IMG/VR virus record: IMGVR_UViG_3300032087_006189 | Direction: 5' to 3' (one strand) | Length of the DNA stretch: 64,000 nt | DNA from: a virus | In this document: positions 1 through 64,000 of the stretch, piece by piece | How positions within the stretch are numbered: position 1 is the stretch's first letter | Layout of the letters: each line of letters begins with the position of its first letter | Notes under the pieces: model-generated | What the model was told of the DNA's origin: nothing | The model's input: the letters and a program-made list of their open reading frames with translations, nothing else | The model's database searches: none | Program-made: the position numbers and the translations under genes

Positions 1-2048
1 TCCCCTTCGGGATCAATCGCGACTCTCGAGTTGCGAATAATTCGCGTAGGGCGGACCAAGATGTTGAAGTACTCGGGAACTCGGATCGATGTGGTGGGAT
101 CGAGGGGGAGGTTCCGGTGATCGTTCTTGAACTCGGAGCTGTGAAGGAGAGAGTAGATATCCAGTGCGTGCGAGGAAAGAGTGGCCTCTCCAGACTCGGA
201 CAAAGTGACTGTCGGGATCGCCAAACGGGATGAGATCTCAAGCAGGTCTTCGTCATCGATAGTACCGGTATGGAATCCGGTGTCTGTCCTTCCAAGCGGA
301 ATCTCTTCGGTCCCAAAGTCGAAGGCAATCTCGTTTCTTTGCGCCCCAAGCACCTGTGCGGAGAACTTCGCTGCGATCTCCAGGTCTGTCCGCATCACCT
401 CAAACTCGAGCAGGTCTCCGGCAGAGACCCCGTATGCCTCGAAGTCTTCGATCTCGTGACTCCGGAGAGTAGGGCAAACCCTCCACTTGATGCCCTCTCT
501 CCCAGAAGGAGCGGTCTTTCCCTGTAGGGTAACGGCCCACAGGTCTCCTCGACCGCCCTCGTCCTCTGGGGAGAGCCCAGTCAGCTCCTCAACTGCCGCA
601 ATCTTGTGCCCGACTCCGTCAAGCACCATCATTCGGTCGCGAATGCCGAGATGGAGATTGATAGAGTATGAAATTTCCTCTGGATAGACTGTGCCCTCAA
701 TGGCGTTCGCGACTACAACCCCAGTGAACGAGTCATTGATAGAGGCGATCTCGTACGATCTGTCTGTGCGCTCTCCGCTGGTGATACGAATTCTCGCGCC
801 CTCTACTGAATCTACGACATGCCGAGATTCCAGCAAGACTTCAAAATTGCTGGTGACTGTCCCTGTGCCGACAAGCGCGCCGGTATTGAACTCACTGAAG
901 TCAGCATCTGCTTTTGGAATGTAGACAGTATCGGTAAACGCAGTCTGCGGAACCTGAAAACTTGCGCGCACTCCCTTGAGCACCTCATACACCATATTTG
1001 AACCTGCAATGGTGACAGAAGATTCAAGCTCAATTCGCGTCGAAGACAGCACCTGCTTCACTACATGAAGTCCAGAGTTTCTTCCGCGGAGAATACGAAC
1101 CCTGTCTCCGGGCTCTACTCCCAAAGCTACGAAATCCTTAGAAAGGTCGTAGACTTCATCCAGCGCGGATGCCGAGGCAACAAGGTTTGTGCCAGAAGTC
1201 TTCAGCTCTGGTCCAATCAGAGGCTTCCCTTCTGACAGGATGTAGCCTGTGCGCGCCGCATTGAGTCGGTTGATCAGGTACGACCCGGCGCTGGTGCCGC
1301 TGTACAGGGTCATCGTAGAACCAATAGCGCGGATAGTAGTGGGACCAGAGATGATTACTTCTCTCTTGGAAATCACTACGGCCGATCCGACGAACGACAC
1401 CGATCCCGTAAATCCGGAATCCCCACTCTGCATCCCGCCGTAGATCACATCAACCGTGCTGGGGTCGAGTGTCATTTCCGGGCTGTACTTCATCCACCGA
1501 GTCTGGAAAAGCGGCTGCACAGAAGAGATGGACTTGGCTCTATCCACCTGAAATGCGCGCAAAAAGTCTGAGGCAACAGACTGGCTGATCCCCGACCACA
1601 CAATCGGAAAGACCTCTCGATCGTTGACCAGGGACCAGAAGTCGGACAGCACATTGAACATGAAAGTGCCGTCGACATGATTTCTGCGAACCGCAGGAAC
1701 TACCGCAGGAGAGAAAAAGGCGGCGCACTCCACAGTATCGCTACGAACGCCGTCTGCTACAACATACAGGGCAACCACATAGGTCCCCGTGACATCCCCC
1801 TCAAGCTCGACCGCCTTGTCTGAGGTCTCTGATACAACCAGCGCCGCAGTGCTTCCATCTGGCTTTACTGTCAGCTCCCAGTAGAGAGTCAGTCCCTCAT
1901 AAGAGCCATCCACTGTAGATCCCGCGCCGCTAAACAGGATGCGGGTACCGATGACGCCAGTGGACTCTTCTGGCGTGACTCGAGCAACCGGCTTTGCCCT
2001 GAATGCTTCGACTTCAAAGCGAGTAGTCTCGGTTGCGCTACTGCTCAT
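1..2048 (-). CDS. Baseplate/tail structural protein, partial (runs off the window start), with an N-terminal PKD/Ig-like segment
   Basis: Not in the ORF track. The ATG at 2048 overlaps the stop of the upstream gene (ATGA). Manual translation of the N-terminal part gives MSSSATETTRFEVEAFRAKPVARV...VLSDFWSLVNDREVFPIVWSG...FQTRW. It sits in the baseplate operon. Confidence 0.7.
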   Translation of the reverse strand, partial: MSSSATETTRFEVEAFRAKPVARVTPEESTGVIGTRILFSGAGSTVDGSYEGLTLYWELTVKPDGSTAALVVSETSDKAVELEGDVTGTYVVALYVVADGVRSDTVECAAFFSPAVVPAVRRNHVDGTFMFNVLSDFWSLVNDREVFPIVWSGISQSVASDFLRAFQVDRAKSISSVQPLFQTRWMKYSPEMTLDPSTVDVIYGGMQSGDSGFTGSVSFVGSAVVISKREVIISGPTTIRAIGSTMTLYSGTSAGSYLINRLNAARTGYILSEGKPLIGPELKTSGTNLVASASALDEVYDLSKDFVALGVEPGDRVRILRGRNSGLHVVKQVLSSTRIELESSVTIAGSNMVYEVLKGVRASFQVPQTAFTDTVYIPKADADFSEFNTGALVGTGTVTSNFEVLLESRHVVDSVEGARIRITSGERTDRSYEIASINDSFTGVVVANAIEGTVYPEEISYSINLHLGIRDRMMVLDGVGHKIAAVEELTGLSPEDEGGRGDLWAVTLQGKTAPSGREGIKWRVCPTLRSHEIEDFEAYGVSAGDLLEFEVMRTDLEIAAKFSAQVLGAQRNEIAFDFGTEEIPLGRTDTGFHTGTIDDEDLLEISSRLAIPTVTLSESGEATLSSHALDIYSLLHSSEFKNDHRNLPLDPTTSIRVPEYFNILVRPTRIIRNSRVAIDPEG

Positions 2049-4327
2049 GGGTCTGTGTCCACAAAGTCGATGAAGGTATTGGCCTTAGTGCCGTAGATCT
2101 TCGACTCAAGTGTCTCACGGCTGGCCCCGAGGGTCACAGCGTAGTCATAGCCGGAACCCAGACAGACCGCCGCCATGCGGAGATCGACATCCATTCTATT
2201 GTACTTCGTCCCGAAAGACAGCGTAGGAATGGAGCCGATGGCTACTGTCAGTCCAGACAGGAGGTCGTCTACGTCCGCCTTTGAGGCGACGCTGACATCT
2301 TCCCAGGGGATGTCGATGCTGGGCTCAGACTCAAAATCGATGAAGAGGCGAAGTCCTTTGCCGGGCTGGTACGAGAGCAGGTAGTAGTGCTCGGTGGTTG
2401 GATCGATTGAAGTAGAGATCAACTGACCAGTTTCGGATGTGGGATTCAGGACCTCTTTGTAGTCCTGCGCGTCTTGACTGACGAAGGCGAAGGTCTCTGA
2501 ACCGTCTTCACTTGTTACGAACTGAAGCTGAATGTATCCAGTTGCAGTCGAACTGATTCCCAGCAGTGCCGGTGACGGAATGCGGACTGCGTTTACCTGA
2601 TCAAACTGGTCTGTGATGTCTCCAATCTTTGCGCGGAAAAGAACTGAGATCCCGCTGATGCCCTCAGAGTACTTTTGGGAGGCATAGGACAGGGAGTAAA
2701 ACCCGTACTGGTCTGTGCCTGTTGGGCGCAGCTGCAAGACTTTGGAAACCACTGTGGCCGGCGCAGTACCGTTGTACACCCACGAGCTAAAGTCTCCTTC
2801 ATGCGCAATCGCTGCTTCGGGCATAAAGAAGAAGTTTTCTACGGTAAAGTACCCCTCATAGGAGTAGGTAGACCCGTCTTGGTCCAAGAAACCAAGATCG
2901 AGCCGAGGAGACCCCGTATCCGTCAGCGCAGTCAGGGCAGTAGACCGAAATGAGAAGTCTGTCTCCGCAAGCAAAGACTCTGCGGCCGTGCAGAACAGCT
3001 CCGATGACTTGAGATAGGTCAAGATTTTTGGAGCCGTAGCACCCCAATCAAACTCCACGGTCTCATAGTTGCTTGGGAGCTCCAGATTTCCAGTTCCAGT
3101 TCCCCCTGCATCATCGTAAAAGCCGAACTGCTTTGTTCCGTCGTCAAGAAATCTAAGCCGGTACTGGTGGCTGCCATTTCCGACACTAAATCCGACTCCT
3201 GTATTCCAGGAGGCCGCATGGACAGATTGCTGTGGTCGGCCCCATAGAAACATCAACCAAGAGTCATTGGCACAGCGAGGCTCCTCTGAGCGCACCACGG
3301 AGTTCTGGCTGCCAGCACTCTGAAAGATCAAAGACTCAGAGGTATCCAAGTAGGTAAATAAGTTTCTGCGCATCCGGCTTACATCTGCGCGCGTAGCTGC
3401 GTGGAGTAGCCCAGTTGCCTCCGCAGTCCCCGCTTGTCCGAAGACAACTCCGCCTCCGGAAACGAGAGCTTCGCCATGGCCCTCGAGGATCATTTTGTAG
3501 ATCTCAAGCTCGCCCGCACGATTTTGGTCAATGCCAATGAATGCCGAGACCACGTCTCCGGCTCCAGGCTCAATGAATCCGAGCCGCGTAGATGCAAGGA
3601 ACTTGCTCAAAGACGAGATGTTGACTTCGTAGGCTCTTTCTTCGTCACCGGTAGACTCGTCAGTCAGCAGAACATACGCCTTGCCTGTGTGTCCTGACGC
3701 GTCGAATACGATTCGGATGGAGTGCGTAGGCTGGTCCCAGTCGTGGTCAAATCTGACTGTTGTGCGGGTGCCAGAGGAGTCCTCTGCTGGGCCCCCAATC
3801 TCCAGGTACTTGTTGGCACCGTCATCGCAGCAAAAGATGAAGATGCCAGTATTGCTGGCCCAATGCGCCATTCCCAGCATTACACCGTTGTACTCGCTGT
3901 TGGTCTGGTACTCGGTCGCGGGCCCTGTGCCTGGAAGTACAGGGACAGAGAATCGGAACTCTGCCCCACAAGTGCGGGATGGGGTAGATGCCGCCCTACA
4001 AAACATCGTATTTGAGGACTTGGTTCCTGGAGCGGTCAGGACCAGAACATCATCCCCTACAGTCATAGAGGACGTGTCCAGAACCAGAGTAGCCCGGTCG
4101 GCTGTGGCTGTATCAGGAACCCCATCTCGAAAGATGTCGAACAGAAACGGAGCTTGTAGGGGGAGCTCTTGCGCTTCGTAGACGACACTCGAAAATGTAG
4201 CCAGAGCAACTACCGAGCTTCGATCCACTCGATTGTCTGAGTCCCTGACTCCGAAGTAAATCGGCTGAGTCGGGGAAAACTCCTCACCCTCCGAAGGAGT
4301 GAGGTTGACCTCGACGGGATCAGCCAT
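2045..4327 (-). CDS. Virion structural protein (760 aa, beta-rich, tail/baseplate-associated)
   Basis: Long ORF coupled to both neighbours; acidic and Ser/Thr/Gly-rich; baseplate operon context. Confidence 0.65.
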   Translation of the reverse strand: MADPVEVNLTPSEGEEFSPTQPIYFGVRDSDNRVDRSSVVALATFSSVVYEAQELPLQAPFLFDIFRDGVPDTATADRATLVLDTSSMTVGDDVLVLTAPGTKSSNTMFCRAASTPSRTCGAEFRFSVPVLPGTGPATEYQTNSEYNGVMLGMAHWASNTGIFIFCCDDGANKYLEIGGPAEDSSGTRTTVRFDHDWDQPTHSIRIVFDASGHTGKAYVLLTDESTGDEERAYEVNISSLSKFLASTRLGFIEPGAGDVVSAFIGIDQNRAGELEIYKMILEGHGEALVSGGGVVFGQAGTAEATGLLHAATRADVSRMRRNLFTYLDTSESLIFQSAGSQNSVVRSEEPRCANDSWLMFLWGRPQQSVHAASWNTGVGFSVGNGSHQYRLRFLDDGTKQFGFYDDAGGTGTGNLELPSNYETVEFDWGATAPKILTYLKSSELFCTAAESLLAETDFSFRSTALTALTDTGSPRLDLGFLDQDGSTYSYEGYFTVENFFFMPEAAIAHEGDFSSWVYNGTAPATVVSKVLQLRPTGTDQYGFYSLSYASQKYSEGISGISVLFRAKIGDITDQFDQVNAVRIPSPALLGISSTATGYIQLQFVTSEDGSETFAFVSQDAQDYKEVLNPTSETGQLISTSIDPTTEHYYLLSYQPGKGLRLFIDFESEPSIDIPWEDVSVASKADVDDLLSGLTVAIGSIPTLSFGTKYNRMDVDLRMAAVCLGSGYDYAVTLGASRETLESKIYGTKANTFIDFVDTDP

Positions 4328-7300
4328 TGTTCACTTCCGAGGAAACAAGGATTCTCTCTTGCCCGATTCCTGCGGTGTCCGTTGTGACCGGAGTACCGGG
4401 GATGTAGAAGGTCGTACGGTGACTGCCGTTGAAGTCGTTCTCTACATTCCCGATTCTATCAGTAGAACGAGTCAGTACGCGCCTACGATCGAGGTCATGG
4501 GTCACGATCTGCAGGATGATCGGATGCCGGTAAGAGCCGACGTTGTTGGAGTGCAGGAACTTCTCCAGCTCAGACACATCCAGCACATCTTCAGGCTCCA
4601 GCCCATTGATGTAGTTCGCAATCTCCAGCGCCATCTTCGCCCTGTTGCCCCCTGTTGCGGAGATGTCCAGGTACACGAAGGAGGGCAGGAAGTGACGAGC
4701 CAGGGGATCGGCACACAGGATTCTATTGAGGTTCGAGCTCAGTAGTGCCTGTACCCGTCCCACATCCGACGAGAACTCGTGAGTGACCAAGAATCCAGCA
4801 CCATTGAGCGGGATCCGGTTTTCGAGGGTGTCGTCGAGGTCATCCGGCAGGAAAGACGGAGAGAAGTAGATCTTGCACTGCTCAGCCGCACTGTAGGAAT
4901 AGAGCGGGTCTACGACCTGCATGCGGTAGCCATCCGACTCGTATGTCCCGAATACGGGAGTCAGGATGGTGTCCTTTGGCAGGTTGTAAACCGGTCGGCC
5001 TCCGAGAGACTGGGCCCGCAGGTCCATGTAGTACAGACCGTTCTCGGTTCCCTGCGCTTTCATCTCGGTAGAGGACATGTGGACCACATGGGGACGCACC
5101 ACCTCGTAGGGCTGCTTGTACCCGCGAATCGGCCCATAGGTCTCAAGGTTGCGCTGCTGCTCATAAGGAGTCTTGAGCATCCCGCCGTCGTATGCGCAGA
5201 GCAAGTATGAAGAGGACCGCTCAGTTGAGGCATGGACATAGACCACTCTCCACTGAGACGGAACACCGCTGTAAATGCGGATTGGCCGCACTCCAACCAG
5301 CTCCGATCCTCCGTCGATTGAGGACTCCTCAACCTCGTCGATAGGGGCCTTGACCACACTCCAGTGGATGCCCGTCTCTGTGACCGGGAACGCATCTCGA
5401 TCAAGGGTAACGGTGGCGCCATCCGAGCTGACAGAGAGGATCTGGTAGCTGCCATCTACACCCGGATAGTCGGACAGGTACATGGTGAGATACCGGCCAA
5501 CATCGTCCTGAATGAAAGGAGCGTTCAGGTCCGTAAAGGTATCCGTTTCCTCGATCGATCCTTCATTCCCCGAGCGGTAGATGTGCCGCGTGGTGATCGG
5601 CATCGGAGAGTCAATCGAGATGTAGGTGTCTCCTACTTCGGTGATTCTGTATCCAGAAGCCCCGTCTCCTTCTTCGATGAATACATAGTCACCCGGACGA
5701 ACGGTGTCGGTGTCCAAATCCGAAGAAGGAGACAGGAACGAGAACTCGGATGACCCGTAGTTAAGCGAAGGGATACGAAGGACGGACGACCCCACCTGCA
5801 TGGTGACGGCAACCACTCGATCCTGCTTTGCTGGAACAGACTCAGAGCCCGTGGTCGCGGTCTCAAGCAATCTCCGCTGCTCGTACACATGAAGGAAGTC
5901 CGATCCCGCGCGCACTCCTCCTGTCAAGAACGAGGGGAGCAGTGGGTCAGAGGGCAGTACCTTGAATGCGGTAGCCTCCGCGTAGTGTGCCCCCAAAGCA
6001 GAATCTCTTGGAAGCTCATTGGGAAGGGTGCGACCCTCTCTCGTTGCCCCCGGAAACACCTGTTGCGGAAGCTCTGTGGCAGTTGCCGTAAACAGCAGCT
6101 CCTCTGCCCCGGAGGGAACAGACAGCAAGGTCGGAGCGTGCGGATGGTGCATCCGCTCCTGCAGCTCCCCAGGAGACGAAGTTCCGTAATCTACCGATTC
6201 GATTTCAAAAAATCTCTGCAAAGTCGGGGCAACCGCCGAAAGGGATGCCACGCCAACTAGGGGAGCAGCCAAAGTAGCTGAGTCAAGAGGGGACAGATAT
6301 CTGACAGCTACGGTTGCGCTTCCTCCAACCGTGATTGCAGTTCCCGGAGGAATAGTCTCTGGTACGAAGAACTGGACGACATCGTTCCCGCCAGATCCCA
6401 CACGAACAAACTCAAGCGCGTTGAGTTCGCGGCAAATGACGTGGTGGTCGAGGATTCCGTGTGATGGCGTGACATACGATGCTGCGGAATAGAGGCTAGT
6501 AGCCTCTTCCTTGGTGCCGGGAACCCCTCCCCAAGAGATTGTTGTAGTCCCCGATGTAGACGATCCGGACAGTTCCAAGTCTGCGTAGTTTACGCTGTCA
6601 AAAGTAGCGGCAGTACTCGAAGCGTTGAGGGTCGCGGTGCTTCCCGTAGTCACCCAGTTTCCGTTTGAGCTTCCAGTGCTCCTAGCAAACTCAATACTCT
6701 GCAGGAAGCCGCTATCGCCTGGAGTAAGCGTCATTGACAGATCAATGCCTGTTGCGGAGTCTACTGCCTCAAAGCTCAAGCTGAAGTCGAATGTACCAAA
6801 AACAGTAGATCCGATTTCCGAAAACTCAAAACTTGGGTAGCTCGTAAGCCCTCCGACAAAACGGTCGATCACACACTTTTTGATGAATTCAGTGATCTCT
6901 GTGCCGCTTAGGCCTCCCAGTCCAGCGTAGATGGAGGTCGGAGTTGCCTCGCTCAGATCTGCCAGCAGAAGTGCTGGGGAAGACGCCCATTGAGTGGGAT
7001 CGTCGATCTGTGGATCCACATGAGTAGTCCCTGTTGGAGGAGCGCCTCCCTCTGCCGTAGCCCCCGCTATATCGATTTCCGTAAAGGTGGATGCGGCACT
7101 TACTGAAGATGGGGCCGATACCGCAGTTCCATTAATCGTCACGGCATCCGCAGTATTAAGCGTAGCATCCACGAGAAGAGTGACCACGCCGTCTGCCGTA
7201 GAATAAATGACGCCGCGAATTGTCGCGTTTGTGGACCCTTGGGTAACGGTATCCCCGATTGAGGGATTGCCGATGGTTCCGACACTTCCCGCAAATGTGG

Positions 7301-10300
7301 CTGACCCCAAAAGAACTGTGACTGTAGCCCTAAACTCCGTCTGTGTGCGGTCGAGGCTGTCTACGGCGTACGCGGCGCTTCCGAGATTGAGATACGCTTC
7401 GTAAAATGGAATCCCGTCGTCGGTAAATCCAAGGTGGCGGAAGCCATCTTCTGCGTCCCCCGCGACAGCCGAGAGGTAAGTTCCCTCTCCCTGCACCACA
7501 GAAGTTAGAGTTACGGTCACCGAGGGAATCGGAAGTCCGCCGAAGGCGCTGATTCTGGAGGTTTGCACTCCGGTGACCGTGACCAATACTCGCCCTTCAG
7601 AGGTGTCGAGCGCATCCTGTAACAGGGTTTGCAGCTCCTCAATATCGGTCGTCTCCGAGATCTCCGCAGAGACGGTAGCCGTCAGGGTTTCTCTGGATAG
7701 GCCCTTTTCGATAATACATGTAAGAGTTTTTCCAGCTGCGGAAGTAAGTGGGAGCGTCACTACTGCTCCAGTGATGGACGCAGCCTCAGTTACTTCTTCA
7801 TTCCACGAGTAACCCAAGCACGCGCTGGGTCCGTAGGCCGTGACTGAGGTGGGCTCCGTGAAGTACAGGCGGGCAATCTGCTCCGCCGTAGGCGAACCCA
7901 CAACGTAGTCGTCAAAGAATCCTGCTGTGATCTTCTTGAGCACCGATTCGGGAGACACCACCAGCTCAGACGGGACGGTGTAGCCCGCTGAATCCAGCGT
8001 CTTAAACAGCCAAGTAAAGGATTCCTGTACGATTTCCCAGGGGTTTACAGTATCCCCTGCAGTAGGGCCTGTGCTGACGCTTGCAGACACATTGAATGTG
8101 GGACCACTCAATGACAGGCCACCAGAAGATGTACTGGCAGGGAAGAAGTCGGACAGCCCCTGGTATGGGTTGACCGGAAACTCGTTTTTGATCTTTACGA
8201 TGGCAAATGTGTAGGCCACGCGGTCATCGAGGTAGTCCGGAGTCCCCGACGAGCTGTCTGCGGTGACAATGCTGCCGCCATGGTACAGCTTGTAGGTGTA
8301 GACCTTGTCGATGACATAGGAGCCCGCGTTTGCGCCATGCGACACAGTCAGGATGTCTCCAGACTTTGCGCGAGACAGCGCAGCCGGTGTGTTCCGCAGT
8401 TCGCCGTTGTTGTAGTCCTCCATCGCACGAACGAAGGTCGTCTCGTCACTAAAGGCGCCCTTCCAGTCGAACTCTGGAGCAGCAATGAAGGTGTTGTTGC
8501 AGTTGTCGAACAACGCCTTCGGAATCAGAATTTCGTACTGCGCGATGATGGAATGCGAAGCATCAATCGGATCGAGCGTAAATGGAGCGAACAGGTCGAA
8601 AAATGACCGGAAGTCGTCACCCAGCCCGAAGTCCTCAGTAAGGGAGGTCAGCCAAGACCTGATCTCTCCCAAGAAATCTGTCACCTCTGTAGGCAGATTG
8701 ATGCTGAGATGGTTTTGCAGGGCATGGCCTGAAGTCCCGGAGGCATCTTGAGCCAGCGTAATGACGGCGACATAGTCGTCATCTGAAGGCAGGCACTCGT
8801 CAGTAATGCAGGTTCCCGGACGACCTGAATACTGCGTGATGGTCTTCATGTCCGCCTGAAGAATCGTTCCATCAGGGGACCGCAGACCGGAACCGTTGCT
8901 GACGGCACCAGTTGCGCTGTCTACATCGTAAGCGACCAGTCGTACATGGGATGTCGGTGCCCAGTTCTGTCCGGCATCGGGCATCACAAAGCCGTTGAGG
9001 CCGCGGTAGGATTCCCGTGCCCCAGAGAAGCTCTCTACCGCCCGTGCCCCGACAGGGAGAGCCGGAGGCACGGCGTAGCCAGTAGACTGTCCCTGCGCGT
9101 CTTGGACGACCATCCCTTGCGGGGAAACTCGAACCAGCGGCCGGGAAAGGCCGGAGCCTGCCGCAAACAGCCTGAAACTGGCATTGGCATCTGTAGACGG
9201 CATGACTGTATCGAGGATTGGTGCTCTTCCTCGGAGAGCTGCGTCAAACCCGGTGATCTCGTAGACTCCCACATTTGGGCCGTCCAATACCTCGATAGTC
9301 GCCCCCTCTGTCGCCCCGTAGCTGATGAGGTCCACAGAAGTCCGGACAGTGGCAGAGCCGATGACCATGTCCAGATCATTCGCGGCTTGCCCAGCAAAGG
9401 GGTACAGCGGCGCTCTCGGCTCGAAAGCATCAACCACTACCTCATCCACTACTCGGAATCGGTAATCGCTGCCAAGAACCGTCATCGCAGAATCAAGGAC
9501 AAGCTCCGGTCCCTGCACATCCATGATCTTGTAGGTGCCCGAATCAGGGCTGTCGATGATCGTCAGGGTCATGCCCCGAGTCACTCCGTAGTCTGCCCAC
9601 AGGGTCTGCTCTACCGAGGTGATGGTGCCGATTGCTCCGGAGGACTCACCAATGATTTCCGTGTACTGCGTCCACTCGTTGTCTCGGGTGTTCCCGACGA
9701 GATCGATGTACTGATCGGTGTTATTGACATCGACCGCGATGGCGCCAGTATCCATCTCCTTCGTCGCCGTGGAGCTGTTGTAGAGACGGATTACCTCTCC
9801 CTCGATGAACACAGGGACTGAAGATCGGGAGAAGGTCAGGCGAAGACGGGCATTGACCTTGTTTTCGAGTGCCCCGTACTCCTTCAGAGTCGCAGGAATC
9901 TCATCCTTGCTGATGGTACAGAGCGTCGTACCCTCGAGTACGCTCACTTCACTTGATGCGGAAGAGAGCACAGAGCTGGTCGAAGAGCTCTGCGATGGGC
10001 GCACGAATACATCGTAGTGGCCGCCGATGTGGACTTGGTCGTCGCGGACCACAATCTCATCAGCATCATCTGGGTTGGTAATACCGCCTGGAATTCCGGA
10101 GATGCGAATCTCAGCCCGATCATACGCGGAGGCAAACACGGCAGGCAGCAGCCCAGGAATCATGGCTCCTGGAGGAGCATCCACTTCTGGTGCTTGGTTG
10201 AGCCGAAGCAAGTAGATCGTAGGAATGCCCTCAAGGTCTCCAGAGCTTTCGTAGAGTACTTCCTCAACTGTAAACCGCTGGTTCTCGGCGATTGCCTGAG

Positions 10301-11318
10301 TCCCGTACAGAAACTGCCAGAAGTTCAGGTCGATTGAACCGCCGTCGCGAATCCGACGATTACCGTCTCTGCCCTTGTTTTCAAACATCGAGAGCAGGAA
10401 CATGTACCTGCCGAGGATGAAGCTCATCCCAGAGCAGATGACATCGGACCCACCTGCGCCGGTAATCTTGTCCCGCTGCATCTCGGGATCTCCGAAGCCC
10501 ACGACCTCGATGTTTCGGATGCCGGGGAACTCAGAGAACAGACGCGCACGGATACCGCGCCGAGTGTTGAGACTGCGCTCAGTCAGCGCGGTCTGAGTCC
10601 GAGCGAGCAGCTCCGGACCGGTCTCTTCATCCGAACCATTGCTGAACCCGACCAGATTTGTCACTCGGATGGCAGAGCCGATACCCGATACCGTGCTGAT
10701 CTGTTCTGGCTCGATGTTGAAGGCGTCGCCTACATCTTCTGCGATCACGCCAATATCGACATAGTAGAGCTGGCCGGAACGCTGGGCAGCCACGATTTCG
10801 GGACGGAAGAACTGGGGCGTGATTGGGAAGAAGCCCAGTCCGCCCGCGTCAAAACGGACATCGGCAAGAATGGAGACGAATGTAGGATTCGCGAAGAAGA
10901 TGCGGACGGTGCCCGTGGCACGAGAACCCGTCTTGCGAGTCACAAAGAAGTTGGCCGCAAGGTCTTCGGCATCTACCGTTCGCATCTGCTCCGCGTTGCG
11001 AACAGACTGCCCCGTGCGGATGATCTGAATCTCGCGCTTGAACGCTTCTAGCATCAGCTGCAGAGGGCGTACTACAATATCGACGATGGCATCGCCGTTC
11101 TGAGCGGAGATCGAAGGGAACTCTTGGCGAAGGCGGGTAATCAGGAAGTCTTCGATGTCTGTATCGAACGGGTCAATAGACAGCGCCTCAAAGACAGGGG
11201 CAACAACCTGCCCATAGATCGACCCGTTCTCAGACAGGTCGAGCGTGGGGTCGTATGCCTCGAGACGCTCAACGAGGAGGTCCCGGATCTGGGAGGCCTG
11301 AGTTCCGGTGTTTGCCAT
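4320..11318 (-). CDS. Giant baseplate wedge protein (baseplate J-like N- and C-termini), 2332 aa
   Basis: The N-terminus has J-like motifs (RKTGSRATGTVRIFF; AEDVGDAFNIEPEQI; NGSDEETGPELLART; IRNIEVVGFGDPEMQRD). The C-terminus reads IANYINGLEPEDVLDVSELEKFL. Confidence 0.8.
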   Translation of the reverse strand: MANTGTQASQIRDLLVERLEAYDPTLDLSENGSIYGQVVAPVFEALSIDPFDTDIEDFLITRLRQEFPSISAQNGDAIVDIVVRPLQLMLEAFKREIQIIRTGQSVRNAEQMRTVDAEDLAANFFVTRKTGSRATGTVRIFFANPTFVSILADVRFDAGGLGFFPITPQFFRPEIVAAQRSGQLYYVDIGVIAEDVGDAFNIEPEQISTVSGIGSAIRVTNLVGFSNGSDEETGPELLARTQTALTERSLNTRRGIRARLFSEFPGIRNIEVVGFGDPEMQRDKITGAGGSDVICSGMSFILGRYMFLLSMFENKGRDGNRRIRDGGSIDLNFWQFLYGTQAIAENQRFTVEEVLYESSGDLEGIPTIYLLRLNQAPEVDAPPGAMIPGLLPAVFASAYDRAEIRISGIPGGITNPDDADEIVVRDDQVHIGGHYDVFVRPSQSSSTSSVLSSASSEVSVLEGTTLCTISKDEIPATLKEYGALENKVNARLRLTFSRSSVPVFIEGEVIRLYNSSTATKEMDTGAIAVDVNNTDQYIDLVGNTRDNEWTQYTEIIGESSGAIGTITSVEQTLWADYGVTRGMTLTIIDSPDSGTYKIMDVQGPELVLDSAMTVLGSDYRFRVVDEVVVDAFEPRAPLYPFAGQAANDLDMVIGSATVRTSVDLISYGATEGATIEVLDGPNVGVYEITGFDAALRGRAPILDTVMPSTDANASFRLFAAGSGLSRPLVRVSPQGMVVQDAQGQSTGYAVPPALPVGARAVESFSGARESYRGLNGFVMPDAGQNWAPTSHVRLVAYDVDSATGAVSNGSGLRSPDGTILQADMKTITQYSGRPGTCITDECLPSDDDYVAVITLAQDASGTSGHALQNHLSINLPTEVTDFLGEIRSWLTSLTEDFGLGDDFRSFFDLFAPFTLDPIDASHSIIAQYEILIPKALFDNCNNTFIAAPEFDWKGAFSDETTFVRAMEDYNNGELRNTPAALSRAKSGDILTVSHGANAGSYVIDKVYTYKLYHGGSIVTADSSSGTPDYLDDRVAYTFAIVKIKNEFPVNPYQGLSDFFPASTSSGGLSLSGPTFNVSASVSTGPTAGDTVNPWEIVQESFTWLFKTLDSAGYTVPSELVVSPESVLKKITAGFFDDYVVGSPTAEQIARLYFTEPTSVTAYGPSACLGYSWNEEVTEAASITGAVVTLPLTSAAGKTLTCIIEKGLSRETLTATVSAEISETTDIEELQTLLQDALDTSEGRVLVTVTGVQTSRISAFGGLPIPSVTVTLTSVVQGEGTYLSAVAGDAEDGFRHLGFTDDGIPFYEAYLNLGSAAYAVDSLDRTQTEFRATVTVLLGSATFAGSVGTIGNPSIGDTVTQGSTNATIRGVIYSTADGVVTLLVDATLNTADAVTINGTAVSAPSSVSAASTFTEIDIAGATAEGGAPPTGTTHVDPQIDDPTQWASSPALLLADLSEATPTSIYAGLGGLSGTEITEFIKKCVIDRFVGGLTSYPSFEFSEIGSTVFGTFDFSLSFEAVDSATGIDLSMTLTPGDSGFLQSIEFARSTGSSNGNWVTTGSTATLNASSTAATFDSVNYADLELSGSSTSGTTTISWGGVPGTKEEATSLYSAASYVTPSHGILDHHVICRELNALEFVRVGSGGNDVVQFFVPETIPPGTAITVGGSATVAVRYLSPLDSATLAAPLVGVASLSAVAPTLQRFFEIESVDYGTSSPGELQERMHHPHAPTLLSVPSGAEELLFTATATELPQQVFPGATREGRTLPNELPRDSALGAHYAEATAFKVLPSDPLLPSFLTGGVRAGSDFLHVYEQRRLLETATTGSESVPAKQDRVVAVTMQVGSSVLRIPSLNYGSSEFSFLSPSSDLDTDTVRPGDYVFIEEGDGASGYRITEVGDTYISIDSPMPITTRHIYRSGNEGSIEETDTFTDLNAPFIQDDVGRYLTMYLSDYPGVDGSYQILSVSSDGATVTLDRDAFPVTETGIHWSVVKAPIDEVEESSIDGGSELVGVRPIRIYSGVPSQWRVVYVHASTERSSSYLLCAYDGGMLKTPYEQQRNLETYGPIRGYKQPYEVVRPHVVHMSSTEMKAQGTENGLYYMDLRAQSLGGRPVYNLPKDTILTPVFGTYESDGYRMQVVDPLYSYSAAEQCKIYFSPSFLPDDLDDTLENRIPLNGAGFLVTHEFSSDVGRVQALLSSNLNRILCADPLARHFLPSFVYLDISATGGNRAKMALEIANYINGLEPEDVLDVSELEKFLHSNNVGSYRHPIILQIVTHDLDRRRVLTRSTDRIGNVENDFNGSHRTTFYIPGTPVTTDTAGIGQERILVSSEVNNG

Positions 11319-11326
11319 GGATTCCT

Positions 11327-11965
11327 CTAAAGCACGACGCCCGCGACGACGCTTGAACCGCTCTCTGCGATGAGGCGTAGCCTAACATCCAGGGCGGTAT
11401 CTCTGGCGCTGTATTCCGCGGTAAGAACTTGCACAGAAGAGAGCTTCTCTTCTGGCGAAAGGTCGATGCGATCGGATTGATCCTCGAGTATTTGCGACAC
11501 TGCCGTTTGTACCTTCGTAGCCACAAGTGCCCCAACTGCCGTAGCCGCTACAGGAATCGGGCCCAGAAGACTAAGAAGACCGCCACCCCGGTTGGGCGCA
11601 AAGATGTCTCGAGAGGGAGAGGTCAGCAAGATCTTCAAGAAGCGCTGAACCAAGTAGGTTGATGCGTTGAGCATCGTAGAGGGGACTGCCGACTCGAAGG
11701 AAATGACCGTGCTGCGGGCGCCATCTACCTCCGTCTTCAGAACGCTGACACTGCGGATAGGGGTAGCAAACTGGGTACTGGGGACATCTGCAAGGATTCT
11801 CGTGCTGCTGAGAACCACGAATGTCGGGGACTTGTCACCATTGATGAGCACGGAAGCCGTGTTCTGGAAATCTTCCCCCTTGATGTCGAGGGACGAGCCG
11901 CCAGAAAAGAAGTCGATCGCGGAGACCTTTGCAGTGCTCTGAAAAGCAACGAGAGGGAAATCCAT
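11327..11965 (-). CDS. Baseplate wedge subunit: IPT/TIG-like N-terminus plus gp25/GPW-like C-terminus
   Basis: LDIKGEDFQNTASVLING...SSTRILADVP is IPT-like. LVQRFLKILLTSP...PNRGGGL...EKLSSVQVL...LDVRLRL is gp25-like. It lies directly upstream of the J-like gene. Confidence 0.65.
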   Translation of the reverse strand: MDFPLVAFQSTAKVSAIDFFSGGSSLDIKGEDFQNTASVLINGDKSPTFVVLSSTRILADVPSTQFATPIRSVSVLKTEVDGARSTVISFESAVPSTMLNASTYLVQRFLKILLTSPSRDIFAPNRGGGLLSLLGPIPVAATAVGALVATKVQTAVSQILEDQSDRIDLSPEEKLSSVQVLTAEYSARDTALDVRLRLIAESGSSVVAGVVL

Positions 11966-11968
11966 GGA

Positions 11969-12352
11969 CTACTCCCAAGTAGACAAAAGCTGCTGCAAAG
12001 AGGAGATTGCTCCGCCAGGGGAAATTGGCGTGCCCATCAGCGCCGCGCGAAGGCCCCGGATCCTTTGAAGTTTGCCCGAAGTCGCGCGAGTAGGCAATGT
12101 GCCAGTGGAGTAAGTCGTGGTAGCCGTCCCTGCACTGGGGAGCCCAGGAATCTCTACGATCTCCTTCGCCTCTGAGTCGATACGTAGCACCTCATCTTCG
12201 ATGCTGGTCACGATTGTCGTGCCTTGAACGAAGTTCGCGTACTCCTCCGACGCCACTTCAGTCAGCGCGGATGTGATCAGGTTAAGCACCTGTGCGGCAG
12301 TCTCTCGGGTCTGGGCCCTACGCTGCAGGGCGGAACGGTACGATCCCTTCAC
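11969..12352 (-). CDS. Hypothetical protein, structural operon
   Basis: 127-aa ORF coupled to its neighbours. Confidence 0.55.
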   Translation of the reverse strand: MKGSYRSALQRRAQTRETAAQVLNLITSALTEVASEEYANFVQGTTIVTSIEDEVLRIDSEAKEIVEIPGLPSAGTATTTYSTGTLPTRATSGKLQRIRGLRAALMGTPISPGGAISSLQQLLSTWE

Positions 12353-13692
12353 AGCGCACTCCGGAGGTTGGTGACAAACCGGCCGAGTGCCTCGTCAATG
12401 CCGGCGATCGAAGAAGATGCTCCACGAGGGTCTTCCTCAAAGAGGGCAGTAATATCCCCGCGCAAGATCTTCTCGTCTGCGGCGAAGAAGCCTTCGTCCC
12501 GGAACAGATCCCGAAGCCGATCAATCGTGGCGGTAGCGGCGGGCGGCTCCTCTACATTTAGCGCCCGCAAAGCAGCCAGCGCGTCCGTAGAGTCATCCAC
12601 ATCGGTTCCCAGTACTGACAAGGAGTGCTGTGCGTCAACGGTCAGAGGGGCAATCAGTACGGCTTGGCCCGCAATCCGCGCCGCAGCCTTACTCGCGTCT
12701 GGACGGCTGTGCAAAGACAGAGGCCTGGTCACTTGCTGCGCGCTGATGTCGAATACGAACTGCACGGCATCCGAGAAGGCCCTGAAGGTCGCATACCCCG
12801 GGTCCGCGATGAACACTGACTCCACAGAGGTCACCTCATCTGCCACCGTCACCGAGCTCTCTGCTACGGCAGACACCGCCGTCTGTACACCGCCTATGTT
12901 GATCACATCACCGACCTGGATACCGAGCAGGGCGGGGCTGGTGTCGAAGGTCAGAGTGGTCCCAGAAGCCACAACACCGAAGGGGAACGGGATCGAGAGG
13001 TCTTTATGGAGCTGGTAGCGAATCGAGGGAGAACGCGACATGGACTCGAGCGAGCCGATAGACAGGGCAATCTCCACTGCCCGATCCATTGAAGGCGTCT
13101 GCTGCGCGGCTTGAAACAGCTTCTCGTACACGGGGCCAGTTGCCACAGATTCAAGCAGGGACAGGGACTGGCCCTCAAAGGCTGCGACCGACAGGATTGA
13201 GCGCACATCAGACAGGCGCAGCTCGACTTCACGCTGAATGGCTGACAGGCGATCAAGGGTGACCGGCTCAGTAGACCTTCTTCTGCGGACAGACTGCTGT
13301 GTGATGCCCCGGAGCGCCGAAGCGGCCTCCGACTTCAGCGCGGACAGCGGCACCTGTGTGCCGTTGATCCGCTTCTGAACCAGCGTGCGGAGACCTTCCG
13401 CATTGTCTTCGAGGTCTGCTTCCGGGCCTTCGATGAAGTCTGAGATCAGGGAGACCAGCTTGCACAGCAGTCCGTGGATGTTGGACATCTCCTGCAGAAC
13501 TGTGCCTCGATGCCGGGCCTTCATGTAGTTGAGGATGCCGGGCTCGCTCATCAGCAACTGGGCAGCGGCAGCTCGAGTCTGGTCCCAAGTCTGCCGACGC
13601 TCCTCATACCCTACGCGCGGAGCGTCCTCCCGCCTCTTGATCGAGAGGCGAGACGCTACAAGGTCGTCGCTAAGGGTAATCTTGGAAGACAT
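12349..13692 (-). CDS. Hypothetical virion protein (447 aa)
   Basis: Long ORF with stop/start overlaps on both sides. Confidence 0.65.
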   Translation of the reverse strand: MSSKITLSDDLVASRLSIKRREDAPRVGYEERRQTWDQTRAAAAQLLMSEPGILNYMKARHRGTVLQEMSNIHGLLCKLVSLISDFIEGPEADLEDNAEGLRTLVQKRINGTQVPLSALKSEAASALRGITQQSVRRRRSTEPVTLDRLSAIQREVELRLSDVRSILSVAAFEGQSLSLLESVATGPVYEKLFQAAQQTPSMDRAVEIALSIGSLESMSRSPSIRYQLHKDLSIPFPFGVVASGTTLTFDTSPALLGIQVGDVINIGGVQTAVSAVAESSVTVADEVTSVESVFIADPGYATFRAFSDAVQFVFDISAQQVTRPLSLHSRPDASKAAARIAGQAVLIAPLTVDAQHSLSVLGTDVDDSTDALAALRALNVEEPPAATATIDRLRDLFRDEGFFAADEKILRGDITALFEEDPRGASSSIAGIDEALGRFVTNLRSAL

Positions 13693-14588
13693 CAGGTCAC
13701 AGTCACCGTGATGGTATCGAATGTGACAGATACCTCAGGAGTGCGCGTAGCAGCAGTAAATGGTGAGCTGAAGGAAATCGTGCAAGAGCCGGCAGAGACT
13801 CCCTCAATGGTCAGGATTCCCTCGCTCAGGGACACAGTAGCCACATCCGTGTCGCTGCTTTCCACAGACACGAGGCCTGCAGCGTACTGCGTGGACGTTT
13901 CCGTGGTGTACGGCGTGGTTCTACCGCTGGAAAGAACTGCAGACACCGAGACGGTCGTAGACGCATCCGCAGCCACAGACACGGTACTGCTGCCCAGATC
14001 TACTCGAGCAACGTAGGGCCAGATCAAGTCTGTAAAACCCGCCGAGCTCGTATCAGGGACATGAACGGGAAACACCGTGTTGCCATAGGACTCGACTACC
14101 GCGTCGTAGATACAGTTGCGGAGCAAGTCGAACTCGAAGTACCCATCAGAGTCAGAGACCGCAATGACCTTTTCGTTGCCGGTAGCCATACCTCCGCTGA
14201 TACGGATCTTGTCGAGGAGCATGAACTCAGCCGTGACTTCAGGCAGATATTGTCCAGCAGCCCCGATCACATAGCCACTGATACGACAGAGGTTTGTCTG
14301 GGTAGCTGGGGGGCGAGTATCAAGATTATCTCCCGACACCTCGAACTCAGAATCCTCCGTGACCTCAACGCTGAGTTTCTTCGCAAAACTAAAGCCCTGC
14401 TTGAAGAATCTGACCCAGTAAGTCGCCAGAGGAAGCTCAAAAGTCACTTCCCCAGAAGAGTCGGTATCTCCGCTGTCAATGAAGGTCGCGCCATCAGATG
14501 AGAACACGAAAACCGTGACTGCGGTGACGGGCGTAGCCTTCGTGGCATCGCTCGCGTCATAGGTGTAGAGCGTGACTGATGCCATCAC
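13692..14588 (-). CDS. Ig-like / carboxypeptidase-regulatory-like repeat structural protein
   Basis: TDSSGEVTFELPLATYWVRF and SDSDGYFEFDL are prealbumin-like. SSDTDVATVS...GVSAGSCTI is Big_2-like. Confidence 0.65.
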   Translation of the reverse strand: MMASVTLYTYDASDATKATPVTAVTVFVFSSDGATFIDSGDTDSSGEVTFELPLATYWVRFFKQGFSFAKKLSVEVTEDSEFEVSGDNLDTRPPATQTNLCRISGYVIGAAGQYLPEVTAEFMLLDKIRISGGMATGNEKVIAVSDSDGYFEFDLLRNCIYDAVVESYGNTVFPVHVPDTSSAGFTDLIWPYVARVDLGSSTVSVAADASTTVSVSAVLSSGRTTPYTTETSTQYAAGLVSVESSDTDVATVSLSEGILTIEGVSAGSCTISFSSPFTAATRTPEVSVTFDTITVTVT

Positions 14589-15250
14589 GACCTCCGAGGC
14601 AGTTCGGTGAGCTCAAGCTCTTGTACCTCAAGGAGATCGTCCCCTTGTGCGGCAAGCTCAAAGATGTCGATCGTGGACTGGTCGGGAATGGTGACATTTC
14701 GCACCAAGGAAGTCCCAGAGATTGCGAGAAGTCCCGTAATACCTCGGACAACAGTAAAGGACACTGCCCCGGTAGCGTCTGATACCGCAGTCACATCTCC
14801 TGCAACGAATCCCACACCGGTGAGTCGCGAATCTTCCGTGTTTGGCGTAAACCGAACATAGACGCCCTGCTTGTAGTCTCCAGCTGCGTCAATGAACGTG
14901 CCGGTAAGTGTGCAGGTATTGCTTGACCCTACATCGGGCGCATCGGGGACATCGACCTCTGATGCCTCCGTTAGCGCAAAGATGGTGTCCGTTGACGAGT
15001 AATCGGTTCCCGAGACCGTGAACTCCCACAGCAAAGAGTACTCTCCCGCTGTCGCAGGGGTCCAAGCTGCCTCGTAGACTCCGGTGCTGGAATTGGTCGG
15101 GCTTGTGATCGTTTCTACGACCGCGGCATCTTTACTGATCGTCAGAGTCGGGGCTGAATCCGCATTGATCAAGTACGCGCTTCCGCCTTCGGTCGTGAAC
15201 TGGATCGTAAGTATTGAGGTCGTTTCCTGACCTACTGCTTTGAACGCCAT
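14585..15250 (-). CDS. Ig-like structural protein
   Basis: STGVYEAAWTPATAGEYSLLWEF and SDATGAVSFTV; coupled ORF. Confidence 0.6.
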   Translation of the reverse strand: MAFKAVGQETTSILTIQFTTEGGSAYLINADSAPTLTISKDAAVVETITSPTNSSTGVYEAAWTPATAGEYSLLWEFTVSGTDYSSTDTIFALTEASEVDVPDAPDVGSSNTCTLTGTFIDAAGDYKQGVYVRFTPNTEDSRLTGVGFVAGDVTAVSDATGAVSFTVVRGITGLLAISGTSLVRNVTIPDQSTIDIFELAAQGDDLLEVQELELTELPRRS

Positions 15251-15663
15251 CAGGAGCTCCTGACCGAAAAGGCGAGGGTGCCGGCAGTCCCTTCAATGAT
15301 CTTTGGCACTGAGGTAGAGGTGCCGCCCTCGGATGGGTTTTCTGTGATTACAGAGGTGGATGCAGCTTCGGTAGCCGACGCGGTTGCGGCATAGAACCGA
15401 GAGACTGTCGTTCCCTGGATCACATTACTGGAGTCTCTTGCGACATACTGTACGAAGTACCACCCGGCCGAAGCCGGGGTGTACGTGCCGGTATACACCT
15501 TTCGATCATCGGTGCTGAACGCCGACTTTTCGGTCAAAGTCACATCAGAAGACGAGTCATCTTCCGCAAAAACAACCGATGCGGTAACTGCAAGGCCCGT
15601 TGAGTCCGAGAAGAACGACAGCACAAACTCTTCGCCAGTGTGGGCTGAAGTAGAAGAGATCAT
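15250..15663 (-). CDS. Ig-like structural protein
   Basis: Start moved to ATG 15663 because it overlaps the upstream stop (ATGA); contains VYTGTYTPASAGWYFVQY. Confidence 0.55.
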   Translation of the reverse strand: MISSTSAHTGEEFVLSFFSDSTGLAVTASVVFAEDDSSSDVTLTEKSAFSTDDRKVYTGTYTPASAGWYFVQYVARDSSNVIQGTTVSRFYAATASATEAASTSVITENPSEGGTSTSVPKIIEGTAGTLAFSVRSS

Positions 15664-16151
15664 GCAGAGACTCCTACGCCACCCAGACAAGATGCGGTAC
15701 CGCCGTACACTCCGTTGACAACTCGGAGAGGGGCGAACTTCTGCCCGTCAAAGGCGGCACAAAAGGTTCTTTGGATGGAGTTCGAGACAAATATACCATG
15801 CAGGTGAAAGACATACTCTCCAACGTCGATGATCTTCCCAGGGATGCCCAGCAAGATCTGCGACTGCTGCTGCGGAGTGTGCTCGCCCTCCCACTGTTTT
15901 TGCGGGATGGGGTCTCCTGGAAGAAAGACCATATACGCGAAGCAGTCTTCTTCTGGAAGAAAATGAGTTGATATTTCCTTTCCAGTGGGGTCGTTTGACA
16001 GCTGGCTGGGGACTGCACTGAAGGAGTCCTCACCTGTGCGAACAAAACGAATAAGGCTCGCAACCACTGCAGCGGAGCGAGCCTCTCTTCTTTTTACGCA
16101 GCCGTCAAGAATCTGGCTGCTCATTTTTAGGGCTTCCCAGTCCAGACGCAT
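15660..16151 (-). CDS. Hypothetical protein
   Basis: 163-aa ORF in the operon; the start may be later (MSSQ, 16124). Confidence 0.5.
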   Translation of the reverse strand: MRLDWEALKMSSQILDGCVKRREARSAAVVASLIRFVRTGEDSFSAVPSQLSNDPTGKEISTHFLPEEDCFAYMVFLPGDPIPQKQWEGEHTPQQQSQILLGIPGKIIDVGEYVFHLHGIFVSNSIQRTFCAAFDGQKFAPLRVVNGVYGGTASCLGGVGVSA

Positions 16152-16509
16152 CGTCTCCTACCTCTGCGGCCTTTGCCAAGGTGGCAGCTAGCTGTTCCGC
16201 AGCAGTCTTTACGTCGTTGAAGACAGATCCGCCACACTGCGCAATGATTGAGGGAATCATGTGCTTTGGGATATCCAGACCAACCGAGTAGTTAGCCAGC
16301 AGAATACCCAGTACGCTGATGATCTTCTCATACTGATGGCGAACCAGGGGAGGATACTCATTCCCGAGAAGGTCATAGAGCTGGCCAGTCTCGCTGTTGT
16401 AGATGGCTCGCTCTCCCGCAGGATCGGCTACTACGGCTGAAACTGCTGCCTTGAGGGAGGTACGAGCAGATTTTCCACCGCCTACAAACTTCCATACACG
16501 CTTTGCCAT
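16105..16509 (-). CDS. Hypothetical protein
   Basis: 134-aa ORF; first gene after the terminator at 16591-16624. Confidence 0.6.
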   Translation of the reverse strand: MAKRVWKFVGGGKSARTSLKAAVSAVVADPAGERAIYNSETGQLYDLLGNEYPPLVRHQYEKIISVLGILLANYSVGLDIPKHMIPSIIAQCGGSVFNDVKTAAEQLAATLAKAAEVGDDASGLGSPKNEQPDS

Positions 16510-16590
16510 TTTCTAGGTGCTCCGTTACAATTTGTGCAGAAGTAGGTGCCTTCCCCAGCACAGTAGCACCCAGCCTAGCCCTCGGCAAAC

Positions 16591-16624
16591 AAAAAGCCCC
16601 CTCCGGCATCCGCCGGAGGGGGCT
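16591..16624 (-). terminator. Intrinsic terminator after the fibre gene
   Basis: Perfect 13-bp stem agccccctccggc/gccggagggggct with a 4-nt loop, followed by a T-run on the minus strand. Confidence 0.85.
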
Positions 16625-16641
16625 ACTACTATGCAACTAGA

Positions 16642-18534
16642 TCAGAACGAGCCGAACTGACCAAGCGGAGCGACCGCGTTGCGCAGGGTGAGGTTGCGGG
16701 TAGCGTAGAAGAACGCACGCGTCGAGGAGGGGTCCGAGTCAGCGCACTGGAAGTCGAACTGAACGACACCGTTGTGGCCAGCAGGAACCTTGAGGAAGAT
16801 CTCAAAGACGCCAGTGGAGACCCGCTTCATCAGGTGCCAGCCGTCGAAGAGGCCGCTGCTGCCGGAAGCCGTAGCTGTGGCAAGGGCGGTGGAGCCGGAG
16901 TCCTCGTAGACGCGGTTGTTGCCGCTGGCGGTGATCTCCGACCCATTCTCGTACACCTTGACAGCGACATGACCGTTGCCGGAGGTGCCGCCAGTCTCAG
17001 TATCGGGCTCCTCAAGCTGGCCGGTGACACCGTCGCGCACCTGAACGGCAATGCGGACGTAGGTGTCCGTGCTGCCAGCGTAGATGAGCTCGGGAGCCGA
17101 GGGGATGAGGCGGGCATTCACGCCAGTCTGCAGGGCATCAACCTTGGCAGCCATTGCAGCGATCTTACCGAAGACGGTGGCATCGCTGGACACGTCAGCG
17201 TTGTCACCAAGCTCGCTGATCAGGGTACCAAGGTCAGAATCCAGGGCGGACAGACCGTGGGTGCCGTGGGTCAGGTTGTCGGCAAGGGCCTTGACTGCGG
17301 CAATGTCTGCAGACACGGACGCTCCGGCAGGAGCACCGAGGCGATCGTAGTTGTCAGTCACGGCAGTCTTGATGGCACCGAGGCCGTCGGTGCCGTTGTC
17401 CAGATCATTCTGAACTCCAGCAACTGCTGACTTGATGGCAGCGAGGCCGTTGGTACCATCTTCGAGGTAGCTGTTGGTCTCGTCGATTACGCCCTTAGCC
17501 GTGGACAGGTCGTCGCCAAGCTTCCGAACCTTTGCGTGCAGCGAGCCAGAGCTGTAGTTGGTGGCAGCCAGATCACTGGCAGCGCCCACGGCGGTGACAA
17601 TGGCATCTACCTCGGTATCAACCTTGGCGTACACATCGGCAACATCGGCACCCAGCTTACGGACCATTGCCATCAGCTTCTTGTCGGTGCCGTAGTCAGC
17701 GGCAGCGCTGTCGCCGAGCGCGCCAAGCATGCCCTCAATGTCATCCACGTTGCCGCTGATGGTATTGAGCTTGCCGTCCATGGTGGACAGGGTGCTATCA
17801 ATAGCGCCAGTATCGGTCACGATACGGTTGTGGATCTCGGCAAGAGCAGCAGAGACGGTAGCGGGGGAGGTGATTCCCGTGTAGCTAGCGGCGCTGATGT
17901 CACCAATTTCTGTCTGCATGTTGCCAAGAGCTGTATCGATGTCGTCCGTCTCAGCTGCGACCTGCTTGATGGCAGCGAAGAGGGATCCGCTCAGAGATGC
18001 AGCATCGGCGTTGGTGCCGATCTTGGTCTTGTTGCTGCCCGCATCGGTGGCAGCGGCCTGAGCCTCGTCAAAGACGATCTTGAGGGCAGCAGCAACGCTT
18101 GCCGGGCTACCTGCGATACCAGCTGCACTGACATCGCCGATCTCGGTCTGGACTTCCTGAATCTCTGCGTACAGGTTGGTGCTGTCGTTGAACAGGCCTC
18201 CGGCACCAGTTGCACCCATTGCGCTCAGGGCATCACCAATGTGGTCCTGGGGGGCGTAGGCCCAGGCCTGAACACGGACAACCTCTTGCCCTGCTGAAAC
18301 CGTGGCGTAGTACATCTTGCCGGCGGTCATGTTGCCGGCGGCAACCTTGAGGGCGTACAGGCCGCCAGCAAGCTCTACGGTGCTGGAGGTGACGGTGCTA
18401 TGGGCGCTGCCGGAGGTAGCGTCGTTTACCTCATAGACATTGGCCGTCAGAGTCAGGCCGGTAGAGGAGAACTGAAGCGGGAAGTAGGCATCTTTCCCGG
18501 AGGGAATAACGCGCTCGAACATCATGGAAGCCAT
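16642..18534 (-). CDS. Fibrous virion appendage (whisker/fibre-like segmented coiled coil), 630 aa
   Basis: Ala/Gly/Asp-rich, with internal repeats (EIGDVSAA/EIGDISAA; GTNGLAAIK/GTDGLGAIK; GSLFAAIK/GSLHAKVR) and globular-looking ends. Confidence 0.6.
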   Translation of the reverse strand: MASMMFERVIPSGKDAYFPLQFSSTGLTLTANVYEVNDATSGSAHSTVTSSTVELAGGLYALKVAAGNMTAGKMYYATVSAGQEVVRVQAWAYAPQDHIGDALSAMGATGAGGLFNDSTNLYAEIQEVQTEIGDVSAAGIAGSPASVAAALKIVFDEAQAAATDAGSNKTKIGTNADAASLSGSLFAAIKQVAAETDDIDTALGNMQTEIGDISAASYTGITSPATVSAALAEIHNRIVTDTGAIDSTLSTMDGKLNTISGNVDDIEGMLGALGDSAAADYGTDKKLMAMVRKLGADVADVYAKVDTEVDAIVTAVGAASDLAATNYSSGSLHAKVRKLGDDLSTAKGVIDETNSYLEDGTNGLAAIKSAVAGVQNDLDNGTDGLGAIKTAVTDNYDRLGAPAGASVSADIAAVKALADNLTHGTHGLSALDSDLGTLISELGDNADVSSDATVFGKIAAMAAKVDALQTGVNARLIPSAPELIYAGSTDTYVRIAVQVRDGVTGQLEEPDTETGGTSGNGHVAVKVYENGSEITASGNNRVYEDSGSTALATATASGSSGLFDGWHLMKRVSTGVFEIFLKVPAGHNGVVQFDFQCADSDPSSTRAFFYATRNLTLRNAVAPLGQFGSF

Positions 18535-18582
18535 GGTAGAAACCTCGGAGTGTCAGTGAGAGGCGCTGTATCTACGCGGCGC

Positions 18583-18795
18583 TTAGACTTTTCTGATTTG
18601 ATTTTTCAGAGTCTGGTATGTGTTGAAGAACCGGCACTCAGGCGTACTGGGCCAGGTTGACTCCATGCTGTCCAGATCGGAATCTGAGATCTCGAATACC
18701 CAGGATACTCTACGTCCTGATCGCTTTACGGATGCAATCCGGTATCCGTTTGCCACCAGGTATGCGGCAAAGCTCATGTCTTGTGTTTCGTACAT
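18583..18795 (-). CDS. DUF5659-like small protein
   Basis: YETQDMSFAAYLVANGYRI...RVSWVFE pattern. Confidence 0.6.
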   Translation of the reverse strand: MYETQDMSFAAYLVANGYRIASVKRSGRRVSWVFEISDSDLDSMESTWPSTPECRFFNTYQTLKNQIRKV

Positions 18796-19031
18796 TACGT
18801 CAAGGCCGCGGACAGCAGGGGCAGGAACTCGGCAGCAAAGGCCTCGGAGTGCAGTCTTCCCAATTCTATCGTACGGCGTTGGAGTTGTCGAGTGCCGGTC
18901 CTGCCCTCAAGCACTACCAGTAGCAGCTCTTTTTCTCGCAAAAGACGGGCTTCTTCTTTGCGCAAGAGGGCATCGACCTGCGCTCCCAAAGACGCGACCA
19001 TAGAGGCATACGGGCCTGCTGCTTCAGCCAT
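18795..19031 (-). CDS. Hypothetical protein
   Basis: 78-aa ORF coupled on both sides. Confidence 0.5.
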   Translation of the reverse strand: MAEAAGPYASMVASLGAQVDALLRKEEARLLREKELLLVVLEGRTGTRQLQRRTIELGRLHSEAFAAEFLPLLSAALT

Positions 19032-19861
19032 CAGAACGCATCCATGTAGTCTTTGTACTTTTTGGCAATCCGGTTTTTGACCTGAGAAACCTTCGACGGG
19101 CTCCAGCCAAGATTCTTTGCGATCTGACCCATGTTCTCGGTCTTTGGCTTCCCATTCTTGCCAAACAGATATTCGAAGACTGCCTGCTCCTCCAGGGTCA
19201 GGTCATAGGGCAGCATTTCGACGATTTCTCGGTGAACTGAGGAAGTCTCCTCAAATGGATTCACATCGAATCCGCCCTCACCGAGTGTAGGAATCGCAAA
19301 GATGTCGGGGCGCACCTCTTTTGCGAGCCGCTCGACCTTCTTGACGCTGATCTTCATTCGATCTGCGATCTCAATGGAGGTCGGATCTCTATTGAGCTCT
19401 TCGCGCAGGATGTCTTTGGTGCGCTGATACTCGCCGATCTTGTTCGCCTGAGACTCCACGATTCTTGTGAAGTTCTGGTGCTTCTTCACATACCGGTTCA
19501 GGCCACGGAGGTTGTTCGTGACATGAGTGGAAATCACCGCGCCCTTGGCGGGGTCGTACTTGCGCAGAGCCTTCACAGTCAGTGACCGCGCCTCTGCCTC
19601 GACCGTGGGGCGGTACATGCGCGGAGGCGTATGTCGGTTGACCTGAGACGTGATGACCGGATTGAGCGCAGTCAAGAGGGGCTGCAGCTTCTCAGGGTCC
19701 TCATTGGAAGTCTTCCACTGGCGCCACAGATCGATCTCCTTGGCCGCCTTGCCCGTGTACGGGCGAAACTTGCCAGTCTTGTAGTCCTTGGTCCCCCAGG
19801 TTTTCGGAAACTGGTAGGGGTCCTTGGCTGCAATTTTGAGGAGTCGATCCTTGACGGCCAT
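19031..19861 (-). CDS. RNA polymerase sigma factor, sigma70 family, FliA/WhiG/SigF-like
   Basis: Region 2 is KALRKYDPAKGAVISTHV, region 3 is LREELNRDPTSIEIADRMKISVKKVERL, and the region 4 HTH is LTLEEQAVFEYLFG...MGQIAKNLGWSPSKVSQV. Confidence 0.85.
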   Translation of the reverse strand: MAVKDRLLKIAAKDPYQFPKTWGTKDYKTGKFRPYTGKAAKEIDLWRQWKTSNEDPEKLQPLLTALNPVITSQVNRHTPPRMYRPTVEAEARSLTVKALRKYDPAKGAVISTHVTNNLRGLNRYVKKHQNFTRIVESQANKIGEYQRTKDILREELNRDPTSIEIADRMKISVKKVERLAKEVRPDIFAIPTLGEGGFDVNPFEETSSVHREIVEMLPYDLTLEEQAVFEYLFGKNGKPKTENMGQIAKNLGWSPSKVSQVKNRIAKKYKDYMDAF

Positions 19862-19863
19862 GG

Positions 19864-20109
19864 CTACTTCTTCTGCGCGCGGTCCACGAGCTTGCCAGCC
19901 TCTCGAGCAGACATGCCCAGTCGGACATTGCGGCCGTAGTGCTCTTTGTTCGTGTAGAGGCTGCTGAGCTGCTTGTATGCACGCTCACCAAGAACATCCC
20001 GACTCTTGAACAGTTCATCGAGGAGCTGATTCGTGTGTCGAACATTGAGTTTTTCGGCACCCTCAGAGAGCTGGCCATCTACACTGCGCTGAAAGAGCTC
20101 GGACATCAC
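19864..20109 (-). CDS. Hypothetical protein
   Basis: 81-aa coupled ORF. Confidence 0.55.
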   Translation of the reverse strand: MMSELFQRSVDGQLSEGAEKLNVRHTNQLLDELFKSRDVLGERAYKQLSSLYTNKEHYGRNVRLGMSAREAGKLVDRAQKK

Positions 20110-20345
20110 ATTCCCTCGTTTTTGCGGAATCTGCTCATAAACCCGGTCTGCTTGAGCAGCTGCTTTTGCTGGTACTCACGCTGACGGCGTGCCACCTTAC
20201 CCTCCCGGGCATCTTGCAGCAGGTCTTTACCGAGAGCACCAGCAGCAAGTCCGCCAGCCCCGATAAGCACTCCTTGCCCACGAGTAAGGGCAGCAATCTT
20301 GTGCATTTCGTCAAAGCAGGCAGCAAGCATCGCCGAGTGGATCAT
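20106..20345 (-). CDS. Small protein with a FDEMHKIAA leader and a glycine-rich hydrophobic segment
   Basis: MIHSAMLAACFDEMHKIAA followed by GVLIGAGGLAAGALG. Confidence 0.6.
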   Translation of the reverse strand: MIHSAMLAACFDEMHKIAALTRGQGVLIGAGGLAAGALGKDLLQDAREGKVARRQREYQQKQLLKQTGFMSRFRKNEGM

Positions 20346-20346
20346 A

Positions 20347-23300
20347 TCAACCTCGTTTTCCGATTCCGGAGGCTCCGGACAGAGCGACGGAACCCTGGAT
20401 TCGCCTCTTGTATAACTCTACACGATCGGCTCGTTCAAGTCTCGGATCCATCCTATCACCTTCTCCGCCATTCAGGTTGAATGTGGGAGTTCCAGATGAA
20501 GTGAGGCTACTGGACAGATCTATGTCTTTTAGATCAAGGTACTCGAGCTTTCCACCATACTCCGCAGACGAAGAGAAACATACGGCATTCGAGTGGTATC
20601 CACCGTAGTATTTTGGAGCGTCCCCGACAGGGGCCGGAGCAGCAGAGAATGACCTAGTCGTAGTGTCGTAGAAATAGGATTTCGAAGCCAAAACCTCGAG
20701 CTGATTTGCGATCGGCCTTCGAGTGAAGTCGTAGATGTAAGACAGCGTATCCTCAGTGATGCCGCCAGTTACTTGCGCTGCAGATTTCTTGGCGTATCGC
20801 AAAGCCACGACATCTACTGCCTCTTCGACGCTTCGCACGGAATATCTCGTATTGGTCACGAGGTCTGTGATCGCCGCCGTCCCAAAAAACGGACCATAAA
20901 TCTTCCCGGTAATGTTGTTTGCGCTGTAATCATCGGAGATCCAGATCGGCCGAATTGCCTCCTCTACCGGAAGCAGGGCCGATCTTCTTGATCTCTCTGA
21001 AATTACACCAACAAACCGATCTCCCGGAAGAACAGCTGGGATGACCAGGTCGTTGCCCACCATGTAGCCTACAAGGTCCATATAGTCGGCGAACTCAAAC
21101 TCCATGCCCGGCTCGGGAAAGTACTTCTTGATCTGAATCTCAACATCGCCTACATCACCAAGAAGCGTAAAGAAGGCAGGACTCCTAAAGTCTTTTACGA
21201 TGATCAAGACTTCTGAATTTCCGTTTTCCCACGTACCCGATGTGACGGTGCCACCCTGATATTCGACCTCTGGCAGGGTCAGCTCTTTCCGCGCTTCTTG
21301 GTCAACTGCTCGATCACCCAAGTCTCCTGTAAGTACCGATGCAGAGAGCGAGGGCTGAGGATCGGATGTAACTGTGAGCCCGTAAATCAGATCTGAGAAT
21401 GACTGAAAGCCCAAGGTAGCCGCCACGGCGTACCAAAAAAAGGCTTGATCTCCCGTCGCAGTACTGGCGATGTTTGAAGTAATTCCTCCGCCAATAGACA
21501 GGTCAGCATTTCCAGAGGCTTCTACTCTGGTAATAACTGCATCTTGAATTGTCAGGGTGCCGTCACTGCCAATCAGCTCAGAAAATATATCATCCGACTG
21601 GTCTCCAGTACGGTGTGAGCGCACCTGAGACAGACGCACCTGAGTCTGTGCTCCGCCCTGACTGATTGAGTGAGTGACAGACTGAACCATGCCTAGCTTG
21701 AATGATCTCGGAGAAGATGTAGGAGACGAAAGCGCATCCTCCATCGCAATCTCTGAAGATGTCATTGTCGAGTCGATGACCAGAGCGGGGAACCCGGGAA
21801 TGATGTGGGGGCTGATGCTCAGGCTTAGGGATGCGGATCTAGCTGCGTATCGACTCGTAAGAAGACGAAAATGCGCAACCTTTGAGGCATAGGTACCGAA
21901 AGTTTCTCTATCTTCGACTGTAGATGCGTCGGTAACAGGATTCTTGAGGCCGAAGTAGATGGCGTCAGTCATGCGCTCGAACTTCGGGACGATGCCACTG
22001 AATTTCTCGTGGTCGAAGATCAGATTGGATGTGGCCCGCTCCCCCAGTGCGGAAGCAAGGCTGGCCCCAGTCAGCTCCGGCGCAAAGAAGTACCGGTTCA
22101 GGATCGCGCTATCTGATGTCGCAAACTCGAATCCCACATCGAGTTGAAGACGGGAAGCTTCCCGGATCAATTCTCGGCTTGTAGAAAACGACTGGATCAT
22201 GTCAGGGAAGATGACATTGCTCTTTGGCGGCGGACAAAACCACACGTCTGGACGAACGATGTGCGTGTAGAGGGCTTCCCGACTCCCAGATACGCCTGTG
22301 CCTATGATCTCTGAGGCCTTGGTGGTTGTGACGTTGTTCTTTCCGACACCAAAGTCTTTAATTTGGACATGCACCGGGTCCCACCCTAGCCCCATGACTT
22401 CGACAAGCAGCGGGCACGTCGTGCCCCCAAAGAGCTTTTCTTTCCCCGCCCCGAGGTATGCGAGGTTGTGGGCTGCAGCCAACGTCTCTGCTTGTTGGTA
22501 GAAAAGGACATAGTCCTTGGCAATTTGAATGTCCAAGTCGAAGCGAGTCAGGCCGCCCGGGTACTTGTCGCCAGTCAGATGAAAGCGGACTTGGGTTTCA
22601 AAAGCTGCGAGATTGAGGGTAGAAGGATCTACGCGCGTAGTTGTCGCCAACGTGAAAAGGGCTCGGCGCAGGTTTTTGTACCAAGTACCGGTGGTGGTCG
22701 CGTCCTTAATGGGCGTGCCTGGCTTATGAAACTCATAGGGTAGGCCTACGCCCCACTTGGAGGGGTTTCCCTTTGACTCTGTGTCGTCCTTGTAGGAAAA
22801 CACGAAGTCCATCGCAAGCCCCCACTCATGGGCGATTGCCTTGTCATCGGTGCCGGGCTCTCTAAACGCGCTCGACAGATGGACAGTCGCCGGAGAGCTC
22901 AGACCCGTTGCTGCAAATGAGTTGAGGGCCGTGAGGAACGGAATGAGCTGCTCATGGAACTCCGCTTGAATGAAGAACTCTACTTTATCGCTGATCAAGA
23001 ACTCATCGTATTGAGCCCGTTGTTCCTCTGTAAGCTCCCCAATGAGCTGCTTTAGTGACGAAAACTTCGGGATGTCCCGATTCGGCTTACCGGGGCTGTC
23101 TGTGCTGTTGCCGGGGAGGTATCGGGCGCAGGGATTCGGCACCATCTCGTAGAACACATATTCAAACACGATCGAGGTGAGTTGGCGGAAGCTCATGACC
23201 TGGCCTCTGTCAGCCAGCCTCTTTGTCAGCCACTCTGAAAACTGCTTGACCTGAAACACCTGTGAAGCGGTCTCTCCAGAGTCCCCAACAACCGATTCCA

Positions 23301-23931
23301 AAAAGCGGACTCGGCGCTCCTGAACAGACACAAACTGATTCAACCCGTATGAGAGCCCTTGAACCCCGCACAGAATCTCAAGTACCGCAAGCAGTCCTCC
23401 CAGAAGGGTCTGCTTACCTGAGTGCTGTGGCATAGATGGGCTTTTGGTAAGAGCTCTGCGGATTACCTCTTCTGGGTTGTTGGTGATGTTGTCAAACAGC
23501 AGGTTCTGCGCGCCTAAGAAAATAGATGTATCTCGGACAATGGTGTTGCTTTCAGTGTCCTGGCCCCCGATTCGTGCCTGGTAGAGGTAGTTCGTATCGA
23601 GGACATTTGAGAAGTCGAGGCATGTCAAAGTGGCGCTTCTGGAGCCCATTCCTGCCTTGTTGCTCGATACCCCGAACAGCTCTCCGCAAAACAGCAGCTT
23701 GTAGTGGGTGTCCAGTGGGGCCTCTCTCCCACTTCTCCGGAATGCCATGTGGTCCAAGTAGAACAAGTGGACCACTGTGCGCGGGAGAAGTAGGTCCAGA
23801 GAGTCATCCGGCACGATCTCAATGGTTGCTGATGCAGGAGATCCGATCGTCGCCGTCACCGATGCTCCGATCACGGGTACTTGGATCCCCTCAAGAAACA
23901 GCCTGAGATCAAGATAGAAGCCCTGGTTCAC
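20347..23931 (-). CDS. Baseplate hub-like protein with an inserted M15-type zinc peptidase domain (1194 aa)
   Basis: Hub-like N-terminus (LRLFLEGIQVPVIGASV...LLFCGEL...LTCLD) and later GMVQSVTHSISQGG. The insert reads SSAFR...AHEWGLAMDF...WDPVHVQ. Confidence 0.65.
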   Translation of the reverse strand: MNQGFYLDLRLFLEGIQVPVIGASVTATIGSPASATIEIVPDDSLDLLLPRTVVHLFYLDHMAFRRSGREAPLDTHYKLLFCGELFGVSSNKAGMGSRSATLTCLDFSNVLDTNYLYQARIGGQDTESNTIVRDTSIFLGAQNLLFDNITNNPEEVIRRALTKSPSMPQHSGKQTLLGGLLAVLEILCGVQGLSYGLNQFVSVQERRVRFLESVVGDSGETASQVFQVKQFSEWLTKRLADRGQVMSFRQLTSIVFEYVFYEMVPNPCARYLPGNSTDSPGKPNRDIPKFSSLKQLIGELTEEQRAQYDEFLISDKVEFFIQAEFHEQLIPFLTALNSFAATGLSSPATVHLSSAFREPGTDDKAIAHEWGLAMDFVFSYKDDTESKGNPSKWGVGLPYEFHKPGTPIKDATTTGTWYKNLRRALFTLATTTRVDPSTLNLAAFETQVRFHLTGDKYPGGLTRFDLDIQIAKDYVLFYQQAETLAAAHNLAYLGAGKEKLFGGTTCPLLVEVMGLGWDPVHVQIKDFGVGKNNVTTTKASEIIGTGVSGSREALYTHIVRPDVWFCPPPKSNVIFPDMIQSFSTSRELIREASRLQLDVGFEFATSDSAILNRYFFAPELTGASLASALGERATSNLIFDHEKFSGIVPKFERMTDAIYFGLKNPVTDASTVEDRETFGTYASKVAHFRLLTSRYAARSASLSLSISPHIIPGFPALVIDSTMTSSEIAMEDALSSPTSSPRSFKLGMVQSVTHSISQGGAQTQVRLSQVRSHRTGDQSDDIFSELIGSDGTLTIQDAVITRVEASGNADLSIGGGITSNIASTATGDQAFFWYAVAATLGFQSFSDLIYGLTVTSDPQPSLSASVLTGDLGDRAVDQEARKELTLPEVEYQGGTVTSGTWENGNSEVLIIVKDFRSPAFFTLLGDVGDVEIQIKKYFPEPGMEFEFADYMDLVGYMVGNDLVIPAVLPGDRFVGVISERSRRSALLPVEEAIRPIWISDDYSANNITGKIYGPFFGTAAITDLVTNTRYSVRSVEEAVDVVALRYAKKSAAQVTGGITEDTLSYIYDFTRRPIANQLEVLASKSYFYDTTTRSFSAAPAPVGDAPKYYGGYHSNAVCFSSSAEYGGKLEYLDLKDIDLSSSLTSSGTPTFNLNGGEGDRMDPRLERADRVELYKRRIQGSVALSGASGIGKRG

Positions 23932-25592
23932 AAGATCACCGACATGATTGTTTCAGCAGTACTTGGCTGAATGACTCCAGTTTCTCCGCGGATAACTGCA
24001 CCACGCGCATCTTGCACCAGCCGTCGCTGCTCTGCTGTGCGCTGAGCCTCTGCGATACTTGACTGCATCGCGGCGGTCTGGGCCTTGCTGAGGTTGCCGG
24101 TATTCGGGTTTGTGATGCTCTCTTGAAGCTCTCGACGGTTGTTGACAATGCTGTTTCCGATAGCGAGCGTTGCGATTGCATACGCCCCGCGGCCAACAAG
24201 CCGGAGTGCATCAGAGATAATGGCCTGAGTACGCAAAGTTTGCTGGTACGCAACTGCCTGCGTCTCGAGGGCACTCCGGGAAGTACCAGGGACCGACCCA
24301 GGAAACGGTGCAACCTTGATTCCGAAGGCAGCAAACGCTGCTACTGCTTGTGTGGAGTACAACAGCCGCTCGGGCACATCTCTGTAGAATCTTGCCGTTG
24401 CCTCTGCCTCAGCTGCGTCCGTTACAAATGTGCCATCAACCGGGTAGTTGACATACTCGTCGAAGTTCTGGAAATAATACCGAGAAGTCTCTCTCTGAAA
24501 CTTGAGCAGCGCGTCCGTAAGCAGCTCCCCATCGGTGTTGGTGCGCAATACGACCGTTTTCACCGCGCTCGGAGTATCTGAGAATGCGAGGGTTGGGGCG
24601 CCGAAGAAGTTCGTAAGCGTCTTGTTTCCAAGAGCATCTACATCAGATCCTTCTGCAAATAGCGAGTTTCTCGGAGGCCCACCGGATCCCACAAAGCTCA
24701 ATGGAACGACCATGTTGCGGCCGTACAGGAAGTTTCGGGCCTTCCTGATCACATTGTCGAGAGCTGCGTCAATTGAGTTCAGGGCTCCCATGAGCTTGCC
24801 GAGGGTACCGGGCTCTGACCCCAGAGGAGACAACTTGATGTTTGTCCTCCGTACCGCGGCGGTCGTGCTCTCGTCCAAACGCAGCTGATCGTCTGGGCTG
24901 GCAAGCGCACCTACTCCGAGAAGATCTCCAGAAGCATTCGGATCTCGACGCGGAGCCTCCGGATTGAGCTCTCCCCGAGAAACGCTTTCGACAAACATCG
25001 AGAAGTTGAGCTGGATGACATACGGATCTTGGCTTGAAGCGATGGTTGTGCAGTTGGTGATGTACCCGGAAACAATAGTCTCGTCCCTACCGCTGCCATA
25101 GCGCAGCTGGGCTTTTGTATTTGAGCTGGTAAGCGATGTTCCTCGAAGACGACCTTCGTAGTTCATCCACCACTCTTTGTGCCACTCGAAGTCCGCCGTG
25201 TTGGGGAGGATGGCGGTGCAGTTGATCAACCTCGGCTGCTCTCCGAAGAAGAAGCCGTAGGTCGCCCCGAATGTAGTGATGAACTGCGACTTCTCGTTTC
25301 GCGTCTCCGTGATGTTCTGCAGCAAAAAGTTGTGCGTGTAGTAGGTCGTCTGGGCAGGAGGGGCACTCGTATTGTAAAGAGCCCGCCCTTCTGGCTTGGA
25401 AGAGCCTCCAGCGCCTACGATCGTAATAGAAGCATGAGTGTCTGTCGGGACAACGATGCCTCGCATCGGGCGGCGGATGAACTGCTCCTCGTTCATAGAT
25501 CCAATACTCGTGGATACCGAGTCGGACTGCCCGTTTCCTCTCAAGACCAGATCGGCAGTGAGCAGTGTTTGGAAGACAGCGGGATCGGACAT
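23928..25592 (-). CDS. Tail-tube initiator / baseplate-proximal protein
   Basis: NFLLQNITETRNEKSQFITTFGATYGFFFGEQPRLINC...LNFSMFV is a tube-fold-like segment. It lies between the tape measure and hub genes. Confidence 0.55.
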   Translation of the reverse strand: MSDPAVFQTLLTADLVLRGNGQSDSVSTSIGSMNEEQFIRRPMRGIVVPTDTHASITIVGAGGSSKPEGRALYNTSAPPAQTTYYTHNFLLQNITETRNEKSQFITTFGATYGFFFGEQPRLINCTAILPNTADFEWHKEWWMNYEGRLRGTSLTSSNTKAQLRYGSGRDETIVSGYITNCTTIASSQDPYVIQLNFSMFVESVSRGELNPEAPRRDPNASGDLLGVGALASPDDQLRLDESTTAAVRRTNIKLSPLGSEPGTLGKLMGALNSIDAALDNVIRKARNFLYGRNMVVPLSFVGSGGPPRNSLFAEGSDVDALGNKTLTNFFGAPTLAFSDTPSAVKTVVLRTNTDGELLTDALLKFQRETSRYYFQNFDEYVNYPVDGTFVTDAAEAEATARFYRDVPERLLYSTQAVAAFAAFGIKVAPFPGSVPGTSRSALETQAVAYQQTLRTQAIISDALRLVGRGAYAIATLAIGNSIVNNRRELQESITNPNTGNLSKAQTAAMQSSIAEAQRTAEQRRLVQDARGAVIRGETGVIQPSTAETIMSVIL

Positions 25593-25834
25593 CAGCGCAC
25601 CACCGGAACTCGAGTACGAATCAGGCTACTGACCAGATCGTAATCCATGAGGGACTCGTACTCTCGCCCAAGTACGATCTCGCCAATCATCCGATCTACA
25701 GCCTGCTGCGCAATATCGTCGATGACTGGGTACTCCGTGATCCGCACTTCGCGGGTAAGCCCGTCCTCGTCAACGTACTGGAAGATCTCTTCCTTACGCT
25801 CATCAGAGATGCGTTCTACGATTTGCGAGCTCAT
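25592..25834 (-). CDS. Hypothetical protein
   Basis: 80-aa ORF coupled on both sides. Confidence 0.55.
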   Translation of the reverse strand: MSSQIVERISDERKEEIFQYVDEDGLTREVRITEYPVIDDIAQQAVDRMIGEIVLGREYESLMDYDLVSSLIRTRVPVVR

Positions 25835-28800
25835 CAGCCATCCTCTTTCTTTTCTGGGTCAGGAATAAACCCGGCCACATACGAGATGCCCGTCTTGTTG
25901 AGCGTCTCTGCAGTGAGCTGCACCTGCTCAGAGGTTTTTCGGACATTTTGATCTGTTTGATTTAGCAAATTGGCCATTATCTGCTGCTCGGTCTGTCCTC
26001 CGTCAAGCAAAGAGCGCTTGTCCGTGTCGAGCCCGAGGTCGGCTGCCTTGAGCGCACCAATTGCTGAGCCAAGCTTTTTAGCATCAACCTTAATGCTGCT
26101 GCCGGCAATGCTGCCGCCCTGCTCCTTGACAAGCTTTCGGACTTGGTCCTGGCTTAGGCCCATATCCGTCAACTCGGACATCGTCAGCCCGTCGCGGGCC
26201 GCTCGACTAACCGCGGTAGCAGCCTCTACCCCAAATCCCAGCATCTGGGACTCAACATCATCCGCGCCGGTTGCCACAAACCCTTCTTGTGCGAGCTTTT
26301 GAATGCTGCGCTGCAGGGCAGAGAAGTTGGTCTCTGCCTTCCCGGAGTCAAACTGCCGCTCAAGCCCACTCTCCCTAAGGGCGGCCATACCCAGGCTCGA
26401 CAACTGCTCATCCACTCGCCGCTGGGCTTCCTTGTTGACTAGATTTGAGGCAGCAGTTCCAATCTTCTTAAGGAGGCCTGCATCTACTCCTGATGTTCGT
26501 CGTTCGGACGCATTCCTGCCCGTCTTGTGCTGCATGAGAACTTCGAGATCTCTTACATCCTGAGCAGAGATTTTGAGCCCGAATCTCTTGTTCAGTTTCT
26601 TTGCAGCGGCGTCTGGGTCGTTTCCTGCGATGATGTGATCAATCTCTTTTTGGCTTTTTTCATACTTCTGCAAGAGAGCGGAGCTTTCTCCTCCCTGCTC
26701 AATTCGATCGAATGCTTCCTCGAGGTTGCTATCAACCGCAAATCGTGCCGCAGAAAATAGGGCACCGCTTACCCCACCGAATGCGACATTTTGACCTACT
26801 GACCCTATTTTCTCTATAGAGCCAAAAGCAGCGAAAGGAGAGCTAAAGTCCATCGTGAAGTCAGTCGCGCCTCTCGTACCAAACAGTCTGGAGAGATCTT
26901 GTTGGTCGGAACGGGTAGAATCTACCGAAAGCCCGGCATCTTTCTTGTTTTTGAAGTATTCGGCAAGAAGCTGTTCGGTCCGCTCACGATCTTCCGGGGC
27001 AGCTGATTTCAGGGCAATAGCGGCTGCCCGCTCTTCGTCGATACCGATATTTGTTGCGCTGGCTGCGCCGAGGGGGCTCACAATAGAAAGTGCAGATTTT
27101 GCAGCGACATGCTTGAGCCTGCTGCTCGGATCTGCTTGAAACATTATCTGCCTCAGGGCCCCAGAAATATCTGCGTCTGCAGCAGACTTACCAGAGCCTG
27201 CCGCAAAAACTGCGTTTGCTGCCGATGTACCGCGCACGCGAGACACCATGTCATCGGAGACAGATGGAAGAGCCTGCCCAATCATCCCTCGCCGAGCAGC
27301 TTCCCCAATACCCATGGTCCTGCCAGAGCCGGCGCGACCCATCATGGCAGACATGACAGCCTCATCAAGCGCCTCTTGAGTGGTCCCGATTGTCACGCGA
27401 GTACTTCCTTTCCCCAGCATAAACCTCTCGACATCTTGGCTGCTCTCTATGACCCCTCGGTAGTACGAAGAAGCGGCGTCTGTGAGGGGATTGAAGGCAT
27501 CGGAGATGGTTCCCCCAATACGCTGCGCGGCTCCTGACAGGGTCGCGTTTTCCCGAAGTTCTGCTGCCCTCTGGCTTGCCAAGATCTCTTGTTTTAGCGC
27601 CGACAATCTTTGTCCACGGCCGCTCTTTAGTTCTTGCAGCTTACGAACTGCACGACGATCCATGTTGAACTGGGTCTCAGCAACCAGCTGGAAGAGGTCT
27701 TGATCTTCTCCGGCACCCTCTCCAAACATCTCTTCGGTGATCGATCGAACCATACCAAACAGAGCTTCCTGTCCCTGATCTGACTCGAGCATAGACTCCA
27801 TGATGTCTTGGCGACGGGCCGTAAAGGATGCCTGGCCAATTCGGGAGCCACGCTTCCCTCCCCCGATGTCCATCAGCTCGTTTCTAGACAGGTTGCCTTG
27901 CGCCATACGGCGCAGGATTCCTGCATCGATCTCTCCTGTGAACCTCCCAGACTTATCCGTTGCTCCTGCAGCGAGGAGCATTCCAGTTCCCAGTGCTCCT
28001 GACAATCCTCCCATCGTGCCAGCAAGAGTCTGTTGGGCCATCATCTGCGCAGCCTCAAGCGGGGTTGATGCCCCCGTCATGTCCATCATCTCTTCTGCGC
28101 TCATCTGACCAGTGCGGATGGCGTTCATAAACTCGGCGGTCTTTGCGGTGATCATCCCTGCACCGGCACGACCGGACATCTGAGCTCCGCGGGTCATCCC
28201 TGCGCCAGTTCTCTGCATCTGCGCAAACTGCTGAGAGCTCATGCCAAAGCCGCGCATTAGAGTCATGTTGGCGGTGTTGCCCATGACGTCCTGTGCGGAG
28301 TAAAAACCGGACCCCTTCATATCTTTGAAGATCTGCCCGGCTTCCTCCATTGAGGTGCCCAGAGAGCGAGCCATCTGGTGCATGGTCTTACCGAGCTCGG
28401 TCACCTTCTTTGCCAGCTTCTCGGCGTCCTGCACTCCCTGGTGCATCCCCATTTCGGTGAATCGCTCTGTCGCGCGAAGCGCGTCGGACATCGAAACAAA
28501 CGGGTTGTTCGCGTCGATAGCTCGCACACCACGCTGCAGCGTCATCAGATCGTTTTGGCTGAATCCTCGGCCAGTTGTTGGGTCTCCCGAAGCGTTGACA
28601 AACTGCATGTTGCCAAACATGTTTCCGACGGCATTCGCGTTTTGCACTCCCGTATTTGCAATACTCAGTCCAGCGCCTGCGGCCATAAGCCCAAGACCGA
28701 TCGGCCCGCCGGCTAGGGCCATTGGGCTGGCCATGCCGAGAGAAGCTCCTGTACCTAAGGCGGTTGCTCCGGTAAGGACTCCCAAAGAGGTGGCTCCGCC

Positions 28801-29055
28801 GGCCCCAGCCGCACCACCACCAATTGCGGCAATACTAGGAAAAAACCCGGCGGCAATGCCCGCTCCAGAAGCAAGCATTCCCGCTGCACCCGACATTCCC
28901 GTCGCAAGGCCAAGACCGCCCGTTATCAACCGATTGCCAGCGTACGCCCCACCAGTAGCCTGGGCGTGGCCAGTCGGAGCGTAGCTGAAGGTGGGTGGGT
29001 AGTGCGATGAGCCCATATTGGGCTGCATCGGCATCATTCCGGGCTGCGGATACAT
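25834..29055 (-). CDS. Tape-measure-like protein (~1073 aa)
   Basis: Ala/Gly/Met-rich helical protein with Gly-rich hydrophobic stretches, upstream of the tube-initiator and hub genes. The ATG at 29055 has an AGGTGA SD. Confidence 0.7.
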   Translation of the reverse strand: MYPQPGMMPMQPNMGSSHYPPTFSYAPTGHAQATGGAYAGNRLITGGLGLATGMSGAAGMLASGAGIAAGFFPSIAAIGGGAAGAGGATSLGVLTGATALGTGASLGMASPMALAGGPIGLGLMAAGAGLSIANTGVQNANAVGNMFGNMQFVNASGDPTTGRGFSQNDLMTLQRGVRAIDANNPFVSMSDALRATERFTEMGMHQGVQDAEKLAKKVTELGKTMHQMARSLGTSMEEAGQIFKDMKGSGFYSAQDVMGNTANMTLMRGFGMSSQQFAQMQRTGAGMTRGAQMSGRAGAGMITAKTAEFMNAIRTGQMSAEEMMDMTGASTPLEAAQMMAQQTLAGTMGGLSGALGTGMLLAAGATDKSGRFTGEIDAGILRRMAQGNLSRNELMDIGGGKRGSRIGQASFTARRQDIMESMLESDQGQEALFGMVRSITEEMFGEGAGEDQDLFQLVAETQFNMDRRAVRKLQELKSGRGQRLSALKQEILASQRAAELRENATLSGAAQRIGGTISDAFNPLTDAASSYYRGVIESSQDVERFMLGKGSTRVTIGTTQEALDEAVMSAMMGRAGSGRTMGIGEAARRGMIGQALPSVSDDMVSRVRGTSAANAVFAAGSGKSAADADISGALRQIMFQADPSSRLKHVAAKSALSIVSPLGAASATNIGIDEERAAAIALKSAAPEDRERTEQLLAEYFKNKKDAGLSVDSTRSDQQDLSRLFGTRGATDFTMDFSSPFAAFGSIEKIGSVGQNVAFGGVSGALFSAARFAVDSNLEEAFDRIEQGGESSALLQKYEKSQKEIDHIIAGNDPDAAAKKLNKRFGLKISAQDVRDLEVLMQHKTGRNASERRTSGVDAGLLKKIGTAASNLVNKEAQRRVDEQLSSLGMAALRESGLERQFDSGKAETNFSALQRSIQKLAQEGFVATGADDVESQMLGFGVEAATAVSRAARDGLTMSELTDMGLSQDQVRKLVKEQGGSIAGSSIKVDAKKLGSAIGALKAADLGLDTDKRSLLDGGQTEQQIMANLLNQTDQNVRKTSEQVQLTAETLNKTGISYVAGFIPDPEKKEDG

Positions 29056-29081
29056 CAAATATCACCTGTTTGGCGGCATAA
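29056..29081 (+). promoter_or_regulatory. Conserved phage promoter (YAAA-N14-SGTCATAA class)
   Basis: caaa-N14-cggcataa upstream of SD AGGAGG and ATG 29108. Confidence 0.6.
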
Positions 29082-29107
29082 TACCACTAACGGCACAAGG
29101 AGGTATC

Positions 29108-29497
29108 ATGCTGTTTTTGTTCACTGTGGGCACCGTTGTGGTTGCAGGATTGTCGGAGGCTAAAAAGGCCTGGGACGATGAGGCCAAGGAGCTTGAAGAG
29201 ACTGCCGATCTTCGTGATCGGATCTTTCACCGAGGTGGCTGGGACGAGGTCGAGAATCCTGATTGTACATTTCTCGGACTTCAGCCACTGACCCTCTACA
29301 AGCTTCGCCATGGGTTCATGACTTTGTACGAGGTCCAGAAGCACGGAAAGCCCGAAGGCGCAGAAGAGATCACGCTGCTACTGACTGCGGATGAGATTCT
29401 GATTCTGCAGCAGCACGGCTTCGACAGCGAAGCTGGTCTCTTCGTTTTGGGCTCTGCGTACAAGATGGACGCAGAGAGGAGGGAGCACGCCGCTTGA
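29108..29497 (+). CDS. Hypothetical protein with an N-terminal hydrophobic segment
   Basis: AGGAGG SD before ATG 29108; followed by a hairpin at 29481-29509. Confidence 0.6.
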   Translation: MLFLFTVGTVVVAGLSEAKKAWDDEAKELEETADLRDRIFHRGGWDEVENPDCTFLGLQPLTLYKLRHGFMTLYEVQKHGKPEGAEEITLLLTADEILILQQHGFDSEAGLFVLGSAYKMDAERREHAA

Positions 29498-29509
29498 CGG
29501 CGTGCTCCC
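29481..29509. terminator. Hairpin between convergent genes
   Basis: 12-bp stem gggagcacgccg/cggcgtgctccc. Confidence 0.6.
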
Positions 29510-29520
29510 TTCGGGGAACC

Positions 29521-29718
29521 TCACGTTAGCCTGCACGGACCCATTGGATCGGGCTTGAGGTTCTCAGAGAACTTCCCAGTTTCTTTAGCCACAATAAATG
29601 ACTTGATGATCGCGCGCTCGAACTTCGCCAGCGGCTCCGCACCCTGGCCGCGGAACCACTTCTCGAAGGCATCAATCTGGGCATCCGCGCGAGCCAAAAT
29701 TTCCTTTCTTTCGGTCAT
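29521..29718 (-). CDS. Small hypothetical protein
   Basis: MTERKEILARADAQIDAFEKWF...; GGAG SD; fills the intergenic gap. Confidence 0.45.
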   Translation of the reverse strand: MTERKEILARADAQIDAFEKWFRGQGAEPLAKFERAIIKSFIVAKETGKFSENLKPDPMGPCRLT

Positions 29719-29720
29719 AA
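29695..29720 (+). promoter_or_regulatory. Conserved phage promoter for the ligase gene
   Basis: caaa-N14-ggtcataa. Confidence 0.6.
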
Positions 29721-29737
29721 CAACTCCGGAGGACAAC

Positions 29738-31036
29738 ATGGAATACCTGACACTCTATAGCACTGCCCGTACTGGAGCAGTGCGCGTTTGGGAAATCGCT
29801 GTCGATGAGGACCGGGTAATCACCCGCTTCGGGCAGCTCGATGGAAAGATGCAGGAAGTCGTGGACTACGGCACTGCGAAGAATGTCGGGCGGAGCAATG
29901 AGATCTCCGCCGAAGAAGATGCAGAAAACATGGCGCGTCGCATGGCGCGTCAGAAGATGTTGAAGGGCTACCGAAAGACCCTGGTTCAAGAATCTGACGG
30001 CTTCAATCCGTTCACGGAGGAGGGGCTGCCCAGTGAGCTGTCCTTCTACAAGCCACAGAACTCCATGAGCAAGAAGATGGAGAAGCTGGTTGAAGCGGAA
30101 GAGGCGTGGGCGCTCCGTAAGTACGATGGCGAAATGATGGTCATCGTGAAAGATCTGGACGGAATCGTAGACATCTACAGCCGGCGCATGCTCAGACATC
30201 ACCACAATGAGGAGGACACCGCTTGGCGAGTTCGATTCAACCACCTTGTGTGTGAGATCGAAAACAATGAGCGCATCCCTTCGGGGACTGTTCTTCTCGG
30301 CGAGATGGTTGCCTCTCCTCAGGAAGACAGCCGCTGGTATGTCGCGAAGGTCTTGAAGAGCCTGACTGACCGGGCAATAGATCTGCAGGAGGAGCACGGG
30401 CGTCTGCACTTCATCTGCTGGGATGTGGCCTGGTCAGGCGGAGAGCAGTTGATCGGCAAAGAATCTGTCGGTGTCCGATTGGATTACTGCAGGCTGTACG
30501 CAGGAACCTATCTCCGAGCCCCAGAGATGTTCTTCACCGGACATCCCTTCGACAGCGTCGACGCTCTCCGAGATCTTGCAGCTCGCAAGGGATGGGAAGG
30601 CTTCGTTGTGATCGATCCAGAGGCTACCTACGGAGACAAGGCGTTCAATCTGCGCGGCAAGCCTGACCGTCCCGCGGGTGCCTGTAAGTTGAAGCCGTGC
30701 TTCGAGGACGACTTCATCGCCTACTTCGATCCTGAAGATGGGCACGGCAAGTACGGCCGCGGCAAGTACACGGGAAAGCTCGGTGCGGTCAGCCTGTACC
30801 AGCACACCTCACTCGGCGGGCTCCAGTACATCTGCGAATGCGGCAACGGGTTCACGAAGGAGTTCATCGAGAACAACTCTGACCCCTCGGACTGGCCGAA
30901 GGTGATCGAAGTCAAGTACGAAAGCCGGACGTACAAGGATGCCGATGGGCACGGTACGAACGCACTTCAGTTTCCGCGATTTGTCCGCGTTCGCGAGGAC
31001 AAGGACCCGGACGAGTGCATCAACCCGGAGCTGTGA
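29738..31036 (+). CDS. lig: ATP-dependent DNA ligase with an N-terminal WGR-like domain
   Basis: Motif I RKYDG, III LLGEM, IIIa FICWDV, IV EGFVV, V KLK, VI LQFPRF. GGAGG SD before ATG 29738. Confidence 0.9.
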   Translation: MEYLTLYSTARTGAVRVWEIAVDEDRVITRFGQLDGKMQEVVDYGTAKNVGRSNEISAEEDAENMARRMARQKMLKGYRKTLVQESDGFNPFTEEGLPSELSFYKPQNSMSKKMEKLVEAEEAWALRKYDGEMMVIVKDLDGIVDIYSRRMLRHHHNEEDTAWRVRFNHLVCEIENNERIPSGTVLLGEMVASPQEDSRWYVAKVLKSLTDRAIDLQEEHGRLHFICWDVAWSGGEQLIGKESVGVRLDYCRLYAGTYLRAPEMFFTGHPFDSVDALRDLAARKGWEGFVVIDPEATYGDKAFNLRGKPDRPAGACKLKPCFEDDFIAYFDPEDGHGKYGRGKYTGKLGAVSLYQHTSLGGLQYICECGNGFTKEFIENNSDPSDWPKVIEVKYESRTYKDADGHGTNALQFPRFVRVREDKDPDECINPEL

Positions 31037-31038
31037 GT

Positions 31039-31067
31039 AAGGGGGCCTTTCGGGGCCCCCTTCTTTT
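31039..31067 (+). terminator. Intrinsic terminator, probably bidirectional
   Basis: aagggggcc...ggcccccttctttt between convergent genes. Confidence 0.75.
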
Positions 31068-31443
31068 AGCCCCCAAAGATGAAAGCTTCCTTCGGGTGCC
31101 CCGCTTCTTCCTTCGCGGCCTCTGCGGCCTTGAACTCGATCTCCCGGAGTTCGGCCTGCTGTGCGCGCTCTTCTTCGGCCTGGGCACGGATGGTATCGAT
31201 CTCCTGTGACCGGGCGTCGATTGCCTCATCTGTGAGGACATCGCCGTCCACCAGCAGGGAGCGGATGGACGCAAGCGTGGTGTCGTGTGACTCCACCGCC
31301 TGTCCTATCACGGCGTCGTTGTCGAACAGACGACGGACTTCCATGATGAGAAGATCAATCCCTTCAGACTGAATCTTCTCCATCGTAGCGATTCTTTGCT
31401 CGAGCTCTTCTACTCTGGCTTCGAGTCTTTCAGTACGGGTCAT
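31066..31443 (-). CDS. Acidic coiled-coil hypothetical protein
   Basis: 125-aa ORF. Confidence 0.65.
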   Translation of the reverse strand: MTRTERLEARVEELEQRIATMEKIQSEGIDLLIMEVRRLFDNDAVIGQAVESHDTTLASIRSLLVDGDVLTDEAIDARSQEIDTIRAQAEEERAQQAELREIEFKAAEAAKEEAGHPKEAFIFGG

Positions 31444-31709
31444 CAGTCAATTTCCTCGCTAAGAATGGTACGGACTTCCTTCTCCATCTCGGCAACGCCG
31501 TCCTCCAGTTCCTCTACAATCTCCTCGATGAGATCGGTCGAAACTGGTGCGCCTTCGCACGAGATCTGGGCCAAAGGCTCAGGAACCCCATCACGAGGCA
31601 AGAACCGCGTGCGGAGAATCTGAGCAAGGGTAGACTGCACTGCAGCCCGCCCCTTCAGCTCCTTCACCTCTGTAATCACGGACCCCACAGTCTTCGATGC
31701 TGCTGGCAT
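31443..31709 (-). CDS. Hypothetical protein
   Basis: ORF-track frame 31443-31787; start uncertain (MPAASK at 31709 fits an upstream -10-like site). Confidence 0.55.
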   Translation of the reverse strand: MPAASKTVGSVITEVKELKGRAAVQSTLAQILRTRFLPRDGVPEPLAQISCEGAPVSTDLIEEIVEELEDGVAEMEKEVRTILSEEID

Positions 31710-31849
31710 GAAAAAACTCCTTTTTTCTGCCATAACACTATCGTGAAGAAACTGAGAAGTCTCCGGAGAAATCGAGGAAGTACTCACCGCACCCAGGGCG
31801 TACTGGACTGTCCGGGAAAGCTGGGTGTGCTTCTTTTGTTAAGTAATGC

Positions 31850-32401
31850 CTACCGACGTTTCCGCATGGCTGACAGGGACAGTCTAATGCTGTCCTTAAT
31901 GTCTTCGGGTGAAAAGCCGGCACCGAGACCGGCAATCCCGAGAGTCCTTCCTTTCCTACCCTTGAGATTAGGTCTATTCTTCACCGCCCCCTTGATCCCG
32001 CTAATAGTTAGTTTACTGCCAAAACCAGGTGTACTCTTCGGCGCTGCTGCGCCCTTCACCCACTTCTGGTTGTCCTTGTCCTTGGTCTTCTTCGGGCTCC
32101 ACTTGGCCTTGTCGGCCCAGTAGGCTGCGGACATCTTGCCTCGTGCGATGTTCTTTCGGTGACGGGACTTGAAGGCTTCGCGCTGACCGGCAGTCTGGTT
32201 CGTCTTGACGCCCTGCTGCCCGAAGCGGATGGTCTTCACCCGATCCCCCTCTTTAGCCACCACAATGTGCGACTTCGTGGGGTGTCCGGGGGTGCGCTTC
32301 ACCTGGTTGTATCCAGAGACCCCTGCTCGAGCGAGGCGAGGATCTTTGGACTGGGCGGCTTCTTTTTCCATCAAGAACTGCCGAAGAGCTTTGTAGTTCA
32401 T
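31850..32401 (-). CDS. K-x-A-A-linked modular basic protein (RFG...FKSRH...AYW phage domain)
   Basis: Leader MNYKALRQFLMEKEAA; domain TIRFGQQG...AFKSRH...SAAYWADKAKW; second linker KGAAA. Confidence 0.7.
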   Translation of the reverse strand: MNYKALRQFLMEKEAAQSKDPRLARAGVSGYNQVKRTPGHPTKSHIVVAKEGDRVKTIRFGQQGVKTNQTAGQREAFKSRHRKNIARGKMSAAYWADKAKWSPKKTKDKDNQKWVKGAAAPKSTPGFGSKLTISGIKGAVKNRPNLKGRKGRTLGIAGLGAGFSPEDIKDSIRLSLSAMRKRR

Positions 32402-33963
32402 TTCTTCGCCTTCAAGCTGGTGCCCTTGGCAAGCCCGTGGGAGCTGTACTGCTGGCCCTTGCGCGTTGCCTCTGACTTCTTTCGAGACGCGGCAGCAAGG
32501 CTCTTGCGTCCAGATTCGGTTTTCTTGAGTCTATCAGCCTTTCTTTCTGGGAGGTAGACCCCTTTACCCCCCGGACCTGGCTTGTCTCCACCCGACCAGT
32601 TCCACTTTTGCTTGGTCCACTTCTTCAGCGAGTTGTTCTTCGAAGTGGGCTTGGCGCCGGAGTAGCCGCCGCCCTTCTTCTTGTAGATCTGAGTCGCCAG
32701 CTGCATTGCGCGAGCAGAGTGCTTGCCGCCCATCTTGTTCTTGGCTTCGCGCTTCGCGGCTTCCCACTTGACTGGGTCGGTCTTGGTGGCGGTCGCAGCA
32801 GCCTCTTTGCCAATTCCATAATGGGAAGGAGGATGTACGGACCACTGTCGATAGTCGGGCATAGAGCGACCGCTTTCCAGTTTGACTGTAGGCAGGGCCT
32901 TCATGGTCTTCAGGGTCTCTCTTCGATACTTTCTTTTTTGCTGACTTGTCAGGCCCTTATTGTGGGAAAGGAACTCTTGGTTCTTCTTTCTGCCGGTGTC
33001 GAAGATGTCGTTGAACGCCGCAGACTCTTTGATCAAGTCTCCATCGGGGTGCTTGCGAACCTTGCCGGAGGCGATCAACGACTTGATTGCGGACTGCAAA
33101 TCGTCTTCCTTGACTCGCTTTTTGAGTGCGCCCATCCCTGCTGCGCCACCCTCAACACTGAGCGCCTTCAGGACTTGCGACTCGGTGGAGGCTGCCTGCT
33201 TTCGCATGCGGAGCTTCTTCTTGATGATGCCGGCTTGGATCTTGTCTGGAAGCTGAGACTGCTTGCCCTTGAGCGCAGGGTGCTTGTCCATGGACTTTGA
33301 GAAGGTTGCCGCAGATTCTTTGTCCATGAGCTCGTCCACGGGGCGGAAGAGGTAATCTTCTGCCATATCTCGTGAAAGCTGTTTCATTAGGGCGGGGTTT
33401 GCGAGTCTTCGCTTCTGGGCTGCCAAAGCCCTTTGATGCATCTGCTCGCCCCGCTCTCCACGCAGATCTTTATTCACCTTGTGCCCAGTAATGGCCCCCA
33501 GAAGTGCTCCAGCAGATCCAGTGACTGCCGGTGCATACCGCATCTTAGGGATGTACGACAGGGGGTACCCGAGACCGACCCCAAGAAGCCCTCCTCCAAG
33601 GATTCCAAGAGGCACCATACTGGGTGCGTGCTTTGGGTGCGTAGGATCTTTCAGTAGTCCCGCATGGATCTCTCTGGCAAGCTCATTTGGGTCATCCGTG
33701 ATGTGATCCTCTGCGATCCTGCCAGCTGCGTGGATGTCGTCGTCCTCATACTGAGACCAGTCTGCCGCCATCTTCTCTTCGTACTCACCGGGGTACGCAG
33801 TTCCCAGCGCACTGCCGAGCCCGCTGTAGGCGTTGTAGATCTTGTACTCGGCCCACGACGGAATCTGGAGCCCAGAGTCGATCTTGTCCTTGAGGTGCAG
33901 AGCTTGAGCAGCCATGCGCTCAAGAACCTTGCTCAGCATATGAGAGTCGTCGTACTCGCTCAT
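32398..33963 (-). CDS. K-x-A-A-linked polyprotein (~521 aa, about six modules including a Gly-zipper, a wHTH-like module and a C-terminal DUF5872-like module)
   Basis: The real start is ATG 33963 (ATGA overlap). Linkers are EKMAA, DKESAA, RKQAAS, IKESAA and GKEAAA. The last module reads HSARAMQLATQIYKKKGGGY...SLKKWTKQKW...YLP. Confidence 0.75.
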   Translation of the reverse strand: MSEYDDSHMLSKVLERMAAQALHLKDKIDSGLQIPSWAEYKIYNAYSGLGSALGTAYPGEYEEKMAADWSQYEDDDIHAAGRIAEDHITDDPNELAREIHAGLLKDPTHPKHAPSMVPLGILGGGLLGVGLGYPLSYIPKMRYAPAVTGSAGALLGAITGHKVNKDLRGERGEQMHQRALAAQKRRLANPALMKQLSRDMAEDYLFRPVDELMDKESAATFSKSMDKHPALKGKQSQLPDKIQAGIIKKKLRMRKQAASTESQVLKALSVEGGAAGMGALKKRVKEDDLQSAIKSLIASGKVRKHPDGDLIKESAAFNDIFDTGRKKNQEFLSHNKGLTSQQKRKYRRETLKTMKALPTVKLESGRSMPDYRQWSVHPPSHYGIGKEAAATATKTDPVKWEAAKREAKNKMGGKHSARAMQLATQIYKKKGGGYSGAKPTSKNNSLKKWTKQKWNWSGGDKPGPGGKGVYLPERKADRLKKTESGRKSLAAASRKKSEATRKGQQYSSHGLAKGTSLKAKK

Positions 33964-34469
33964 TTCTTTTCCCAGTCGAGGGACACGGAGTCCTTGGTAA
34001 TGGGGCCACCGGATGCCCAAGTATAGCAAGTACGGGCAGAATGGCACTTGAAGTGATGCATGTGGCAATAGCCGAGGTATCCGTCCTCTTGGACCATGCC
34101 GGGCATGCAGTCCTGCATTCGCGGAGAGATGTCGAAAGCCACGCAGTTCGAGCACTTCGACTTCTTGGCCACGGCAGGAGTCGTCTTCCAATGCGCGGCC
34201 AAGCGCCTCCAGTACCCTTGATCGGATAGATTCAGGGGTCCGTATTGGATGTGGTCAGCTTGGATCGACTTGTTGCGGTTCTTCGTATTGACCTTGAGAT
34301 CGCGGGTCGCAAGCGGGCACGCTGCAGCCTCTTTCGATCCACCGAGGTGGTAGCCACAGTTCGAGCACTTCTCCGCACCAGCATGGTTCATGTGCCCGCA
34401 CTTGGGACACTTGATCTTGCCGGCCGAGAGCTTGATCAGCTCAAGTGTGAATCCTGGGAGAAGTCTCAT
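33960..34469 (-). CDS. K-x-A-linked Cys-rich protein: zinc ribbon plus a Cys/His metal-binding domain
   Basis: Leader FTLELIKLSA; CPKC..CSNC; linker SKEAAA; then CSNCVAF...GYCHMHHFKC...TCYTW. Confidence 0.7.
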   Translation of the reverse strand: MRLLPGFTLELIKLSAGKIKCPKCGHMNHAGAEKCSNCGYHLGGSKEAAACPLATRDLKVNTKNRNKSIQADHIQYGPLNLSDQGYWRRLAAHWKTTPAVAKKSKCSNCVAFDISPRMQDCMPGMVQEDGYLGYCHMHHFKCHSARTCYTWASGGPITKDSVSLDWEKK

Positions 34470-37153
34470 TTTTTGTCCGTAAACTTCGTGCGATTGGTCA
34501 GGCGACTGACTGCGCGCAGATTAGCAGATCCATTGCCGCCGCCCTTGGAAATCGGCGTCTTGTGATCAGCTTCTCGAGGGTCGCCCTTCTTCAGGCCCAG
34601 TTTTCTGCGTGCCTGATTTCGCATGCTGCGGTTGGCTACTTGCTCTGGCTTTGCGTGGTACTGAGCGTACTCTCGGGCATAGTCTCTTTTGCGCTGACCG
34701 TATGGGGCTGCCGCGTATTTTGCGATTCCCTTTTCTATGAGCTCTCCTGACTCACTAAATCGCGCCGGCCGAACGATCTCCTTCATTTTTGCGCCGACGC
34801 CTGCTCCGTCCTCAAAGGGATCAAAGAGCTTTCTCAGGTCATTGGGCTCTAAGGTCTTTGCATCGATACCTCCCACTACGTTGCGGAAGTCGTGAGCACT
34901 CGGTATCGCGTGAATCTCTCCATTTACTCGGCGCATACCAACTGGACGATCTCCAAAGGCCCTTTGAATCTCTCTGTGATCGAGCTGTTGCCACGGATTA
35001 CTGGGATCGGCGTAGAACTTTTTATTCTGCACAAATCCAGCGTAGTTTGGGTTAGCTGCGTACCGCGCATTCCACTGCTTGAGGGCCTCATCTGTAGAGG
35101 GATCGTACGCTGACGGCGGCGGAGCCGCCGCACGAGAAGCTGCCGGAGGCGGTGCTGACGGCGGCGGAGCCGCCGCACGAGAAGCTGCCGGAGGCGGTGC
35201 TGACGGCGGCGGAGCCGCCGCACGCGCAGTAGAGCGTGCAGCCTTGGGAGCGGAGCCTGCAGCCGAAGTAGCAGCGTCAGCTGCTCCGGTTGCAGCACGG
35301 CGAGTTGCTTTGGGGGCTGCGGATGGGGTCAGCTTCTTGAGGAGCTTTGGTGCTTGGCTGATTCCCGCACCAAGAGTTCCTCCCAGCAAGGCTCCCTTTA
35401 GTCCTCCGTAGTCTGCACCGGAATCGTACCCCGCAGCTCCGCCGAGGATTGCTCCGATGCCCGCGCCAGCTGCGAGTGATGCGACCTTGACCCGCTCGCC
35501 GGGAGGCTTCATGTTCGGGCCCAGCACGGTCTTCACGACATGCTTTGATCCGATGTCGCCAATAACGACGTAGCCTTTTCCGCTTTTGAGGGGGACATGG
35601 TAGGTCTGCCCCTTGCGAAGATTCATCATCGGAATGCGCGCTCGAATCTTGGCGACTTCATAGGTCGCGCCTGGAGCTCGCTCTGCGATGCGGTCCTCTA
35701 CATGACCGGCTTCCTTTTCGATATCACTGGCCTGTTGGAATACTGCTCTCATTTGATTTGCCAGCTCCGTCTTTTCATCGGCTCGATCTTGAATCCACTG
35801 CTCAGTGGACTTGCCAGGATCCATGCCGAGAAATCCCTTGGGAAGAGAAGAATAGTACCGCTGCACATGAACCTTACGCTCTGCAGGCGGAAGATGGGCG
35901 TGACTCTGGTAGCGAACCCCGCGTCCGATCACCTGGTCGATCTTTGAGTTGTTCCAGTGGGGCTCAAGAACCTGAACCATCTTGGTGCCCTTGAGGTCCA
36001 GCCCCTCAGTTCCCGAACTCGAGACAAGCAGGACAGGGACCTTGCCCGAGTTGTACTCGTCTACCATCTGCGCCTTTTGCTTTGCGTTCAACTTCCCGGT
36101 CAGGGTGTTGAACTTGATCTTCTTCTTTTTTAGCGCGCGCTCGTAGGGCTTGAGCCCCGCCTCGATGTAGTTCGAGTAGACAACTCCGCGGAATCGGCGA
36201 TCTTTCTTCTTTGCCTCGTGCAGTCTGCGGGCTGCTTCCTGAATCTTGGGAGTGTGGAGCTCCTCCTCCTCTTCCGTCATAGTGTCGACATACGGCTTCG
36301 GAGAAAGCGACGCTTGCCTGCCCGCAGTCGTAAACGCATTGAGCATTCGCGACTCTTGCTTTGAGGGCGGCAACCCTGCGCGGATCTTGCGTCGCACATG
36401 CCACGGAGCGGCGCCCATCACCGCATTGTAGACTTCCTTCTGCTTTCCCGACATTGGGACATTGATGCGCTCGTCAATCTGCTCTGGGAAGTCCTCTGGG
36501 TTTGCCTCAGAATGGACATCGATCCTTCCCACGAGGGCATCGCGCAGCGCAGTGGCGTTCTGAAGGTCTTTGCGGATTCCGGGTTGAACACCTACCAACC
36601 GGTTCAACAAGCCAGGAGAAACCTTTGTCTCCCGGATAAACTTGCGCCGAAAAGACATGGTGTCGGCAGGAAGTACGGTCTCCCCTGCAGCGATGTTTGC
36701 AAGAGGCGCAATATCAAAGGGCTGGTTGTACAGCGCGGTTCCAGTCAAGAGTAGCCGCTTACCGGCCTGTTCGGACTCAGGCCTCAGCGTTCTTGTTGTC
36801 AAAGACGGGTTCCGAAGCCTGTGTGCTTCGTCGAGAACTAGAAAAGAGCCGGGCTCGATCGCTGCTCGCTCTTCCTTGGTTTTGCGGCGAACTGCTTTCT
36901 CGTAGGAGCTGATTCTGGCTTCGACCTCTCCCTTGACGTGCTTTTTGATCTCCTTTTCATAGTTCTTCGTTAGCGATGCCGGAGTGATGATCTCCATCGG
37001 AGCACCACTTCTGACACCCGCAGCAATAGAGGTCAGCGTCTTTCCAGCCCCTACGCGGTGAGCAACAATGACGCCGTCGCTGTTCTCCAGCTTGCGGAGG
37101 ACCCGCTCTTGATGCGGCTTGAGCTTGGCGGTGACTTTGGGAGATTTAGACAT
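34466..37153 (-). CDS. SNF2-like SF2 helicase fused through K-x-A linkers to small domains and a C-terminal HNH endonuclease
   Basis: Helicase motifs LKPHQ, GAGKT, LDEAH, LLTGT, GTEGLDL, EPHWN and QVIGRGVR. HNH is EADHKTPISKGGGNGSANLRAVSRLTNR. The start is probably MSKSPK at 37153. Confidence 0.85.
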   Translation of the reverse strand: MSKSPKVTAKLKPHQERVLRKLENSDGVIVAHRVGAGKTLTSIAAGVRSGAPMEIITPASLTKNYEKEIKKHVKGEVEARISSYEKAVRRKTKEERAAIEPGSFLVLDEAHRLRNPSLTTRTLRPESEQAGKRLLLTGTALYNQPFDIAPLANIAAGETVLPADTMSFRRKFIRETKVSPGLLNRLVGVQPGIRKDLQNATALRDALVGRIDVHSEANPEDFPEQIDERINVPMSGKQKEVYNAVMGAAPWHVRRKIRAGLPPSKQESRMLNAFTTAGRQASLSPKPYVDTMTEEEEELHTPKIQEAARRLHEAKKKDRRFRGVVYSNYIEAGLKPYERALKKKKIKFNTLTGKLNAKQKAQMVDEYNSGKVPVLLVSSSGTEGLDLKGTKMVQVLEPHWNNSKIDQVIGRGVRYQSHAHLPPAERKVHVQRYYSSLPKGFLGMDPGKSTEQWIQDRADEKTELANQMRAVFQQASDIEKEAGHVEDRIAERAPGATYEVAKIRARIPMMNLRKGQTYHVPLKSGKGYVVIGDIGSKHVVKTVLGPNMKPPGERVKVASLAAGAGIGAILGGAAGYDSGADYGGLKGALLGGTLGAGISQAPKLLKKLTPSAAPKATRRAATGAADAATSAAGSAPKAARSTARAAAPPPSAPPPAASRAAAPPPSAPPPAASRAAAPPPSAYDPSTDEALKQWNARYAANPNYAGFVQNKKFYADPSNPWQQLDHREIQRAFGDRPVGMRRVNGEIHAIPSAHDFRNVVGGIDAKTLEPNDLRKLFDPFEDGAGVGAKMKEIVRPARFSESGELIEKGIAKYAAAPYGQRKRDYAREYAQYHAKPEQVANRSMRNQARRKLGLKKGDPREADHKTPISKGGGNGSANLRAVSRLTNRTKFTDKK
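35109..35224. repeat. 45-bp tandem repeat (~2.6 copies) encoding an RAAAPPPSAPPPAAS linker
   Basis: gctgacggcggcggagccgccgcacgagaagctgccggaggcggt repeats exactly at 35109 and 35154 and partially at 35199. Confidence 0.9.
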
Positions 37154-39068
37154 CCAAGCCCCACAAAACCATCGCCTCTTTTTTGGCATCTTCGTAGGTA
37201 CGGGACTTGGCTGACGTCTCGCTTACGTCAGCCAGATCCGTCTTCCCTTTGAGCCTGCCGATAGTGGGGCGCTGTCCGAGAGCCTTGCCCAGGTGCTTCA
37301 CATGCGCGTTTCTATCCGACACAAGGAAGTCAGCGGGGGCCGTCATTGACCATCTGCCGCCCCGAGTGTGAGTAGCGTGACCTTGCAGGGCATACGCGGC
37401 CCCAATCAGGTTGCTGCAGGTCCACTTGTCCGTCTTTTTGATCTCCTTGCCATGGTCCAGCTTCTTGTCGAAGTACTTCGGCATGAAGATCGAGAAGCCC
37501 TTTTTGGCCAAGAACTTGTGAGACTCGTAAGGGGCTCCCACCTGCGTCTTGGCAAATGTTGCAGCCGCGCGACGAGCCTTGGTGCTGACTTTTGGACGAA
37601 CGACCACTGCCCCGTCCAAATCCCGTAGAGATCTCTTGAGAGATCGCCTTACGACGCCCCCCTGCAAAGCCTCGACTACCTGGCCCTTTCCGACGTAGAT
37701 GGCAGAGTGGGTGTAGGATCCTTGCGCAGCGGGAGAAGCCTTGCGGAAGAACTGTTCCTTCATCCGCTTGTGAAGAGGGGCACCTGAGTCCTTCGAATAC
37801 TGCTCGGGAGCCATAGCAGTGAGGATCACGTCTCCTACCTGCATGCCCTTTGAACTTGCTTCTCTGGCGGCCATCGCCTCTTTTTTGATGTCCTCGTAAG
37901 TACGGATTGATCGGAAGTTTGGAGACTTCTCCTCAATCTCTTTCCGGTACTTCAGATCATCGAAGTGAGTAGTCAGTCCCATCTTGAGATCTGGAAGCAT
38001 GGGCGTGCCTCGCTCTCGCGATCGCTTGCCCACCCGAAACATGCGAGTCGCCATTGGGGTGTCCAGGTACAGGACATCATCCGCCTGTGCCAACAGCTTA
38101 GGATACCTCAGTGCCCCTCTTGGGTATCCCTCCACAAGGACCCGCTTACCCTTTGCGCGCATCTTCAGTGCGAGAGCTTCTCTGCGGTTGCGAATCTTCT
38201 CGCGCTCGGCTTTGGGCGGCTTGACATACTGTCCGTTGACGACCCCTCCCGTGTCTGTCCCGATCAGGACATCAAACTCTCCGCTGTCGACCAGCTTCTT
38301 GGCCATCGTGCTTTTGCCCGCGCCGGCTCCACCAGTGATGAAAGTCAGTCGCGGAGCTTTGTCGGATGCCTCTTTTTTGAGCTCTCTTTGCGCCAGAATC
38401 TCAATGCCGGGGTATTTAGCGGCTACAGCTTTACGGACCTGTGATTTCTCCCCCGGAGTACCGTGCTGGGCTACTCGAGCTAGGGCATTGCGAGCATGAG
38501 ATCGGTCATGGATCGGATAACGCCTACCGGGCAGAGCGAAGTTGCCTTCGGAGATCTGATTACGTCCTCTGGTTGTTAGCTCTGCCGCTTCTTTCTTGAG
38601 CTCTCCGTAGGAGGCAGTCTTGTTCATCTGCTTGAACTGTCGAATGTGTTTGCAGTCCACGACTTCTCCCGGTTTCGCGACCGAACGCTTGTAGCGCCAG
38701 TCGTTGCAGGTGCATCCCAGCCGGTCTTTGCCGCGCAGCTTGACGATGCTGTAACTCTTGGACCCGCTCTGGACGGTGCCGACCTTCTTTCCGGTCTGCA
38801 GGCGATTCATGTTGTCCGCGTGCATGACCAGCTTGGCATCAGAGCGAGAGTCACTTCCCAGCTGCTTCACAAAGGACTTGCGCGAAGCATTGTTGAGGAA
38901 CTGGTCCCAGTCCTTCTTCTTTGCGGTGTGAAAGCTCTCGACCCGCGCACCGGCACGCTTCTTTTCTCTCGACTGAAAGAAGTTCTGAAGTCGGCCTCTG
39001 ATTCCAGAAACAAAAGAGGATGGCGAAAACTCGCCATCCTTTTCAAACTCTGGATAGAAGTGGTACAT
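37146..39068 (-). CDS. Four-module polyprotein: SWIM zinc finger, DUF6582-like domain, P-loop kinase, and permuted NlpC/P60 (YiiX/C92) amidase
   Basis: CTCNDW...CKH; NFALPGRRYPIHDRSHARNALARV; ITGGAGAGKST...VEGYPR; GDVIL...THSAIYVG...VGAPY...CSNLI. Modules are separated by KKEA[A/S/M]. Confidence 0.8.
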   Translation of the reverse strand: MYHFYPEFEKDGEFSPSSFVSGIRGRLQNFFQSREKKRAGARVESFHTAKKKDWDQFLNNASRKSFVKQLGSDSRSDAKLVMHADNMNRLQTGKKVGTVQSGSKSYSIVKLRGKDRLGCTCNDWRYKRSVAKPGEVVDCKHIRQFKQMNKTASYGELKKEAAELTTRGRNQISEGNFALPGRRYPIHDRSHARNALARVAQHGTPGEKSQVRKAVAAKYPGIEILAQRELKKEASDKAPRLTFITGGAGAGKSTMAKKLVDSGEFDVLIGTDTGGVVNGQYVKPPKAEREKIRNRREALALKMRAKGKRVLVEGYPRGALRYPKLLAQADDVLYLDTPMATRMFRVGKRSRERGTPMLPDLKMGLTTHFDDLKYRKEIEEKSPNFRSIRTYEDIKKEAMAAREASSKGMQVGDVILTAMAPEQYSKDSGAPLHKRMKEQFFRKASPAAQGSYTHSAIYVGKGQVVEALQGGVVRRSLKRSLRDLDGAVVVRPKVSTKARRAAATFAKTQVGAPYESHKFLAKKGFSIFMPKYFDKKLDHGKEIKKTDKWTCSNLIGAAYALQGHATHTRGGRWSMTAPADFLVSDRNAHVKHLGKALGQRPTIGRLKGKTDLADVSETSAKSRTYEDAKKEAMVLWGLDV

Positions 39069-39069
39069 C

Positions 39070-39714
39070 TCAGGCCGTGATGAAAGCCCGGAACCTCGAC
39101 TCGAGAGTGGAACCAGAGAGCGTATCCTTTAGGATGTTCTCCAGCGGGTAGATGGTGAGACCCTTCTTCTCTCGCGCTGTCCGGTAGTTGTAGTTCCGGC
39201 TCATCATAACAGTACGGGGATCTGTCGGGCTATACTTCGCGTAGATGTCCGCGTTGCTCCCGATTTTGCGCCACCACCAGGCCAGCTTCTCGGCGGCTTG
39301 GTTGATGGTCATGCTGTACATGATCGAGTCTCCGATCTGATCTAGCCGGTGCGCAACATGGCAATGCGGACAGACCACCATGCCGGTCTCTTGGGCGAGG
39401 TCGCCAGAGATCAAGTTGTTGCACCCCTTCTTTGTCTTGACCTTTGCTGCGGCCATCTCAAACGGCCGCACGGATGGGGCAGTCTCATTTCTGCGGCAGA
39501 TGAACATCATCTCATCACCGCCGCCATGAAGCCGCTTGCCAGATTCCCAGAAGGAGACGGAGAACACCACAGGCTTGTGCATTGATCGGTCAGACCGGAA
39601 CCAGATCTGGATCTTGTACTTCGCCTTCTTGGCACGCTCTTCGTCGGCCTTCTGGTTTTCGACTTCGATCTTTCTAGCGATCTCTGCAGTAAGACGCTCT
39701 TGATTCAACTTCAC
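39070..39714 (-). CDS. Hypothetical zinc-binding protein
   Basis: 214 aa; FIC...GC...CPHC. Confidence 0.65.
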   Translation of the reverse strand: MKLNQERLTAEIARKIEVENQKADEERAKKAKYKIQIWFRSDRSMHKPVVFSVSFWESGKRLHGGGDEMMFICRRNETAPSVRPFEMAAAKVKTKKGCNNLISGDLAQETGMVVCPHCHVAHRLDQIGDSIMYSMTINQAAEKLAWWWRKIGSNADIYAKYSPTDPRTVMMSRNYNYRTAREKKGLTIYPLENILKDTLSGSTLESRFRAFITA

Positions 39715-40241
39715 GGCATCGCTCCGCTGGCTACGGTCACATAGGCGCCCTTTCTACGGTCGCCGAACTTCTTGGTCACTCCCTCTCCAGGGTCATCTCG
39801 ATTGCCCCGAGAAAAGGGGAGTTGAACTCTTTTGATCACTCGAACACCCTCAGAGGTCTGAACCTTATGCGCTCCGAGGATTCGGCTATTTTGGGTCTTT
39901 TCCGTCTTGGGATCTTCGACCTTCTCCAGTTTGACTGGAATCTCCGTCTGCACAGTTGAGTGCAAGATCGGCCCAAGGTCAGCCGCTGCGGACTCGATGT
40001 CTCCCCAGATCAAGAAGACCCACATGAACGAAGGGTTGCCCTCGACCAGCAGGTATTCCTTGCGGATCGAGATGACATACTCTTCCTCGTCCTCTGCAAA
40101 CTGCAGGAGGTCAACAAGGATTGATCCCCACGCCTTTTGATCCAGAACTCTGAGCTGGATCTTATGAGTGATTCCTTCTTCGTCGGTCTGTTCGTCAATC
40201 AGCTCGATATATTTCGAGCGTTTAATGTAGGACTTGAACAT
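39711..40241 (-). CDS. Hypothetical protein
   Basis: 176-aa coupled ORF. Confidence 0.65.
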   Translation of the reverse strand: MFKSYIKRSKYIELIDEQTDEEGITHKIQLRVLDQKAWGSILVDLLQFAEDEEEYVISIRKEYLLVEGNPSFMWVFLIWGDIESAAADLGPILHSTVQTEIPVKLEKVEDPKTEKTQNSRILGAHKVQTSEGVRVIKRVQLPFSRGNRDDPGEGVTKKFGDRRKGAYVTVASGAMP

Positions 40242-40244
40242 GGA

Positions 40245-40598
40245 TTACCATCCGGTAAGGGCCTCGGTCACGAGGGAATACAGCTGAGGGAGTACTGATT
40301 CTCCGTCTTCATGGGATGCAGACTTTTCATGCGGCAGCTCTTGCCACACGAGATGCTTGCAGGGACGGCCGCCAGCAAGGCTATCCAAAGAAACTCCTTC
40401 TGGCTCACCCGCCTCTCGGGGGTATGCGCAGCAGATGTTTTCTTGGCAGACCTCTGGCTGACAGGTGCCTGTCCTCTCAGATCCCAGAAAGGAGTAGGTA
40501 CAGCCAGAAGGGACGAAGTCGGTCACCTTCGGGTAGTCTTGGCAAAACTGGGGGCGAGTCGCGTAGATTCCACATCTTCCAACACAGGCCATGATCAA
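40245..40598 (-). CDS. Cys-cluster protein (YkgJ-like motif)
   Basis: CGIYATRPQFCQDYP. Confidence 0.55.
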   Translation of the reverse strand: MIMACVGRCGIYATRPQFCQDYPKVTDFVPSGCTYSFLGSERTGTCQPEVCQENICCAYPREAGEPEGVSLDSLAGGRPCKHLVWQELPHEKSASHEDGESVLPQLYSLVTEALTGW

Positions 40599-41116
40599 GT
40601 CCTCCGTACTTCGCAGGCAATAGCCTTCTCGAAATCACGGACCATCGTACCCGTAGTACTTCCACAGAAGAAGACGAAGTTCTCTGGTGCGTCGGGATCT
40701 TCGTAGACGGGAATTCCGAAGACGGCAGCCACATCGACCTGCGGAACCCATGCCGAGAGAATCTCGGTGTTTGGTACCACAACGCCTACGGGATCTGCCC
40801 CTTCTCGAAGTCGGGCCAAGATCCTGCACACCTGCAGCAGCGGGTCATCGTTGATCTCGTCAAAGATCTCAAGCTCACAGTGCTGACGCACAACCTGGTA
40901 CGGAGTGACCAGACCACTCTCGAGACCCAGCTCTTCCGTATCGACAAGTCTGGGAACTTCTACCTGAAGGTCTTCGCCCTTCTGATACAAGATTCGAGTC
41001 GGCTTGTCCTTGCGCGAAAACAACGCCTCAATGGAGCTAAGCAACGCAGACAGCGTCTTGCGCTCCAAAGGGACGGTCTCCGCCACAACGACCTTACGAC
41101 GAGGCTTGAGTTCCAC
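40595..41116 (-). CDS. Hypothetical protein
   Basis: 173-aa coupled ORF. Confidence 0.6.
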   Translation of the reverse strand: MELKPRRKVVVAETVPLERKTLSALLSSIEALFSRKDKPTRILYQKGEDLQVEVPRLVDTEELGLESGLVTPYQVVRQHCELEIFDEINDDPLLQVCRILARLREGADPVGVVVPNTEILSAWVPQVDVAAVFGIPVYEDPDAPENFVFFCGSTTGTMVRDFEKAIACEVRRT

Positions 41117-41254
41117 TGCTCTTCTCCCGTCGCTTCAGCCACTCAATGAAGTCCCGGATCATCTGACTGATGGAGAGTCCGTTCTTGTCTGCGTATTCGT
41201 GCAGGAAGTGATGATCGTCTTCGGTCAGCCGAACCTGCAGCCGTTTGTCCTTGC

Positions 41255-41602
41255 TCATGGCTCTACCCGATACTCGCCGTTGATTCCGATGGTGCAGGGC
41301 TTCTCGACCACCGCCAGAATATCATCGACATTTAGCAAGAAAAACTCACAGTCTCTCTTGCTGCCGAGGTAGTGTCCGACTTGGTTCGCGAAGCGCAGAA
41401 AGCCGCGGTAAATGACCTTGTCACCGGGCTTTGTGTCCAACGGCATCCCGCACTTTGGGACGATAGCAACAATCTCAGCGACCCCCTCTGACTGAACATT
41501 CGTGTCGATTTGCGACGCGATGAACAAGCCAGAAGCAGTCTGAGCGGAGTGAGGCGCAGCCATACACAGCGCCCATCCTGGCATGGGGATCAACTTCATC
41601 AC
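41255..41602 (-). CDS. groES: GroES-like co-chaperonin
   Basis: KLIP...TASGLFI...AEIVAI...KPGDKVIY...LLNVDDILAVVE. Confidence 0.8.
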   Translation of the reverse strand: MMKLIPMPGWALCMAAPHSAQTASGLFIASQIDTNVQSEGVAEIVAIVPKCGMPLDTKPGDKVIYRGFLRFANQVGHYLGSKRDCEFFLLNVDDILAVVEKPCTIGINGEYRVEP

Positions 41603-41964
41603 TACGCCTGTGCGAACTGGGGAAGGTCGGTGTCAGCGTCGCTAGGGACATGACTGGCACCTGCTTCTGCGGCAACGGCCTCAGTCTTCTTGGTGCCGTC
41701 CGAGTAGAACTGGCGATCAAGGGGGAGTTCCTTGATCTGCTCCACAAGCCAGTCGGGGGCCTTCTTTCGACGTGCGTTGTCGAAGAGACCGTCCATGGTA
41801 TCGGACCAGTACATGTCCGGTCCACAAACCCAGACGATGATGGCTCTGACCTGTCCGTTCTTGTCGGCAACCTGAACCTGCATCATCTGTGCATCAGCGG
41901 TTGCGATCACCTGACGGCGAGCTGTCGGGTGATACTGCGTCTTCTTGATTCCCTTCGGTGGCAT
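41602..41964 (-). CDS. Hypothetical protein
   Basis: 120-aa coupled ORF. Confidence 0.6.
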   Translation of the reverse strand: MPPKGIKKTQYHPTARRQVIATADAQMMQVQVADKNGQVRAIIVWVCGPDMYWSDTMDGLFDNARRKKAPDWLVEQIKELPLDRQFYSDGTKKTEAVAAEAGASHVPSDADTDLPQFAQA

Positions 41965-42214
41965 CGGTATTTCTCACAGGTACGAGGGTTGAGATTCCAG
42001 GGACGATGGTGACGGGCAGCTTGCACCCGCACTTGTAGATAGGTGCCTCAGACTCAAAGTCCGAGACAATCGAAATGCGTTCCGCACAGACAGGGCATGC
42101 GTCCCCAGTGATGCCGCTGATGTGAGGAAGGTCTTCGATCATCATGCCCTTGTCCATCAGGGCGCGAATGATCAAATCGAGCTTGAACTCGAGTCGGACA
42201 AGGGAGTCTTTCAC
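41894..42214 (-). CDS. Hypothetical zinc-ribbon protein
   Basis: CPVC...CGC; coupled to the upstream gene. Confidence 0.5.
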   Translation of the reverse strand: MKDSLVRLEFKLDLIIRALMDKGMMIEDLPHISGITGDACPVCAERISIVSDFESEAPIYKCGCKLPVTIVPGISTLVPVRNTDATEGNQEDAVSPDSSPSGDRNR

Positions 42215-42525
42215 AGGTCACCGTCGTCAAACTCATTGGCGAACGAGAACTGACTGAACTCCGGAGCTTGCGACGCCATGCCGTGATTGCCTTCGACAAT
42301 CAAGGGGGAGTCGAGATCGTCTCCATACGCAGGCTCATCCTCTTCCTCAGGCTCGTATGCCTGCTCTTGCGGCTCGGGAGCCCCGAACTGCTGGATCAAG
42401 ATGCCTGCCTGCTCTTCGGTCACAGGAAATCGAAACTCGCCAATTGGCCCCTGTGCGAGGACAAAAAGTCCTCGGTCTGAGCCGTCGAAGGGGTGTACGT
42501 CCATGAGCCCCTTGAGAATGATCAT
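42211..42525 (-). CDS. Acidic hypothetical protein
   Basis: 104-aa coupled ORF. Confidence 0.6.
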   Translation of the reverse strand: MIILKGLMDVHPFDGSDRGLFVLAQGPIGEFRFPVTEEQAGILIQQFGAPEPQEQAYEPEEEDEPAYGDDLDSPLIVEGNHGMASQAPEFSQFSFANEFDDGDL

Positions 42526-42899
42526 TGCTTTCTCCGAACTGTTTTGAGTCGGCCTTTCGATCCACCAGGGGCTCCAGAACCCATGGTTCCCTCTGCAGGG
42601 CGGAACTTGACCATTTGCATTTTCTTGAGATCGTCCAGTCGATCGTGCATCGACTTCTTCTCTTTCTCGACTGCAGCCTTGTTGACGATGTTCTGGTAGT
42701 CCTTGAACGCTTCAGTAGCCGAGTCTCCGCCGAGTGCTGCCTGAGCAACTGCTCGAGTTTCCGCGACCTTCATCGATGTCCGACTTTTCCAGATCAAAAG
42801 GTGGGCTGCTTCCGCAAGTGTCCCGAATCGAGGCAGGGGGCCTTTGTCGTAGAGGACATTTGCCCGTGCCCACCCCATCGGGGTGTTCAGCCATTTCCC
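42522..42899 (-). CDS. Tail assembly chaperone frameshift extension (lambda gpT-like)
   Basis: The -1 frame is open from the slippery G GGA AAT at 42899-42893 and reads GKWLNTPMGWARANV.... Confidence 0.65.
   Translation of the reverse strand, partial: GKWLNTPMGWARANVLYDKGPLPRFGTLAEAAHLLIWKSRTSMKVAETRAVAQAALGGDSATEAFKDYQNIVNKAAVEKEKKSMHDRLDDLKKMQMVKFRPAEGTMGSGAPGGSKGRLKTVRRKQ
42871..42899 (-). promoter_or_regulatory. Programmed -1 ribosomal frameshift signal
   Basis: In-frame heptamer GGGAAAT, a 7-nt spacer, then hairpin CACCCC-GAT-GGGGTG. Confidence 0.7.
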
Positions 42900-43663
42900 A
42901 GGACTTCGAGAGTCAGCCCCTTCGTCACGCGCTCAAGGAACCAGACAAGGTTCTGCGTGATCAGCTGAAAGACTGGGGAAGAGAGCTTTCGGACATGGGC
43001 CTTGCGCTTTTCGAGTGCTGCCTCGTTGATCTCCCCGTTCACCATCGTAGCCGGCCACTTGTGGCCGTTGACCGCAACGATGTGGAAAGCGAGTGCCCAC
43101 TCGTTTGAGTGCCGAAGGAAGACGCGCGCCGTGGCATCTCGATTCTTTGAGAGCTGGGCATCGACATAGGCCTCTTCCATGTCGGTCACAGACCGGAAGG
43201 TGACCTCGAGCTTGCCGGGAATGATAGGAACGAGCTGAGTGACCTCTCCGTTGATGAGGTACTCACCGATGTCAATGGCCTGTGTGATGCGCTTTGACAC
43301 CGCGCGCCTAATCTGCTCCTGCTCATCCAGCTCCTCTTCTACCTCGGCCTTTGCCTCAGCCTTTGGAGCAGGCATTGCGTCCAGCACATCTTCTGATGGC
43401 GGAGGCGCAGCGCTTGCAGTTGCCTCAGCCACAGCCTGTAGTCCGGCGGCAGTAGAACTTGAGATCTGAGTCTGCTCAGGCTGACGGCTTTCCCACGAGC
43501 GCTGGGTGTTCTCGAAGTGAGGAGTGTTCTCCAGATCTCCGGGACGGTCTGGGACGCGCTTGGCCTTGGCCCGAGCGATGATGTCCTGGTACTTCTGTGA
43601 CTTTCCGCTTGGGGCGTCGTGGAAAGATACCGAGGGTCCGGGGTTTGTCTGCTTGCGAGGCAT
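42887..43663 (-). CDS. Tail assembly chaperone (lambda gpG-like)
   Basis: Contains KLEVTFRSVTDMEE... and ends with a slippery heptamer immediately before the stop. Confidence 0.65.
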   Translation of the reverse strand: MPRKQTNPGPSVSFHDAPSGKSQKYQDIIARAKAKRVPDRPGDLENTPHFENTQRSWESRQPEQTQISSSTAAGLQAVAEATASAAPPPSEDVLDAMPAPKAEAKAEVEEELDEQEQIRRAVSKRITQAIDIGEYLINGEVTQLVPIIPGKLEVTFRSVTDMEEAYVDAQLSKNRDATARVFLRHSNEWALAFHIVAVNGHKWPATMVNGEINEAALEKRKAHVRKLSSPVFQLITQNLVWFLERVTKGLTLEVLGNG

Positions 43664-44103
43664 CAGGAGTCCTTCTTTTTGAGAGCTGCGTAGCTTCGTG
43701 CCTTCCTACGGCTCGTAGGGGCATGTTTTTCTGTCGAAATCGGAGGAGTGGCCAAGCCCTTGTAGTAGGCGCCGCCTGCTCCCTGTGAATGACCTACGCC
43801 AGCACCCTTCTGCATCCACACAGAGGAGCGTGACCCTCCGTAGGTTTTCATTCCGCACCCAGTACAGCGTTTGACAGCGGGGCCGGACAATGGGCGACGA
43901 ATCGTAAAGTCTGTGCCGCCACATTTTGCGCAGCACTGCTTTGCCGGGGCTGGAGGCTTGAATCCTCCGATCACCTCGATGATGTCGTCAGCCGCCGTCT
44001 TCATCAGCTTCGGCTTCACGACGGTATCTTGGACTTCCTTGTGGAAATCCTCTACCTTCTTCTCCTGCCGGAGAAACTCTTCGAGTGGGTCGTCTGCGTC
44101 CAT
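43663..44103 (-). CDS. Zinc-ribbon protein
   Basis: CAKCGG...CTGCG; contains MKTAA. Confidence 0.6.
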   Translation of the reverse strand: MDADDPLEEFLRQEKKVEDFHKEVQDTVVKPKLMKTAADDIIEVIGGFKPPAPAKQCCAKCGGTDFTIRRPLSGPAVKRCTGCGMKTYGGSRSSVWMQKGAGVGHSQGAGGAYYKGLATPPISTEKHAPTSRRKARSYAALKKKDS

Positions 44104-44134
44104 GCCTCGGGTGTACTCACATCTGTCAGTACAG

Positions 44135-44812
44135 TCAAGTCATTTTCGCCACTACAGTCACATCCAGCTTGACAGGCGCCGCGTAAGATCCTGTTGGTCC
44201 GTACTCTCGACTTTCTGTCGCTTGGATTCTGATGACTACCTCTGGATAATTATCTGGGTTGTTTACAGTGAACTCCAGCATACCGGGAGCTGCCCCTAAT
44301 GAAATTGCACTGATGGTGGCAGTTCCCGCGACCACGTCAATGGCCACACCAGTCAATGTCCCGGAGATCTGCTCATTTCCTGGATACCGGACATAAGTAG
44401 TAAAGCGCCTCTGGCTACTTGAAAGGTCTACGGCCTGCTGCCACCAGCGAGTGTTCTGCGAAGACGAATACCCCGGACCAGCAGAGAAGAAGCTACCCGG
44501 AACAAAGGTGCCGTCCGGCTGCTCCACCATCGTGATCAACTGCAGTTTCCGTCTTCGATGGCCCATCTGGAATGAGTCCTTCAGAGAAGTCGGAGGTGAA
44601 GAGTAGTCATCCTTCCAGACCTTCCAAGCTCTGAGCGAGTTGGTCAAAGACGCCAGAAGTGGAAGCGCTCCATCTGCTGCTGGCTCAGGCTTCCCGAGGC
44701 GCGCAGATCGCAGCACAGCCCTCTTTGATACTGGAACTTCTGGCACAGAAGAAAATGCAGAAGCCACGGTTTGTTCAATCAATTCACCGGGTTCTGTGAG
44801 GTGACTGCTCAT
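44135..44812 (-). CDS. Hypothetical, possibly structural, protein
   Basis: 225-aa ORF. Confidence 0.6.
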   Translation of the reverse strand: MSSHLTEPGELIEQTVASAFSSVPEVPVSKRAVLRSARLGKPEPAADGALPLLASLTNSLRAWKVWKDDYSSPPTSLKDSFQMGHRRRKLQLITMVEQPDGTFVPGSFFSAGPGYSSSQNTRWWQQAVDLSSSQRRFTTYVRYPGNEQISGTLTGVAIDVVAGTATISAISLGAAPGMLEFTVNNPDNYPEVVIRIQATESREYGPTGSYAAPVKLDVTVVAKMT

Positions 44813-45066
44813 TTTTTCTGGCTCCTGATCAAGGTCTTAACGAGGCTAATTAGCCCCATAGGATCGCCATCGTGAGATGCCGACTGCACCGGGCGCACGC
44901 TTTCTCCTGCCTTCAGAATGTGGGTGAGTGGCACCCTCTTCCATTCTCCGGACGAAAGAACCTCGGCTCCCCTTGTCGACAAAGTGCCGATTGACTGCGT
45001 TCTACGAGCATAAGCAGCGACCGTTTCACCGGGAATAGGACTTTTTTTCTTCTGCGATACTTGCAT
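44809..45066 (-). CDS. Hypothetical protein
   Basis: 85 aa, coupled to the downstream gene. Confidence 0.5.
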   Translation of the reverse strand: MQVSQKKKSPIPGETVAAYARRTQSIGTLSTRGAEVLSSGEWKRVPLTHILKAGESVRPVQSASHDGDPMGLISLVKTLIRSQKK

Positions 45067-45133
45067 GTAGTCCGTCCTTACTTATACTCATTTTGAGCCG
45101 CCAAGAAGCGGTCAGATACAACAGGAGAGTACC

Positions 45134-45460
45134 ATGCCTCGTGGACGCGTGGGAGCGCTTAGCCGCTCTACCTATTTCCCCGGAACTGGGGACCAGCTGG
45201 AAGATCCCCGTGACGCAGTTGTCTGGGAGTGTGTTCGCAGTAACACCTTCAAGGAAGGCGACACGGTTGTGAAGTACGGCCTACTTCGCGGAAAGAGCGC
45301 CGACTGCGAAACGGAGCTGTGGGAGCCGATCACTTCTCTGAAGAAGGACTGGCTCTACGGAATTCAGACCATCCGTCGCCGTCTCTCTGGAGAAGACGAT
45401 CCAGACTTTCGCGAATACGGATGGTCAGACGAGACCGGGACTTGGCGGCAGATCCGCTAG
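45134..45460 (+). CDS. Hypothetical protein
   Basis: AGGAG SD; 108 aa. Confidence 0.6.
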   Translation: MPRGRVGALSRSTYFPGTGDQLEDPRDAVVWECVRSNTFKEGDTVVKYGLLRGKSADCETELWEPITSLKKDWLYGIQTIRRRLSGEDDPDFREYGWSDETGTWRQIR

Positions 45461-45690
45461 ATCATCCGGAAAAGTCTTCCAAGCCACAGGTACGCTCGGC
45501 CAATCAGAGAAATCGTAACGATGTCCTCTGGGTTCTTGTCAGACCGAGTTCTGAGCCTGGATAGATCTGACTCCGTAAGCAGCAAGGTTTCATACCTGCC
45601 GAATTCGTTATAGATGCAGATCGCATTGTAAGTAGTTGCAGCCGAGGGCTTCGACTCTTTGTTGAAAGCAATCATGATGCGGCCAAACAT
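45457..45690 (-). CDS. Hypothetical protein
   Basis: AGGAGG SD; 77 aa. Confidence 0.6.
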   Translation of the reverse strand: MFGRIMIAFNKESKPSAATTYNAICIYNEFGRYETLLLTESDLSRLRTRSDKNPEDIVTISLIGRAYLWLGRLFRMI

Positions 45691-45720
45691 GGGACCTCCT
45701 TTTGGTCACTATAACGCAAG

Positions 45721-46002
45721 GTGTCGAAATGTGGGACCTGTCAACACTTCGGAAGATCAATGCTGGCTGGGAAGACCATCTCAGAAAAAAGTCTGAGAAA
45801 ACTCGGCATAAGGAAGACGCAGAAAGTCTTAACGAGCGAACCGGACTACGCAGAGATCAGTCTGAAGTGGTACCGCAAGTTCGAGGAGACCGGAAGCAAT
45901 GACGCCTTGATGATGTCAAGGCACTACACAACCGTGGCCCGAGAATTGGGCCAAATCGAGGATGATCCCGAGACCACCCTCGAATTTCTGTTGGAGAACT
46001 GA
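45721..46002 (+). CDS. Hypothetical protein (start uncertain)
   Basis: Ends 1 nt before the next start codon. Confidence 0.45.
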   Translation: MSKCGTCQHFGRSMLAGKTISEKSLRKLGIRKTQKVLTSEPDYAEISLKWYRKFEETGSNDALMMSRHYTTVARELGQIEDDPETTLEFLLEN

Positions 46003-46003
46003 G

Positions 46004-46192
46004 ATGGCATTCACAGATACCCTGTCTGAAGTAGAAGATGCGATCAACGAGATGATGAAGGACGCAGAGACTGCGGCCTCCGAAGAGCGCGGCTGGAAGT
46101 CCGCACACAAGCGTCTGCGCAAGGCCAGCAGTGCCCTGTCCAAGCTGCTTCCCCAGCTGCGCAAGGACAGCATCGAGGCAGAGCGCTCGTAA
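46004..46192 (+). CDS. Histone H1-like (Hc1-type) small DNA-binding protein
   Basis: GWKSAHKRLRKASSALSKLLPQLRKDS resembles the Hc1 'GNKAAGTRARK' motif. Confidence 0.55.
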   Translation: MAFTDTLSEVEDAINEMMKDAETAASEERGWKSAHKRLRKASSALSKLLPQLRKDSIEAERS

Positions 46193-46193
46193 G

Positions 46194-46625
46194 ATGAACG
46201 CTCCGGTACAGCGGTACAGGCCGTGGTGTCCAAAGTGCGGGTCAAAGGCTCTGTCGATTGAACACGATCCTCGAGCCCGCGTAACCATCGTCTCCTGCTA
46301 CATCTGTGGGTGGACGGCATATGGAGACGAGGCCATTCAGGCCCTCGTTACAGAGCAGATGGGCACAGTTGCAAAGCAGAACGAGAAGGTTCGAGAGATG
46401 CTCAAGAAGCAGCCTCCCGTGACCAAAGAGGTGCCAGCCGTTGTTGATGCGCCCCTCGAAGAAGCTGTACCGGGGCACCCCACTTGTTCTTGGGAAGGCT
46501 GCACAAGACCCGTGCGGCTTTCCCGGGGCAAGCTCACCAAGTATTGCTCCCGTAAGTGCTGCGTGAAAAATGCACACGCTCGCGACAAGGCACGAAGGGC
46601 AGCAAAGGCAAAGACCGATGGCTGA
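46194..46625 (+). CDS. Double zinc-finger protein
   Basis: CPKC..CYIC and CSWEGC..YCSRKC. Confidence 0.65.
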   Translation: MNAPVQRYRPWCPKCGSKALSIEHDPRARVTIVSCYICGWTAYGDEAIQALVTEQMGTVAKQNEKVREMLKKQPPVTKEVPAVVDAPLEEAVPGHPTCSWEGCTRPVRLSRGKLTKYCSRKCCVKNAHARDKARRAAKAKTDG

Positions 46626-46830
46626 TCAGATTGAAGTTCGACTTTTTGCGAAGGTCGACAAAAATGGCGACGAGTACTTTATTGGTAGCTCGGACGCACC
46701 TGCGCAGATCAACCTTCAAGACGCGACTTTTGTGTTCTTCCTCCCTCCCGAGGGAGAAACGATTGGCGCTCTGAAGATTCGACCCAGAACCCCTCGAAGG
46801 TTCGGTCAAGATGGTGACGGGCCGTCTTAG
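46618..46830 (+). CDS. Hypothetical protein
   Basis: 70 aa; its stop codon falls inside the 5' end of tRNA-Thr. Confidence 0.55.
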   Translation: MADQIEVRLFAKVDKNGDEYFIGSSDAPAQINLQDATFVFFLPPEGETIGALKIRPRTPRRFGQDGDGPS

Positions 46831-46896
46831 CTCAGTTGGTAGAGCATCGGTTTTGTAAACCGACGGTCGACGGTTCAAGTCCGTCAGGCGGCTCCA
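46821..46896 (+). tRNA. trnT: tRNA-Thr(UGU)
   Basis: Cloverleaf; anticodon loop tt-tgt-aa; GGTTCAA T-loop; CCA encoded. Confidence 0.92.
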
Positions 46897-46981
46897 GGAA
46901 GCGTGGCCGAGTGGTTTAAGGCACCGGTCTTGAAAACCGGCGAAGGGAAACCTTCCGTGAGTTCGAATCTCACCGCTTCCG
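46897..46981 (+). tRNA. trnS: tRNA-Ser(UGA)
   Basis: Long variable arm; anticodon loop ct-tga-aa; GTTCGAATC. Confidence 0.92.
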
Positions 46982-46988
46982 CCCTCCA

Positions 46989-47063
46989 TGGGGCGTGGTG
47001 TAATTGGCAACACATCGGTTTTTGGCACCGACGTTCGGGGTTCGAGTCCCTGCGCCCCAGCCA
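46989..47063 (+). tRNA. trnQ: tRNA-Gln(UUG)
   Basis: U1-A72 acceptor stem tggggcg/cgcccca; anticodon ttg; CCA encoded. Confidence 0.9.
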
Positions 47064-47141
47064 AGAGATACGCCTTGCTCTTGGCCTACTGCTCCATGCT
47101 ACCCCCCTTCAAACCTATGGGGCAGTAGGCCAAGGCTTTGC

Positions 47142-47215
47142 AGGCCCGTAGCTCAGTCGGTCAGAGCACCCGGCTCATAACCGGAGGGTCGTCGGTTCGA
47201 GCCCGACCGGGCCTA
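47142..47215 (+). tRNA. tRNA with a CAU anticodon (Ile2-like or elongator Met)
   Basis: Anticodon arm cggctcataaccg resembles Ile2; lacks initiator features. Confidence 0.85.
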
Positions 47216-47231
47216 CTCTTTTGGAGAGAGA

Positions 47232-47378
47232 ATGTACCAAGTAACTGTAGGAAATAAGGTCTTCTTTTCAGAAGACTACGATTGGAGCCTGCCGAAGACG
47301 CTGGCAGCAGCACGAGAATGGGCGGCAAAGAACGCGCCCCAGCAAGAGGTCAAGGTTGGCTTGATCTCCTTCTTGTAG
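47232..47378 (+). CDS. Small hypothetical protein (48 aa) inside the tRNA cluster
   Basis: GGAG SD; MYQVTVGNKVFFSEDYDWSLPKTLAAAREWAAKNAP.... Confidence 0.5.
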   Translation: MYQVTVGNKVFFSEDYDWSLPKTLAAAREWAAKNAPQQEVKVGLISFL

Positions 47379-47384
47379 TGACCT

Positions 47385-47461
47385 GCCTCGATAGCTCAGT
47401 TGGATAGAGCACCGGCCTTCTAAGCCGATGGTCCCAGGTTCGAATCCTGGTCGAGGCGCCA
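47385..47461 (+). tRNA. trnR: tRNA-Arg(UCU)
   Basis: Cloverleaf; anticodon loop ct-tct-aa; CCA encoded. Confidence 0.92.
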
Positions 47462-47492
47462 CTACTGAATACTTCACCAATAGAGAGATACG

Positions 47493-48086
47493 ATGCATAG
47501 TGTCCATGAACTTATGAATGAACTTCGTCGAGCACAGGCTGCGGCAGCGGAATACGCAAACAAGGTTGCAGACCTCAACACTGTGATCGCGAACATTACC
47601 GAAGAGCTCGAAAAGTACCCCACACTGTCTGATCGCGTGGCAGTGGAAATCAGCGACGACATGGTCACCTTCTTGACCTCCGAAGAAATGTTCTCCCTCA
47701 CTCGAGACGAGATTCAGATCTTGGTCGAGCTGCTCGGCGGTGCAGAGGAGTCGGAACAGGCGGATGAGGCCGAAGTTCCAGATCCTCCGAGTGACTCCTC
47801 TCGCGCCCCTTCCTTCAGCAACAAGGAAGACACTCACGCGTTTGTCGACCATCTGGAAGCAGTGGCGATCGAGAAGATGAGTGGCTCAGTGGGCTGGTAC
47901 TACCGAGTTCTCGATGCCGACACTCGGAGAAAGACCTTCTCAACACAGAAAACCTGGCAGCTTCGCCAGTTTCTGCGACGGAAGGCCCAGCTGAAGAACG
48001 CACAGAAGCTCGTTGTGCAGATTGTGCAGACTCATCCAAACAGGCCGCTTATGGCACGCACAGGCGTGTTCGGCGTGAACGCGTAA
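47493..48086 (+). CDS. Hypothetical protein
   Basis: 197 aa with an N-terminal coiled coil. Confidence 0.6.
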   Translation: MHSVHELMNELRRAQAAAAEYANKVADLNTVIANITEELEKYPTLSDRVAVEISDDMVTFLTSEEMFSLTRDEIQILVELLGGAEESEQADEAEVPDPPSDSSRAPSFSNKEDTHAFVDHLEAVAIEKMSGSVGWYYRVLDADTRRKTFSTQKTWQLRQFLRRKAQLKNAQKLVVQIVQTHPNRPLMARTGVFGVNA

Positions 48087-48092
48087 AGAAAG

Positions 48093-48122
48093 GCAGGGAC
48101 CCGGCGTTTGCCGGGTCCCTGC
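48093..48122. terminator. Perfect 13-bp hairpin, terminator-like
   Basis: gcagggacccggc-gttt-gccgggtccctgc. Confidence 0.6.
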
Positions 48123-48157
48123 ACAACCACACAACACATTAGCCCAGAGAGGTAGCA

Positions 48158-48388
48158 ATGAGCACGGAACCCGAAGGACCTACCCTTACAATAACAGGAA
48201 AGGACGCGGCAGTCATCTTCCGCGAAGATGGACAGCTTGAGGTCTACCTGCCCAAAGTATCGGAGGGATCGCAAGTCCCTCCCGGATCTCTGATGGTTCT
48301 CTGCGTACAGGAGCTAGTGAAAGATGACCAGCTCATCAAAGCCCTGACCGAGAAGCTCGTAGAGCAGAGCATCGTAAAGATGGGCTAG
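48158..48388 (+). CDS. Hypothetical protein
   Basis: GAGG SD; 76 aa. Confidence 0.55.
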   Translation: MSTEPEGPTLTITGKDAAVIFREDGQLEVYLPKVSEGSQVPPGSLMVLCVQELVKDDQLIKALTEKLVEQSIVKMG

Positions 48389-48633
48389 GCTTCGCCTATT
48401 TCCTGTGAAAAGAACAGTCCGCTATGAAAAGCTCGGGGATCGTTGAGTTCCTCGAGCTTTTCCATTGTGAAGTTCATCAGCACCATGATGACCTCGAGGA
48501 GATCGGGGTCGTTGATCACGACCACAGCAGACTCCCCATCCTTTGACGCGTAAAAAGTGGCGCCGTCATCTTCGTGGTGCTGGCTCAGCAGCTGAACTGC
48601 CTCTGTTGTGGCTTTGGTGGGCTTTGCCATCAA
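48385..48633 (-). CDS. Hypothetical protein
   Basis: 82 aa; coupled. Confidence 0.5.
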   Translation of the reverse strand: MMAKPTKATTEAVQLLSQHHEDDGATFYASKDGESAVVVINDPDLLEVIMVLMNFTMEKLEELNDPRAFHSGLFFSQEIGEA

Positions 48634-48917
48634 TTGGTCGCCTTTGCGAGAGAAATTGCCATGTCCAGTTTTGCGAGGACATCTGGCTCTACTGGTAGGT
48701 GCGCGAGGGCTGTCCGAGCAGAGAGGGCCTTAGCCACCAGCTTGTGCTTTTTTGCGGGGTCTTGTTCCTGTTGAGCCATGAGGCTGAAAGAGACATATCT
48801 CTTCGACCACCGACGCGCCGCTTTTGCCTCGTAGACCTCTGGATCACGCTCGACAAGCGGAGCCAGGATTTGCGCGGCAGCAGTAACAATGGTCTTGATT
48901 GCCCCAATCATAGTCAT
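48630..48917 (-). CDS. Hypothetical protein
   Basis: 95 aa; extended -10 TGATAGGAT upstream. Confidence 0.5.
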   Translation of the reverse strand: MTMIGAIKTIVTAAAQILAPLVERDPEVYEAKAARRWSKRYVSFSLMAQQEQDPAKKHKLVAKALSARTALAHLPVEPDVLAKLDMAISLAKATN

Positions 48918-48948
48918 CCCGGTAATACCTCGATCCTATCACGCGGCT

Positions 48949-48974
48949 CAATCAAGGGCACTTTTCCGTCATAA
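48949..48974 (+). promoter_or_regulatory. Conserved phage promoter
   Basis: caat-N14-cgtcataa. Confidence 0.65.
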
Positions 48975-48998
48975 TATTTGTAGAGAAAGGAGTCTCTG

Positions 48999-49196
48999 AT
49001 GCTGAAGAACTTTGTTGTGGTTTTCCTGATTTCCTTCATCTCCACCCTCGGCGCCATCGGCGCCGTGGTGCAGATCAACGAGCGAATGGCGGCCGATGCC
49101 GCCGTCGACTGCCGCCGTATGGCGGCACAGGCCGCCCAGTGGGAGGACCAGCAGGTCCCCCGCTGGTGCGAGAAGGTTCCGGGGTTCCGCGAGTAG
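48999..49196 (+). CDS. Small membrane protein
   Basis: AAGGAG SD; N-terminal transmembrane segment; Cys pair. Confidence 0.6.
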   Translation: MLKNFVVVFLISFISTLGAIGAVVQINERMAADAAVDCRRMAAQAAQWEDQQVPRWCEKVPGFRE

Positions 49197-49217
49197 CGGG
49201 CCCCGGAGCCTTCGGGC

Positions 49218-49421
49218 TCACTCCTCTTTAGCCATTGCTTTTAGATCTTCGATCGGAAGCTCGAGAGTACTGAATCTGTTTTCGCATTTCAGACACAGCC
49301 TCCTGCGGTAAACTAGATCTGGCCAGTCCTCCTTGAGACGCTGCACCCATGCGGTGCTAAAAGATCCATTCTTCCTGGTTTCCAAAACCTTGGTCCTGGC
49401 CAGACACTTTGGACATTCCAC
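49218..49421 (-). CDS. NrdR-like N-terminal zinc-ribbon protein
   Basis: GTG start with GAGGT SD; ECPKC...TKVLETR...RRRLCLKCENRFSTLE. Confidence 0.7.
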   Translation of the reverse strand: MECPKCLARTKVLETRKNGSFSTAWVQRLKEDWPDLVYRRRLCLKCENRFSTLELPIEDLKAMAKEE

Positions 49422-49440
49422 GCACACCTCGGAGGCACAT

Positions 49441-49968
49441 ATGCACCGCTTTGCTCTCGATCCGTACCACACCGAGATTGAGTTCAAGATCAAGCATCTC
49501 ATGATCTCGACTGTCCGCGGTCGGTTCAACACATTCAATGGCTCTATGGAGAGCACCTCCCTAACCAACTTCGCAGGATCAAAGATCGAGTTTTCTTGCG
49601 AAGTTGCGAGTATCGACACCGGAGTCAAAGATCGAGACGACCACCTGCGGTCTGCCGACTTCTTCGATGTGGAGAAGCATCCCAACATGACCTTCCGATC
49701 GACCGCGATTGTTCAAGTCGGAGATGGCTACGATGTGTCCGGGTTGCTTACAATCTGCGGAGTGTCACGGCCCGTCTGCCTTGAAGCAGAGTTCAATGGC
49801 TGCGATCAAGATGCCGAAGGCAACATGAAGTACGGCTTCGACATGGACGGAGAGATCGACCGAAAGGACTTCGGCCTTTCCTTCCAGGCTTTTGGCGGCG
49901 CAGGCCAGATGATGGTCGGCGAGAAGGTCAAGATCCAAATCTCAGCCCAGATGATGCTGATCAAATGA
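49441..49968 (+). CDS. yceI: YceI-family lipid/polyisoprenoid-binding protein
   Basis: LDPYHTEIEFKIKHLMISTVRGRF...SIDTG..DRDDHLRSADFFDVEKHP..IDRKDFGL. Confidence 0.9.
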   Translation: MHRFALDPYHTEIEFKIKHLMISTVRGRFNTFNGSMESTSLTNFAGSKIEFSCEVASIDTGVKDRDDHLRSADFFDVEKHPNMTFRSTAIVQVGDGYDVSGLLTICGVSRPVCLEAEFNGCDQDAEGNMKYGFDMDGEIDRKDFGLSFQAFGGAGQMMVGEKVKIQISAQMMLIK

Positions 49969-51230
49969 TTCCTCAGTGCTTTTCCCTTCGGTCTCTACTT
50001 TACGAGCCCAGAATGTTTTTGCAGGGACTTCCTCGGACCCTGCAGATTCAGGCATGGACTGCGGGGACCGTGCTGCTTCTCCACATGGCGATGCTGTTTT
50101 GGAAAGCACTGACAGACCCATCTCTAGTTGCCTCGTTCTTGATGGAGGCGATGTTCGTCATCGTCTTGATCCGACTCCTTCGTTTTCGCGCGCTCAAGAT
50201 TCGCGACAAACTGGAGGCGATTGACAAGACAAATCTCATCGTGAGGTTTCGCACAGATCGCACAATTATCTCCGCCAACCCGCTGTTTTGCGATATCTCC
50301 GGCTACGAAGAGTCTGAGCTGAAAGGGTTGGCGCATACATCTCTCGTACCTGAAATCGCAGCAAGCTCCGAAGAATACGAGAGGTTCTGGCAGCACCTCC
50401 TTCTGGGTAGATCACACACGGGTGTATACGAGCGGATCAAAAAAGACGGATCCTCGTTCTGGCTCCAAGCCACCTACACTCCGATCCACGATGCTTCAGG
50501 CACGATCTACGAAATCCTGAAGATCGCAACAGACTTCACGCAGCAAGCAGACGATGCGATGAGGCTGCGGCACAAGAATACCTATCTCGAGCACGCAGCC
50601 AAGATCCTGCGGCACGACATGCACAGCGGCATCAACACATACATGCCGCGCGGGCTTAGGTCTCTCAATCGAAAGCTGACCCCGGAAATCATAAAGGAGC
50701 TGAGAATCGCTGCTCCTCTCCGGCTTCTCGAGGATGGCCTGGCTCATACGCGAAAGGTCTATGAGGGCGTGAAGGAGTTTACGAATCTCGTAAAACCCGG
50801 CGAGACGCTAAACACTGAAGAACTCGATATAGGCGAGGTTCTCAAAGAGTACCTCGAAACAACTGAGTATAAGCGGCAGGTGGCCTTTGATCGCCTGCCC
50901 AAAGCTAGAATCAATCGAGCCCTGTTCTGTACAGCGATAGACAATCTGATTAGAAACGGGCTCAAATACAACGACTCCGACTTCAAGATGGTCGCCCTTA
51001 CTATGATTGATGATTCGCATCTGGCGATCATTGATAATGGTCGAGGGATGAGCCAGGAAGACTTCGAGACATACTCGAAGCCGTATGTACGAAAGTCAGG
51101 GCAAGCCGAAGCCGGAACCGGCCTCGGGCTCAACATCTGCATCGCCATTCTTCACGAGCACGGCTTCCCCGTCACCTGCGAGCGCAGCCCAGAGGGCGTG
51201 GGTACCATCATCAAGGTCAAGATCAAATGA
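49965..51230 (+). CDS. Membrane-bound PAS-domain sensor histidine kinase
   Basis: Two transmembrane segments; PAS/PAC (ANPLFCDISGY...KKDGSSFWLQATYTPI); H-box ILRHD; N-box NLIRNGLKY; DNGRG; GTGLGLNIC. Confidence 0.9.
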   Translation: MIPQCFSLRSLLYEPRMFLQGLPRTLQIQAWTAGTVLLLHMAMLFWKALTDPSLVASFLMEAMFVIVLIRLLRFRALKIRDKLEAIDKTNLIVRFRTDRTIISANPLFCDISGYEESELKGLAHTSLVPEIAASSEEYERFWQHLLLGRSHTGVYERIKKDGSSFWLQATYTPIHDASGTIYEILKIATDFTQQADDAMRLRHKNTYLEHAAKILRHDMHSGINTYMPRGLRSLNRKLTPEIIKELRIAAPLRLLEDGLAHTRKVYEGVKEFTNLVKPGETLNTEELDIGEVLKEYLETTEYKRQVAFDRLPKARINRALFCTAIDNLIRNGLKYNDSDFKMVALTMIDDSHLAIIDNGRGMSQEDFETYSKPYVRKSGQAEAGTGLGLNICIAILHEHGFPVTCERSPEGVGTIIKVKIK

Positions 51231-51658
51231 TTCGCAGCATCCTTCTCGTAGACGACGAAGATCTGTTCCACATGGTGTTTGAGGACGCGTGCAGCTATCT
51301 CGATATCGCACTCGACCTACAAGCTCTCAGCTCCGCCGATGAAGCAGACAAGCTATTTGCTGGATGGCATGTCAACCCCACTGGCAAGCCAGAGTGCGTG
51401 TTCGTCGACCTCAACATCATCGGCTCCTCATTCGATGGAATCGAGTTGATTCGGCGGATCAATCAAGAGCACGGCAATGGCTGCGTCATTGGGATCATCT
51501 CCTCATCTTCGGACCAGCAGGAGATCAATCAAGCCAAGGCTTGTGGCGCGCAGTTCTGGCTGGTGAAGTCGGATGAGATCGAGCCCCGCCTTGAAGCGTT
51601 TCGTAAGGACTACGACGGCTTCAAGTCACGATCAGTGGATTTCAAGGTCTATCAGTGA
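51227..51658 (+). CDS. Stand-alone response regulator (receiver domain only)
   Basis: ILLVDDE...VFVDLN...DGIEL...ISSS...WLVK. Confidence 0.9.
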   Translation: MIRSILLVDDEDLFHMVFEDACSYLDIALDLQALSSADEADKLFAGWHVNPTGKPECVFVDLNIIGSSFDGIELIRRINQEHGNGCVIGIISSSSDQQEINQAKACGAQFWLVKSDEIEPRLEAFRKDYDGFKSRSVDFKVYQ

Positions 51659-52302
51659 TCAAGTTTGACGATCATTCCTGGGCCGCGCTGATTGCTATTG
51701 CTAGCAGCAGAAACGCGTATCTGTCCGGGAATGTCGTCAAGCTGATTGATGACGAAGAAAACCCGCTGTACCGCGAGTATCTCGACACAGCGATCAATCG
51801 AGACAAGGACAAGCAGAAGCAGCGTCTTGATGTGACCAAGAAGGCCCAGAAAGAAAAGAAGAAACTAGAAGAGGCGCAACAACGAAACGACCTGTTGATG
51901 AAGCGTCTTGAAGACTCCCTTGCGAGCACAAACCTCGCCAAAGAAGAGGCAGAGCAAGCGAAGCAGGTTTCAGACAAGCTTCGTGCAGAGGCAGAACGTG
52001 CGAGGGCTGCGGCAGAAAGGGCAAAGGATGAGGTTGAGCGAGACCTTGATGTCCTACAGCGCCGCACGCAGTCTCAGCTCATGCACAACATCGTCAACTC
52101 TGCGATCCAAGTGGTCATCGGAGTGGGCGGAATCACCAGCGCGCTTTACCTTTATGTATTGGTATTTGGGGGACCAGAAACTCAGGTGTCGATGCTTGGG
52201 AACACCTGGTCGAACATGTTCGGAATCCTCCTCACAAACAGCTTTTCGATTATTGGCACCGTTATGGGCGTGAAGTACGCAACCGAGAAACAGGGCGAAT
52301 AA
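51655..52302 (+). CDS. Coiled-coil protein with two C-terminal transmembrane helices
   Basis: Coupled to the response regulator; long heptad region followed by two hydrophobic segments. Confidence 0.7.
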   Translation: MIKFDDHSWAALIAIASSRNAYLSGNVVKLIDDEENPLYREYLDTAINRDKDKQKQRLDVTKKAQKEKKKLEEAQQRNDLLMKRLEDSLASTNLAKEEAEQAKQVSDKLRAEAERARAAAERAKDEVERDLDVLQRRTQSQLMHNIVNSAIQVVIGVGGITSALYLYVLVFGGPETQVSMLGNTWSNMFGILLTNSFSIIGTVMGVKYATEKQGE

Positions 52303-52318
52303 GCGTCATAATATACAT

Positions 52319-52756
52319 ATGGAAAACAATACCATGCAGGTGAAAGACCTGCGGGGGATGCTTTCCGCCCCGATGACGGTCGGGTATCTCGCTTCTGAGG
52401 TACACGAGCTCATCGAAGCTGTGCTGGAGTGCAGCGTCGACCACATCCGTGAGGAGTGGAATGACGTGGCCTTCAGTGTCCTTTGCCTGGTGGCGCAGGC
52501 ATATCCCGCGGCAGATGAGTGGCGAGTTCTTGATGGACTCGGTCGCTCGTCGTGCGAGAAGTTTCTCTCCCGGATCAATGTCTGGGTTGAGATCTGCTCG
52601 CATCACGGGGTCGACTTCGATCGCGAGTCTCTCGCGGGAGGGTCCAACTACCGCAAGCGCACGAAAGTGGCGCGGGTGTTGGGCTTCCACGAAGTTGAGG
52701 ACATCGACTGGGAGTGGATTTCCACCCTGGTCGGCGGCTTCGAAGTCGAGGCGTGA
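52319..52756 (+). CDS. MazG-like nucleotide pyrophosphohydrolase
   Basis: SEVHEL...REEWNDV (ExxE...ExxD); the promoter element cgtcataa at 52304-52311 lies directly upstream. Confidence 0.5.
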   Translation: MENNTMQVKDLRGMLSAPMTVGYLASEVHELIEAVLECSVDHIREEWNDVAFSVLCLVAQAYPAADEWRVLDGLGRSSCEKFLSRINVWVEICSHHGVDFDRESLAGGSNYRKRTKVARVLGFHEVEDIDWEWISTLVGGFEVEA

Positions 52757-52835
52757 GCGTTCACCCAGTAAAGTGCCGCCGTTTTCGGTTGCGGTAGGGG
52801 TAGCAGGTAAAAGCTGCGCTTCCCCTTTTAGTTTG

Positions 52836-52862
52836 TAAAATTCTACATAAAAGAGGGCATAA
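52836..52862 (+). promoter_or_regulatory. Conserved phage promoter
   Basis: taaa-N15-gggcataa. Confidence 0.6.
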
Positions 52863-52887
52863 GTAAGTTGCTCAAGAGGAGGTATCC

Positions 52888-53430
52888 ATGAGCTCTTTCG
52901 CAGTCAATGCGTTTGCCCGCCGCCAGACTCCCGAGTCTGGCTTCTCCCACTTCGGTGGGACGGAATGCGAGCTTCTCGCCATCGTCGAAGAGAACTTCGG
53001 CAACGCCAATCCCGGCTACCGGGATGGTGTTGTGCTGGTCCCGGTCCCGCCGGAGGGGTTCTTCTCCGGGGTCACCACCCTCACCGCCGGCCAGAAGATG
53101 GTCGGCACCTTCGAGTCCCGTAGGGACGGCGAAGCGCCCCGCAAGCAGCTTCGTGCTGCTGAGGGCGCAAAGCTTCCCGCAGCTGCCGTTGACATCGTTC
53201 TGTACCGGAACGACGTCCTCGGCTCCGACGCCACCACGGAGGCCACCTGGGAGGTGATCTCCATCAACGCTCGGCCAACGGCCGAGCCGGAGCCAATCCA
53301 TCCGGAAACGCTGCTCCACAACCACTTCGGAAGCTCTGGGGGCACTGAGACCGGCATGACCGATGCGGAGCTGTGCCACCAGCTCCGCGAGTCTTTCCTG
53401 TACTGGAAGGACAAGGCCATGCTGGCCTGA
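52888..53430 (+). CDS. DUF3228-like protein
   Basis: FARRQ...PGYRDGV...FESRRDGEAP...DIVLY...WEVISI...PIHPETLLHN..GGT. Confidence 0.7.
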   Translation: MSSFAVNAFARRQTPESGFSHFGGTECELLAIVEENFGNANPGYRDGVVLVPVPPEGFFSGVTTLTAGQKMVGTFESRRDGEAPRKQLRAAEGAKLPAAAVDIVLYRNDVLGSDATTEATWEVISINARPTAEPEPIHPETLLHNHFGSSGGTETGMTDAELCHQLRESFLYWKDKAMLA

Positions 53431-53489
53431 TTCTCAAGAGGGGCCGATTCGTCGGTCCCTCTCCCATGTTTTCACCAAAGGAGGCCATC

Positions 53490-53777
53490 ATGGCTGAAAC
53501 TGTCGTCGTCACTCGCCATGCTGCGTATGTGCAGCACCTCATCAACATCGGGCTCATCGAATCCGGCTGCGAAGTCGTCGGACACGCCACAGCCGAGACT
53601 GTGGCAGGGAAACATGTGATCACCAGCGGCTTGCCGCTGCACCTTGCCGCGCTTGCGGCGAAGCTCACGACTGTGGGCCTCTTTCTGCCGCCCGAGCTCC
53701 GCGGCAAGGAACTCACCCTTGAGGAGGTGGCCGCGCACGCGCAGCCGCCCGCGTCCTACGTCGTCACTGCGGCGTAG
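53490..53777 (+). CDS. csx16: Csx16 (VVA1548)-like protein, candidate ring nuclease / anti-CRISPR
   Basis: VVTRH...H...LPLHLAA...LPPELRGKELTLEE; AAGGAGG SD. Confidence 0.7.
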   Translation: MAETVVVTRHAAYVQHLINIGLIESGCEVVGHATAETVAGKHVITSGLPLHLAALAAKLTTVGLFLPPELRGKELTLEEVAAHAQPPASYVVTAA

Positions 53778-53779
53778 TG

Positions 53780-53815
53780 GCCCGCCCTCCGGGGCGGGCA
53801 GGGCCTTCGGGCCCT
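53780..53815 (+). terminator. Tandem GC-rich hairpins
   Basis: gcccgccc/gggcgggc and agggcc-ttcg-ggccct. Confidence 0.6.
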
Positions 53816-53864
53816 TCGTTAGCCCGTACTCCGTGTTACGTGGCAGGGCTTTTGGAGTCCTATC

Positions 53865-54047
53865 ATGTTCCTCATCCTACTCTTCGCCTTCGATCAACCC
53901 AAGCCACCTGAGTGCGTCATTGACCAGTGCGAGGCAGAAATCTGCCTTGTTGATACCCCAGAGGGCATGGTCTCTGTTCCCAAGAAACGCCACTACAAAG
54001 AGGGCACCCCAGTGGAGTGCCCTCTGTACCTGATTGAGCCTACCTGA
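53865..54047 (+). CDS. Small Cys-containing protein
   Basis: GGAG SD; 60 aa. Confidence 0.45.
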   Translation: MFLILLFAFDQPKPPECVIDQCEAEICLVDTPEGMVSVPKKRHYKEGTPVECPLYLIEPT

Positions 54048-54866
54048 CTACCACTCGTCGAGGAGTGTGTAGCTGAAGGTGGCGCGGCCAGTCTTCTCGA
54101 CCTGCATGTGTGCGAGTTCCATCATGCGGGCGAAGCCGACCTGAGTGGCATGGACCTGACAGCCTGCAGACCACTTGTTGACCTGAGTAGACTCACCGCC
54201 GACTCGCTGAGTCGCGGCGTGCAAGTTGATGCCGTACAGACCGCGGACGATGGTAGCGGGGTCCATGTCAAGGTTGTTGTCCCGGTTGGAGTCTCGGTAG
54301 ACGCGAACCTCACCGTTCCGCTGACACAGGGCGGTGTACTTTCCACCGTGCTTGTCGATCTTCCACACATCAAGGTACTGGCCCTCTACAAGAATGGCTG
54401 TCCCGGACGACTTGCTGGGGTTTTCCAGCCAGTAGGTTCCGGGGTCGGTGGTTCCGGGCCAGTACTCTACATTGCAGGTACCGCCTTCATCAAACCACGC
54501 ACAGCCGAGGGTGTCGTCAAATGCGTTTGCTTCACGGCTGGGGCTGCGGATGCCAAAGAGCCAGAGTCGGTAAGGTGTGTCCCACACCTGATGCCCCAGC
54601 TCTTGCGCCTTCTTCATCACGGGAGGAAGACCCTCTGATTGGATGGTGATGCTGGGCTTTGAGGAGGCCATCAGCTCTGCCCAAGTACCCCGACCGATGA
54701 TGCCGTCGGCATCCAGCCCCTTTGCCCGCTGAAAGGCAACAGCTGCAGCCGCAGTTCCTTTCCCGAAGATCCCGTCTACATCGCAGGTGAAGCCGTGCTC
54801 ATTCAGCTTCTGCTGTGCGAGCTTGACTGCGTCACCACGAGATCCAACTTTTACCAACTGCATCAT
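54048..54866 (-). CDS. Endolysin: peptidoglycan-binding domain plus a His/Cys catalytic domain (L,D-transpeptidase-like)
   Basis: GSRGDAVKLAQQKL...VDGIFG..T..A..AFQ..GLDADGIIGRGTW, then GINLH...WSAGCQV. Confidence 0.8.
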   Translation of the reverse strand: MMQLVKVGSRGDAVKLAQQKLNEHGFTCDVDGIFGKGTAAAAVAFQRAKGLDADGIIGRGTWAELMASSKPSITIQSEGLPPVMKKAQELGHQVWDTPYRLWLFGIRSPSREANAFDDTLGCAWFDEGGTCNVEYWPGTTDPGTYWLENPSKSSGTAILVEGQYLDVWKIDKHGGKYTALCQRNGEVRVYRDSNRDNNLDMDPATIVRGLYGINLHAATQRVGGESTQVNKWSAGCQVHATQVGFARMMELAHMQVEKTGRATFSYTLLDEW

Positions 54867-54871
54867 GCCTC

Positions 54872-54897
54872 CAAAAAGTGGGCGTTTGGGGTCATAA
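54872..54897 (+). promoter_or_regulatory. Conserved phage promoter
   Basis: caaa-N14-ggtcataa. Confidence 0.65.
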
Positions 54898-54927
54898 GCA
54901 GTGTAACCATAGACAGGAGGTATATCT

Positions 54928-55371
54928 ATGGAAGAAACTCACGACTACAAGCTGGATCGCTCCAAGTGGCCTGCGGGACCGTGGGACGAAGAGCCTGCTG
55001 ACAAGGTCAACTGGATCGACCCGGAAACGGGACTCGATTGTATGATGCTCCGAAATGGCCTCGGCGCGTGGTGCGGGTACGTCGGGCTCCCGCCTGGACA
55101 TCGTCACCACGGCACCGAGTACGGCGAGCTGTACTCGTTCTACAATGATGTGCACGGAGGACTGACCTACAGCGACTCTTGCTCTGGACACATTTGCCAT
55201 GTCCCAGAAGAAGGTCGTCCAGACAATGTCTGGTGGGTGGGATTCGACTGCAGCCATCTGGGCGACCGGGCCCCAAATGACTACGGATGGCGCAATGGGA
55301 CGTACTGCACCCAGGAGTACGTGAAGAAGGAAGTCGAGATGCTCGCCAAGCTGGTCTCGGCTTTCCGGTGA
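54928..55371 (+). CDS. Conserved-looking phage protein (WCGYV...VHGGLTY...GFDCSH)
   Basis: AGGAGG SD; the motif pattern is common in phage early genes. Confidence 0.7.
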   Translation: MEETHDYKLDRSKWPAGPWDEEPADKVNWIDPETGLDCMMLRNGLGAWCGYVGLPPGHRHHGTEYGELYSFYNDVHGGLTYSDSCSGHICHVPEEGRPDNVWWVGFDCSHLGDRAPNDYGWRNGTYCTQEYVKKEVEMLAKLVSAFR

Positions 55372-55571
55372 ACAACTACGAGGCCGCGATGATCGCCGAG
55401 GGGGTCATGGAACCCCCCGGCGACACGCCAGAAAAGAGAGAGGCCGCGTACATCGCTGCGTGGCAAAAGCTCATCGACACAGGCCTTGCATGGGAACTGC
55501 AGGGCTGGTTCGGTCGTCGCGCTAAGCAGATGATTGAGGAGGGACTATGCAAGTCCGCACCTCGCACGTAG
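55368..55571 (+). CDS. Small phage protein (AWQKLIDTGLAWELQGWFGR motif)
   Basis: GTGA overlap with the upstream stop. Confidence 0.65.
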   Translation: MNNYEAAMIAEGVMEPPGDTPEKREAAYIAAWQKLIDTGLAWELQGWFGRRAKQMIEEGLCKSAPRT

Positions 55572-55831
55572 TCGCCGTCCTATCACTCACCGCTCTCCCG
55601 GTGCTGTTTCTTATGAGCCGGGTGGAGGACTCTCTCCGAGAGATGCAGGCGAGTGTGGACACGAAGGTCACGCTGGCGCAGGGCAAGGCTTCATACCTGC
55701 CCGGCGCCGCGTGCGTCATTGCAGCTTCGCCAGAACAGACCCCGGCGGACATCGTCAACTTCGCGCGGGCATGCGCGAAGTCACACGAGCTTTGGCTCGA
55801 GGAGAATGCAGATGGACGAGAAGATCGTTGA
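55547..55831 (+). CDS. Small membrane/secreted protein
   Basis: GAGGAGG SD; N-terminal hydrophobic segment. Confidence 0.55.
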   Translation: MQVRTSHVVAVLSLTALPVLFLMSRVEDSLREMQASVDTKVTLAQGKASYLPGAACVIAASPEQTPADIVNFARACAKSHELWLEENADGREDR

Positions 55832-55952
55832 CCGCTGCTGGTCCTGCGGCGGAAACATGGTGGAACGAGAATCTCCGACCATCATCGTGGTCGCCTGTGA
55901 CCGCAAGGGCTGTCCTGCGGTCTACACGAAGAAGAAGAAGCGTAAATCGTAA
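55812..55952 (+). CDS. Small zinc-ribbon protein
   Basis: CWSC...CDRKGC with a basic tail. Confidence 0.5.
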   Translation: MDEKIVDRCWSCGGNMVERESPTIIVVACDRKGCPAVYTKKKKRKS

Positions 55953-55976
55953 AATACACGCGTTTTGCGTCATAAT
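55950..55976 (+). promoter_or_regulatory. Conserved phage promoter driving the ncRNA
   Basis: taaa-N14-cgtcataat, with no SD/ATG downstream. Confidence 0.7.
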
Positions 55977-55982
55977 AGATGT

Positions 55983-56763
55983 AGAGAGAAGGTGTAAGCC
56001 TTCGTGACGCGGAGCCATCAGTTTGGCGCAAGCTCCGTGTGCCGCGCCCCGCTCCCAGCCTCCAGGTGTACCCGGGCTGGGGATCAAGCGGAAAGCTGCT
56101 ACGGCAGTGAGATTGTGTACACCCGGCTGACCCGGCCGTAAGGTAGTGGATCGGATCTACCAGGGCATCTTTTCGGCTGCTCAGCAGCTGCCCCTTCGGG
56201 GGAACGGCCTGTGCTTCGGGCAGCTGCCCCCTTCGGGGGGAACGGGCAACCTCTTGAGCAAGAGGCAAAACTGCTCCCGTCGCGCAAGCTCCGGTCACCC
56301 TTGAGGTGTGAATACGCAAGCGAGGAACAAAGACCGCCCTCGTAAAAACCAGTCTTCGTCCCCTATCCAGTGCGGGGATCGGCCTTCGGGCAAGAACGGG
56401 AGATCGGGCCTAACAAGCCCCCTTCTGGATCCATCTGGGATGAGCGCACAGAGCACCCGAAATAAAGCATGGAGGCGGTAGCGCTCGCTGCAATTCTGCA
56501 GCACCCGGGGCCCTTCGGGGCCCTGGGCCCTCATCTATAAATCCCTCAAACGCTGCGACCAAATGAGGGTGAAAAGGTCGCTCGCTCGTGGTGCAATAAA
56601 CTCTGCTCCCGCCACGAGCTTTCAGCCAATTGGCGAAATGGGGAGCCATACAAAGCCGTCGATCCCGTACGCATTCACGGGGGAGGCTTTTACCACCCGG
56701 GCAGGAATGCGTGCCCATTTACAACCTGAAGGGGGGAGAGCTACCACTCTCCCCCCTTCTTTT
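55983..56763 (+). ncRNA. Large structured non-coding RNA (~780 nt), pseudoknot-rich, family unknown
   Basis: Own promoter and terminator, no credible ORF, dense stems with UUCG/UACG/GNRA loops and several pseudoknots (see findings). Confidence 0.75.
56728..56763 (+). terminator. Intrinsic terminator closing the ncRNA
   Basis: 13-bp stem gaaggggggagag/ctctccccccttc followed by TTTT. Confidence 0.85.
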
Positions 56764-56788
56764 AAATAATGCTTCTTTTAGGCTATAA
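56763..56788 (+). promoter_or_regulatory. Conserved phage promoter (variant)
   Basis: taaa-N14-ggctataa. Confidence 0.55.
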
Positions 56789-56819
56789 GATACTGCAACC
56801 CAACAATAGGAGTACTGAT

Positions 56820-57098
56820 ATGGCCCCAGAAATTGAGTGGTGCGGCGAGATTGATGTTCCTGATGACATCCTGGCAATCGCCAACAAGTACAAAAGCTCG
56901 GTCCTGTTTATGGGGGCGCTGTCCTATCACGGACACCCAAAGTACGCAGAAGAGCTGTGGGAACAGGCTTCGGAAAGCGCGCGTGACCGCATGCTTCGCG
57001 CGGGAGTCCTGAGGGAGTTCCTCAAGACTGGAGACGAGATGGAGAGGACGTACTCAAATGCGTTCTTCATGACGCAGGGCATTGACCTACGGCTCTAA
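56820..57098 (+). CDS. Hypothetical protein
   Basis: AGGAG SD before ATG 56820. Confidence 0.6.
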   Translation: MAPEIEWCGEIDVPDDILAIANKYKSSVLFMGALSYHGHPKYAEELWEQASESARDRMLRAGVLREFLKTGDEMERTYSNAFFMTQGIDLRL

Positions 57099-57122
57099 AA
57101 AACAGCCAATAAACCGCCATAA
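57096..57122 (+). promoter_or_regulatory. Conserved phage promoter
   Basis: taaa-N15-cgccataa. Confidence 0.6.
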
Positions 57123-57159
57123 TATAAATACCCAAGAGAGACATAGTAAGGAGGTCATC

Positions 57160-57633
57160 ATGGGTTTCAGCAAGAGTGACAAGCGCGCCGCCGAGACCTT
57201 CGGCGGAATCTTCACCAACGCGATGACCGCCATGGGCGAAGTCATCGCGAAGGTCCGCGACATCGACATGAACGGACTGGAAAGCTCCGACAAGAAGGAG
57301 GTGCTGCTCGGAGAGCAGCGCGCTCAGGTAGAAATCATGAAGGACACCAACGAGACCGCGATGGGAATCTTTGAGAAGGTTCTGCCGCTGGCTCTCCAGA
57401 TGGGCAACGAGGTGGCGGAGCAGAACCGGCAGCGCTCCAAGGCCCGCATGATGGAAGCAGAGGCCCGCCTCATCGAGGCACGGGCACGCGCGGCCGAGGT
57501 CGAGGTGAAGCGGCTGAATGCCCAGAGCGAGCGCCTCAAGGCGACCCGGCTCCGCGGGTGGGGCGGAGATGTCGCTCCGGACGAGGAGGAGCTTGCAGAG
57601 TACTACACGAGCAAGAAGACCGTGGAGTGCTGA
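57160..57633 (+). CDS. Coiled-coil hypothetical protein
   Basis: AAGGAGGT SD before ATG 57160. Confidence 0.65.
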   Translation: MGFSKSDKRAAETFGGIFTNAMTAMGEVIAKVRDIDMNGLESSDKKEVLLGEQRAQVEIMKDTNETAMGIFEKVLPLALQMGNEVAEQNRQRSKARMMEAEARLIEARARAAEVEVKRLNAQSERLKATRLRGWGGDVAPDEEELAEYYTSKKTVEC

Positions 57634-57642
57634 GTGAAAGGT

Positions 57643-57664
57643 GCGGGCCCCTTCGGGGGCCCGC
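57643..57664. terminator. C(UUCG)G hairpin between convergent genes
   Basis: gcgggcccc-ttcg-ggggcccgc. Confidence 0.7.
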
Positions 57665-57678
57665 CCTCCGTGGGCGAA

Positions 57679-58890
57679 CTATTTAGCTGCCTGTTGGTCC
57701 TTGTAGCGCTTGTACGCAAGTCCTGCTCCGATTCCGCCAAGCCCAAGGGCTCCACCAATCAGCAGCTTCTTACTGATCGGCGACAAGGTTCTTGACGAGG
57801 CTGCCGGAATGGATGCCGGAATGGTTCGAGGGGCCGAGGAAGAGTACTCGATTGTCCCAAGGTTGTCCGCGATCCGCGCCGCATCTGCGGCCACGCTTCG
57901 TCGCGCACGACTACGGGCACTCTCCCCCAGTATCGGCCTCAGTCCGCCTTGAGCGCGCTGCTTCCGCAGCTTATCGACAAAAGTTTCCTGCCGAACCTTT
58001 CCGCCTCGGACTTTCTTCTTTTGTCGGGAGCCGGGCTTTCCATCGCCGAAGGATTCGCGAACGCGCCGCTTGTCTGAATCCATCAGTTTAAAGATGTCGT
58101 CGGACTCCGATGCATTTGGGTAATATCCGCCGGTACCGTACATCTTTCCTTCGGCGGCCAAACGATTAAAGCGTTCTTGATCGTCAACAATGAAGTCTAC
58201 AACCTTCATGTTGCCGCTCGGAGTAATCATCATATTGCCGGGGTGGGCTACTCCGTACCTATGGAGGTAGACATCTCGAAGGTTGTAACCTCCGATGCCG
58301 TTATTCACCAGTTCTCTATTTGCACGTTCCTGGGCCTCCCGCGCAAAATTATCTGCTAGGAAGCTATCATTTCGAGTCCACTTCGGATTGTACGTTTGAG
58401 CGTTGTCGAGATCTTGTCCTTGGACATACTCCTTGAGCATGTAGCCATAGCCGCCGCGGTTTTTTCGGGCCTCCCCCTTGGTGTAGATCTTGCCAAAAGC
58501 GGAGTCCCCCTCCAAGGCCTCTCCTACGCGAACCTTCCGATCTTCTTGACCAGGGACGTAGAGCTTGCCTTGGCGATCATAGGTCTTTCGGATTGCGACT
58601 TGATCTGGCGCATCCTTTGCTCCAATGACCAAGTCTGCGATGCCTTCGGCGCCGCCCGCTATCCTCCCGCGACCCTTGCGTCGGCCCTTTCCTACTTCTC
58701 CGGGATTGACCAGAAAGGTCCCCTCTTCGGAGTTCTTCAAGACACCCGCGGCTTGGAGCTGCTGGGCAAGCTCATTGGCTTCGTCGACCTTTCCCTCTCG
58801 CAAGAGCTTGCGCAGCTCCTTGATCTGGCGAGGAGCTGCAAGTTTGCGCATTTCGGAGGCATAAGCTGTTTTGAGGAGGCCGTATTTCAT
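57679..58890 (-). CDS. Protein-kinase-like enzyme with a SEMRKLAA leader and a C-terminal transmembrane anchor
   Basis: Gly loop IAGGAEG, VAIRK, KEYVQG, D...HPGN, VVDF; C-terminus LLIGGALGLGGIGAGLAYKRYK. Start is probably MKYGLLK. Confidence 0.7.
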   Translation of the reverse strand: MKYGLLKTAYASEMRKLAAPRQIKELRKLLREGKVDEANELAQQLQAAGVLKNSEEGTFLVNPGEVGKGRRKGRGRIAGGAEGIADLVIGAKDAPDQVAIRKTYDRQGKLYVPGQEDRKVRVGEALEGDSAFGKIYTKGEARKNRGGYGYMLKEYVQGQDLDNAQTYNPKWTRNDSFLADNFAREAQERANRELVNNGIGGYNLRDVYLHRYGVAHPGNMMITPSGNMKVVDFIVDDQERFNRLAAEGKMYGTGGYYPNASESDDIFKLMDSDKRRVRESFGDGKPGSRQKKKVRGGKVRQETFVDKLRKQRAQGGLRPILGESARSRARRSVAADAARIADNLGTIEYSSSAPRTIPASIPAASSRTLSPISKKLLIGGALGLGGIGAGLAYKRYKDQQAAK

Positions 58891-59148
58891 AGGTCTTCCA
58901 GGAGGAGTGAATGGACGATTGGTACCCATTGGTCGTGATTGTATACCTTCACGACATCCCCAGCAATCCAAAGGACATCCGCAGAGAGCGGACCATGGGG
59001 ATCTTCTACATTCAGGAAATCGACGACTTTACAGAAGTTGCTGAAATCCTATCACCAGACATGGTTGAGCGCTTTGGCGGCAATCCAAATATCAAGAAGG
59101 TGACTGTATCTCGAAACAGGATGGTTCCCTTCTGGAGGGGCGACGCTC

Positions 59149-59174
59149 TAAAAGTAACGCAAAATCCGTCATAA
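59149..59174 (+). promoter_or_regulatory. Conserved phage promoter
   Basis: taaa-N14-cgtcataa followed by tatagatagcc. Confidence 0.7.
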
Positions 59175-59210
59175 TATAGATAGCCAAGGACAATACTAAG
59201 GAGGTGCCTC

Positions 59211-59600
59211 ATGGCTATCGAACAATACGAGCTTCAAGTCCGCCGTGCCCGTCGCGCGTTCCTCGCTGCTCGCGATGATCACGACCGCTGGAATCTGCCC
59301 AGCACTGAGCGCAAGCTCAAGAAGACCCGACAGGAGCTGGACTGGGCGGTGGAAGATCTCCGCCGGGCAGAGCGCCGAGCAGAGCGCCGGGAGGTGCGGG
59401 CGTACTTCTACGACCCCGCCGACAAGGAGCGGCTCATCCGCGAAGGCGAACGGGCCATGGACGAGCGTCGCCGAGAGATCTTCCGCAAGGAGGCTGCCCG
59501 GCAGAAGGGGGTCGCGGATGCCAACCTGGCCGCGGGCGCTGCCGTCGCTGGTGGCCTCGCACTGGCCGCCCTCGTCGGGTTCCTGGCGGGCGACGACTGA
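59211..59600 (+). CDS. Hypothetical protein with a C-terminal transmembrane segment
   Basis: GGAGGT SD; 129 aa. Confidence 0.65.
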   Translation: MAIEQYELQVRRARRAFLAARDDHDRWNLPSTERKLKKTRQELDWAVEDLRRAERRAERREVRAYFYDPADKERLIREGERAMDERRREIFRKEAARQKGVADANLAAGAAVAGGLALAALVGFLAGDD

Positions 59601-59603
59601 GAT

Positions 59604-59644
59604 GGGGGCCCTTCGGGGCCCCCGGCCCTTCGGGGCCAGTTTTT
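59604..59644 (+). terminator. Tandem C(UUCG)G hairpins with a T-run
   Basis: gggggccc-ttcg-gggccccc and ggccc-ttcg-gggcc followed by agttttt. Confidence 0.75.
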
Positions 59645-59668
59645 AAGTGTTGGTTTTTTGCGTCATAA
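59643..59668 (+). promoter_or_regulatory. Conserved phage promoter
   Basis: ttaa-N14-cgtcataa followed by tatagatagcc. Confidence 0.7.
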
Positions 59669-59693
59669 TATAGATAGCCACAAGGAGGTACTC

Positions 59694-59999
59694 ATGGCTA
59701 TTCCTGAATGGGTTGAAGAGATTCCTGTCGAGCATCAGCCAGCCGCGCTCGCGCTGCTGGCCGGACCTGAAGAGGTCCGAGTTCTGCTCGAGAGGGCAGC
59801 AGCAGAGCGGGAGATGGGAAAGATCAACACGGAGCCTCCAGAATGGGTTCTGCGGGCAGTTCGAGACCTGCGCCCGCTGTCCCGGAAGTTCATTGTCCGC
59901 TGCTTTGCGGAGGTCGGACTCGACTTTCCCGAAAATGACTGGACCCGGAGCCTCGGCTTCGGAGACGGCTGCAACTGGACTCCTATCATCACCAACTGA
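59694..59999 (+). CDS. Hypothetical protein
   Basis: AAGGAGGT SD. Confidence 0.65.
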   Translation: MAIPEWVEEIPVEHQPAALALLAGPEEVRVLLERAAAEREMGKINTEPPEWVLRAVRDLRPLSRKFIVRCFAEVGLDFPENDWTRSLGFGDGCNWTPIITN

Positions 60000-60008
60000 G
60001 GAAGTACG

Positions 60009-60239
60009 ATGGGCATGTTTTCGATTCGAGAGGCTCGTGAAATCAACGAGCTGAAGAAGACCCCGGAAGAGATCCCTGCGGAGGGCAGTCTCCAGTTTCT
60101 TCCATACGGCGATACCTACGCCGAATGGGAGGAGCCCAAGCCGTCCATGAGCAAGGAGGAGCTCGAGCAGGTTTATCAGAACCTGCTTGAAGCTGCGGGG
60201 ATCGCAGAAACTGCGGTTTCCGCGACAAATCGCTGGTAA
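60009..60239 (+). CDS. Hypothetical protein
   Basis: GAGG SD; followed by a hairpin at 60243-60266. Confidence 0.6.
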   Translation: MGMFSIREAREINELKKTPEEIPAEGSLQFLPYGDTYAEWEEPKPSMSKEELEQVYQNLLEAAGIAETAVSATNRW

Positions 60240-60242
60240 GGA

Positions 60243-60266
60243 TGCGGGCCCCGAAAGGGGCCCGCA
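60243..60266 (+). terminator. GNRA-capped hairpin terminator
   Basis: tgcgggcccc-gaaa-ggggcccgca. Confidence 0.6.
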
Positions 60267-60359
60267 CTCCGCAGGCGACTGCCTTAGCTCTACATAGTAG
60301 ATGGAAAAAGGGGCATTAATCGGGCATAACTGCATTGCCACATAAATATAGGAGGCAGT

Positions 60360-60905
60360 ATGCAGAGAGCACCGTATGGGTACGACCCAACGCAGAAGGT
60401 GCGGGAGTTTCGAGGTCGGGTTCGAGAGGGAAATCTCCTTCTCGCGCAGCACATTGTAGTTCCCATCAAAGAGGGGGGACTGGCCTACGGCAGCGTATCT
60501 ACGCAGTTCCTATCTCTTTACCCGGGAGTTGAGATTCCAGACCTGGAGTTCCGGCAGGCACGCACAATCGTCCTTGATCGAGAGCACGGCAGGACGGTGA
60601 CCTTCGTGTGCTTTTGGAACGACAACGTAAAGTACGACGCAAACCACATCTCAATCTGTGCGAATCGAGCAATCGTCTCGTTTAGCACCGCCTGTATGAT
60701 GGATCCTGAGCGGTTCAACATCAGGTGGCTTGATGAAGACCGGACCCTGTCTCTTCCCCTGTTCAAGGGATGCGAGGGGAGCCCACACAATGTGGCCTGC
60801 CTCGAGGTTGAGATCTGCGATACGCAGGAAAGACTGGATCGCGGCGTCATCTGTCCGTGCGAAGTCGAGATTGTAGTGCGGAACAAGGAAAGGGTTCCCT
60901 CTTAG
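60360..60905 (+). CDS. Hypothetical protein
   Basis: AGGAGG SD; promoter gaaa-N14-gggcataa at 60304-60329. Confidence 0.6.
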   Translation: MQRAPYGYDPTQKVREFRGRVREGNLLLAQHIVVPIKEGGLAYGSVSTQFLSLYPGVEIPDLEFRQARTIVLDREHGRTVTFVCFWNDNVKYDANHISICANRAIVSFSTACMMDPERFNIRWLDEDRTLSLPLFKGCEGSPHNVACLEVEICDTQERLDRGVICPCEVEIVVRNKERVPS

Positions 60906-61762
60906 AGGTAGTCCACCCCTTCAAGGTTCCGCACAAACCGCTCCTCCACTTCCTGTGGGCCCACTGGTTGCGCTCCCGCAAGAAACCTTTGGGCCCACGC
61001 CTTGGCCTTTCTGGCCTTCTCGGTGCCGCCCAAGGTCTCGTCGAGCATCTCCGGGAACTCGTCTGCAGGGATGTCCTCAATAGACTCCGCGGCGTCCAGA
61101 AGCCCGATTTGGCGCATGCGTGCTTCCAGCATCGCCGCGCGCCGTGCTTCCTGTCGGGCAGGGCTTTGTGCCCATTCGATTCCGTGCTCGTCCACCTGTC
61201 GCAGCAGGGTGGGCAGATTCGGTCTGCGCGATGGATTCAAGATTGCAATGTCGCCCTCTCCCAGTTGGTAATCCCCTCGAACACGGGCCAACATGGGTGC
61301 TCTTTTACCTGTCGCTTGGTGAACTCCGCCCAAGATGAGCTTCTGCTGGTCATCCTTGCTCAGCCTTTCGAGATTTGCGAAGATTCCTTCTGAGTCTCGA
61401 CTTGCAAAGAATCGATCTCCTGCGTCCTCGTACCCGAACCCTCTCCCGAAATAGACGTCTTTGAGTCCTGGGGGCGTGTACTGGGCGCGCTCTCCAACAC
61501 TTCCCGGGATCGCACCGTCTCGCAGGATCTTTTCCATTGCGGGGAGGCCGCCGTAGGTCGTGTCGTGAGTCAAGAAGCCGCGGTCTGTTACATATTTACT
61601 GAGAAAAGAGTCGGTTTCCGGTATTGCATCTCGGTACCCCTTGAGCAATCGACGGAACTGCGGGACCGCATCTGATTCACTGACCAGAGTCCGAAGTTTT
61701 TTGGGAATCGCTGCGAGCTTCTCAAGCTCATCTACAAAAAACTGGAATGTCGCGGTGTCCAT
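60902..61762 (-). CDS. ADP-ribosyltransferase-like protein with a VDELEKLAA leader
   Basis: Leader MDTATFQFFVDELEKLAA; LTHDT...ILRDGAI...VYFGRG matches the HxT...ILxxG...VYF ART-fold pattern. Confidence 0.5.
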   Translation of the reverse strand: MDTATFQFFVDELEKLAAIPKKLRTLVSESDAVPQFRRLLKGYRDAIPETDSFLSKYVTDRGFLTHDTTYGGLPAMEKILRDGAIPGSVGERAQYTPPGLKDVYFGRGFGYEDAGDRFFASRDSEGIFANLERLSKDDQQKLILGGVHQATGKRAPMLARVRGDYQLGEGDIAILNPSRRPNLPTLLRQVDEHGIEWAQSPARQEARRAAMLEARMRQIGLLDAAESIEDIPADEFPEMLDETLGGTEKARKAKAWAQRFLAGAQPVGPQEVEERFVRNLEGVDYL

Positions 61763-61817
61763 GCCGGCCCTCTTTGGCGCCATACTAACATGTGGGAAGA
61801 GATTCGTACTCATTTGT

Positions 61818-61843
61818 TAATTTAGGGAGTATTTCTGTCATAA
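61818..61843 (+). promoter_or_regulatory. Conserved phage promoter
   Basis: taat-N14-tgtcataa followed by tatagatagcc. Confidence 0.7.
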
Positions 61844-61877
61844 TATAGATAGCCAAGAACAACAGTTGAGGTGTTTC

Positions 61878-62207
61878 ATGGCCCATGGAGAAGCTGGAAT
61901 GTACTGGGATATGATTTGCTGTGCCTACAGCTACCAGGACACCGCCCCGGCAGCCGGGATGGAGATCGGTCGCCTCCTCTGGGAGGGGAGCGGGGCGGTG
62001 CTGTTCGTCCCAGCGACCAGCACCAGCCGGGGGCGGCTGTTCTGCTCTGGCGCCTGCCAGAGCAGCCACCTGTTCGTCTCCCACAGCCTGTCGGCGGAGA
62101 TCGTCGAGGGGCTGATCGCTGCCGCGAGGCAGCAGTGTGGAGAGGACGACTGGCAGTCGTATGTGGGGGACTTTTTCGGTGTGGCGCTGGAGCAGCGCTG
62201 CGCCTAA
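61878..62207 (+). CDS. Hypothetical protein
   Basis: GAGGTG SD. Confidence 0.55.
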   Translation: MAHGEAGMYWDMICCAYSYQDTAPAAGMEIGRLLWEGSGAVLFVPATSTSRGRLFCSGACQSSHLFVSHSLSAEIVEGLIAAARQQCGEDDWQSYVGDFFGVALEQRCA

Positions 62208-62220
62208 CCAAGGAGGTCAT

Positions 62221-62334
62221 ATGACCTGCCCAATTTGTCACGAGTTCATACTCGTCCCATTCAACAAATGCCGGTGCGACCCCGAGCGCCAGAAGCTCGC
62301 CTGGCAGAGAAAGCGGGAGAAAGAGAAGAAGTAG
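62221..62334 (+). CDS. Small Cys-containing protein (37 aa)
   Basis: AAGGAGGT SD; MTCPICHE...CRCD. Confidence 0.55.
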   Translation: MTCPICHEFILVPFNKCRCDPERQKLAWQRKREKEKK

Positions 62335-62337
62335 GGG

Positions 62338-62393
62338 AAAGCAAGTCCAGGGGGACCGCTGCTTTTTAACTTATACATTTTTGGGTCATAATA
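62338..62393 (+). repeat. Terminator-plus-promoter module, copy 1
   Basis: aaagcaagtcca..gggacc.ctgctttttaact.atacatttttgggtcataata. Confidence 0.8.
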
Positions 62394-62439
62394 ATAGTAG
62401 TGAGGAAGGATCAACACCCCCTTTCTCCCTGGAGTGAAT

Positions 62440-62826
62440 ATGTCCACTATCCGCGGAAACATCTTCATCGTCCCAAACCGAGCCTGTCAGCTTGAGGACT
62501 GGTTCGCCCAGTCCACTCGCGACAGCTTTCGCAAGAGTCTGAGCAACCTCGGGCTGAAGCCTGAAGGCAAGCTGGTTCAGGTCTGGTACACGTCGCAGGA
62601 CTGCGAAAACTGGACCAGCCACAGGTGGCCTGAAAACCCCGAGTTCTTCGGGGCGCACGGACTCCCAGAGAGGCTCCCGGAGTCCCTGCTCGAGGGAGTC
62701 AAGGAGGGCGACGAGATCTCCCTCCACTTCGGCGAGAAGACTCTCAGGCTGACGGCTACTCAGAAGAGCTACCGCTACGCGCGGTTCGGGACGTTCGAGG
62801 AGACCTTCGAGCTCGTCACCTCGTGA
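62440..62826 (+). CDS. Hypothetical protein
   Basis: GGAG SD; flanked by the duplicated module. Confidence 0.6.
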   Translation: MSTIRGNIFIVPNRACQLEDWFAQSTRDSFRKSLSNLGLKPEGKLVQVWYTSQDCENWTSHRWPENPEFFGAHGLPERLPESLLEGVKEGDEISLHFGEKTLRLTATQKSYRYARFGTFEETFELVTS

Positions 62827-62831
62827 GAGAA

Positions 62832-62889
62832 AAAGCAAGTCCACTGGGGACCTCTGCTTTTTAACTCATACATTTTTTGGGTCATAATA
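62832..62889 (+). repeat. Terminator-plus-promoter module, copy 2
   Basis: Near-identical to 62338-62393. Confidence 0.8.
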
Positions 62890-62921
62890 TAGATAGTCAA
62901 GAGCAAAACAAGGGAGGTCTC

Positions 62922-63314
62922 ATGACTATCGGAACTTACTCTGCCAGCTACACCATCAACTCTCAACTGGTCCTTCGGGACTGGTTCCACCGGAAGGAGC
63001 GCGAGCTCTTTCTGGCGGAAGGGAGGTTGGACCGCCTCACCCACAAGGCGCGGTGGGCGCCGATCGACACTCCTATGGAGGAGTGGATCGTCCTGTTCCA
63101 AGAGAGGGACGAGGCCCTGGGAAGGGTCTACCAGCTACACAACGAGCTGGACTCTCTGTACGATATCCTCACCGACAGCGGATACCGCTGTCGAATGTAC
63201 GTCGGGTGGGGGAAACACCGGCCAAAGTCGGAGGAGGAACACCGCGAGGGGCTCCTGAAGTGGATCAAGAAGAGATCTACTCCGGGGTGGGATCCATTCG
63301 GGGATGAGTACTGA
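62922..63314 (+). CDS. Hypothetical protein
   Basis: GGAGGT SD. Confidence 0.6.
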   Translation: MTIGTYSASYTINSQLVLRDWFHRKERELFLAEGRLDRLTHKARWAPIDTPMEEWIVLFQERDEALGRVYQLHNELDSLYDILTDSGYRCRMYVGWGKHRPKSEEEHREGLLKWIKKRSTPGWDPFGDEY

Positions 63315-63336
63315 GAGGGGCCTTCGGGCCCCTCTC
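63313..63336 (+). terminator. C(UUCG)G hairpin
   Basis: gagaggggcc-ttcg-ggcccctctc. Confidence 0.65.
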
Positions 63337-63357
63337 TGGGTGGGGCATTTCTTTAGC

Positions 63358-63383
63358 TAAAATATCCCAGTTTTCCGTCATAA
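63358..63383 (+). promoter_or_regulatory. Conserved phage promoter
   Basis: taaa-N14-cgtcataa. Confidence 0.7.
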
Positions 63384-63414
63384 GACCTTTGCAACCATAC
63401 AAAGGAGGTTTGCA

Positions 63415-63747
63415 TTGACGTTTCAGCAGTATCTGAAGATCCACCTTCCAGGCGCGATGAAGATGGAGAAGGGAAAGAAGCGACTCCGCAAGAAGAAGGC
63501 GAAGAAGGACTTGATTGAGCGGTGGGAACTGCTCGAGGAGGTTCGGATTCTCGAGGAGCGGAAGCGCGCCGCAATCGAGATTCTGGAGGCCGAGGGGATT
63601 CCCTACAAGCACTTGCTGAAGCCGAAGGATGACTACTTCAGCAGCTTTCTCATGGAGGCTGCGATGGAGTCTGCCATGGGTGCAATCACGGACGCATTCT
63701 GCTCCATTCCGCGACGACGCTACCCAACGCAGGTGCCAAAGTCGTAG
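63415..63747 (+). CDS. Basic hypothetical protein
   Basis: AGGAGG SD; TTG start. Confidence 0.6.
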   Translation: MTFQQYLKIHLPGAMKMEKGKKRLRKKKAKKDLIERWELLEEVRILEERKRAAIEILEAEGIPYKHLLKPKDDYFSSFLMEAAMESAMGAITDAFCSIPRRRYPTQVPKS

Positions 63748-63804
63748 GAAGCTCTCAACGAGCAGGGGGCCGTGTAGGGGCATCAGGCCCCTTTTTAGCC
63801 CATA

Positions 63805-64000
63805 TTTTCTTCATTAAGTAAAAATGGCCCCCAAAAATATCTGGCAGTGGGGTTTGCAGTAGGGAAACGCATCTCTTGTGTGTGGTGTGCGGTTTGGCGT
63901 GTGTCTCTTTCTCGTGATTTTTTCTATTAAGTAAAACAACCCGCCCACAATGTGTACCCGTGGGTGTTGTCTTTCTCCAGTTTTTTTCCATTAAGTAAAT
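63805..64000. repeat. AT-rich non-coding region with three ATTAAGTAAA direct repeats
   Basis: Copies at 63813, 63926 and 63990, each preceded by a pyrimidine/T-run. Confidence 0.7.

Follow-up and report, generated by a model that had tools for sequence, protein, structure and literature searches.

Direct repeats, Lys-x-Ala joints and apparent module exchange in the polyvalent protein genes of a large uncultured phage

The window considered here, the whole stretch of 64,000 nt that was analysed, comes from a large phage that has not been cultured. It contains, at 31850-39068, an array of 'polyvalent' cargo genes, five in number and translationally coupled, in which individual protein modules are bracketed by direct repeats. 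Does the repeated DNA move these modules, or does it merely accompany something that is conserved in the protein? An earlier note, made from the sequence alone, had taken the former view. Our answer is closer to the latter.

What the direct repeats conserve

The three in-frame direct-repeat pairs pointed out in the earlier note are all present at the stated coordinates, the RTYED and ELKKEA pairs being reproduced by a repeat search, and the ORF list places every copy in frame within minus-strand ORFs. The RTYED pair (37169-37203, copy B; 37871-37905, copy A) matches at 30/35 nt with a spacing of 702, the ELKKEA pair (38368-38386 and 38587-38605) at 17/19 nt with a spacing of 219, and the KESAA pair (33017-33031 and 33308-33322) has a spacing of 291. 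All these spacings are divisible by 3, and the encoded peptides are S-x-RTYED[IA]KKEAM, ELKKEA and KESAA, respectively.

A match of 30/35 nt is far above chance for random DNA, yet it is no more than identical peptides yield. We considered identical residues with degenerate codons and took the expectation from the codon usage of the window. The same codon is used at 6/9 such residues in the RTYED pair (4.3 +/- 1.4 expected), at 3/6 in the ELKKEA pair (3.0 expected) and at 3/6 in the KESAA pair (2.4 expected), so that by codon identity none of the three pairs is conserved in DNA above the level of the peptide. No hairpins or attC-like sites were found at the linkers; the 17 short inverted repeats in 31800-39100 are unassociated with them. 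Given that synonymous codons match at chance and that there are no hairpins, the conserved object is the peptide and not a DNA recombination site. The repeats are repeats on the peptide level, coding for a module tail and the K-x-A joint. The identity was also said to extend beyond the K-x-A core. Indeed it does at two sites, where the extended flanking repeat is a duplicated tail of the module preceding the insertion point, but not as a general rule, since elsewhere there are no extended flanking repeats.

Modules, joints and putative cleavage

The 640-aa ORF unites unrelated effector-type modules (SWIM-like, DUF6582, P-loop kinase, Peptidase_C92), all read from the minus strand. The N-terminal module (aa 1-152, 38613..39068, end QFKQMNKTA) was delimited by the ORF and by conservation in homologues. 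It is called SWIM-finger-like on the Cys/His pattern alone, and the Pfam search gave no SWIM match to it; it is conserved in 34 homologues and occurs, at any position, in 236 cluster representatives, in proteins of 84-1495 aa. Repeat search, junction table and DNA comparison place the upstream ELKKEA copy (38587..38605) inside the mini-linker NKTA-SY-GELKKEA, in which SY plus GELKKEA is read as the putative head and tail remnant of a ParB-like module. A DUF6582-like module (aa 162-234, 38367..38585) was expected between the ELKKEA copies, and Pfam and PHROG matches agree on it. Its body ends in PGIE, and its tail ILAQRELKKEA, which holds the downstream copy, is a diverged ParB-module tail that matches the ParB tail of relative L006 at 24/33 nt; relative L011 shows an alternative tail after the same body (PGIE-QDKQA).

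The P-loop kinase module (aa 235-398, 37875..38366) has Pfam matches of the AAA_17, AAA_33 and zeta-toxin-like kind, below the curated cut-offs, which are exceeded only by Peptidase_C92, SNF2-rel_dom, Helicase_C and ResIII. The kinase has FRSIRTYEDIKKEA as its native tail and keeps it in the differing surroundings of P0029 and P0035. The module bracketed by the RTYED repeats (aa 399-632, 37173..37874) had been named NlpC/P60; the bracketing stands, and the module itself matches Peptidase_C92 (Pfam PF05708), a permuted papain-like amidase. Its end, SRTYEDAKKEA, is a second copy of the kinase tail, and C92 relatives at 47-50% identity have no RTYED tail. The C-terminus SYADAKAK of distant C92 modules was considered as a homologue of RTYEDAKKEA and rejected: with the GRL motifs matched, it lies (by eye) opposite another segment of the window, hence the RTYED tail belongs to the kinase. 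The ORF closes with the stub MVLWGLDV and a stop codon (37146..37172, from the sequence); the gene that follows has its ATG at 37153, in an overlap that reads ATGTCTAA. In relative L009 the frame stays open through this stub (MVLWGIDPQMSKTA) and continues into the module behind it.

The remaining genes are on the minus strand as well. The 895-aa gene (34466..37153), resolved by Pfam and PHROG matches and module tiling, consists of an SNF2 helicase module with joint EKEA (37153-35708), a small GHVEDR module with joint KVA (35707-35480), a Gly-zipper / Pro-Ala repeat / unknown domain with joint KYA (35479-34712) and, last, an HNH-like module (34711-34469). The 169-aa gene (33960..34469), kept in all close relatives, has the leader GFTLELIKLSA, a zinc ribbon, the joint SKEA and a C-terminal domain. 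Motif positions in the 521-aa gene (32398..33963, true ATG 33963) give the joints EKMA, DKESA (33308-33322), RKQA, IKESA (33017-33031) and GKEA. The 183-aa gene (31850..32401) has the leader MNYKALRQFLMEKEA, a phrog_7595/phrog_220 domain ('DNA pilot'), the joint VKGA and a variable C-terminus. The array sits in a co-oriented block of large ORFs and adjoins a phrog_220 match, 'minor head protein and DNA pilot'.

In the module tiling of 36 proteins, K-x-A/S is present at 120 of 140 joints, and of 99 occurrences of the strict motif 93 are found at joints or in N-terminal leaders, the motif definitions behind both counts having been refined after inspection of the data. According to the junction table, a tail goes with the module before it and a head with the module after it. 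More distant SWIM modules likewise have K-x-A after them when another module follows, and many joints have AAR-GAR-GCN in common. The short leaders of the 183-aa and 169-aa genes end in the motif, as does a leader in many SWIM homologues (LIERMLKEA at residue 13). Judging from the sequences, the Lys-x-Ala/Ser joint most probably serves as the cleavage site of a head-maturation protease, and the polyvalent proteins are probably packaged in the capsid. As for the head protease gene, the 70%-complete record of relative L001 gave no match to S78, ClpP or S49, and no such gene was found within the window; an S77 search of that record gave no match, and its control gave none either.

Relatives and the origin of new joins

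The relatives are all metagenomic contigs. L001, an IMG/VR viral contig, was found with the helicase gene in a scan of viral contigs; the same scan with the 640-aa protein gave no relatives. Among cultured phages, megablast of the array gave no match, and tblastn of the 640-aa protein matched three Streptomyces phages, by the DUF6582 module alone. Architectures were obtained by iterative tiling of proteins against reference modules, which replaced a single-linkage clustering of motif-split segments; in the latter, segments with several unsplit modules had linked the families, and everything fell into one cluster. The 36 relatives tiled show 32 architectures and 57 ordered module neighbour pairs, with 13 different modules after SWIM and 12 before the GHVEDR module. 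The order of modules is not constant either (one protein has ParB-like before M134, and another has the reverse), and one module can occur in different array genes: that at aa 316-381 of the 521-aa gene recurs within the SWIM protein P0037.

Where DNA identity between phages is 88-96%, the blocks that set them apart are in frame, measure 0.2-2.9 kb and end inside K-x-A codons. For 10,464 nt L007 is colinear with the window, with an identity of 96%; six structural differences follow in the 6.8-kb array, after which colinearity resumes. In L007, NKTA is joined straight to GHVEDR, with 2.9 kb missing. Breakpoints fall at 35716-35708, at 35488-35480 and near 34687 in the 895-aa gene (L007 and L008) and at 32056-32048 in the 183-aa gene (L006 and L007), and blocks of 448 nt and 208 nt in the 521-aa gene are missing or replaced in relatives exactly at joint codons. 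Once homology-block ends were merged, 11/28 lay at most 6 nt from a K-x-A motif where 1.8 were expected (none of 20,000 simulations reached 11); 12 ends recurred, and 9 of these were as close. In the loci examined, no module was duplicated as a silent copy. A fixed module order with breakpoints off the linkers, which would speak against module swapping, is clearly not what these architectures and block ends display. The idea that modules are gained, lost or swapped at linkers, with frame and K-x-A motif preserved, is supported; DNA repeats as the agent of recombination are not. In our opinion the comparison argues strongly that whole domains have been inserted, deleted, replaced, re-ordered and passed between phages at linker codons.

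The kinase module is 89% identical in DNA to its counterparts in L009 and L010, and 71-73% identical at 4-fold sites; its flanks are 60-76% identical in DNA. The DUF6582 module and that of L011 agree at 86% of 4-fold sites, and their neighbouring modules at 21-50%. Single modules at 71-86% next to neighbouring modules and an upstream gene that reach 15-50% across the comparisons show lateral transfer. A sequence in L009 (7553-7587) aligns to both RTYED copies of the window; to its left the match continues on the copy A side, to its right on the copy B side, and the C92 amidase is missing there. The single-copy junction predicted between the 35-nt repeats is thus present in a relative, and this 'empty site' makes the amidase and one repeat copy an insertion/deletion polymorphism; which of the two took place we infer from comparisons with no polarising rooted tree. 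Remnants of earlier joins can also be seen: SY+GELKKEA, GHVEDRVAQ inside another module's tail, and SYEDAK+LTLRELKKEA.

We consider it likely that the joints of a polyvalent operon, together with illegitimate or ectopic recombination and selection for frame and cleavage site, explain the repeats. Each module brings its own head, body and C-terminal tail, the latter ending in Lys-x-Ala/Ser followed by a small residue. Since all modules start and end alike, any in-register join would preserve the reading frame and the cleavage site as well as both folds. When related phages infect the same cell, ectopic recombination, whether microhomology-mediated or illegitimate, would make new joins, of which selection would retain those in register, and homologous recombination in conserved flanking modules could then spread them. 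The outcome would be a hypervariable island of effector modules within otherwise colinear genomes. The two longer repeats would be by-products of module joining, the C92 amidase sitting in the joint after the kinase, between duplicated kinase tails, and DUF6582 between two copies of a ParB-like module tail.

The perfect register at about 85% of joints could alternatively come from an unseen guided mechanism. If linker-coding DNA repeats served as short homologies that guide a phage or host recombinase, and thus drove cassette gain and loss, one would understand why most joints are in register, why crossovers map inside K-x-A-A codons, why so many joints have AAR-GAR-GCN in common and why L009 has one copy where the window has the 35-nt pair. 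We nevertheless hold this to be unlikely, given the chance-level synonymous codon identity in all three pairs, exact junction microhomology of just 3-9 nt between near-identical phages, and informative sites in the L009 repeat that form a mosaic and not a single crossover. Further, the AAA-GAG preference in K-E dicodons is also found outside the array, and some of the remnants are out of register. A dedicated site-specific system, integron-like or shufflon-like, that moves domain cassettes is suggested by the ordered array, the exchangeable units and the boundary motif that they have in common. It is extremely improbable: the linkers have no inverted repeats or hairpins, in five loci neither the array genes nor their called neighbours matched a recombinase family, and the boundary motif is degenerate in DNA. 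The integron-like array at the protein-domain level that the earlier note proposed is thus not supported.

Many differences between close relatives do resemble simple deletions, and one may suppose that the motif is a mere cleavage or linker peptide and that vertical descent with differential loss accounts for the rest, with no exchange between phages. Very little speaks for this once it is considered that single modules far exceed their neighbours in synonymous-site identity, that ParB-like and M134 stand in either order and that the same module occurs in different array genes. It is also conceivable that AAAGAGG(CG)ATG provides internal ribosome-binding sites, the modules being translated separately, for the KKEAM coding sequence AAAAAAGAGGCGATG has GAGG and then ATG. 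This reading was rejected on spacing, the gap being 2 nt where GGAG/GAGG lies about 5-8 nt upstream of genuine starts in the window; Met is missing at most joints, K-T-A joints have no Shine-Dalgarno-like sequence, and AAA in place of AAG before GAG avoids AAGGAG, all of which makes it highly improbable. Because the relatives are all assembled contigs, their differences might be metagenome assembly chimeras at repeats. The chance of that is practically negligible: degenerate joints of 9-35 nt are, by reasoning, short for mis-joining, the long open reading frames are intact in every variant, and the same junction (EKMA to AATFSK) was recovered in three datasets from independent projects.

A wider proposal would be that K-x-A protease-site codons are the universal in-frame joints of a plug-and-play effector array in a large clade of uncultured phages (the SWIM module alone occurs in 236 protein clusters), which would diversify their capsid-delivered effectors by exchange of single domains that outpaces point substitution; we see an even chance for it. 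If it is true, cleavage site and recombination joint would be one element, kept partly for the evolvability of the array. Phage proteins injected with DNA are thought to be front-line tools of counter-defence, and the diversification of their repertoires is poorly understood. The locus gives a codon-resolution view of it, in which domains appear as cassettes joined by one short peptide, probably also a protease site, and traded among phages that have reached saturation at the synonymous sites of their other genes. About 25 module families were delimited here, most of them with no Pfam match, which offers a testable rule by which to locate new effector domains, and the borders between modules, in the polyproteins of uncultured phages, and perhaps a natural design principle for multi-cargo phage capsids.

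Comparison with known systems

The likeness to integrons, an ordered array of exchangeable units, is one of analogy only. Unlike integrons, the array has no integrase among its own genes or their called neighbours and no attC-like hairpins, that is, no attC-type imperfect inverted repeats per cassette, and its units are not separate genes. In polymorphic toxins (CdiA with VENN, Rhs with PxxxxDPxGL), one C-terminal toxin domain takes the place of another behind a conserved pre-toxin motif. As here, a short conserved peptide marks the in-frame swap point of unrelated domains and leads to combinatorial diversity in a conflict system. Those toxins vary at a single position in each protein, come with immunity genes and orphan cassettes, and use bacterial secretion systems, whereas the proteins of this array have many joints each, are not accompanied by immunity genes and belong in the context of a phage capsid. 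Downstream of its main gene there are no orphan cassettes with immunity genes; further coupled polyproteins follow, and then conserved small genes and a DNA ligase.

Closer are the polyvalent proteins of phages and conjugative elements, for which delivery with the DNA and sometimes proteolytic processing were proposed (Iyer, Burroughs, Anand, de Souza, Aravind 2017; PMC5512222). There too, unrelated effector-type domains (SNF2 helicase, ParB-like, papain-like peptidase, kinase, HNH) share one polypeptide, the genes lie among late or virion genes, and architectures are highly variable. Accordingly, the 640-aa and 895-aa ORFs each carry at least two unrelated effector-type domains, and a phage origin among late or virion genes is indicated by the relative that is an IMG/VR viral contig and by the phrog_220 neighbour. 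That article describes no common joint or cleavage motif (neither 'linker' nor 'shuffl' occurs in its text) and ascribes processing mainly to built-in peptidase domains, in contrast to the uniform K-x-A joint at boundaries here and to exchange resolved to the codon between near-identical genomes.

The T4 internal proteins and the ejection proteins of phiKZ and SPN3US are head-protease substrates, cut after A/S/G-x-E (PMC10052503). They have in common with the array a short N-terminal leader ending in a motif that recurs in head proteins, such as is found here, and a cargo that is packaged and ejected. In the known cases a propeptide is removed after Glu, whereas here Lys-x-Ala/Ser would separate the functional modules of a polyprotein. 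The herpesvirus assemblin rule is x-Ala|Ser, and the Lys-x-Ala/Ser motif is closer to it than to the Glu rule.

Finally, Hendrix and colleagues are said to have explained phage mosaicism by illegitimate recombination followed by selection. As in that model, joints with little or no homology would survive where function is preserved and would spread via homologous flanks. In the classical case the breaks fall between genes; in this array the units exchanged are protein domains within one ORF, bordered by the codon triplet of a putative protease site.

Modules and joints of the array

Modules of the array are gained, lost, replaced and laterally exchanged in frame at its joints, the Lys-x-Ala (K-x-A) linker peptides between them, and this turnover is concentrated in the array island. 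This region, 31850-39068, is filled by five translationally coupled ORFs on the minus strand, all joined by ATGA or ATGTCTAA overlaps: a 640-aa gene (39068-37146), an 895-aa gene (37153-34466, starting with an ATG that overlaps the stop before it as ATGTCTAA), a 169-aa gene whose stop lies in an ATGA overlap with the start of the fourth, the 521-aa gene (ATG at 33963), and finally a 183-aa gene. A 597-aa TTG ORF extending the fourth gene over 33963-34191 was rejected as over-extended, the ATG at 33963 with its ATGA overlap being the real start. Elsewhere in the window, five clustered tRNA genes (Thr-TGT, Ser-TGA, Gln-TTG, Met-CAT, Arg-TCT) occupy 46821-47461 on the plus strand.

According to Pfam, PHROGs and comparative tiling, the 640-aa protein has four modules (SWIM-like, DUF6582, P-loop kinase and a permuted papain-like amidase, Peptidase_C92), and the 895-aa protein comprises a SNF2 helicase, a small GHVEDR module, a Gly-zipper/Pro-Ala/unknown block and an HNH-like module. 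Of the Pfam matches, Peptidase_C92, SNF2-rel_dom, Helicase_C and ResIII alone score above the curated cut-offs; 'kinase' and 'DUF6582' are names taken from sub-threshold matches, 'SWIM-like' denotes a Cys/His pattern only, and for most of the 25 module families Pfam gives no match. Every module boundary of the window array has K-x-A/S with a small residue after it, in array order NKTA, KKEA, KKEA, KKEA, KKEA, EKEA, KVA, KYA, SKEA, KMA, KESA, KQA, KESA, GKEA, EKEA and KGA. The Gly-zipper/unknown block contains three exact 45-nt tandem copies encoding PPSAPPPAASRAAA (35109-35243); across this block the protein of the related contig L006 is only 65% identical, and its DNA homology to the window is lost at 34976-34774. 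Other modules in the same framework (homologues P0034, P0012, P0013, P0005) include a GNAT acetyltransferase, a shikimate-kinase-like P-loop, a YMGG Gly-zipper and a HEIGH-motif module, possibly a metallopeptidase.

Breakpoints and exchange among relatives

The N-terminal module as query gave 34 homologues of 357-1111 aa, all relatives being metagenomic, and the contigs of three (L006, L007 and L008), with N-terminal modules 93-95% identical and differing protein lengths, were compared with the window. L007 is colinear over 10,464 nt at 96% identity, has six structural differences in the 6.8-kb array and then becomes colinear again. Homology blocks end at joints at 38613 (NKTA), 35716-35708 (EKEA), 35488-35480 (KVA), 33774-33766 (KMA), 33321-33313 (KESA), 33201-33193 (KQA), 33030-33022 (KESA), 32808-32800 (KEA) and 32056-32048 (KGA). 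With motif definitions refined post hoc, after the data were seen, 11 of 28 merged block ends have a motif no more than 6 nt away (1.8 expected; 11 was reached in 0 of 20,000 simulations), as do 9 of the 12 found in more than one comparison. Thus the comparison of orthologous loci bears out the earlier proposal that modules are gained, lost or replaced at linkers with the frame kept, since it places block ends at joint codons. In L007, NKTA is fused directly to GHVEDR, with DUF6582, kinase, amidase and SNF2 (2.9 kb) absent, and in L006 an unknown and a ParB-like module replace DUF6582 between NKTA and LKKEA. The junction EKMA-AATFSK is common to all three contigs, which come from independent datasets. 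At their junctions the switch from left to right flank falls within the K-x-A-A codons, with only 3-9 nt shared. L007 also carries an extra 716-aa gene (14315-16465, 2151 nt) exactly between its homologues of the 521-aa and 183-aa genes (window 32393-32395), and L006 has 869 nt of additional modules just past the leader of its 183-aa homologue.

When 36 proteins were tiled with 25 reference modules, 32 architectures and 57 ordered pairs of neighbours emerged, with 13 different modules after SWIM and 12 before GHVEDR. The M134 module comes after the ParB-like one in P0020 but before it in P0019. Hence the outcome that the earlier note had named as contrary to its proposal, a fixed order with breakpoints unrelated to linkers, is not what these proteins display. 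K-x-A/S occupies 120 of 140 joints, K-x-G most others, and of 99 strict-motif occurrences 93 fall at a joint or within an N-terminal leader; residues before the motif travel with the preceding module and those after it with the following one. A full-library search placed the SWIM module at any position in 236 cluster representatives (84-1495 aa), K-x-A usually coming next where another module follows. In P0038 (474 aa) a C92 amidase lies upstream of SWIM, joined via ECVLKEA; because this corresponds to the leader LIERMLKEA of other homologues, the leader itself acts as a joint.

Modules move between array genes as well: the SWIM protein P0037 contains one that shares 58% identity with residues 316-381 of the 521-aa protein. 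ORF fission and fusion also take place at joints, since in L001, a 131-kb IMG/VR relative, one 958-aa ORF (9029-11905) fuses SWIM, ParB-like, SNF2, GHVEDR and HNH modules; in the window, the stop-and-restart between the 640-aa and 895-aa genes lies 8 codons past a KKEA joint.

Single modules have moved between divergent phages. The kinase of contigs L009 and L010 shares 88-90% DNA identity with the window and 71-73% at 4-fold synonymous sites, against 15-46% at such sites for their SWIM, GHVEDR, HNH and upstream gene, and DUF6582 of contig L011 reaches 86% against 21-50% for its neighbours, a pattern that differences in protein constraint cannot give. The high-identity kinase block begins 6 nt before one joint and ends 4 nt after the next.

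Direct repeats and their origin

A direct-repeat search recovered exactly the coordinates, identities and spacings of the two pairs that had been reported to flank modules: 37169-37203 and 37871-37905 (30/35 nt identical, 702 nt apart), and 38368-38386 and 38587-38605 (17/19 nt, 219 nt apart). The third, the KESAA pair, is present at 33017-33031 and 33308-33322, and all copies are in frame. These repeats are joints plus the few residues preceding them. Identical residues use the same codon in 6/9, 3/6 and 3/6 cases, where the window's own codon usage predicts 4.3 +/- 1.4, 3.0 and 2.4. In minus-strand ORFs across the window 79% of Lys codons are AAG, but directly before Glu about half are AAA, inside and outside the array; AAA-AAA-GAG in joints thus reflects a general AAA-before-GAG preference, also found in K-E dicodons outside the array, as if internal AAGGAG were being avoided. 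An inverted-repeat search of the array region gave no hairpins associated with the joints, and internal ribosome-binding sites at joints were rejected, as genuine sites in the window lie 5-8 nt from their ATG and these would lie at 2 nt. With codon matches at expectation, hairpins absent and this spacing wrong, the conserved entity is the peptide.

The longest pair comprises copy A (37871-37905, the kinase tail) and copy B (37169-37203, the amidase end). L009 has a single copy (7553-7587) that aligns to both; its left flank is that of copy A (kinase) and its right flank that of copy B (GTTTTGTGGGGC, encoding VLWG), so the window corresponds to the L009-type site with the amidase and one extra tail copy added, the one site occupied and the other empty. 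Module presence or absence exactly at linker repeats, as had been predicted, is therefore found. Although the comparison is unrooted, and deletion between the repeats could also have produced the L009-type site, parsimony favours insertion after the kinase, since three contexts are seen for the kinase tail and a single one for this amidase type. The tail FRSIRTYED[A/I]KKEA is present wherever the kinase occurs, preceding the GHVEDR module in P0035 and MVLWGIDPQMSKTA in P0029, and distant C92 amidase modules are without it. Since the informative sites within the repeat are a mosaic, the event cannot be a recent one. As for the second pair, PGIE closes the DUF6582 body, and in L011 QDKQA and GHVEDR come next; the window's DUF6582 tail, ILAQRELKKEA, shares 24/33 nt with the ParB-like tail of L006, and SY-GELKKEA upstream is read as a remnant of a ParB-like head plus tail. 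The identity beyond the K-x-A core, to which the earlier note drew attention, is real, but these extended repeats are duplicated tails of the module preceding the insertion point and no general module feature. Joins are not always clean, given remnants such as GHVEDRVAQ within another module's tail, GHTEDRIAERAP fused to a second kinase, AYEEKVLTKEA, and SYEDAK+LTLRELKKEA.

Mechanism and known systems

In our opinion, new joins would come about when co-infecting relatives recombine ectopically, through microhomology or illegitimately; in-register joins would survive selectively because frame, both folds and a cleavable joint are all kept, and homologous recombination in shared neighbouring modules could then spread them. 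The joint probably serves as a head-protease site, as N-terminal leaders finish with this motif too and the cleavage rule of herpesvirus assemblin, x-Ala|Ser, is similar. The 70%-complete L001 record has no S78, ClpP or S49 protease match. No recombinase family was matched among the array genes or called neighbours and no DNA-level site was seen at joints, so 'integron-like', as the array had been called, is an analogy only.

The closest analogue in way of working is provided by polymorphic toxins, in which domains are replaced at a conserved pre-toxin motif. Known head-protease substrates lose propeptides by cleavage after Glu (PMC10052503), whereas the putative site in the array is Lys-x-Ala/Ser. 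Iyer et al. 2017 (PMC5512222) describe no common linker or linker-based exchange for polyvalent proteins, 'linker' and 'shuffl' being absent from the text; in domain repertoire and context, the array proteins are like these polyvalent proteins.

What the first reader, a model, noticed from the sequence alone, without database searches (positions are those of the whole stretch)
55950..56763. Standalone ~780-nt pseudoknot-rich non-coding RNA gene with its own phage promoter and terminator
Seen: a consensus phage promoter (55950-55976) is followed by no SD/ATG and no credible ORF, unlike the other copies, and the unit ends in a 13-bp terminator (56728-56763). Much of the interval is paired. Simple stems: gaaggt-GTAA-gccttc (55988-56003), 56007-15/56032-40, ctgc-TACG-gcag, long-range ctcccgt/acgggag (56274/56396) and gagcgc/gcgctc. 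Six crossing pairings: (1) loop ggtgtac 56065-71 of stem 56054-60/56075-81 with gtacacc 56117-23; (2) H-type cgagg/cctcg plus aagac/gtctt (56321-56356); (3) loop atccag 56365-70 with ctggat 56425-30; (4) H-type ccctca/tgaggg plus gcgacc/ggtcgc (56543-56581); (5) gctcgtgg/ccacgagc plus gctccc/gggagc (56584-56646); (6) kissing loops acgcattc 56669-76 with gaatgcgt 56705-12. Established: phages carry large ornate RNAs such as GOLLD and ROOL. I see no tmRNA, RNase P or group I/II intron hallmarks here. Inference: an undescribed large structured RNA expressed with the early genes, possibly a ribozyme, scaffold, or nuclease-resistant decoy against host defence. It could also be two tandem RNAs split near the hairpin at 56504-56527.
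Basis: partly seen in the sequence, partly recalled or inferred. Interest (0 to 1): 0.92.

Follow-up and report, generated by a model that had tools for sequence, protein, structure and literature searches.

The report
New pseudoknotted non-coding RNA in phage
A large uncultured phage carries a stand-alone gene for a roughly 785-base folded RNA that matches no known RNA family; base-pair covariation in related phages shows that its conserved parts are real RNA structure, but its function is unknown.

Summary
Window 55963-56763 (+) is a promoter-to-terminator unit with no conserved ORF and no Rfam match.

I recovered four divergent homologues from metagenome contigs, plus a sixth phage that has unrelated non-coding content at the same locus.

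- **Conserved core (56007-56172):** 98.9% of cells pair, against 25-42% for slid controls. Twelve of 37 pairs carry compensatory double changes. Thirteen G·U cells identify the + strand as the RNA.
- **3' tail (56655-56727):**
- **Revised architecture:** the conserved scaffold is only about 350 nt (5' hairpin, core, tail, terminator). Window 56173-56654, about 480 nt, occurs only in three closely related phages. It holds the five cUUCGg hairpins and the two tandem H-type pseudoknots. Only two compensatory pairs support it.
- **tRNA-like insert:** one relative carries a 143-nt tRNA-like insert inside this segment, as seen in GOLLD linkers.

Verdict: a genuine new structured RNA family, analogous to GOLLD and ROOL but not a member of either. 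Expression and function are untested.

The parts
55963..55977 (+). Phage-specific promoter motif TTTTGCGTCATAATA. The -10-like CATAAT is at 55971-55976. The start site is inferred near 55983.
   Evidence: Eight copies of TTTNNNNTCATAATA, all on the + strand, against 0.19 expected. Conserved upstream of the RNA in L009, L011, L012, L018 and L025. It is not a sigma-70 consensus match.
55988..56003 (+). 5'-terminal hairpin GAAGGU-GUAA-GCCUUC with a GNRA loop
   Evidence: Every homologue, including L025, begins with a 5' hairpin of differing length and sequence.
56007..56172 (+). Conserved pseudoknotted core. Helices: H1 56008-13/56034-39; H2 56014-17/56024-27; H0 56046-49/56163-66; H4 56054-60/56075-81; PK1 56065-71/56117-23; H5 56096-99/56104-07; H6 56124-27/56135-38 (loop UGACCCG); H7 56142-46/56157-61.
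   Evidence: Alignment A3 of 5 sequences. Of 37 pairs, 98.9% of cells pair against 25-42% for slid controls, and 12 pairs have changes on both sides. Covariance model R1 finds one copy per phage at 133-200 bits. Coordinates checked.
56173..56654 (+). Clade-specific expansion segment, absent from the short forms L011 and L012. It contains a duplicated submodule (56184-56207 and 56220-56245), five cUUCGg hairpins, the 10-bp hairpin 56504-56527, and two tandem candidate H-type pseudoknots (56543-56581 and 56584-56646).
   Evidence: Present only in the window, L009 and L018. L018 lacks one copy of the duplication. Two compensatory pairs (A4 columns 71/82 and 93/108), seven wobble-consistent changes and four broken pairs. 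CTTCGG occurs 5 times against 0.31 expected. L009 carries a tRNA-like insert just after the equivalent of 56504-56527.
56655..56727 (+). Conserved 3' tail. Hairpin T1 is 56664-67/56678-81 and hairpin T2 is 56699-702/56713-16. Their loops are complementary (56669-76 with 56705-12).
   Evidence: The tail aligns in all five sequences (A5). Loop-loop pairing is 8 bp in the window, 6 bp in L018 and L009 with one U-A to C-G double change, and 4-5 bp of different sequence in L012 and L011.
56728..56763 (+). Intrinsic terminator: 13-bp G+C-rich stem, 6-nt loop, then a U run
   Evidence: Nearly invariant in all five homologues.
55813..55952 (+). Upstream 46-aa four-cysteine zinc-ribbon-like protein with a basic tail (context only; a possible partner, untested)
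   Evidence: It directly precedes the RNA promoter in the window, L009, L012, L018 and L025. It sits one gene away in L011. It is present without the RNA in L032.

Best explanation
This is a stand-alone gene for a structured non-coding RNA in a large uncultured myovirus-like phage.

Shown:
- It has a repeated phage promoter motif, a strong intrinsic terminator and no conserved ORF.
- A ~165-nt core holds seven helices, including a hairpin-loop pseudoknot, all maintained by compensatory mutation.
- A conserved 3' tail has two hairpins whose loops stay complementary.
- G·U pairs show that the + strand RNA is the folded molecule.

Inferred:
- The RNA acts in trans as a stable, compactly folded molecule. 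The 5' hairpin, many cUUCGg and GNRA loops, and the terminator hairpin would protect it from degradation.
- The conserved core plus tail form the functional fold, which binds a still unknown protein or RNA partner during infection (scaffold or decoy).
- The ~480-nt middle is an expansion segment that tolerates gain, loss and even a tRNA-like insert.

In architecture and genomic setting it resembles the large ornate phage RNAs GOLLD and ROOL, without being homologous to them.
For: Promoter motif: 8 copies against 0.19 expected, all on the + strand. Terminator.

No match to any of 4227 Rfam families, at gathering score or at E<=10. No blastn hit in 50,697 phage records.

Homologues were recovered through flanking genes.

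Core covariation: 98.9% of cells paired, 12 of 37 pairs with double changes, and no shuffle reaching the observed score. Slid controls gave 0-2 such pairs. Thirteen G·U cells would be C·A mismatches on the other strand.

Tail and kissing loops are conserved with different sequences.

No shared ORF, and indels that break the reading frame. No Pfam or PHROG hits for ORFs inside the unit.

There is one copy per phage.

A variable middle segment and an embedded tRNA-like element parallel GOLLD's conserved-plus-variable layout with tRNAs in its linker (bioRxiv 10.1101/2024.12.08.627333, read).
Against: Only five distinct sequences exist, from about three lineages, so the statistics are thin.

The middle 480 nt is known only from three ~90%-identical phages. 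It shows as many broken pairs (4) as would worry a structure claim.

MFE z-scores are no better than those of coding neighbours.

The locus is dispensable or replaceable. L025 has unrelated non-coding content there, and L032 has a protein gene instead. This fits an accessory role rather than a core one and leaves the function open.

No partner has been identified.
Confidence: 0.72

Rival explanations
1. The unit is a precursor that is cut into two or more independent small RNAs. For example, core plus module B would form one RNA and the pseudoknot and tail part another, rather than one ~785-nt molecule.
For: In L009 a 143-nt tRNA-like element (Rfam tRNA, 45 bits) sits just after the hairpin equivalent to 56504-56527. 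RNase P or RNase Z processing there would sever the transcript. Short forms lack the middle entirely. The modules are mosaic between phages.
Against: Hairpin 56504-56527 is not followed by a U run, and there is no internal promoter motif. Core and tail co-occur in all five sequences, in a fixed order, inside one promoter-terminator frame. In GOLLD, embedded tRNAs may stay covalently linked.
Confidence: 0.15
2. The RNA self-assembles into a homo-oligomer, a cage or ring as in GOLLD, ROOL or phi29 pRNA. PK1 and/or the tail kissing loops would act as intermolecular contacts.
For: Covariation cannot tell intramolecular pairing from homomeric intermolecular pairing. The RNA has many GNRA loops, a phage setting and a GOLLD-like layout.
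Against: There is no homology to GOLLD, ROOL or pRNA. There are no structural data. The loop sequences are not consistently palindromic across homologues.
Confidence: 0.12
3. It is a cis-acting leader or attenuator that controls read-through into the downstream 95-aa gene.
For: In L012 the terminator is followed within about 5 nt by a Shine-Dalgarno sequence and ATG, with no intervening promoter motif.
Against: In the window, L009 and L018 a promoter-like TTTTAGGCTATAAGATA lies between the terminator and the next gene. L011 has a full consensus promoter there. The downstream gene differs between phages. No conserved anti-terminator was seen. A length of 350-970 nt is far beyond known leaders.
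Confidence: 0.05
4. It is an RNA counter-defence decoy, such as a CRISPR-repeat mimic, a pseudo-antitoxin of a type III toxin-antitoxin system, or a substrate mimic for a host nuclease.
For: It lies in an island of small promoter-terminator cassettes with a Csx16-like gene (PF09652), MazG and a kinase-like gene that hits PD-T4-6. The locus turns over quickly. A 36-nt-spaced duplicated submodule is present.
Against: There are only two partial repeats, and just one in L018. No toxin-like gene lies downstream. No CRISPR repeat or other known target was matched. The conserved part is the pseudoknotted core, not the repeats.
Confidence: 0.1
5. It is non-functional spacer DNA, or decayed genes littered with terminator-like hairpins, or it hides a small protein.
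For: This phage uses cUUCGg hairpins as terminators elsewhere, for example at 57651, 59611 and 63322. MFE z-scores are unremarkable. L009, L018 and L011 have a short ATG/TTG-initiated ORF (MKEEGV...) at the transcript start.
Against: Twelve compensatory pairs in the core. That ORF is absent from the window and L012, where ATG is followed at once by TAG, and its frame breaks after a 1-nt indel. No protein family hits.
Confidence: 0.04

Closest known systems
[quoted passage not shown]
   Same: It is phage-encoded, several hundred nucleotides long, multi-pseudoknotted and of unknown function. It has a conserved region plus a variable region that can hold tRNAs. Here a tRNA-like insert sits in the variable middle of L009.
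   Different: No match to the Rfam model even at E<=10. Here the conserved parts are the 5' core and 3' tail flanking a variable middle, whereas GOLLD has a conserved 3' half. The phage's tRNA cluster is about 8.5 kb away. Oligomerisation is untested.
ROOL RNA (rumen-originating, ornate, large)
   Same: It is a phage or prophage RNA with multiple pseudoknots, no known protein partner and high predicted stability.
   Different: No Rfam match. Sequence and secondary structure are unrelated. This RNA has a much narrower known distribution: five distinct sequences.
phi29 packaging RNA (pRNA)
   Same: It is a phage RNA with its own promoter whose function depends on loop-loop pairing (my own knowledge of the family).
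   Different: No Rfam match. The phage here is a large myovirus-like genome with a baseplate J-like protein, not a phi29-like podovirus. Whether the loop-loop pairs here are intermolecular is unknown.
tmRNA
   Same: Similar scaffold size (about 350 nt), and tandem H-type pseudoknots in the long form.
   Different: ARAGORN and Rfam find no tmRNA, standard or permuted. The window RNA has no T-arm or acceptor. No tag-like reading frame ending in a hydrophobic tail was seen by eye.
UG27 reverse-transcriptase-associated ncRNA arrays in phages (bioRxiv 10.64898/2026.09.22.753630)
   Same: They are phage-encoded pseudoknotted units of about 150-167 nt, with gain and loss of modules.
   Different: No reverse transcriptase gene lies within about 10 kb in any locus, according to the Pfam lists. 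The core is single-copy, not arrayed.

Membership tests
Stand-alone structured ncRNA gene (generic) | Own promoter and terminator, and no conserved ORF | tested here: met
Stand-alone structured ncRNA gene (generic) | Base pairs maintained by compensatory substitutions among homologues | tested here: met
   Core: 12 of 37 pairs with double changes, and 98.9% of cells paired against 25-42% for slid controls. Tail kissing loops. Middle segment: only 2 compensatory pairs.
Stand-alone structured ncRNA gene (generic) | A discrete transcript of the predicted strand and ends | not testable with these tools
GOLLD RNA | Match to the family covariance model | tested here: not met
   No hit at gathering score or at E<=10
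GOLLD RNA | Conserved region plus a variable region that may embed tRNAs | tested here: met
   The layout is analogous only (paper read).
GOLLD / ROOL RNA | Homo-oligomeric nanocage assembly | not testable with these tools
   Needs native gels or cryo-EM.
ROOL RNA | Match to the family covariance model | tested here: not met
tmRNA | tRNA-like acceptor and T-arm domain plus a tag reading frame | tested here: not met
   ARAGORN finds none. No Rfam tmRNA family matches.
Riboswitch / transcription-attenuating leader | The regulated gene lies immediately downstream with no promoter of its own, and the terminator competes with an alternative fold | tested here: inconclusive
   A promoter-like motif follows the terminator in the window, L009, L018 and L011, but not in L012. 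No anti-terminator was identified.
UG27 RT-associated ncRNA array | An adjacent reverse transcriptase with accessory genes, and units repeated in an array | tested here: not met
   No RVT domain appears in the neighbour lists. The core is single-copy.
Type III antitoxin RNA (ToxI-like) | A tandem array of ~34-40-nt repeats followed by an endoribonuclease toxin gene | tested here: not met
   There are two partial repeats, and one in L018. The downstream proteins have no PADLOC hit.

The most novel reading that the evidence does not exclude
This would be the founding member of a new class of large modular phage RNAs. The conserved pseudoknot and kissing loops would be intermolecular contacts that build an RNA-only assembly, as in GOLLD and ROOL. 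Alternatively, the core would be a new RNA fold that captures a host factor or defence protein. In either case the variable middle, including a tRNA-like cargo in one phage, would be displayed or delivered by the scaffold.
Probability: 0.15. Interest if true: 0.85.

Novelty: new variant of a known kind. Interest (0 to 1): 0.62.

Why it matters
Large, independently transcribed, pseudoknot-rich RNAs in phages are rare. GOLLD and ROOL are the known examples, and their biology is still unsolved despite recent cryo-EM structures.

This RNA offers a third, unrelated example. It has a compact ~350-nt minimal form and natural long and short variants, one of which has an embedded tRNA-like element. That gives a tractable comparative system for three questions:
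- what such RNAs do;
- whether a modular conserved scaffold with a variable cargo region is a general design;
- whether they belong to the counter-defence repertoire of phage accessory islands.

The covariance model and alignments made here (A3, A5, R1) are enough to start a wider metagenome search.

Tried and rejected
- **Rfam:** searched at gathering score and at E<=10 on the window and the homologues. The only hits were the five tRNAs upstream and the tRNA-like insert in L009.
- **blastn against INPHARED phages:** no match.
- **IMG/VR scans:** the 430-aa neighbour found no relative, and the 147-aa neighbour found two unrelated phages (L001, L002) that lack the core. Three RNA or terminator patterns found nothing. 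The promoter pattern gave 26 chance hits in AT-rich contigs.
- **The single JGI metagenome scan and the single GTDB genome scan** with a core pattern returned only chance matches in G+C-rich coding DNA.
- **Earlier findings of this scan:** no look-alikes outside this genome.
- **MFE z-scores as evidence of structure:** rejected, because they are no better than coding controls and the minus strand scores equally well.
- **Coding hypotheses:** the minus-strand ORFs of 145 and 102 aa and the + strand ORFs of 45 and 68 aa have no family hits and are not conserved. The leaderless-looking MKEEGV ORF of L009, L018 and L011 is absent from the window and L012.
- **Antisense targets of the conserved H7 loop in the window:** no enrichment, 19 sites against 19.9 expected.
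- **A long-range pairing of the H7 loop with the H1/H2 region:** considered and dropped, because the compensatory change in L018 favours H2.
- **tmRNA, RNase P, intron, retron/UG27 and ToxI readings:** rejected; see the membership tests.

Full report
**What is in the window.** Positions 55963-55977 carry TTTTGCGTCATAATA. This motif, in the looser form TTTNNNNTCATAATA, occurs eight times in the 64-kb window. All eight are on the + strand, against 0.19 expected by chance. The other three copies that I aligned are followed within 20-35 nt by AAGGAG and an ATG. This copy is not. The unit ends in the strongest terminator-like site of the 52-60 kb region: a 13-bp stem at 56728-56759 followed by TTTT.

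The surrounding genome is a large phage. It has a baseplate J-like giant protein, an SNF2 helicase, a DNA ligase and five tRNAs at 46821-47461. The gene neighbouring the unit was seen on contigs up to 155 kb. No whole genome is held for the window.

**Not a known RNA, not a gene.** Rfam 15 (4227 models) gives only the five tRNAs at gathering score. In 55500-57200 at E<=10 it gives nothing but noise. There is no blastn match in 50,697 phage records. ORFs inside the unit have no PHROG or Pfam hit. Three metagenome gene-calling pipelines left the interval empty, or in one case called a spurious minus-strand ORF.

**Homologues.** Searches with the flanking proteins, followed by contig look-ups, gave the following.
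- Three identical copies of the window's unit: L003 to L005.
- L009, identical to L010 over the part L010 covers: 86-94% identity.
- L018: 83% identity overall, but with a strongly diverged core.
- Two short forms: L012 (436 nt; identical in L013 to L017) and L011 (353 nt).
- L025 (identical to L026). It has the same upstream zinc-ribbon gene, promoter and 5' hairpin, but about 650 nt of unrelated non-coding sequence that is thermodynamically very stable. The core model does not hit it.
- L032, which has a protein gene at this position instead.

IMG/VR, the JGI contig collection and the GTDB genomes held no relatives.

**The conserved core is a real pseudoknotted RNA.** I aligned window 56000-56172 with the four homologues (A3). 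I proposed seven helices by eye and counted pairs.
- 98.9% of 178 cells form standard pairs. Sliding the 3' partners by 1-3 columns gives 25-42%.
- 12 of 37 pairs have changes on both sides, against 0-2 in the slid controls and 6.0 +/- 1.5 in shuffles.
- The double changes are spread over H2 (1), H4 (4), the pseudoknot PK1 (3), H6 (1, a C-G to G-C flip) and H7 (3).
- H5 is kept as a hairpin with different sequences, CUGC/GCAG against UGCAC/GUGCA. The alignment is out of register there, so I did not count it.
- L018 has lost both arms of H1 together.
- Thirteen cells are G·U or U·G. These would be mismatches on the complementary strand, so the + strand RNA is the folded molecule.

A covariance model of the core (R1) finds exactly one copy per phage, at 133-200 bits.

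**The 3' tail is also conserved.** Window 56655-56727 aligns with the sequence directly after the core in the short forms (A5). It forms two hairpins, T1 (CCCG/CGGG) and T2.
- In L018 and L009 they pair over 6 bp, with one U-A to C-G double change.
- In L012 and L011 the T2 stem sequence is entirely different (GUGGUGG/UCACCAC). The loops are still complementary over 4-5 bp (CGCC(C)/(G)GGCG).

The terminator is nearly invariant in all five.

**Revised architecture.** The family scaffold is a 5' hairpin, the core, the tail and the terminator, about 350 nt in L011. Every variant starts with a 5' hairpin, though of different length and sequence.

Window 56173-56654 (about 480 nt) is present only in the window, L009 and L018. 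Their flanking genes are 85-96% identical at the DNA level, so these three are one clade. This segment holds all five cUUCGg hairpins (5 against 0.31 expected) and a 36-nt-spaced duplication of which L018 has only one copy. It also holds hairpin 56504-56527 and two tandem H-type pseudoknot candidates.

Its structural support is thin.
- There are two compensatory pairs, seven wobble-consistent changes and four broken pairs.
- Pairings (2), (4) and (5) and the long-range CTCCCGT/ACGGGAG never vary, so they remain untested.
- Crossing 6-bp stems arise by chance about 2.4 times in shuffles of this sequence; 8 were observed, p about 0.04.
- MFE z-scores per module are no better than those of neighbouring genes, and the minus strand scores as well. 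Folding energy is therefore not evidence here.

**Modularity.**
- In L009 a 143-nt element scoring 45 bits against Rfam tRNA is inserted just after the equivalent of hairpin 56504-56527. It has an acceptor stem, a D-arm, a T-arm and a 75-nt expansion of the anticodon arm. ARAGORN does not call it.
- L012 carries an extra 5' module.
- A hairpin with a 4-bp covarying stem and the heptaloop UGRCCCG occurs in three contexts. These are core H6, L012's extra module, and L025's otherwise unrelated RNA. Among the related phage loci it occurs nowhere outside these RNA units.

These features fit a conserved scaffold with exchangeable inserts.

**No coding signal.** The longest ORFs differ in frame and extent between homologues. 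Indels of 1, 2, 7 and 11 nt interrupt any common frame. The one site with three states (T/C/G, in the loop GCAAUAAAC) would be a second codon position giving Y/C/S in the minus-strand ORF. A short ORF at the very start of the L009, L018 and L011 transcripts is replaced by ATG-TAG in the window and L012.

**Comparison with known systems.**
- The closest analogues are GOLLD and ROOL. These are phage or prophage RNAs of 600-800+ nt with many pseudoknots and unknown function. GOLLD has a conserved and a variable region, and tRNAs sometimes sit in its linker (bioRxiv 10.1101/2024.12.08.627333). This RNA shares the setting and the layout. It fails the membership test, with no covariance-model match, so it is a separate family.
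- tmRNA, pRNA, introns and riboswitch families also fail.
- UG27-type ncRNA arrays (bioRxiv 10.64898/2026.09.22.753630) need an adjacent reverse transcriptase and arrayed units. Neither is present.
- A ToxI-like reading fails for lack of a toxin gene and of a true repeat array.

**Most likely mechanism.** The shown facts are an independently terminated transcription unit and a selectively maintained fold. From these I infer a stable, trans-acting folded RNA whose core and tail bind a partner.

The neighbourhood is an island of small promoter-terminator cassettes. It includes a Csx16-like gene, MazG, a two-component pair and a kinase-like protein. Together with the rapid turnover of the locus, this points to an accessory host-takeover or counter-defence role rather than an essential one. 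This last step is inference only.

The 46-aa zinc-ribbon protein with a basic tail lies directly upstream in five of the six RNA-bearing lineages. It is a candidate partner but was not tested.

**Verdict.** This is a genuine, previously undescribed structured RNA family. The core, PK1 and the tail are well supported. The middle 480 nt is weakly supported. Function and expression are open. The scan's other notes on this genome describe the same stretch and its duplicated submodule. No look-alike was noted on other DNA.

Noticed in passing
L009:5577-5719: A tRNA-like element scoring 45 bits against Rfam tRNA. It has an acceptor stem, a D-arm and a T-arm. A 75-nt two-hairpin expansion replaces a normal anticodon loop. 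ARAGORN does not call it. It is embedded inside the ncRNA unit of a sister phage.
   Followed up: partly
L025:2597-3275 (identical in L026): It has the same zinc-ribbon gene, promoter and 5' hairpin as the window, but a different ~650-nt ORF-poor unit with its own terminator. MFE z is -5.5. With the other RNAs it shares only a UGGCCCG-loop hairpin module.
   Followed up: partly
L012:3679-4061 and L012:4287-4714: Two further gene-free gaps upstream of the RNA in the short-form phage fold unusually well (z -4.5 and -4.2). They may be additional non-coding RNAs.
   Followed up: no
window 56124-56138; L012:5200-5214; L025:2937-2951: A recurrent hairpin: a 4-bp stem that covaries (CGGC/GCCG, GGGC/GCCC, GCGC/GCGC) closing the heptaloop UGRCCCG. 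Among the related phage loci it is found only inside these RNA units. It may be a protein-binding or tertiary-contact motif.
   Followed up: partly
window 29069, 48962, 55963, 59656, 61831, 62379, 62875, 63371 (+): Eight copies of the promoter-like motif TTTNNNNTCATAATA, all on the + strand, each heading a small gene cassette. It does not fit the sigma-70 consensus, which suggests a phage-specific recognition factor.
   Followed up: partly
window 55813-55952 (+): A 46-aa four-cysteine zinc-ribbon-like protein with a lysine/arginine tail. Its stop codon (55950-55952) lies about 10 nt upstream of the RNA promoter motif, and its position is conserved in most relatives.
   Followed up: partly
window 57679-58971 (-): A 430-aa kinase-like protein encoded antisense to the cassettes gives weak hits to the PD-T4-6 defence kinase models (best E 4e-6).
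   Followed up: no
window 56774-56794 (+): TTTTAGGCTATAAGATA lies directly after the terminator and resembles the cassette promoter. It probably drives the 95-aa gene. L011 has a full consensus copy at the same place, and L012 has none.
   Followed up: no
L009:4979-5170; L018:5168-5254; L011:492-698: A short ORF (MKEEGV..., 28-68 aa) starts 4-5 nt into the predicted transcript in three relatives. In the window and L012 it is replaced by ATG-TAG.
   Followed up: yes
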